Shown: in pieces, positions 1-33,718 of the stretch
How the letters are laid out: each line of letters begins with the position of its first letter
Numbering within the stretch: position 1 is the first letter of the stretch
From: Macrostomum lignano
Lineage: Eukaryota
Direction: 5' to 3'
Length of the DNA: 33,718 nucleotides
Assembly: GCA_002269645.1 (NCBI GenBank)
Contig: NIVC01003817.1
Location: 1 to 33,718 of the forward strand
Notes under the pieces: model-generated
The model's database searches: none
Told to the model about the DNA's origin: nothing
Seen by the model: the letters and a program-made list of their open reading frames with translations, nothing else
Made by a program: the position numbers and the translations under genes

Positions 1-1
1 C

Positions 2-250
<249 letters not shown>

Positions 251-1665
251 CACGACTACTGGTTTCATTTACAATTGGAATTATTCATGTTCTATTATTA
301 CGAGCTATAACAATGCGAGCGTACCGATTTTATCAATCATAATACTTTTAGTAGCAATACGTCTAGAAATTTACGAGTGACATTTTCATGAAAGACTGCC
401 TACGATGCATATTTAATATACGCAGATGTAAATAAAATAAATGGAAGGCAGTTTAAGCGCTCCTGGAAGAAACACGTGGCATTTGCAATCAATCGAACCG
501 TTATTTGGCGAGCGCATCTTGTTGTTGTCGTGCATGACGTAGGGAATGTCGTTCCGGTCTGTGATGCGATCCAGGTTGTGCATGTGCACGTCCTTGAAGA
601 ACTTGCCCAGTCAAGCTTCGGCAACATTCAAACCCCGATGGGGTTGCACAACGCGGTTGAGCCTTATGGTTCAACCCTTGTAGCCCGTGGTGCTGGTTCT
701 GAAGCTGTTGTCTGGGAAGTCGCGCGTGGGCGGCTACAGCACGATCCAGCAAAGCCAGCAGACCGGCAAATTCAAAGACGTCTAGAACAGGTCCCTCAGC
801 TAGCTGCAGCATGCAGAACAAGAAGAATGGGTGCCTGGCTCCGATATCATGAAGGCGGGGTTCCGGCACTGAACATCAAAACAAGAACATGGCATGGGTC
901 TCAGTAGTTGTCAGCTGGGTAACTGAGAAACGAGTCCAGCAGCCGCAACAGCTATAGTAGTCTTGCTCAGACTCTTCCAAACCTTAACTGGTCCTTAACT
1001 AGTCAAGACATACCGGTATAATGAGTCAAGCAGCTACTACGACAGTATGAGCTGTTCTCAGGCTTAAGCTAGCTATTGGTAAAGAGCAAATCCGAATGCC
1101 CTTACGGTTTTATGGTCTCAACAGCAGGTTCTAGCTAATCAGGTAGTTTTGTCTGGACCCAGGGCTTTTCTATTGGAGCCGATTCTCGAGCAGCCCCAAA
1201 CAGCACATGCACACTCGATGTACATGTTCGTACAACTCAGTGACAAGCTGGATTCAACGCCATTTGGAATGAGGCAAGCAGATCTTCAACCAGAAAATGG
1301 TTCCGTCACGATTGATGGCATCAAAGGCGTATTTTTGGTAGAAATTGTGGCATACTGCTGGTGATCGGCGATCGGTCCTCTTCATCCCCAGCATCTTCTG
1401 TGCTGGAACTTACTTCTTCAAGCCGCTGCAAGCCGCTGTCTTGCTCCTATAGTTCACACTTGTCACTTGTCTGACAAAAGACTGAATTTGGAACTGCAAA
1501 GATCAAATTAGCTGCTACTTCCAGGCTCTGGCGGCTTGACGTCCTAGGCTGATCCTTTCTACTTTTGGAGTACTTTGACAGAGTGGCGTCTTTTGAGTTG
1601 GTCCCTGCCTTGCGAACCACAAGTCAGAGTAGGAAAGGAATTTTCGACATAAACATTAACACGTG

Positions 1666-1706
1666 AACGCAAACGCGTTTCGTCTATATAACTATGACGT
1701 CTTTAG
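1666..1706 (-). ncRNA. Degenerate hammerhead-ribozyme-like motif at the 3' end of the Penelope relic
   Basis: Minus strand reads CTAAAGA-C-GTC-atagttatata-GAC-GAAA-CGCGTTT. This is a CUGANGA core with one G>A change, a 3-bp stem II and GAAA, followed by the palindrome AAACGCGTTT. Helix I could not be identified. Confidence 0.5.
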
Positions 1707-2091
1707 GGCAGGTAACTTTTTATTCAATCAACCAAATAAATATGCATGTGTAATGAGAACAATAATGATAAAAAATGAAAATTTGAAGAATAATCGATGA
1801 GAAGCACAAGGTACTGCCCCAACATCCTAAACATAGGTCAGGGGCAGTCTGATCAATAAAACAAACAAATAACAACAACAGACTAAAGGTAAACCGTGCC
1901 TATCTCAGAACACTCTAAGCTCCAATTGCCAGTTATTACGAGTAGATTAGGTTTGTTAGTTTCAAGAATTTTAAGTTTAAAGCCGGTTCACATTACCACA
2001 AGTAGCTTCGCGAGCCAAAGGTTACTCAAACTAGTTTTAAAAAGAGTATGAACCAACGGTACATTGGTTTGAGCAAGATTTGACCCCGCAG

Positions 2092-2162
2092 AGCTGCTGG
2101 AGGGAATTCGAACCGGCCTCAACTGTCAATACAACAACTATCGATCTCCTTAGCCAGCGGCA
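2092..2162 (-). mobile_element. tRNA-derived (SINE-like) fragment inside the Penelope relic
   Basis: Minus strand: A-box-like TGGCTAAGGAG (2156-2146) and B-box GGTTCGAATTCC (2114-2103) at tRNA-like spacing. GCCGCTG/CAGCAGC pair at 6 of 7 positions like an acceptor stem. The T-stem is poor, so it is not a functional tRNA. Confidence 0.4.
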
Positions 2163-3143
2163 TCTGTTCATTCTCCTGCACATCAAAAAAATGATTTTGA
2201 ATGGCAGAATCTGAGCTAGTGCTGTCTAACCCTAGTGTGCAGATGACGGTTATTTTTCCCGTATAGGAAATACTCTGATCAACGGAACTGATAAGCAACA
2301 CCAGCCTTGAGGGTAAGAGGCGCAATGGATTCTAGTCAACTCACATAACGACCAATCTTGTCAGTGCGAAAGAGAGGGTCATCCTTTTAAGAGTTAGACC
2401 TCTTGCACAGCTTAGATGAATTCATTTTTCCGTGACAAAACCATGGGCCATGCGATTGGTGAAACCAGCCATTAGATCTGAGAAATTCGGTCAGAGTAAG
2501 CTCGTGAAACGATCGCCCAAGAGCAACACACCTCATGCAGAAATATGCAGAAGGCATCTGACCAGACCGCTTTTCCAATTAAACGGGCATAACGCACCAC
2601 AGTTCAGCATCAGCCCTGTGAAGGTACGCTTACGATACATCGTAGTATTAGCAAGCTTCCAGTACATGCAGTCACCTGTGTCAAGAAAGGGAAGTTTCTT
2701 GTCTCCTCTGCACAGTATATAAATTTAATGCTAGGGTGAATGGAGTTGATGACTTTGAAAGAATTCTAATGATCTTTAGCATTGTCAAAAATCTCGAACA
2801 TTTTGTCAACATACGGCCTATAAAAGCTTGAAGCACAAGGCAAATTAATCCAGTTTGGTGGACGGACCCGATGTATCATCCTGTTCCTACATCCGATTCT
2901 GCTGATGCATTAGCACAGCGGTAAAAGCTACATGGGTTGGCTAAAAACTTCTGCTTTTAGTCGGTTGAGTACTGAGCTGGTCACTAACAAGCTCGTGGAT
3001 GATAAAAGCTTTCCACCACTTCACTGCGGCCCATCGCTCTCTCCCTTATCCAGAGGCAAGGAAAGCAAACTGAAGGCAAAGTGCAAGTCCTGTGCTAAAT
3101 AAACCTGCGCTAATCGGTCACTGCAAATTCTCATCTCATAGCA

Positions 3144-3913
3144 ATGAACTCGCGCTATCCAGCCGCTGCGCTCCTCCTGCTGATGCTCTCCCAGGCCCAG
3201 TGGGCGAAGGTGACTCGCCAGCTGACCTTCCGCTACCTTGGCTGCTTCTTTGAGGGCTCCCCGACCCGCGACCTGCTGGGCCTAAGAGGCCTGGACCAGC
3301 TGGGGCCTTTACCCGGTGACGAGGCTTGACGAAGGCCTGACTTCCATCACTGGCATGACGCTGGAGATGTGCAGCCAGCTGTGCGCTCTGGGAGGCTTCA
3401 CCTACTTTGGCGTCCAGTATGGCACCATCTGCTCCTGCGACTTCTCGTACGGCTCATCTGGCCCTGCTCCAGAGGCAGACTGTTCGATGGGGTGCGACGG
3501 AAACACCTCCCAGAAGTGCGGAAATGGGTTCAGGATCTCCATGTACGAGATTCGCTACCAAGGTGAGCGATGGCTGGCAATTGTTCATTAGCATACGTAC
3601 TTAAGTACACCTATCTATTTATAATTCTATACCTATAACTGTCTGTTGAAACGCTTTTGTAGTTGAAGATATTTTTGAAACAGTCGCCGTCGCCTCAACG
3701 CAGCTGGTGAAAGTGAATCTCAGATACTCCGTGAAAACTCAAACTGCTGGTGCATCGAGATTTCTTATTGGCTGCCTGATGGAGTGTCGGGCCGCGGCCA
3801 GCGGTTGCCAGGCCGCGTTCTTTACTGCCGACAGCCGCTGCTACCTGCTGCGGTTTGCCGCGACGCCTGCGTCAGTGGCCGCGCTGCCGGGCGAGCTGTG
3901 GATCCGGGCCTGA
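3144..3913 (+). CDS. Secreted WSC-domain protein with C-terminal PAN/apple-like Cys motif (about 215 aa; apparent 1-nt insertion near 3302-3305)
   Basis: Exons 3144-3562 and 3684-3913 (GT at 3563, AG at 3682-3683, phase 1). It has a signal-peptide-like N-terminus and a WSC pattern YLGCF..RDL..MTLEMCSQLC..FTYFGVQYGTICSC..C..CDGNTSQKCG. The tail reads CLMEC..C.A.FF..CYL. The frame is restored by removing one G from the GGGG run. Confidence 0.8.
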
Positions 3914-6121
3914 GAGACCTCTGAGAGAGGGTGGAAAACGGTGACGCCGATTCATGAAAATAATTTAATGCCTTGCTGAATTATATAATCCACCCCTGCC
4001 TGCCTGCCTGCCTGCCTATTATTAAGAAATGTATTAAAAATTCTGAAAACAACTTTTAAGCCTTTATATCAAATAAATATATGCCACAATCCATCGGCAA
4101 GTTAAGACTGAGTGATTTTTAAAGAGAACGTTTGCTGAATGAAGCACACAATTAGCCCAGCATAGAAATTGAAACACGCATTTGTTTCAAGACTTTTAAC
4201 CGTACATTTTTATGTTTACTGGATGTTTGCAACATATGTTTTCTCGCCTAATTGCAGAGTTTACCGTCTTAGGAGGTTGAATTGTCTCAGCCGTTGCATT
4301 AGAATTCTTATTTTGGGCGTCCGAGAGCATTCTGGAACGGTACAGATGGGCAATGGCAGGATATCTGTCATCAGCGTCTGAAATAATGCAATTGCATTTA
4401 AATAATATATATATTTCTAGTATACATCTGGAGCAACTGGTGATTTGGTTAAAGCATGGCACTAATTTTGTATTTTAGATATAGAGGAGATACCATTCTG
4501 CCTGCCTGCCCAGCTCCATCCCCTCTCCTTTTATCAGTGCTATAACATTCTGTATCTGTTCTTACGCATTGGTGCAACAAAAGCAAACAGCGACGAAAAA
4601 AGACGCAGTCCTATGAAAACGATGGTCCGTCAAGGGGAGACATGTTTGATGAAACTCATCAGGGGATTATTTTCAAAGTATTGTAGATGTACGCATGTAT
4701 GTAGTTGTGCAACTGTTATAAACCTATCAGAGACAATGCACTTGTTGCCAAATTTCCATCTGAAGTTTCCCTCGTCATGGCATCCGCAGTTTAAATTAAC
4801 ATCAATCAAACTGTTTGCAACAAAAACCGTCTATAGAAGGCATGCAAAATTCAGTAACTTCTCGGAATTTTCTAACGGCTTTTTAAAAACTGAGTAATTT
4901 GAACTTAACGCAATAGAAAAGAAAATTGAATTCTTTCACCGTGCCGATTCTCGCCCCAACGGCCCAGCCCAACATTGCTTGCGCCACATGCCCACATTGC
5001 CACATAGGCTACATGCATAATGTATACAACTGTAACGAGCAAGTCAAATACTTTTTAATTTAATAGAACATATTTTATCAAATTTCGTAGGCCATTGCAG
5101 GGTAGAAAAGTCAGGACAAAAGCAAAAAAGGCTTGGAAGGATGGTGCGCACTTATATTTGTAGTTCAAGTAGGCCTAGTTCAACCATAAATGTTATGGCG
5201 TAACTAACTAGCATGATTTGGCTAGGCTGGTCAGGGCAGAAGACAAACAACCCCTGCCAATTAGCCACGAGAACTCTTTGGCAAGCAAGTCATGTACGCA
5301 ACAGGCCTATTTCCTATAAAAGCCATGCTAAGCAAAATGCTAGGTGTCTAGGCTAACTGGCACTGGCAGTAGGCCTAGTCCAAAGATAATGTTATAGTAG
5401 GCCTATAGGCCAAAATAGAGCCTTTTGGGATCAAGATTAGGACCACTGTTCATTTTTAAGGATTGTAACCTATGCTATGCTAGGCTTATAGTACAATGCC
5501 TAGGCCTAATAATAATAAAGTAATAACTAGGGTTACTAGGCCTATTTTTAATAAAAGCTTATATAGACTAAGTCTAAATATTATTAACTAATAATGGCCT
5601 CATTATATATTAAATTTATAGATGAATGAGCTTTTTAATTACTTTACGCTACATGGCTAAATTGAATGTCTTATATTTTTCATTATTAAGCCTAGATCCT
5701 AGCCTGTAAGCTAGGCCAATACTATTAAGAATCCAAAGCCACCTTGTAAATTTATAATCATTATATTATATACCAAAGAATATTTTATGTTTTTTAAGAT
5801 GCTTAGCATTTTTTAATATAAATGGTAAATACCAAATACCATTTTGTAAATACCAAAATAAATTGACTTAATTAAGTATATATATGCAATCTTCTTAATT
5901 TTATCTGACAAGTTTAACATAGTTTTCTGTAAAATGTGGTATAATTATATATAGAGAGCCTTTATTGTAAAATAACTGCTTTATATGCAATTAAAGTATT
6001 GCTTTTTGGTTATAACTAAGATGGCAGTACCTACTACCAAGAGCCTAGGCAGCTATGATTGTTTATTTTTAGTACTTTTATAATCACTTCTGCTTGTGCA
6101 ATTTCAGCACAACAAATTGCT

Positions 6122-9100
6122 ATGCTGTGCAAAAACTTTCTTGAAGTCCTCCAGGAGTTTTTGAGTGGCGAAGTGAGTCATTGTTAATTGGCTTATTAAT
6201 GTGTGACTGATTTACCAATCAGCTGGCTAGCAGGCTAAAGTGACCGCCCATTCCCACTTCAGAGAGTTCTGGTCTTTGTCAGCCTCGACCCGGAAGGCAT
6301 TTGCGCTTGGAAAATCTTGCAGGTAAACTCGTTTCCGAACTCTTTTGTTGCAAGGCTGAGCAATTTTTTATAGCTGGCAGTCATTGAAGCCCACCATCCC
6401 GAACTGCAGAGCCTGTTCAAGTGCCAGCACACCATGTACACCCTGCTGCCCGTGGCCAACTATCTGGATGTCAAAGACAGTTTCCGCGACAACTGCGAAG
6501 GCGTAAGCGCTCCTTATTTTGGTGGAACAGATGATCCGAACTGCTGTAGCACCGTTGCAAATGTGACATTTCAGACCCAAATGGCAAACAGCTTTTTCAT
6601 TTTGCAACTATGTTTTCGACTAAGGCACACAGACGGTACAGACCCAATCTTCCGAGTTGTTCAGGTGGAATCCTCCTTCGCCAGAGTTCCACCGCTGCAC
6701 ACTAAAGGCCAGAGCGAGCCTCCCACCCGCAGGTCTCATTCGGAGTGCTGGTGAACTGCGGCGCCACCATCGACATCTGGGAGACGCTGCAGCCTCCGGC
6801 AGACTTTCAATTCTACGTTATCGACTCGCACCGGCCCTTCCACATTAGCAACTTCTACAACCAGCAGCAGGTGCACCTGCTGGTCAGCGAGGCCGAAGAG
6901 GTCACCGTTCCTGCCTACGGTGTCGTCTTCCGCGACTCCGATGTGAGTGCGCAGTGCCTTGAATAGAAAACTAACCCTGTTCTGTGACACTTTTCTGTGG
7001 GTCTGCTGCTCCAATTCCTGCCATTCATCTTAATCTCTTGCAATTCACCTGAATCTCCTGCCATTCACCTGAATCTCCTGCCATTCACCTGAATCTCCTG
7101 CCATTCATCTGAGTCTCCTGCCATTCAGCTGAGTCTCCTGCCATTCATCTGAGTCTCCTGCCATTCACCTGAGTCTCCTGCCATTCACCTGAGTCTCCTG
7201 CCATTCACCTGAGTCTCCTGCCATTCACCTGAGTCTCCTGCCATTTATCTGAGTCTCCTGCCATTCACCTGAATCTCCTGCCATTCACCTGAGTCTCCTG
7301 CCATTTATCTGAGTCTCCTGCCATTCACCTGAATCTCCTGCCATTCACCTGAATCTCCTGCCATTCATCTGAGTCTCCTGCCATTCAGCTGAGTCTCCTG
7401 CCATTCATCTGAGTCTCCTGCCATTCACCTGAATCTCCTGCCATTCACCTGAGTCTCCTGCCATTCACCTGAGTCTCCTGCCATTCACCTGAGTCTCCTG
7501 CCATTTATCTGAGTCTCCTGCCATTCACCTGAATCTCCTGCCATTCACCTGAGTCTCCTGCCATTTATCTGAGTCTCCTGCCATTCACCTGAATCTCCTG
7601 CCATTCACCTGAGTCTCCCACACGCACCAACCGATTCCATTTACCTGAGCCTAACCATAAGCACTAACCCTGCCTCTCGCCGCTAGGACGAGAACTCGGA
7701 CGCGGAAGATGCGGACGAAGACGCCGACCCGGACGCCGCTACGGCCGCCCTGAGCGCCGCTGAACGTCGGCGCGCCCGCCGCGAGTGGCGCAGCCGCAGG
7801 GAGCGGGCGCTGCTGGAGCACGAGCAGTTCACCTACCACGGCCCGACCTCCAGCCTGCTGCTGCTCGAGCAGGCCTTCCGCACCTCCCGGCCCAGCCTCT
7901 CGGCTCTGTGGTGCGCCATCGTTGGCCACACCTGGCAGCTGTTGAGCGGCCGCTTAGACTGGGACGCCTACTTTGAGGCCGTCTGCGGCCTGCAGGCCCA
8001 CGTGACCAGCTGGCGAAACGCCTCCTCAGCGGCCTCCGCCTCCGCTACTACCCTGGAATCGCAGCTGCAGGTGGGGGCTGCTGATGAACTGAGGAGCTCA
8101 GATTTCTATGACCCAACCTTGTGAGCAGCTTCAGGGCGGCCTTGACCTTAACTGACCCAAACCGCCACCCCACCGCCAGGAGACCATCTCCTCCCCTGCC
8201 GAGCTTCAGTTCAGCCGCTGCTTGAACCTGTGGCTGCTGCGGCACTGGAGCCTGGAGGACTGCATGCGCTGCAGCCCGCACACCGCCTGCGCCCTGCAGC
8301 TGTTCGGCTCCCGCGGCCGCCAGCGGCTGCTGCAGTTCCTCGCTGATGCCGGCATCGCCCAGAGAGAGGCCCGGCAGCCGTTCGACTGCATGTCCCTGCA
8401 GCTGCAGAACGGGCTGGAGAACTCCTTCAGCCGGCTGGCGGGTGAGCGGCGCTGGGACCCGGGCAGAATATTTGGCCGGTGTTGTCAGATTGCAGGATCA
8501 TTTGAATGACGTAGGAGCCATCTAAATTTCCCAGAGGACCCTATGAGGAACCAGGGTTCTCAGTTGACTCTTTAAGGTATCGAGGTTTGCAGGCACCCTT
8601 TGAGCTATTGGTGATCGCAGACCCACAGCAGTCAATGCGCCAACCCTCCCCCCCAGGCAAGTTCAAGCTGGACCCGGAGCGCCTCTTCCTGCCCACATTC
8701 ACTGCCAAGGCGGCCTTCCGGCCAGCCCTGGTGGCCACTGACTGCGCTCTGCTGTGCGCCTGCCACCTGACCCGGGGCGACTTCTGCGCCGCCATCGACT
8801 GCGTCACCATTGAGTGCAGCGAGGGCGTCTGCCGGGACCTCGGCCTGGTGCGCGACTGGCTGAGCGGACAGGTGGGTGACGGAGTTAAGGATTGGGTTGG
8901 GTCAACGGGTCACGGGTAAGGGACTGGGGTTGGGTCAATGGTTCACGGGTCAGGGACTGGGGTTGGGTCAATGGGTCACGGGTCAGGGACTGGGGTTGGG
9001 TCAATGAGTCACGGGTCAAGGACTGGGGTTGGGTCAATGGGTCACGGGTCAGGGACTGGGGTTGGGTCAATGGGTCACGGGTCAGGGACTGGGGTTGGGT

Positions 9101-9897
9101 CAATGGGTCACGGGTCAGGGTCTGGGGTTGGGTCAATGGGTCACGGGTCAGGGACTGGGGTTTGGGTCAATGAGTCACGGGTCAAGGACTGGGGTTGGGT
9201 CAATGGGTCACGGGTCAGGGACTGGGGTTGGGTCAATGGGTCACGGGTCAGGGACTGGGGTTGGGTCAATGGGTCACGGGTCAGGGACTGGGGTTGGGTC
9301 AATGAGTCACGGGTCAAGGACTGGGGTTGGGTCAATAAGTCACGGGTCAGGGAATGGAGTTGGGTCAATGGGTCACGGGTCAGGGACTGGGGTTGGGTCA
9401 ATGGGTCACGGGAATTTCTCTCCCAGTTCCTGCGAGTTCCGCACAGCAGCCGGACTTAAGTCGGTCTCTGCCGATTGCCCGCCTCCCCAGACCGAGCAGG
9501 TGCAGGCGCTGCTGGACCAGGGCTCGGTGGTGAACCTCGGCCCCTTCCTGTTCGTGTCGCTGCCCGAGCAGGCGGGCCCGGCTGCGCTGCACCTGCTGGC
9601 CAGCCTGGCGCAGCGGGGCTTCGTCAGCCTCGGCAAGATGCGGCGGGCCGGCCAGCTGCCCCTGCTGGCCACCTGCCAGCTGCCGGGGTCCGGCGTGGCC
9701 CCGAGTTCAGCACCGTCTTCCTCGGCCTGCCGCCCGTGGGTGCCGAGGACTGCCGCAACGTGTTCCGCGCCGCCATGCTGGAGGCCGCCCGTGGCTGCCG
9801 GGCCCTCGGCGAGGCCGAGTTCGACGGGCACGCTGTGCGGCTGCACCGCGAGGACGCCAGGAAGTTCTGCGACGCGCTAGTGAACATCATGTCGTGA
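6122..9897 (+). CDS. CDC45: DNA replication initiation factor CDC45 (CMG helicase subunit), 8 exons, about 550 aa; apparent 1-nt deletion at GGGG 9685-9688
   Basis: Exons 6122-6172, 6263-6322, 6410-6502, 6733-6942, 7687-8070, 8210-8441, 8657-8871 and 9491-9897, all GT-AG and phase-compatible. Motifs are colinear with CDC45: RVLVFV..CAWKILQSLFKC, LVNCGATID..LQP, VIDSHRP, acidic linker, EWR..YHG, LWCAIVG.T, LRHWSL, RLLQFLADAG, GPFLFVSL, LPLL, RNVFRAA, DARKFCDALVNIMS*. Confidence 0.95.
7015..7640. repeat. 20-bp minisatellite (CCATTCACCTGAGTCTCCTG) in CDC45 intron 4
   Basis: About 30 tandem copies read directly. Confidence 0.95.
8890..9410. repeat. 33-bp G-rich minisatellite (GGGTCACGGGTCAGGGACTGGGGTTGGGTCAAT) in CDC45 intron 7
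   Basis: About 15-16 copies; it explains the periodic ORFs between 8885 and 9459. Confidence 0.95.
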
Positions 9898-10670
9898 GCA
9901 TCATGTCCTGAACATAATGTCCTGAGCATCATGTCCTGAGCATCATGTCCTGAACATAACCTCTTCTGAGCATCATGTCCTGAACATCATGTCTCCTGAA
10001 CATCATGTCCTGAACATCATGTCCTGAGCATCATGTCCTGAGCATCATGTCCTGAGCATCATGTCCTGAACATAACCTCTTCTGAGCATCATGTCCTGAA
10101 CATCATGTCCTGAACATCATGTCCTGAGCATCATGTCCTGAGCATCATGTCTCCTGAACATCATGTCCTGAACATCATGTCCTGAACATCATGTCCTGAG
10201 CATCATGTCCTGAACATCATGTCCTGAACATCATGTCCTGAACATCATGTCCTGAGCATCATGTCCTGAACATCATGTCTCCTGAACATCATGTCCTGAA
10301 CATCATGTCCTGAGCATCATGTCCTGAACATCATGTCCTGAACATCATGTCCTGAACATCATGTCTCCTGAACATCATGTCCTGTACATCATGTCCTGAA
10401 CATCATGTCTCCTGAACATCATGTCCTGAACATCATGTCTCCTGAACATCATGTCCTGAGCATCATGTCCTGAACATCATCTTGTCTGAATATTACATCC
10501 TGAGGAATTTAATCATGTCCTGAACATAATTTTCAGAATATCATGTCCTGAACATTATTTCCAAAATATCATGTCCTTAACATTATGTCCTGAGCATCAT
10601 GTACTGAGCATCATCTCTCCTAAACATAAGTCCTGAACATAATCTCTCCTGAACGTCATGTCTTGGACCA
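9881..10670. repeat. 14-bp minisatellite (TGAACATCATGTCC) starting inside the last codons of CDC45
   Basis: More than 50 copies, decaying toward 10670. The first unit is TGAACATCATGTCG at 9881-9894, immediately before the stop. Confidence 0.95.
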
Positions 10671-11249
10671 CCATGCCCCTATTGATGCAATTTAAGGTTA
10701 GCGAATGACTTCAGCAATTTATTCTGTTTGGATTTTCGGTCGCGCATTTTCCTCATAAAAATCGCATGTCGCTCGCTTGTAGAAATTACGGTATTAATTG
10801 CGCTAACTTAATTCGGTCTCAGAGTACTTTTATTAAACTTGATCCGTCGCATTTTATGGCTGCTACTCTCAGTAGCGCTGACGGAGTCTCCCAGTCTGGA
10901 AGCCAATAATTTCGCGCATTTCGATTGCTTTACAATGGAAAATATTTTTATCAAATTTTCGCTCACAAGTTTGCTCAGCTTGCTTAATTGAAGTTGTCCC
11001 CCTGCTGCTCTTGTGGGCTTTTCTGGGGGATCCGTGCTGAGCATCAGAATGGGTAAATAAATATCGTGTGTAATAATAGCCAGCCCAGGCCTTCCTTTCA
11101 GTTGCTTTTATTTTCCTAAAATGTCTCATGACTCTGCTTTCGTTTTTATTCGTTTTTTCATCATCAGCCTCCACTTCTTACAGGACACACCGTTGCTGGC
11201 TGCCGCAACACCCTCACGTCTCCACCCACTGCGCTTTTCACTTCTCCAC

Positions 11250-12032
11250 ATCCCCCACAGCCCTCACATCTCCCACAGCCCTCACATCTCCCACAGCCCT
11301 CACATCCCCCACAGCCCTCACATCCCCCACATCCCTCACATCCCCCACATCCCCCACAGCCCTCACATACCCCACATCTCCCACAGCCCTCACATCCCCC
11401 ACATCCCCACAGCCCTCACATCCCCCACATCCCCCACAGCCCTCACATCCCCCACATCTCCCACAGCCCTCACATCCCCCACATCCCCCACAGCCCTCAC
11501 ATCCCCACATCCCCCACAGCCCTCACATCCCCCACAGCCCTCACATCCCCCACATCTCCCACAGCCCTCACATCCCCCACATCCCCACAGCCCTCACATC
11601 CCCACAGCCCTCACATCCCCCACAGCCCTCACATCCCCCACATCCCCCACAGCCCCTCACATCCCCCACAGCCCTCACATCCCTCGCATCCCCCACAGCC
11701 CTCACATCCCCCACAGCCCCCACATCCCCCACAGCCCCTCACATCCCCCACAGCCCCTCACATCCACTACAGCCCCCACAGCCCCTCACATCCCCCACAG
11801 CCCCTCACATCCCCCACAGCGCCTCACATCCCCCACAGCCCCTCACATCCCCCACATCCCCCACATCCCCCACAGCGCCTCACATCCCCCACATCCCCCA
11901 CATCCCCCACAGCGCCTCACATCCCCCACATCCCCCACATCCCCCACAGCTCCCCCACATCCCCCTCACATCCCCCACAGCCCCCACATCCCCCACAGCT
12001 CCCCCACATCCCCCTCACATCCCCCACATCCC
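11250..12032. repeat. C-rich mosaic minisatellite of CCCCACAT / CCCCACAG / CCCTCACAT units
   Basis: Short 9-10 bp related units in irregular order; it explains the His/Pro/Thr-rich ORFs at 11121-12078. Confidence 0.93.
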
Positions 12033-12335
12033 CGCTAAAATACGAGGCACTCTAAAATTAGAGCCACTCGAAATATAGATTTCAACAAGAGCTTTGTCTA
12101 ATTAGTTCACAATTGAATCCTCGCGCTGCAGCCCGGAACACTTGAAGTGAATTTGTTATGTACATAAAAATGCGCAACACGAGGGCATAACAGCGAGGCA
12201 AAAACCTGATTTGTTGAAGGTGGCTGTTTCGCAGGTTTGAGCAGACTGCTTTAAACATAGGAAGATAAGCTTGCACCGCATTATGCTAAAATTTACGTCT
12301 ACAGGGCCGCACTTGTATTTTCAACCATCCAGCAT

Positions 12336-13520
12336 TCAGCCGGACGCCTTCAGGCCCGCTGCTGGCAGCGTAGCGAGCCACTCCATGCCCAGCAGCCAGT
12401 CCTGGCCGGAGCTCAGTGCGCCCGCTGAGGTCGCAGACTTCCGTACACCGCGCCACAGCCTGCGGAACAGCCGGGAGAGCTGCCGGTGCAGGGGTGGGTT
12501 TGTGCTTGATGATAGTTTTATTTTAATAAAATAAGAAATATAAAAATTTTGAAAGTTTTGAAATATTGCAATACTTCGATGCATATGCGCATTTATGACC
12601 TAGCTCATATTTTGGATCGGGGTCCAGCTGGGTTGGATTGGGTTCCAGCTGGGTTGGATCGGGTCCAGCTGGGTTGGATCGGAGTCCAGCTGGGTTGAAT
12701 TGGGTCCAGCTGGGTTGGATTGGGTCCAGCTGGATTGGATTGGGTCCAGCTGGGTTGGATCGGAGTCCAGCTGGGTTGGATTGGGTCCAGCTGGGTTGGA
12801 TTTGGTCCAGCTGGGTTGGATCGGAGTCCAGCTGGGTTGGATTGGGTCCAGCTGGGTTGGATTGGGTCCAGCTGGGTTGGATTTAGTCCAGCTGGGTTGG
12901 ATTGGGTCCAGCTGGGTTGGATTTAGTCCAGCTGGGTTGGATTGGGTCCAGCTGGGTTGGATTTAGTCCAGCTGGGTTGGATTGGGTCCAGCTGGGTTGG
13001 ATTTAGTCCAGCTGGGTTGGATTGGGTCCAGCTGGGTTGGATTTAGTCCAGCTGGGTTGGATTGGGTCCAGCTGGGTTGGATTTAGTCCAGCTGGGTTGG
13101 ATTGGGTCCAGCTGGGTTGGATTCAGTACAGCTGGGTTGGATCGGAGTCCAGCTGGGTTGGATCGGAGTCCAGCTAGGGGGGGATATAACTGGGAATGAA
13201 ATTTCGCACCTTTCTCTTAGCAGTCCTGGCCAGCTTCCGAGCCGACCGTCCCTTGCCGGTCCTGAAAGTCGCGGTCGCCACGTCCGTCGCTTCCTCCTGA
13301 ACCAGCGGCTCCGCAGCTGCAGCTTCGCCCTCAGCTGGGCAGTCGGCCGATGCATCATCGGCGTTCGCGTCCTGCGCTGCACTGAAGCTGCCAGAAAGGA
13401 GGCCTTCTGTCTCGGCGAAGCCGGCCTCTTCTACGTCGTCACGAAGGCGACGCCAACGACGGTGACATTTCCAGGAAGTTGACGGCATGCTTGCGGCTGG
13501 CTTGCTCTTTCCCTGAGTTG
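12336..13520 (-). CDS. Possible last two exons of an unknown (orphan) gene
   Basis: A GC-rich acidic exon at about 13520-13210 ends AAG|GTGCGA. It joins in phase 0 to 12479-12336 after CCGGCAG, giving ..RKLARTAKRK|LSRLFRRLWRGVRK..ASG*. The intron carries a minisatellite, as in neighbouring genes. No start exon or recognisable domain was found. Confidence 0.3.
12612..13175. repeat. 20-bp minisatellite (GGGTCCAGCTGGGTTGGATT)
   Basis: About 28 tandem copies. Confidence 0.95.
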
Positions 13521-14949
13521 CTGTATTTAAAAGCTTCTGTCGCACTGCGCTTTGCTTTAAGACCGGGCAATGGTAATGAGAGCGGGCAGCCAGCAGTCAG
13601 TGTCAGACCCTTCTGCCCCCCACCCCCGACATTCTCTGCCCAGTTATAAACTTTCAGAGTACTTTTGAGCAGCAGCACAGAGCTGTACAATATGCTGGGT
13701 TGACGCCCTGCGCTGCACCCGCAGCTGCTGCCGTCACAGAGCACTCAGCGGCTCTCTATGCTCAGCTATTCTTCCGAAAACCAGAGTTGCCGCCTGCCTT
13801 CTCTATAGAAAACAATAATTTAAATACGCGGTGCGAGGGCGCGATGCGCCATTACTTGTGTGTCACCTCAGCTGCATGGAAGCACACAAATTTACAAATA
13901 CTAACCTTGGGAATAAAGGCTTGTGTTCAATGAAGTACCGCCCAAACTTTAGTGCTGTGAGCAAGAGCAACTGTCATACCTGTAGGAATCTCTGGTTATC
14001 AACTTTTGTAATTCCTCCTCACCCATCTCACATTTGTTTACGTGCTCAACCATGCAGTTGGGCTCACAAATGTGTGCTCAGCTTTGCAGTCTGCAGTAAC
14101 AACAGCCCAGCAGCAGGTACCGCTTCCAAAGCTTCTTAGCAACCCTGCTGAATCGAAGACTTCTTTAATGATGAAATGAGTCTATACTGACTATGATTGT
14201 GTACTGTTGCCATAGCAACGGTGCCTGGACTCTTAGCTGTTCGCTCAGCTGCCATGAGTCTGTGACGTGTCTACGACCAGCCAGTGCCTCGAGTTACCTT
14301 GCAGAGTTAAAATGTGATGAAGGCTGCACGCATTGCTCGGAAAGTGGTGAACCCTGAAGTAAAAAATGGTAACTAACAAGGTGAACTCGTCCACAAGCCC
14401 CACTGCGTGCAAAAAGGCTAAAAAGAATTGTGAAAAAACTGCCTGGAAGCACTCCGCTCCCGGTGTCGTTCTGCTGCTTCAGCAGATCACGAATTCAATC
14501 GCCTTGGCCCTCAAGGTCTCAATGATAGTCCAGGATACTCAATACCGGTCCCAATTTCCAATTCAAAGTTGAAAAAAATTATCGACAAAAGCGCGCGTAC
14601 TTTACGAGCTACTTGCAGCAAGCGCTTTTTTTCCAGAGAGTTTACCTTCTGCACTGAAGGCACAGAGAGATGTGGCAGCAATGTTTGCTCAATAAGATAC
14701 TGAATGAAGTGCTTTGCTGACTTGAGGACAATTCTATGCTGGAAAAGAAGCCTGCCTTCAGGCCAATGCCGTTCTTCATAGCAGCAGCGCGCAGCAGGCA
14801 ATGCATCTCTATGGCAACCAGCCCGCATCAAAGCCGCTCGGGCCGGAGGTAGATAAAGGCGAGCAAAAGCATCGGACTGGCTCAGTCTCGTGTTATTTGT
14901 CTCAAGAACAGTTTAACTCTTTACTACTGTCTCCATCAAGTGGTCGCAC

Positions 14950-16983
14950 ATGGAAGATGTGAGTTCCTGTTTGTGGGCCTTCCGAGAATTAAGAAAAAAT
15001 CAGCATTAGCTGAGGCGCTCTCAAAAACGCTGTAAAGGACATTTCGCACTCACATGTAGTTCGTATAACCTCAGGCGGATGTGTTGCCTCACTTCAAAGT
15101 CCCCGAACGAACCTGAAACAGTAATAGGCAGAATATTGTAAGGCGTTATGTAAAAAGCCGCACAAATACAAATGAACTATTTTTAGAACAAAGTCCACGC
15201 CACGCCAGCTTCAGAAGAGAGTAAGAGCACTGGAGCACTGCTGACGCAGGTCCTGGCCGCGGCTGCCAGCGAGACCACAGCCCACGGGCTCAGCAGGCTG
15301 GCGGGCCAGAGGCCGCTCTACATCAAGCTCTGCTGGCTGCTGGCCTTCCTGGCCCTGCTCGCTGTGTTCACCTTCAGCATGCACGGCTTCACAAGCAAGC
15401 TCGTCAGAGGCGAGGTCAGCACTTCCTACGAGGCCGAGGCTGTGGACTTCCAGTTTCCCGACGTGTACTTCTGCAACAATGTCCAGGTGTCGGGCACCTA
15501 CTCCGTCACGCTCGCCAGCGAGTTCGTCACCGACATCAACGCCAGGGTGACCGCCTCGCTCGCCACCTTCGACTCGGCGCTGCAACGGCTGCTCAACTCG
15601 TCGCTCGCGAACGCCACCGAGTCTCAAATCGAGCAGATGAAGCTGTACAGACTGAAGTCCGCCATCCAGTCAATGCCGTACAGCTTGCTGGTGGACCATC
15701 TCGCTCACAAGGAGCAGCAGACGGTACTGAAGAACGACAGCAAGTCGGGCGTCTCCCTCAGACCCTTCTATCACTCGAATCACCTCAAGTGTCTCAAGGT
15801 CGAGCTGACCGAGCAGAGACTCGCTGAGCTGAGCAAGGTCAACTCGGAGATCAGCTTCCAGTTCATTCTGGATCCGTACTTCACCGACTTTTATAGCGTA
15901 TTGAATGTCAGCGCGTATTCACAGGTAATGAGCGTGACGGTCCCGCTGTACAACAACCTGAGTACATTCGTGTACGACTGGGACCTGGACTCGCCCTACG
16001 AGATCGACAGGCCGATGGGAATGAGGCTGTACCTGGCTCCTCGAGGCGAGTACCCGAGCAGGTTCGTGACCAACTTCCTGCTCGCTCCCGGCAGGTCCTA
16101 CAGCATCGGGCTCAGCATGCAGAGCATCAAGAAGGAGCCCGAGGCGTACGGCGGACGCTGCCTGACGGAGGCTCCCGACGTGCAGTTCGTCAATCCGTAC
16201 GACGGCTCGGCGTACGCGTTCGGCTACAGCAACAGCTTCTGCTACTTCTCAGAGTTCGCTCGGCAGCTGTCTGTGAACGGCGGCTGCAGTCCGTACGTGA
16301 ACCCGCTGCCGTGGCAGTTCAGGCACCTGCGCTTCTGCCTGAATGCGAGCGGCCTGAACGAGTCTCAGATCGAGTCGAACCTCCTGCAGGCGTTCACAGC
16401 TGACACGGCCGCGCTGAGCGACTTCCAGCAGCTGTGCCAGAGCAGGCAGCTGTGCGTGTCACGGAAGTACGAGACCAGCACCTCCAGCGCGAACTGGCCC
16501 AACGAGAACGGGCAGATCCGGCTTGTCACGGGCATCATGAAGACTATTCTGGACAAATCTCCAAGCACATATCGGCCTGCCTGGAGGGCGATACTTCACT
16601 CCGTGAGGCAGCACTTTTCTGCGGAAGATGAGGAGGAGAATATTTCTGACGCAGAAGCTCTGGCCAACAAGTTCTTCTCCCGCTCGGGCCTGGAGGTGAC
16701 GCTGCGCAGCCAGCAGTCGCGCAGCTCGCAGATCCGGCTGTCGCCCGGCTACTCTCTGCAGACGTTCATCGCCGACATTGGCGGCACTGCGGGCATCTAC
16801 CTCGGCTGCAGCCTGCTGAGCCTGTGCGAGCTCGTCGAGCTGCTGTACAACCTGATCAAAGTGCTGAAGAGGCGCCCGAATGCAAACGCAGTACACGCGA
16901 TGCCTAAAATGCAAAATGGCAGCTCTGCTCATTTAGATGAAGGAAAACTCGATGAAATGAGCTCAGAGCAACAGCGGGTTTGA
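14950..16983 (+). CDS. DEG/ENaC (amiloride-sensitive channel / ASIC-like) subunit, about 601 aa
   Basis: Large exon 15187-16983 plus a predicted 9-nt first exon 14950-14958 (ATG GAA GAT|GTGAGT ... TTTTAG, phase 0; this exon is less certain). Features: ETTAHG motif, TM1 (LCWLLAFLALLAVF), FPDVYFCN, Cys-rich thumb domain, and TM2 FIADIGGTAGIYLGCSLLSLCELVE with a G-x-S filter. Confidence 0.93.
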
Positions 16984-17679
16984 TATTTTGAGAAAGGACT
17001 TTCGTTGGATAAGGAAGCATGTGTTTTTATCTTTGCGGAAAGAGTTTGATTGTCTTTGACAGCCTTGAAATCCATGGCTTGAAACTTTTCACAAGCGCTC
17101 GTACATTCGAGACAGTATGTGTTGCAAGAACCAAGCAGAATTCAATATTCCTAGAAAACTTTAGATTTCGGATATTGTTATTTACATGTAAAACTGTGTC
17201 CTTTAGTTGGACGAAAAACATCGGCAATTCAAAAAAATAAAACCAATCTCATTCATGTTGATCGTCTCTTTCATTTAATAAACTTCAGACTCAACACCAG
17301 AAACAGCAGCAAAAAGTTATTCGATATCTTGAGCCGGCTTTTCTACGAGTAGCCTTAAGCAGCTAAATCCAGAACCTTCTTGGAGCTCTATATGAGAGCA
17401 GACAAGTCCTCAGAAGCATGGTTGGATTCTTTTAGAGGCAGGAGGCTGTATGCACCCTGGAGCACCTTTAAGCGACACTGTCACAACCGTCAAGAGAGAA
17501 ATTTCTGCCCATTCTGCCGACTCCCCTTAGCAGGCAGTCATGCGCATCGGCATACTGGAGTGTACAGCGGCCTCAACTTTATTCATCGGCATGTACATTC
17601 CACTTCGCCTTGGGGGTTGGCGTTAATTGCACGAGCAGACCCAAGCTGAGATTCAAATTTAGTCCCAAATTAATATGAC

Positions 17680-17740
17680 CACTTGGAATCGAGCCTGGGA
17701 CCGCTGGCACATTAGAGTGCTGCGCTGGACCACTGATGTA
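17680..17740 (-). mobile_element. Possible tRNA-derived SINE fragment
   Basis: Minus strand has CAGTGGTCCAGCGCA (A-box/D-arm-like) and GGCTCGATTCC (B-box-like) at tRNA-like spacing; degenerate. Confidence 0.25.
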
Positions 17741-18133
17741 CAAGTTGATGCAAACGGTGTGTGATCACACGAAATTTAGCCTTATTTGATGGTGCTGAAC
17801 GAGTCTGAAGCCTTATAAATTTACTACAGGGTGCATACTACGTACGGATTCATATTAGATTTATTAGTTTTAAGACAGTGATACAGTGAAATGCTCGCAG
17901 CGACGCTCTCTGCGGATCCTTGTTTCAAAGGCAGCCATTAAAAAGGTGCAGTTGATGCACGAGAAACTGCACTCAGCAGCATCTAAACCCACCCCCTGGC
18001 GCGGCTTGCCGGGTGCCGCGGCTCAGCAGAGTTGCGTAACAACCACCTCTCACCTCTAGGAGGCGGCAGTAAAAACGCAGGAATGTGGCTGTCAGTGTGG
18101 CAGTCAGTGATTGCGATTACACTGGTGAGGCAC

Positions 18134-18590
18134 ATGACGACCACCGCTGAAAAGCTGCGAGCTGTCGGAATGGCTGAAGCTGCATGACACGCACTTCTTG
18201 CCGGCTGCGCGCTGAAGACGATCCGGCAGCTGCTGGCCAAATGGCAACGCACCAGCTCGGTTGACCATGGCAACTCTGGCCGACTGCGAGAGCTGACGAC
18301 TTCTTTGGCTTGTCCGCGCGAACCGGACATTGCCAGCCAGCCACGATGCTGCGCCTGCTATGGCGCGAGAGTTCATCACGCCAGCTGCTCAGTGCCCAGA
18401 CAGTCCAGCGCAGAATCCGGGAGACAGCGTTCCGTTCCCGGAAGATGAGGAAGCGGCTGCGACTGTCACCTGCGCAGTGAAGGCGAGTGGTTTTCAGCGA
18501 CGAGGGTCACTTTCGTCTTTTCCACAGCGACGGCCAAGTGCATGTGTGGCGGGAGCCTGGACAGGAGCTTCTCCCAGAGTGCGTGTGTGG
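18134..18590 (+). mobile_element. Tc1/mariner transposase pseudogene (N-terminal HTH to first catalytic Asp)
   Basis: Pieced translation: MTTTAEKLRAVGMAEAA*..GCALKTIRQLLAKWQRTSSVD..SGRLRELT / LSAQTVQRRIRE..RSRK..LSPAQ*RRVVFSDEGHFRLFHSDGQVHVWREPGQELLPECV. These match Tc1 HTH and VxFSDE..F.L..DG..VWR motifs. It has stops, frameshifts and a deletion. A possible left end is TA|CAGTG at 17884; no right TIR was seen. Confidence 0.88.
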
Positions 18591-19025
18591 CGGGAGCCTG
18601 GACAGGAGCTTCTCTCAGAGTGCGTGTGTGGCGGGAGCCTGGACAGGAGCTTCTCCCAGAGTGCGTGTGTGGCGGGAGCCTGGACAGGAGCTTCTCCCAG
18701 AGTGCGTGTGTGGCGGGAGCCTGGACAGGAGCTTCTCTCAGAGTGCGTGTGTGGCGGGAGCCTGGACAGGAGCTTCTCCAGAGTGCGTGTGTGGCGGGAG
18801 CCTGGACAGGAGCTTCTCTCAGAGTGCGTGTGTGGCGGGAGCCTGGACAGGAGCTTCTCCCAGAGTGCGTGTGTGGCGGGAGCCTGGACAGGAGCTTCTC
18901 CCAGAGTGCGTGTGTGGCGGGAGCCTGGACAGGAGCTTCTCCCAGAGTGCGTGTGTGGCGGGAGCCTGGACAGGAGCTTCTCTCAGAGTGCGTGTGTGGC
19001 GGGAGCCTGGACAGGAGCTTCTCCC
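18536..19025. repeat. 41-bp minisatellite amplified from Tc1 transposase coding sequence
   Basis: Unit CGTGTGTGGCGGGAGCCTGGACAGGAGCTTCTCCCAGAGTG, about 12 copies. The first copy is the in-frame VWREPGQELLPEC segment. Confidence 0.93.
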
Positions 19026-19400
19026 GGCACTCACACTTCCCCGGGGATAAACACTCCGGCACTCACACTTCCCCGGGGATAAACACTCCGGCACTCACAC
19101 TTCCCCGGGGAAAAACACTCCGGCACTCACACTTCCCCGGGGATAAACACTCCGGCACTCACACTTCCCCGGGGATAAACACTCCGGCACTCACACTTCC
19201 CCGGGGATAAACACTCCGGCACTCACACTTCCCCGGGGATAAACACTCCGACACTCACACTTCCCCGGGGATAAACACTCCGGCAATCACACTTCCCGGG
19301 GATAAACACTCCGGCACTCACACTTCCCCGGGGATAAACACTCCGGCACTCACACTTCCCCGGGGATAAACACTCCGACAATCACAATTTGCTTGGGATA
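19024..19400. repeat. 32-bp minisatellite (CCGGCACTCACACTTCCCCGGGGATAAACACT)
   Basis: About 11 head-to-tail copies with no spacers, directly abutting the 41-bp array. Confidence 0.93.
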
Positions 19401-19954
19401 AACATCCCGATATTTGAGGCAAATAAAAATCTTTTTAATATGGTCTTGGCATGTTTTTTATTTCTGTTGTCTGATAGCTTTGCAAGAGATATGAAACCGT
19501 TGTGTGAAATTTCTAATATTTCGGAGCATCTCGATCAGACAGTGAATTTTAAAAAAATTATACATAGGATATTTGCCCCAGTTTTCTGCTTGGCTTTCTT
19601 TCCTGAGTGGTTTGAATTTCAAAGTGGATCCTCACCGCCTGCAAGTCGCAGACACTGGTGCCAGTGTTTGCCCCAGTGCCTGGCGTGGCTGGGAAAGCCC
19701 TGGAGGGAGCTGCTGCTTTCCACAGGACACTTGCAGCTGCTTGAGAGAATAAAGCTCTGGGCATGGAGCTGTGTCAATAGAGTTGGCTCGGATGCACTCA
19801 TCATCACCCACTCAATGCAGCTCGGCAGTCCAAGTCACTCGCTATTGAAGAATCAGCCATTTTAGTTACAGGCCCCACGGAGAGAACGACGGTTTTCGGC
19901 AACTGGAGAATATGATTCGGAGACTCGTGGATTGGGAGATGTATAGGTTTATTG

Positions 19955-20908
19955 ACGTCACCAGTTAGATCACTGGTTCATTCACCGTCACCAGTTAAAT
20001 CACTGGTTCATTCACCGTCACCAATTAAATCACTGGTTCATTCACCGTCACCAGTTAAATCACTGGTTCATTCACCGTCACCAGTTAAATCACTGGTTCA
20101 TTCACCGTCACCAATTAAATCACTGGTTCATTCACCATCACCAGTTAAATCACTGGTTCATTCACCGTCACCAATTAAATCACTGGTTCATTCACGTCAC
20201 CAGTTAGATCACTGGTTCATTCACCGTCACCAGTTAAATCACTGGTTCATTCACCGTCACCAATTAAATCACTGGTTCATTCACGTCACCAGTTAGATCA
20301 CTGGTTCATTCACCGTCACCAGTTAAATCACTGGTTCATTCACGTCACCAGTTAAATCACTGGTTCATTCACCGTCACCAGTTAAATCACTGGTTCATTC
20401 ACGTCACCAGTTAGATCACTGGTTCATTCACCGTCACCAGTTAAATCACTGGTTCATTCACGTCACCAGTTAGATCACTGATTCATTCACCGTCACCAGT
20501 TAAATCACTGGTTCATTCACCGTCACCAGTTAAATCACTGGTTCATTCACCGTCACCAGTTAGACCATTGGTTCATTCACGTCACCAGTTAGATCACTGG
20601 TTCATTCACCGTCACCAGTTAAATCACTGGTTCATTCACCGTCACCAGTTAAATCACTGGTTCATTCACCGTCACCAGTTAAATCACTGGTTCATTCACC
20701 GTCACCAGTTAAATCACTGGTTCATTCACCGTCACCAGTTAAATCACTGGTTCATTCACCGTCACCAGTTAAATCACTGGTTCATTCACCGTCACCAGTT
20801 AAATCACTGGTTCATTCACCGTCACCAGTTAAATCACTGGTTCATTCACCGTCACCAGTTAAACCATTGGTTCATTCACGTCACCAGTTAGATCCCTGGT
20901 TCATTCAC
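19955..20908. repeat. 30-bp minisatellite (TCACCGTCACCAGTTAAATCACTGGTTCAT)
   Basis: About 31 copies, some 29 bp; each has an internal inverted repeat CCAGT-N6-ACTGG. Confidence 0.95.
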
Positions 20909-21507
20909 ACGAACGCTAAGCTGGAATATCAAAGAACTGAGCACACGAAAGAGATAAAATTCAAACTTAAAGTTTGATAAGAGCGTGGCGCAGTGCAACA
21001 GAAGCACTTGACAACCCATGTATTTACTGCAATAGCAATCTGCAGGAATGCCAGGGGTGCACTCCTATTCGCTCAGGGAAGCCAAAGCTGTCTTTGCTTA
21101 CTGTATAGTTATTCTAATCTAATACATCAGTGTAATAAGATACTTAAATAATAATCACAGCCAATAAATTTTAGTGCAAAAATATAGAATATAAAAACCA
21201 TAAACTGAGATAAATTTTGCCGCTCTGCACACACAAATGGCGCAAAACGGCTATTTGAAAATAGATTATAATAGCATCGCATTAAAGCTACTTACAGTAA
21301 TATTGATAGTACCATGTAAAAACGCCAAAAATTACGGATTTCTGTTTTAATGAAGCTAGTAAAAAGCTCTTGCACTACTTTCGGCGGCAGTCAAATCAAG
21401 CAAAAACTGTTGCTGATTGAAAGAGCTGCGGCAGCTTAAATTGGCTCCATGACCTGCAATGCGGAATGGATTAAGCAATAATCCTGCACTCAGTCTGTCC
21501 CTGCCAG

Positions 21508-24500
21508 TTACTCAGCCACTCTCACCTGCTTCCAAGGCTTTGGTTCGTTTGGATCCCGCAGGTAGGCACCAGCAGCGAGCTCTGACAGCGAGACCAGCAC
21601 CGCGGGAGTGGTGACCAGGCTCTCCGGCAGCCTGCAGGCGATGGGGCGCGATTTAGGGCGAGAACTGTGTGAGACTGACATGAGAACTGTGTGAGACTGA
21701 CATGAGAACTGTGTGAGACTGACATGAGAACTGCGTGAGACTGACATGAGAACTGTGTGAGACTGACATGAGAACTGCGTGAGACTGACATGAGAACTGC
21801 GTGAGACTGACATGAGAACTGTGTGAGACTGACATGAGAACTCATGCCTTACCCAAGCAGCCGCTCAACGATGGCCCGGGCGCAGCAGACAGCAAAGACG
21901 GACTCGGCGTGGGTGAGCTTGTAGAACTGCTGGCGCGAGGCCGGCCCGAGACAGGCGGACAGCTCCTTCTGCTGGCCGTTGTACATGAAGGCCAGCGTCT
22001 GAGGGGATTCGGGAATTGCTAATAGCGCTGAAGGCCTGGCAGCCCCGCCGCAGGCAGCCCGCGACTCACCTTGACATCCTCCATGCTGGCATTCACGGGC
22101 AGCAGGCTCAAGAATGCCGGGTGCCGCGGCAGCGGGTTCAGGCAGAACAGCAGCACCGGGGCCGACCGGCTCCGCCTACGGCACAGCGCCAGGTACAACA
22201 GGCTGGTGAGCCGGGCGGACGTCAGGAACACCGGCGACAGAAACAGCGCCACCACGCTGGCCTGATCGAGTGAGAGGGTTGAAGGCTTGCAGGCTCACCT
22301 GCCACCTCACCTGCTTCATTAATCTCAGTCTCACCTGCTGCATCACTCCCAGTCTCACCTGCTGCATCACTCCCAGTCTCACCTGCTGCATCACTCCCAG
22401 TCTCACCTGCTGCATCACTCCCAGTCTGTCTCACTTGCTGCATCACTCCCAGTCTGTCTCACTTGCTGCATCACTCCCAGTCTCACTTGCTGCATCACTC
22501 CCAGTCTCACCTGCCTCGTCACTCCCAGTCTGTCTCACTTGCTGCATCACTCCCAGTCTCACCTGCTGCATCACTCCCAGTCTCACCTGCCTCATCACTC
22601 CCAGTCTGTCTCACTTGCTGCATCACTCCCAGTCTCACCTGCTGCATCACTCCCAGTCTCACCTGCCTTATCACTCCCAGTCTGTCTCACTTGCTGCATC
22701 ACTTCCAGTCTCACCTGCTGCATCACTCCCAGTCTCACCTGCTGCATCACTCCCAGTCCTACCTGCTCCATCGCCTCCATATCGTCATGCGCCTGTTCGG
22801 AGTCCAGACAGCGCACCTGCAGGTCGGTCGCGAATTCCTTGGCTTGAAGTCGGACGGCCTCAACCAGCGGCTCGCGCTCATCGGGGTGGCAGACCAGGGC
22901 CGCGTGGCAGATGTCCACAACTGGCAGGGGCCTCTCAGCAGCTGCAGCCGCCGCGGCCTTCACGAAAGCGCCCAGGCTGGCTGAGCTGAGCAGCGGCGGT
23001 TTTGCATTCAGCAGCGACTGGCGCAGCTTGTCGGTCTGGGACATCAGGGTGGAGAGTTCCTGGCGGCGGGTGCGGGAGACACTGGTGCATCGCCCGACAC
23101 TCGGAGACAGTTTTCAAAACATATGACCGAATTCGGAGAAAATTTACAATGCATCAAGTAATTTTGACGCGACACTTCCAAGAACGATCACGTGACATTC
23201 TGAAACAGATCACGTGACACTCTGAAACAGATCACGTGACAATCTGAAACAGATCACGTGACAATCTGAAACAGATCACGTGACAATCTGAAACAGATCA
23301 TGTGACACTCTGAAACAGATCGCGTGACACTCTGAAACAGATCATGTGACACTCTGAAGCAGATCACGTGACACTCTGAAACAGATCATGTGACACTCTG
23401 AAACAGATCACGTGACAATCTGAAACAGATCATGTGACACTCTGAAACAGATCGCGTGACACTCTGAAACAGATCACGTGACACTCTGAAACGGATCGCG
23501 TAACTTTCTGAAACAGAAACTCACGTGGCAATCCGGAAACAGCTGTTCTCTGAGATGCGCCGCCTTCTTGTCCCCGGACTTGGCCGTCAGCACCTTAGCA
23601 ACGGAGACGGCCACCCGCTTGACGCACTGCTCCCTGGAGCCGGTGGCGTCCAGCCAGCGGGCCACGGACTGCAGCGCAGGAGGGCAGGCGGGCCCCAGGC
23701 GCTCCAGGCAGACGGGCAGCAGCAGGGCTTGGTGCCGGTCGCAGCGGTGCAGCATGGAGGCGATTGTGAACTCCTCCAGACAGACGGCCGACTTGGCGTA
23801 GTCCGGCGTCAAGAAGGCGACGATGAGACGGCTGCCGCTAATGGCAGAGTAGATGGTCTCCATCCAGGAGTAGCCCGTCTGGATGCCCTGCTTGTCAAAG
23901 AAGATACGCAGCGCGGGGCAGGCGAGCCGCAGGTGGGTGAGGAACGGCTCCACGGCGGCCGAGTTGCGGTGGCAGTAGGAGATGAAGATGTCGTAGCCGC
24001 TGCCGCCGCCGGCCACCGCGGCCGGTCCCAGAGCCGGCTCGGCCTGCTTGGAGACACCTGTTGGATGCGGTTAAAACACGCAAACTCAAACTGGGCCGCT
24101 TCACTCACCCACCTGGCCGCTTCACTCACCCACCTGGCCGCTTCACTCACCCACCTGGCCGCTTCACTCACCCACCTGGCCGCTTCACTCACCCACCTGG
24201 CCGCTTCACTCACCCACCTGGCCGCTTCACTCACCCACCTGGCCGCTTCACTCACCCACCTGGCCGCTTCACTCACCCACCTGGCCGCTTCACTCACCCA
24301 CCTGGCCACTTCACTCACCCACCTGGCCACTTCACTCACCCACCTGGCCACTTCACTTACCCAACGCAAGCTGCTCCAGCCTGCCGCCGATCTCCCCGAT
24401 GGCGGCCTGCAGTTTGTCGCAGCCGGGCTGGTCTGTCGGTTTGGGCCGGCAGTCAATCCACTGGATGAGCGACATGTACGTAGGCGGGCTCGCCAGCCGC

Positions 24501-26977
24501 TCCAGGCAGACGGGCAGGAAGGGATGCCACCGCGTGTGCGCCAGGCACATCGCCACGTTGAAATCCTCGACGCAGGCCCGGGTGGCCAGGAAGGCCTGCG
24601 ACAGCAGACAGACCACCAGACGGCTGCCCAGCATGTCGGAGCGCCGGGCGTCGATTGCTGACGTCGCAGCCGCCGCTTTGCTGCCTTCAGCAGCCTCATC
24701 GCCCGACGAGCTGCTGCTGCTGTCGTCACTGTGCACCACCTTGCGGCAGCGCAGGCTTTTCTGGTTGGCCTTCAGACTGCGGGTGGTCCGCTCCAGGAAC
24801 TGCAGGTCCTTCTCGCTGCAGACCACTAGCAGGTCCGCCTCAATGGGGACCGGCTGAGGGTTGGGGCAATTGGACAAGGACTTCTGGATCTTTTATCTGG
24901 AGTGGAAACTGGCCATTTTCATGCACCATAAGACTGGCTGGCTGGCTGTAGGCTAGGGAGATCGGGAAGGCAGTTCTAGAGCTTCGGTAAAGATAGTAAG
25001 AAATAAATTCTCTCAGATGTAAATTAGGAAGGGTTCCAGTCCACTCCAGCTTGCTCTGCCTAGAACTCCTCGACCCAAACACTGACGGTTCCACAGTCCA
25101 CTCCAGCCTGCTCTACCTAGAACTCCTTGACCCAAACACTGACGGTTCCACAGTCCACTCCAGCTTGCTCTACCTAGAACTCCTTGACCCAAACACTGAC
25201 GGTTCCACAGTCCACTCCAGCTTGCTCTGCCTAGAACTCCTTGACCCAAACACTGACGGTTCCACAGTCCACTCCAGCTTGCTCTACCTAGAACTCCTTG
25301 ACCCAAACACTGACGGTTCCACAGTCCACTCCAGCTTGCTCTGCCTAGAACTCCTTGACCCAAACACTGACGGTTCCACAGTCCACTCCAGCTTGCTCTG
25401 CCTAGAACTCCTCAACCCAAACACTGACGTCCGGTGCTCACGTCCGGCTTTCTGTGCCGACTCTCGAAGGCGTGCTTGAGCCGCTGGAACTCTTGGACGG
25501 CCCGCCTGTCGTCCTCGGCGAGGCTCTCCACGGCCAGCTTGGAGGTGTAGATGACCAGAGTGTAGCGCCGCATGGGCAGGCCGATGCTGATCCACGTGTG
25601 CCAGGCCGTTACCAGCGCGTGCATGATGCGCGACTTGGAGGCCCGCTGGCAGCCCGTGGCCAGCAGCGGGCTGATGACGCTCATGTTGTCGGCGAACACC
25701 GTGAACATGGCACGGAAGATCTCGCCTACCGCCTTCTCGGGACTGCGCTCTCTGTTGGCCACCACCTGCTGCTCGAAGCAGAGCAGCCGCCTGTTGGTGG
25801 TGAGTGGGAGCCAGTCAGTCAGTGTGACAGCAGCCAGTCAGTGTGACAGCAGCCAGTCAGTGTGACAGCAGCCGGTCAGTGTCTGAAAGCAGCCAGTCAG
25901 TGTGACAGCAGCCAGTCAGTGTGACAGCAGCCAGTCAGTGTGACAGCAGCCGGTCAGTGTCTGAAAGCAGCCAGTCAGTGTGACAGCAGCCAGTCAGTGT
26001 AACAGAAGCCAGTCAGTGTCTGACAGCCAGTCAGTCTGACGCAAAGTGCTCTTATTCGCAAGCGCAGGTCTGCCTTACTTGTACGGCAGATCAGAAGGCA
26101 GCGGCTTGGAGATCCAGCAGTTGAAGTTTTTCCGCAAGTCCTCGGCCTTTTCCCTGGCCAGGTCCCGCACGCTCAGGTTGAACTGGCGCTTCAGGGCGCC
26201 GATAACGGTTGACGGGACTGCTGAGTAGTCGGCTGAAGCGAGGGTCGCGTGAGCTTCAGATCATAGGAATTTAATTAACGGTAGAACAACAAACTGGAGC
26301 AGCCCCGTGACAGCTCAAAATCAATCTCAAAAAATTGTCATGCAAAGATTTTTTCGACCAGTTCAAACTAATCGGCACATATTGCAACACTTGCAAGCAG
26401 AGTTAATCTATTGTAGCTATGCTAGCAGGCTTGGGCACTGCCGCAGATCACGGCGGCAGCAGACCTGCAACACATGAAATCGAGCCCAAGGTGTTTTGGT
26501 GTGATGAGCCAGATGCGTTACCGCTGAGCCACTTTGCGTGCTGAGCCACTCTGCGTGCTGAGCCACTCTGCGTGCTGAGCCACTCTGCGTGCTGAGCCAC
26601 TCTGCGTGCGGAGCCACTCTGCGTGCTGAGCCACTCTGCGTGCGGAGCCACTCTGCGTGCTGAGCCACTCTGCGTGCGGAGCCACTCTGCGTGCTGAGCC
26701 ACTCTGCGTGCTGAGCCACTCTGCGTGCTGAGCCACTCTGCCCCTACTGTGCTGAGCTACTCTGCCCCTACTGTGCTTCCTTATACTTTAACACTGCTAG
26801 CCTGATCTCAATTCACAACCCATAAGTTTGCTCACCAGAGAAGGCCGAGATCATGATGACATCATAAGGCTCCCCACCAGGCTCAATCTTGGTGATGTCT
26901 CCCAGACAAAGCTGCATCTCAGCCTGCTGGACTCTGCTGGGCGAGTCCACCTGAATTTGGGACACCTGACGCAGCAT
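21508..26977 (-). CDS. Macro-like domain + three TIR domains protein, at least 9 exons, about 804-809 aa
   Basis: Exons (minus): 26977-26836, 26232-26079, 25790-25442, 24853-24361, 24057-23525, 23059-22763 (acceptor less certain), 22261-22070, 21998-21853, 21631-21526. The last exon is followed by a GT donor or reads through VRVAE* to 21508. All junctions are GT-AG with matching phases 1,2,0,1,0,0,0,2, and there are no internal stops. Macro-like: LCLGDIT..DVIMISAF..SPLLATG. TIR2: YDIFISYCH..IFFDKQGIQTG..SRLIVAFLTPDYAKSAVCLEEF. TIR1 and TIR3 are degenerate copies. Confidence 0.88.
21661..21843. repeat. 22-bp minisatellite (GAGAACTGTGTGAGACTGACAT), intron 8 of Macro-TIR gene
   Basis: About 8 copies. 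Confidence 0.93.
22305..22765. repeat. 24/28-bp minisatellite (TCACTCCCAGTCTCACCTGCTGCA), intron 6 of Macro-TIR gene
   Basis: About 17 copies; on the gene strand each unit contains CAG|GTGAGA or a close variant. Confidence 0.93.
23188..23525. repeat. 22-bp minisatellite (CACGTGACACTCTGAAACAGAT), intron 5 of Macro-TIR gene
   Basis: About 15 copies; CACGTG with CATGTG and CGCGTG variants. Confidence 0.93.
24090..24360. repeat. 21-bp minisatellite (CTGGCCGCTTCACTCACCCAC), intron 4 of Macro-TIR gene
   Basis: About 13 copies. Confidence 0.95.
25036..25430. repeat. 57-bp minisatellite, intron 3 of Macro-TIR gene
   Basis: 7 copies; the period matches the 19-aa repeat in ORF 25051..25479. Confidence 0.95.
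25810..26040. repeat. 19-bp minisatellite (AGTGTGACAGCAGCCAGTC), intron 2 of Macro-TIR gene
   Basis: About 12 copies. Confidence 0.92.
26523..26775. repeat. 17-bp minisatellite (CTGAGCCACTCTGCGTG), intron 1 of Macro-TIR gene
   Basis: About 13-14 copies. Confidence 0.93.
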
Positions 26978-27318
26978 TTTAATCAGGTGCACTGAAGTAA
27001 TTAATGCAATGGGTATAGGCAGTAGGCAAAGTAATATATTATTCTGCATTATTAAAACCTAGCCAACTAAGGTCAAAACTTCAAGCTAGAACAATTATAT
27101 AGTTACTTGAGCAGAGCAAAGTATTAATACAAGCTACTATTGGTCTTGCTACAAGCTACTATCAAAATTAGCTATCTAGATATAGTCTCCAGTGCATTTA
27201 AAGCTGCAATTACCTAGTCACTAGTGATTAGGGAAACATTCTGTAGATAAATACTTCAACTAGCAAGCCATATCATCCATATGGAGGCCTATTGCCCTCA
27301 ACTAGTATATAAGATATT

Positions 27319-28654
27319 CAGTGCTGGGCAAAGTTCCAGCACTTCTGGCACTTTTAGTACCAGAAGTTACTTTTTTTAAAATGGCACTTTTTTCCAGTTC
27401 TTTTTTTCAGAATGCCGGACTAGGGTAACGGAAGTTACTTTTTGATAAGTCCAGTCCTCTGGCACTTTAAAATGAAATTTTAGCTGCCAAACAGCCAATT
27501 TAGCACTAAATATTTCCCAAAAGTGCAAAACTTTGACCAAAATACTCATAGTACAATTATAAAATAAAAAGGTAAAAAAGAAATGATCCTAGTTTGTGTG
27601 GTTTTTATCTTTTCAGTTAAAGCACATTTTAAGCATTCTAAAATCATAGAATTAAGTAATTATTGGTAACTACTAATGCTGAAACAAGACACTTCCAAAA
27701 CAATAAACGTCCTTTAACAACAGATTTCGATCTAACAAGGATAACTAGCAGTATATGAGGATACTACACACATGATTTGTAGAAAATCTTTTGAAGGCCA
27801 ATTTCTTTATTTTCAATGTTCATACAGGACGACACAAATGATGCATTCTAAAAATGATGCATTTAAAGAGCATTTTGACTTTTAACTCTTATGAGGCTAA
27901 TTATAATTTTCTGATTGCAGCATATGGCACACTAATCAAGTTATTTTAAATCTTGTGCATTGGTCCATCTATCAAATTCCATCCATTTGTTGTCTTGGTA
28001 TCTTTTTTCTTAATTGTTAACTGGCATTTCCAAGGCTGCCAGAAGATTATCATTGATTCTAAATGAGTCAGCTATGCAAAAGTACACTTACACTACTATA
28101 AAAGTATAGCTGTTTTAAAACTACAGCACAATACTAGTATAGGGACAAGATGACCCACAAAAACTAAAAGTCATCTGAAGAAATATTCTGCTCATTGTGA
28201 TATACCTATTCTATTGGACAAAAATTATCTTCATTCATACTTCTGAAAAGTCAGAATCAACATTTGAAAATCAGCCTCCAAATTTTTTTCTACAAATCGC
28301 AAGTGTAGCATCTTGATATATCAGAATCAGATGCTACTAATCCTTGTTTTGTAAAGGTTTTGTTTATCCACTCAAATTTTGGATACAATAAAAAAATATT
28401 ATGTAGCATCTTTTTTGAGGAATAACAGCATGTCTTGACCAACAAATAATTTTTGCTTTGTTCACAAAGACATGTTTGAGCACTTGTTAATTGGCTGTTC
28501 TTTAAAATAAAGGACTGGTAGTGGTAACAAAAGTACTGGAGGTTACTTTTTATAAAAAGTACTAGTAAGTATTGGAACAAGTGCCAAAAGTTACTTTCCT
28601 TGGAACCGGAAATTACTTAACCAGAACTTTTTCAAAGTAACTTGCCCAACACTG
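27319..28654. mobile_element. Non-autonomous hAT-type DNA transposon (1336 bp)
   Basis: Left end CAGTGCTGGGCAAAGTT; right end reverse-complements to CAGTGTTGGGCAAGTT. Perfect 8-bp TSD AAGATATT (27311-27318 and 28655-28662). Subterminal AAGTTACT/AAGTAC motifs; AT-rich interior with no transposase. Confidence 0.9.
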
Positions 28655-29687
28655 AAGATATTCTATTAATCCCAATTCAAGGCCCTTAGTATTACTAATG
28701 TTGTGCTAAGAAAGCTAATTTGATTACTACATAAATTTTATTACTATTCCCCAATAATTTACCTTGTTATTGTTACAACATAGGTTACATAGCTTTACAA
28801 GCCATATTTTGCTTTGAAATTAATTTTTTTTTCTTATTGGCTTAGACTTTAATGTCCTTTCTTTCTTTTAAAATTCTCTCTTTCTCTTTCTTTTTCTTTC
28901 TAAAAGATACATGTAGGAAATACAAATAACAAAGAATCATAATTTTCTAAATGAAAAGCTTTATGAGTAGAACTATGAGATGAGTAAGTCAATAGAACTT
29001 AAAGAATACATATTAAAAGTTAAACACTGGGTCTGCCTCCTATCTAAATCAACAAATTTTGTGCTGAAAATGAAAATCATAGGGCCTATATTTCCGTAAT
29101 GTATTTTTCAGTAAAATCAGCCTCCTAAGATTTCTAGAAACCTAGTTTCCCGTCTTTTTACTTATGTGAGTAGTCCTTGGTCCTGTCATAGGACAGGAAG
29201 CACTGACAGATCAATCAACCAACAATAAACAAATAACAGTCAGATCTTGAAGCCAGCCGTTGAAGATTCCGTGAAAGTTAGAACAAATCAAGCTTACTAT
29301 TTAAAAAACGATATGAAGCAAAGCAATATTATTAAAATAAATAGGCGTGCTCTCTTTATTTTTTTTTGTTTTCTACTTAGCCTAAATGTATTTTTTGTTA
29401 TACGGTTTAAATGATTGGTTGCTAGTATTTGATTTCAATACTTTTTAGTATTTCGGTAGCAGAGATAGTAAGCAGACTTTTAAGTATATGAGGTAATGAT
29501 AACTCGAAAGTCATAAATACGCTTAATATTCATTATTCCTCAGGTGTTCTAGCACATTTTTTCATCCTGAGATTGTTAAGAAAGCAATCTGGATAGCTGT
29601 AATCTGGAAAGCTAGTGTTTAATTAAAAAAGTTAGAATCTAGACATTTATAATACTTGCACTTTATAACTAGTTCCACGGAAACCAA

Positions 29688-32600
29688 ATGGATAATAATA
29701 CCGATGGCGCGTATGGTGCTGGAAAAGCACAAGGTTTCGGCTTCGCGTTCGATCCACTTGAATTTATAAAGCGACCTACAACTATCCTTCGTCTTGTCTC
29801 TTGGGTAAGCTGCTACAAAATATGTATGTATGATATGATACGCCTACGGCCATATAGGTGTGCAGTAGATATAAAACTGAAGGCATTGTTTCCTGTTCCA
29901 GTATACCGAAGTGCCTAATATATTTTTCCTAAAATTTCCTAAACTGGTACTGTTGCACATTAGAGGGAAACAAATTAGCTAAAGTTATGCATTAAAATAT
30001 GTTCAATAGGTTTAGCATTCAATATTTAGGCAATCTTCAAGGTTCGTTCGTTAAATTACTTCCCATCAGAGTCTAGTTAAACATTAATAAACTTTCTATT
30101 TACTTATTTCACATGCTGGCTTGAACAGCTGTTTTACTATTGGGTAGTGTTGGGCACCAGTCCGTTAATAAGTGTTAATCCATTAATAAGCATTAATAAG
30201 TGTTAAGATTTTTAATTAACATTAACAGACTGTCGTTAAGATTTTTTTGAACTAATGGATTAACAAATTTGCATTAAAAATTTGTGAATTAACGATAAAT
30301 TCATCATTAATGGTAGTGTCTATGTCAATGACCAAAGATACAAAGAAGGAATGAAAAATAGAAGTCTTACAAGAAGTTTAAACATTACAAACGTATTTGA
30401 GCTTACCTATATGCCTAAATATAATCTCTTTTTTATGATGATGATCATACAGATGTACAAGTAATTAAAACTTCTTACGAATAAACTTTAAAATAATGAA
30501 TTAAAATAGTGTGAAACTTTATTTCTTGTGCGTGAGCATTGATTGCTTTGATTCACTTCTGTCCCAATCTTTCGCAACTTTCTGCTGCGCCTGCTAATGG
30601 TACTGAAACAACCTTCCTATGCATATTTAATTATGAATTTCTCATTATTAGCTTTTAAGTTTCAAATAAAATAAGTTACTTTTTTACCATATGCTTTACT
30701 TTTAGTAGTATTATGCATGCAAGTTTTTAAAATGATTATTTATTACTTTTTTAGCTTTCAAATCGCTTCAATGACTTCTGTGTTTCGCTAAAAAGATGGA
30801 ATAGCAAAGACGTGCATTATGAAGTCTGTTTTGGAAAAAATGTGCAAGATTTCCATATTTTCTGTGTTAACTTGAACGGATTAATGCTTATTAACAATTA
30901 TCAGTTAACTTTCAGTTAACTTAACGAAATTAGGAGTTAAAAAGTTAAGATTTTTTTGTTTTAACGCTAACGCTTTTGCTATTAACGGAAGTTAAGATTT
31001 TCATTAACGGTGCCAACACTGCTATTGGGTCAATCCTAGTATATAATCATTTATTGATTGTCACTAGGGGCCTAATAGTAATGCAGTCAACTATAACAAT
31101 CATAAATTATAATAAAATGGTAGTACAGAAACACTTGAAGTCTATGAAAGAGATTTCTAGATTCATTTGAATGTAAGAAATTATTTGATCTTCAATCATC
31201 ATCTGGCTTGCAGTTTTTTGCTGTGATTGTATTTGGCTGCATCAGCAGTGGAGGCTATGTAGAAGATGTTTGCATCATGAAAGGCGACAAGAATGCTTGC
31301 GGCTTTGGCATCTTTGTTGGCGTGTTCGCCTTCATTGCCTGCATCCTGTTTCTGCTGGGTGATGTGCTGTTCGAGAAGCTGTCCTCCGTGCAGCATCGCA
31401 AGTTTCTTGTCATTGGCGATCTCGGCTTTTCTGGTGAGTTACAGGGTGAATCTGGGATGGGTGTGAATGCCAGCATGCAGGGTGAATCTGGGATGGGTGT
31501 GAATGCCAGCATGCAGGGTGAATCTGGGATGGGTGTGAATGCCAGCATGCAGGGTGAATCTGGGATGAGTGTGAATGCCAGCATGCAGGGTGAATCTGGG
31601 ATGGGTGTGAATGCCAGCATGCAGGGTGAATCTGGGATGGTGTGAATGCCAGCATGCAGGGTGAATCTGGGATGAGTGTGAATGCCAGCATGCAGGGTGA
31701 ATCTGGGATGGGTGTGAATGCCAGCATGCAGGGTGAATCTGGGATGGGTGTGAATGCCAGCATGCAGGGTGAATCTGGGATGAGTGTGAATGCCAGCATG
31801 CAGGGTGAATCTGGGATGGGTGTGAATGCCAGCATGCAGGGTGAATCTGGGATGGGTGTGAATGCCAGCATGCAGGGTGAATCTGGGATGAGTGTGAATG
31901 AAAGTGTAGTCGCCTTCGGTACTCTTGTCAGATTGCCTGGCTACTGCCAGACCTATGGCCGTTAGAAAATGGGTTCCGTTTGATAGAAAAGCCTACTTAA
32001 AGTAGTATAAACACTGAAATACTCTAAGTATTACCGCACCCGAGCCGAGCAGTTCAGGCACACAAAGTACACAAAGAGGTCCTGAATTTCCCGCAAATTT
32101 ACCGCGGGAGTTGGGTCAGCAGCTGCTACGAGAACATCAATTTAAAATTTCGTTGAAAACTTTTCGCTTGTTTTGCTGTCTGCATGCCAAGCTTTTCAAT
32201 GACATAAAAATACTTTTCATTGCCTGGCGCCTTCAACTCCCGCAGCTGCCTGGGCCTTCTTTTATTTCGTGGCCTTCTGCTACCTCACCAACAAGTGGAC
32301 CACCACCTCCGAGGAGTTCATCCTCATCAACGACGTGAAGCCGTGGCAGGCCTCCAACGTGCGCGCCAGCATCGCCTTCTCCTTCTTCTCCATCGCCAGC
32401 TTCGGCGCGCTGGCCTTCTTTGCTTTTCAGAAATTCCGCATGGGCGCGCAGGGCGCCTTCCAGACTTCCGACCAGGTGGAGCGGATCGGTGCACTGATGA
32501 ATGGGGCGTGCCAGTCCGGGTCTGGGGCTGGCTGGGGTGCCAGTCCGGGTTTAGGCATGGTTGGGGTGCCAGTCCGGGTTTATGGCATGGTTGGGGTGCC

Positions 32601-32954
32601 ACTCCGTGTTTAGGGCATGGTTGGGGTGCCAGTCCGGGTTTATGGCATGGTTGGGGTGCCAGTCCGGGTTTATGGCATGGTTGGGGTGCCACTCCGTGTT
32701 TAGGACATGGTTGGGGTGCCAGTCTCGCCGAGAATTTCACGAACCCTACCACCGCCTCATCCCATCTGTACCCAGATCGAGAGCCAGATCGCCGGCGCAG
32801 ATGGTAGCGGCGGAGTCGGCGGCGGAGTCGGCGGCGGAGTCGGTGGTGGAGTCGGCGGAGCCCGGGTGGTGGCTTCCAGCAGCCTCCGTTCGGCGCCGGA
32901 GGCGGTGGGGGAGACTTCGGCGGCGGCCAGCAGTTCCAGCCGCCCGCCTACTGA
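29688..32954 (+). CDS. SYNGR: Synaptogyrin (MARVEL tetraspan vesicle protein), 4 exons, about 248 aa; apparent 1-nt deletion at CCC 32861-32863
   Basis: Exons 29688-29804, 31214-31433, 32246-32475 and 32776-32954. Signature GAYGAGKA..FDPLEFIKRPTTILRLVSW|FFAVIVFGCI..C..ACGFGIFVGVFAF..DLGFS..FCYLTNKW..RASIAFSFFS. The C-terminus FQPPAY* is reached after adding one base. Confidence 0.93.
30145..31021. mobile_element. Non-autonomous hAT-type element (877 bp) in synaptogyrin intron 1
   Basis: Left end TAGTGTTGGGCACCAGTCCGTTAAT; right end reverse-complements to CAGTGTTGGCACCGTTAAT. Perfect 8-bp TSD CTATTGGG (30137-30144 and 31022-31029). Dense subterminal TTAAC/GTTAA motifs. Confidence 0.88.
31440..31900. 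repeat. 36-bp minisatellite (CAGGGTGAATCTGGGATGGGTGTGAATGCCAGCATG), synaptogyrin intron 2
   Basis: About 13 copies starting about 8 nt after the donor. Confidence 0.95.
32505..32725. repeat. 30-bp minisatellite (GGCATGGTTGGGGTGCCAGTCCGGGTTTAT), synaptogyrin intron 3
   Basis: About 7 copies. Confidence 0.9.
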
Positions 32955-33004
32955 GGCGGCACTGACTAGGTGACCTGAGTGCTCGCTGCTCTGTTGGACT
33001 GCTC

Positions 33005-33013
33005 CTGCCTGCC

Positions 33014-33074
<61 letters not shown>

Positions 33075-33255
33075 GCCTATCTGCCTGTCTGTGTGTCTGC
33101 CTGTCTGTCTGTCTGTCTGTCTATCTGCCTGTCTGTCTGTCTGCCTGTCTGTCTATCTATCTGTCTGTCTGTCTGTCTGTGTGTCTGTCTGTCTGTCTGT
33201 CTATCTGCCTGTCTGTCTGTCTGCCTGTCTGTCTATCTATCTGTCTGTCTGTACC
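33005..33255. repeat. (TCTG)n tetranucleotide microsatellite
   Basis: Read directly, downstream of the synaptogyrin stop. Confidence 0.96.
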
Positions 33256-33718
33256 TTCTCTCCAATCTCTTCTCTAGCCTTCCTCAGCTTTGGTCATCCT
33301 CCATTCCCGCCGCAGGAGCTCTTGCTTACCAGTCATGTCTCACTGGCCTGGCATTGGGTTCTCCTGGCCCTGCCAGAGCGCATAGGAAAATCCGCAGACT
33401 GTTTTTAATTACCCGTTTTATGTTGAGCAGTTTAAACACTTTAATTATTCTCAGTTCTTCTTGAGCTAATCGGTTTTATTTAATCCCCTCTGTTAGCTTA
33501 CACCTGTAATGCATATTATTGCTGCGAGAATCTGCAGTAGTCGCTTTTTCTCCATCAGCCGTCGTAATTTTTTTTGTCTGTAATTTATTTGTCGGTAGCT
33601 TTTCCTTGTTTTCTTTTATTATAACAGATATTATTATTATTATTGCTGCTACGACTATGGTTATTATTATTCCTGTACCCTGGAAAGCAGCAGCCTCACT
33701 GCCACAGAGCCGCCACCG

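What the first reader, a model, noticed from the sequence alone, without database searches (positions are those of the whole stretch)
21508..26977. Intron-rich animal gene fusing a macro-like domain to three TIR domains: a one-protein Thoeris-like NAD+ signalling module?
Seen: nine phase-consistent exons encode about 805 aa in the order Macro-like (about aa 1-215), TIR1, TIR2, TIR3, short tail. I see no signal peptide, TM, LRR, SAM, ARM or death domain. The ORF track shows only disconnected pieces. Established: TIR domains of SARM1, plant NLRs and bacterial ThsB cleave NAD+ using a conserved Glu to make ADPR-derived signals. Macro domains bind ADP-ribose, and in type II Thoeris a Macro-containing ThsA senses the TIR product. 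Inference: this protein couples a writer (TIR2) and a reader (Macro) of an ADPR-type messenger, for feedback or allosteric control in invertebrate innate immunity or cell death. The TIRs look like the bacterial/TIR_2 type rather than TLR/MyD88. Eight introns exclude bacterial contamination. I cannot confirm novelty without a database search.
Basis: partly seen in the sequence, partly recalled or inferred. Interest (0 to 1): 0.9.

Follow-up and report, generated by a model that had tools for sequence, protein, structure and literature searches.

The report
Flatworm macro-plus-three-TIR gene, bacterial-type module
This is a real, intron-rich flatworm gene for a protein with a divergent ADP-ribose-type (macro) domain and three TIR domains, one of which keeps the NAD-cleaving residue; it belongs to an unstudied family shared by many marine invertebrates and, as a shorter macro+TIR unit, by bacteria.

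Summary
On the minus strand, 26977-21508, nine GT-AG exons give an 809-aa ORF (GC3 0.85). It maps exon by exon onto Macrostomum lignano A0A1I8H2J0, "TIR domain-containing protein".

- **Macro domain:** Pfam sees nothing in the N-terminal 215 aa. AlphaFold (pLDDT 90) plus Foldseek, and a family profile against PDB sequences (Af1521 E 2e-4), show a divergent macro domain.
- **TIR domains:** Three follow. Only TIR2 keeps the catalytic Glu (E475). That position is Asp in TIR1 and Leu in TIR3.
- **Not a one-off fusion:** Orthologues with the same architecture, mostly ending in a CaaX prenylation box, occur in echinoderms, hemichordates, a brachiopod, a nemertean and molluscs.
- **Bacterial relatives:** A shorter macro+one-TIR protein is common in bacteria such as Planctomycetota. 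It stood alone, without a conserved partner gene, in six contexts.

My best reading is a nucleotide-gated TIR NAD+ hydrolase or cyclase: the macro domain senses or regulates, TIR2 is catalytic, and TIR1 and TIR3 are scaffolds. All biochemistry is inferred.

The "Thoeris-like writer plus reader" idea is only partly supported, because no Thoeris-specific feature was met. I found no paper describing this family. I rate it a new variant of a known kind.

The parts
26836..26977 (-). Exon 1: start ATG at 26977. Encodes beta1-beta3 of the macro-like domain, including the GDIT motif (D27 codon at 26899-26897).
   Evidence: The N-terminus aligns with the start of the orthologues.
26079..26232 (-). Exon 2: macro-like domain, aa 48-98 (Y50, IGAL helix, D79-L80-R81, C86-W87).
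   Evidence: The 3' part of this exon is skipped in UniProt model P0001 but present in paralogue P0002 and in all orthologues.
25442..25790 (-). Exon 3: rest of the macro-like domain, aa 99-215 (C103-F104-E105; loop 2 P140-L-L-A-T-G145-x-Q147).
24361..24853 (-). Exon 4: TIR1, aa 216-379. The catalytic position is Asp (CVEDF). A Ser/Ala-rich insertion lies at about aa 257-285.
23525..24057 (-). Exon 5: TIR2, aa 380-557. The catalytic Glu E475 codon is at 23773-23771 (CLEEF).
   Evidence: The position is Glu in 49/49 aligned orthologous TIR2 domains.
22763..23059 (-). Exon 6: helical linker and the first part of TIR3.
22070..22261 (-). Exon 7: core of TIR3. The catalytic position is Leu (RLTSLLY).
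21853..21998 (-). Exon 8: C-terminal helix of TIR3.
21508..21631 (-). Exon 9: low-confidence tail, with stop TAA at 21510-21508 if read through. An alternative donor lies after 21526.
   Evidence: pLDDT below 50.
21436..21453 (-). Possible exon 10 (VMEPI*), used by the database model A0A1I8H2J0.
   Evidence: There is no CaaX box in either 3' end.
21660..26777 (.). Intronic minisatellites, one array per intron: 26523-26777, 25812-26040, 25037-25429, 24094-24363, 23186-23517, 22306-22772, 21660-21842.

Best explanation
The gene encodes a cytosolic, nucleotide-regulated TIR enzyme of a conserved invertebrate family.

Shown:
- An 809-aa protein made of a divergent macro domain followed by three TIR-fold units.
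- Only TIR2 keeps the Glu that TIR NADases need. That Glu is invariant in TIR2 across the family and nearly invariant in the single TIR of the bacterial macro+TIR relatives.
- The macro-like domain is almost never found without a TIR directly after it.

Inferred:
- The macro-like domain binds an adenine-diphosphate-ribose type ligand. It keeps the GD(I/L)T Asp and the P-x-L-x-(T/S)-G-x-Q loop, which align with the adenine-contacting Asp and the diphosphate loop 2 of Af1521 and PARP14 macro domains.
- Ligand binding controls assembly or activity of the TIR part.
- TIR2 cleaves or cyclises NAD+. TIR1 and TIR3 have lost the Glu in this species and act as built-in partner TIRs for the composite TIR-TIR active site.
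- The output is either NAD+ depletion or an ADPR-derived signal in immunity or cell death.
- Most orthologues would work at a membrane through a C-terminal CaaX prenyl anchor, which the Macrostomum copy lacks.
For: - Gene model and identity.
- Macro fold: AlphaFold pLDDT 89.9, pTM 0.88. The Foldseek top hits are Af1521, YmdB, macroH2A and PARP9/14/15 macro domains, E 6e-9 to 1e-6, TM about 0.6-0.7. The profile against PDB sequences gives Af1521 E 2e-4, PARP14 macro3 5e-4 and MacroD2 0.01, with loop 2 aligned.
- TIR2: TIR_2 E 4e-18. Its second Glu in CLEEF aligns with the second Glu of CLEEL in Roq1, which from my own knowledge is the catalytic E86.
- Catalytic column: TIR2 has Glu in 49/49; bacterial-type single TIRs in 207/212; TIR1 is mostly Gln; TIR3 has Glu in 26/44.
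- Obligate coupling of the two domains: mac-tir 204, mac-tir-tir-tir 41 and tir-mac-tir 18 among 300 relatives.
- 1265 cluster representatives match the macro-like profile.
- The bacterial genes stand alone in six contexts, as expected for a self-contained sensor-effector.
- Hurieva et al. 2026 (doi 10.64898/2026.04.20.719644) report that many non-TLR animal TIRs with this Glu make cADPR.
Against: - There is no biochemical or expression evidence of any kind.
- The canonical macro loop 1 (Gly-rich, with the catalytic Asn) is replaced by SAF-x-x-DY-x-P-x-P, so ADPR binding cannot be assumed.
- Pfam Macro models and PADLOC (which returned no ThsA or other macro-domain model) do not match.
- A conserved Glu does not guarantee activity. 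The same preprint notes inactive TIRs that carry the Glu.
- The Macrostomum copy looks partly eroded: an insertion in TIR1, a TIR3 barely recognisable alone (E 0.013), and no CaaX box.
- The relative orientation of the domains in the full-length model is of low confidence (pTM 0.53).
Confidence: 0.5

Rival explanations
1. The macro-like domain is itself an enzyme: a hydrolase or transferase acting on ADP-ribosylated targets or on the TIR product. The protein would then be a two-step synthase or processing enzyme, or a self-limiting enzyme pair, rather than a sensor-effector.
For: Several polar residues are invariant or nearly so from bacteria to animals (S44, Y50, D79, C103, E105, W87, Q147). 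That pattern is typical of a catalytic site. Many macro domains are hydrolases; the Foldseek hits include YmdB, Af1521 and MacroD. Iyer et al. 2022 (PMC9503650) predict that macro domains in TIR systems act on cADPR-like products.
Against: The MacroD-type catalytic loop 1 (Asn and Gly-Gly-Gly) is missing. No sequence model of a known macro hydrolase family matches above threshold.
Confidence: 0.2
2. It is a non-enzymatic adaptor. The TIR units only mediate TIR-TIR scaffolding in a Toll/IL-1-like pathway, and the macro-like domain docks onto ADP-ribosylated proteins or is purely structural.
For: Two of the three TIRs lack the Glu in this species. Multi-TIR adaptors are the classical view of invertebrate 'TIR-DC' proteins (PMC6321704). 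CaaX anchoring in orthologues would suit a membrane-proximal adaptor.
Against: The Glu of TIR2 is invariant in 49/49 orthologues and in 98% of aligned bacterial relatives, where no Toll pathway exists. TIR2 is closest to enzymatic TIRs (Cat1, plant TNLs, SAVED-TIR).
Confidence: 0.17
3. This Macrostomum copy is a decaying paralogue with little or no function. The genome carries several near-copies.
For: - There are at least two further related M. lignano entries: P0002 at 88% identity, and P0003, which looks frameshifted.
- TIR1 carries a low-complexity insertion.
- TIR3 is degenerate.
- The CaaX box is lost.
Against: - The reading frame is intact over nine exons.
- All splice sites are canonical.
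- GC3 is 0.85.
- Every family-invariant macro residue and the TIR2 motifs are retained.
Confidence: 0.08

Closest known systems
Bacterial stand-alone macro-like+TIR proteins of about 340 aa (e.g. in Thalassoroseus pseudoceratinae, Candidatus Uabimicrobium amorphum, a Chloroflexota MAG), annotated only as 'TIR domain-containing protein'
   Same: - They have the same divergent macro-like domain, with E about 1e-40 to 1e-50 to the animal profile.
- A TIR with the same C-terminal LPxYM...Q..DCR motif and the catalytic Glu follows it directly.
   Different: - They have one TIR instead of three, no introns and no CaaX box.
- Some are fused to Hsp70, protein kinase, CHAT-STAND or T6SS sheath (VipA/VipB) modules.
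- They are themselves uncharacterised.
Type II Thoeris (ThsB TIR plus ThsA Macro-TM effector)
   Same: It pairs a TIR that makes an ADPR-derived signal with a macro domain that binds it (as summarised in doi 10.64898/2025.12.03.692087). The same two folds are present here.
   Different: - Here the two domains are fused in one chain.
- There is no TM pore part.
- PADLOC returned no ThsA or other macro-domain model for the macro-like domain, and ThsB models match the TIR only weakly.
- The bacterial relatives are not in two-gene operons.
SARM1, and the bacterial TIR-STING, TIR-SAVED and Cat1 (CARF-TIR) effectors
   Same: The logic matches: a nucleotide-binding regulatory domain joined to a Glu-dependent TIR NADase that works as an oligomer. 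Cat1 is the best PDB sequence hit of TIR2, and SAVED-TIR is among the best PADLOC hits.
   Different: The sensor fold is macro rather than ARM, STING, SAVED or CARF. There is no SAM oligomerisation domain. There are three tandem TIRs, of which one is canonical.
Canonical macro domains (Af1521, MacroD/YmdB, macroH2A, PARP9/14/15 macro)
   Same: The fold matches, as do the GDIT-type Asp and the Gly-containing loop 2 before the long helix.
   Different: - Loop 1 (Gly-rich, Asn) is replaced by SAF..DY.P.P.
- There is an extra beta-hairpin with D-L-R and C-W.
- There is an invariant C-F-E strand.
- No Pfam model matches.

Membership tests
Macro domain superfamily | Three-layer alpha/beta/alpha macro fold | tested here: met
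   AlphaFold model pLDDT 89.9. The Foldseek top 50 PDB hits are macro domains or macro-carrier fusions, apart from one Af1521-derived designed protein. E is down to 6e-9, probability 1.0, TM 0.55-0.76.
Macro domain superfamily | Significant sequence-profile similarity to known macro domains | tested here: met
   A 22-sequence profile against PDB sequences gives Af1521 E 2e-4, PARP14 macro3 4.6e-4 and MacroD2 0.0097. The top 19 hits are all macro domains. Pfam Macro models themselves give no hit.
Macro domain superfamily | ADP-ribose pocket motifs: Asp after beta2 (GDIT), Gly-rich loop 1 with Asn, Gly loop 2 | tested here: inconclusive
   The GD(I/L)T Asp (D27) is at least 90% conserved. Loop 2, P-L-L-A-T-G-x-Q, aligns with S-A-G-I-Y-G of Af1521. 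Loop 1 is absent and replaced by SAF-x-x-DY.
Macro domain superfamily | Binding or hydrolysis of ADP-ribose derivatives | not testable with these tools
   This needs ITC, thermal shift or enzymology.
Enzymatic (NADase/cyclase) TIR domains | TIR fold or profile match | tested here: met
   - TIR2: TIR_2 E 4e-18.
- TIR1: 2.6e-6, at the cut-off.
- TIR3: 0.023 alone, but its family profile against the TIR2 profile gives 98.4% probability, E 4e-15.
- AlphaFold predicts beta/alpha units at 221-378, 403-537 and 610-768.
Enzymatic (NADase/cyclase) TIR domains | Catalytic Glu in helix alphaC | tested here: met
   Met for TIR2 only. E475 aligns with the second Glu of CLEEL in Roq1, which from my own knowledge is the catalytic E86, and is Glu in 49/49 orthologues. 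TIR1 has Asp and TIR3 has Leu at that column.
Enzymatic (NADase/cyclase) TIR domains | Glu-dependent NAD+ cleavage | not testable with these tools
   This needs recombinant protein with an E475A control and LC-MS.
Thoeris type II | Separate thsB (TIR) and thsA (Macro + TM) genes in one operon; ThsA-type macro domain | tested here: not met
   Here there is a single fused chain without a TM segment. PADLOC returned no ThsA or other macro-domain model, even at E up to 10. ThsB models reach only E 2e-4 on TIR2. The bacterial relatives are solitary genes.
SARM1 family | ARM-SAM-SAM-TIR architecture | tested here: not met
   Pfam gave no ARM or SAM hits, and the N-terminus is a macro fold.
TLR / MyD88-type TIR adaptors | PF01582-type TIR with LRR/TM or death domain | tested here: not met
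   TIR_2 scores higher than TIR on every unit. There are no LRR, TM or death domains.
Invertebrate macro+3xTIR(+CaaX) family (unnamed) | Collinear macro-like, TIR1, TIR2, TIR3 over at least 85% of length | tested here: met
   The window protein shows 27-34% identity to proteins of Antedon, Asterias, Diadema, Lytechinus, Mercenaria, Crassostrea, Pecten, Physella and Dreissena, at 83-88% coverage for most of them, with E 1e-60 to 1e-84.
Invertebrate macro+3xTIR(+CaaX) family (unnamed) | C-terminal CaaX box | tested here: not met
   Most full-length orthologues end in C-x-x-(L/M/I/Q). The Macrostomum protein ends ...VRVAE or ...VMEPI.

The most novel reading that the evidence does not exclude
Macro+TIR is an ancient, self-contained immune module inherited or acquired from bacteria and kept in ambulacrarian and spiralian animals. 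A dedicated, TIR-specific clade of macro domain would sense an ADPR-type messenger, self-made (feed-forward) or pathogen-made, and gate a TIR NADase or cyclase. That would be a fused, one-protein counterpart of Thoeris-type signalling working in animal cells, at membranes in most species.
Probability: 0.25. Interest if true: 0.8.

Novelty: new variant of a known kind. Interest (0 to 1): 0.62.

Why it matters
TIR enzymes and their nucleotide signals are a current link between bacterial anti-phage defence and plant and animal immunity. In animals, SARM1 was long the only enzymatic TIR known, joined recently by Raw and by preprint reports for TLR4 and other animal TIRs.

This locus points to a whole family, spread over at least five invertebrate phyla plus hundreds of bacterial clusters. 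In it a previously unannotated macro domain is tied to a catalytic-type TIR. If the macro domain is the ligand sensor, the family offers a simple one-protein system for asking three questions:
- what ADPR-type molecules animals use as immune signals;
- how tandem TIRs build an active site;
- whether such modules were inherited from bacteria.

Macrostomum lignano is genetically tractable (RNAi, transgenesis), so the function can be tested directly.

There is also a practical gain. The UniProt model of this gene omits 39 residues of the macro core, and Pfam misses the domain altogether.

Tried and rejected
- **Pfam, NCBIfam and PADLOC on the N-terminal domain.** No useful hit. This is why structure prediction and custom profiles were needed.
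- **First profile.** The 11 animal sequences against PDB sequences gave only macro domains, but below threshold (E 0.1). Adding bacterial members made the hits significant.
- **The search for related loci.** The run on the bacterial alignment failed because no stretch was conserved enough. I used the look-up of encoding contigs instead.
- **Conserved operon partner.** Six bacterial contexts showed none. An ADP-ribosylglycohydrolase gene near one and a NUDIX gene near another are probably coincidence.
- **Recent horizontal transfer into the flatworm, or bacterial contamination.** I rejected this because:
  - the gene has introns and animal neighbour genes;
  - the animal macro domains form one clade whose branching roughly follows animal phylogeny.

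  The bootstrap for that clade is weak, 32/60 on a simple NJ tree.
- **TM or secretion.** Rejected by the hydropathy scan. No dedicated predictor was run.
- **Literature.** Searches for ecTIR-DC, Macro-TIR, macro plus TIR plus invertebrate, and tandem or three TIR domains found no description of this family. Gerdol et al. 2017, which classified invertebrate 'ecTIR-DC' families, is not held. I cannot exclude that this family has a number there.
Full report
**1. What is in the sequence**

The finding lies on the minus strand. Stop-free segments with high GC3 alternate with tandem-repeat blocks.

Reading the minus strand, I could join nine exons through canonical splice sites with consistent phases:
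- 26977-26836
- 26232-26079
- 25790-25442
- 24853-24361
- 24057-23525
- 23059-22763
- 22261-22070
- 21998-21853
- 21631-21508

Together they give 2430 nt, 809 codons plus stop, and GC3 0.85. The seven longer introns each hold a different minisatellite, with periods of 17 to 57 bases. That is why a bacterial-style ORF list shows only fragments.

A search of the protein collection returned Macrostomum lignano A0A1I8H2J0, 'TIR domain-containing protein' (E = 0), plus two further M. lignano entries. tblastn places that protein on the same exon blocks, and exon 5 is 100% identical. So the window is this locus of the flatworm M. lignano.

The database model differs from mine in two places:
- It skips 39 residues (RDLAREK...CFEQQV) that contain family-invariant residues. 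These residues are present in paralogue P0002 and in all orthologues, so my model is the better one there.
- It uses a donor after 21526 and a mini-exon at 21453-21436 (VMEPI*). I cannot decide between the two 3' ends without RNA data.

The neighbours in the window are ordinary animal genes: ASC/ENaC, CDC45, WSC and MARVEL.

**2. The domains**

*N-terminal domain.* Pfam finds TIR_2 in exon 5 (E 4e-18) and exon 4 (2.6e-6, at the cut-off). It gives only 0.023 in exons 6-8 and nothing in the first 215 residues.

For the N-terminus I aligned eleven family members and predicted the structure. The result was pLDDT 89.9 and pTM 0.88. Foldseek against the PDB gave macro domains: Af1521, YmdB, macroH2A and PARP9/14/15 macro. 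Its SPX entries are macro-carrier fusions, and one hit is an Af1521-derived designed protein. E values run from 6e-9 to about 1e-6, with probability 1.0.

A sequence profile of the animal members alone hit only macro domains, but weakly (E 0.1). A profile that also holds bacterial members reached Af1521 at E 2e-4, PARP14 macro3 at 4.6e-4 and MacroD2 at 0.01. The N-terminus is therefore a divergent macro domain.

Its pocket motifs compare with canonical macro domains as follows:
- It keeps the GD(I/L)T Asp (D27).
- It keeps a loop, P-L-L-A-T-G-x-Q, that aligns with loop 2 (S-A-G-I-Y-G) of Af1521.
- The Gly-rich loop 1 with the catalytic Asn is replaced by SAF-x-x-DY-x-P-x-P.
- There are additional invariant residues: D79, C86, W87, C103, F104, E105 and Q147.

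*TIR domains.* The family-level profile of the third unit matches that of TIR2 at 98.4% probability (E 4e-15). The Macrostomum TIR3 alone is barely recognisable (E 0.013). The full-length AlphaFold model (pLDDT 73) predicts three alternating beta/alpha units at 221-378, 403-537 and 610-768. Its Foldseek hits are macro and TIR structures, including RPP1, RUN1, MAL, SNC1 and Roq1.

*Catalytic Glu.* In the phmmer alignment with Roq1, the second Glu of TIR2's CLEEF (E475, codon 23773-23771) aligns with the second Glu of CLEEL in Roq1. From my own knowledge that residue is the catalytic E86. Across the fetched relatives that column reads:

| Domain | Residue at the catalytic column | Macrostomum |
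|---|---|---|
| TIR2 | Glu in 49/49 | Glu (E475) |
| Single TIR of bacterial-type relatives | Glu in 207/212 aligned | n/a |
| TIR1 | Gln in 26/52, Glu in 13/52 (at least 11 from one cluster) | Asp |
| TIR3 | Glu in 26/44 | Leu |

**3. The family**

The protein is not a one-off fusion. Proteins with 27-34% identity, most of them covering 83-88% of its length in the same domain order, occur in:
- crinoids, sea stars, brittle stars, sea urchins and a sea cucumber;
- hemichordates;
- the brachiopod Lingula;
- the nemertean Tubulanus;
- bivalves, gastropods and Octopus.

All are 'uncharacterized' or carry automatic names.

Most full-length orthologues end in a CaaX box (e.g. KSCILL, STCNIL, KSCQIL, SSCVLL), which predicts prenylation. 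The flatworm copy has none.

A stramenopile clam parasite (Mucochytrium quahogii) has macro plus three TIRs, and a haptophyte (Pavlovales) has macro plus two detected TIRs.

An exhaustive HMMER search with the macro-like profile found 1265 cluster representatives, 757 of them below E 1e-10. Most are proteins of about 340-440 aa in which the macro-like domain is followed directly by one TIR. Named examples come from Planctomycetota (Thalassoroseus, Ca. Uabimicrobium) and Chloroflexota.

Some relatives, mostly from metagenomes and unnamed, carry extra modules: Hsp70, protein kinase, CHAT-STAND, or T6SS sheath VipA/VipB.

Among the 300 relatives examined, the architecture counts were mac-tir 204, mac-tir-tir-tir 41 and tir-mac-tir 18. 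This macro clade is therefore essentially TIR-specific.

In six bacterial contexts the gene stands alone among unrelated genes.

A simple NJ tree of the macro domain puts all animals in one clade, with weak bootstrap (32/60). Ambulacraria separate from spiralians, and Macrostomum sits next to Tubulanus and Lingula. This fits vertical descent within Bilateria, with losses in chordates and ecdysozoans, rather than a recent transfer into the flatworm. How the module first reached eukaryotes remains open.

**4. How it most likely works**

Shown:
- the architecture;
- the selective retention of the TIR2 Glu;
- the tight coupling of this macro clade to TIR;
- the stand-alone status of the bacterial genes.

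Inferred, by analogy with SARM1, TIR-STING, TIR-SAVED, Cat1 and Thoeris: the macro-like domain binds an adenine-ribose-diphosphate type ligand and controls assembly of the TIRs. TIR2 is the NAD+ glycohydrolase or cyclase. TIR1 and TIR3 provide partner surfaces.

I give this reading a confidence of about 0.5. The rivals are:
- the macro-like domain is itself an enzyme that processes the product or removes ADP-ribosylation (0.2);
- the protein is a pure adaptor (0.17);
- this copy is decaying (0.08).

Hurieva et al. 2026 (doi 10.64898/2026.04.20.719644) report that many non-TLR animal TIRs with the Glu make cADPR, and also that some Glu-bearing TIRs are inactive. Activity here is therefore plausible but unproven.

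**5. Comparison with what is known, and novelty**

- The protein meets the fold and profile criteria of the macro superfamily, but not the canonical loop-1 motif.
- TIR2 meets the sequence criteria of enzymatic TIRs.
- It fails the defining features of Thoeris II (separate genes, a ThsA-type macro with TM), of SARM1 (ARM-SAM), and of TLR/MyD88 adaptors.
- 'Thoeris-like' is therefore a statement about possible logic, not about membership.

I found no paper on a macro-TIR fusion or on this invertebrate family. The TIR atlas of Culbertson et al. 2026 (PMC13142454) notes uncharacterised animal TIR clades but does not mention a macro domain. Gerdol et al. 2017 could not be read, so a prior 'ecTIR-DC' label cannot be excluded.

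The gene itself is already deposited. What is new is the recognition of the macro domain, its family-wide coupling to TIR from bacteria to animals, the pattern of Glu retention, and the CaaX box.

**6. Verdict**

I rate it a new variant of a known kind, with interest 0.62.

Noticed in passing
Orthologues P0004, P0008-P0016, P0019, P0021, P0026, P0027, P0029, P0034, P0036, P0042 (C-termini); window 21436-21631: Most full-length orthologues end in a CaaX-type box (C-x-x-L/M/I/Q, e.g. KSCILL, STCNIL, SSCVLL). This predicts prenylation and membrane anchoring. Neither possible 3' end of the Macrostomum gene has one.
   Followed up: partly
window 21660-26777 (introns), and also 7016-7618, 8894-9412, 9881-10662, 11246-12033, 12620-13175, 18537-19404, 19956-20908, 31442-31900, 32508-32724: Each of the seven longer introns of this gene is largely filled by its own high-identity minisatellite (period 17-57 bases, 81-99% matches). 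Similar arrays lie across the whole window. It looks like a genome-wide habit of this species; no cause was sought.
   Followed up: no
window 26079-26170 and 25752-25790 (aa 70-108 of my model): UniProt model A0A1I8H2J0 (P0001) skips 39 residues of the macro core, including invariant D79, C86, W87 and C103-E105. Paralogue P0002 and all orthologues keep them, so this is probably an annotation error or a minor isoform.
   Followed up: partly
window 15364-16983 (+): A single 539-aa open frame matches the amiloride-sensitive sodium channel family (ASC/DEG/ENaC, Pfam E 1.8e-26). It is an apparently intron-free stretch of a neighbouring gene.
   Followed up: partly
window 8222-9880 (+), 3316-3591 (+), 31208-32613 (+): Exons of a CDC45 homologue (E 3e-18), a WSC-domain exon (E 6e-14) and a MARVEL-domain (synaptogyrin-like) gene (E 1e-7) flank the locus.
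   Followed up: partly
P0083, P0110, P0116 (relatives; metagenomic): Large bacterial-type proteins fuse T6SS sheath domains (VipA/VipB), and in P0116 also an apparent N-terminal kinase-like region (from reading the sequence; not scanned), to an extra TIR and a C-terminal macro-like+TIR unit. P0046 and P0049 fuse Hsp70, P0048 a protein kinase, and P0077 a CHAT protease plus STAND NTPase to the same unit.
   Followed up: partly
P0119 (Mucochytrium quahogii), P0043 (Pavlovales sp.): A labyrinthulomycete parasite of hard clams carries macro plus three TIRs, and a haptophyte carries macro plus two detected TIRs. In the NJ tree neither groups with the animals, which suggests separate acquisitions.
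   Followed up: partly
window 24650-24740 (aa about 257-285, within TIR1): A Ser/Ala-rich low-complexity insertion (DDSSSSSSGDEAAEGSKAAAATSA) interrupts TIR1 of the flatworm protein. It is absent from all orthologues and has pLDDT below 50.
   Followed up: no
L002 8210-9421 (Ca. Uabimicrobium amorphum): A second TIR-domain gene (403 aa) lies directly downstream of the macro+TIR gene in this phagocytic planctomycete, probably a tandem paralogue. Whether it has the macro-like domain was not checked.
   Followed up: no
P0037 (Anneissia japonica, 349 aa): A crinoid protein has about 190 extra N-terminal residues in front of the macro-like domain and no detected TIR. It may be a truncated model or a different architecture.
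   Followed up: no
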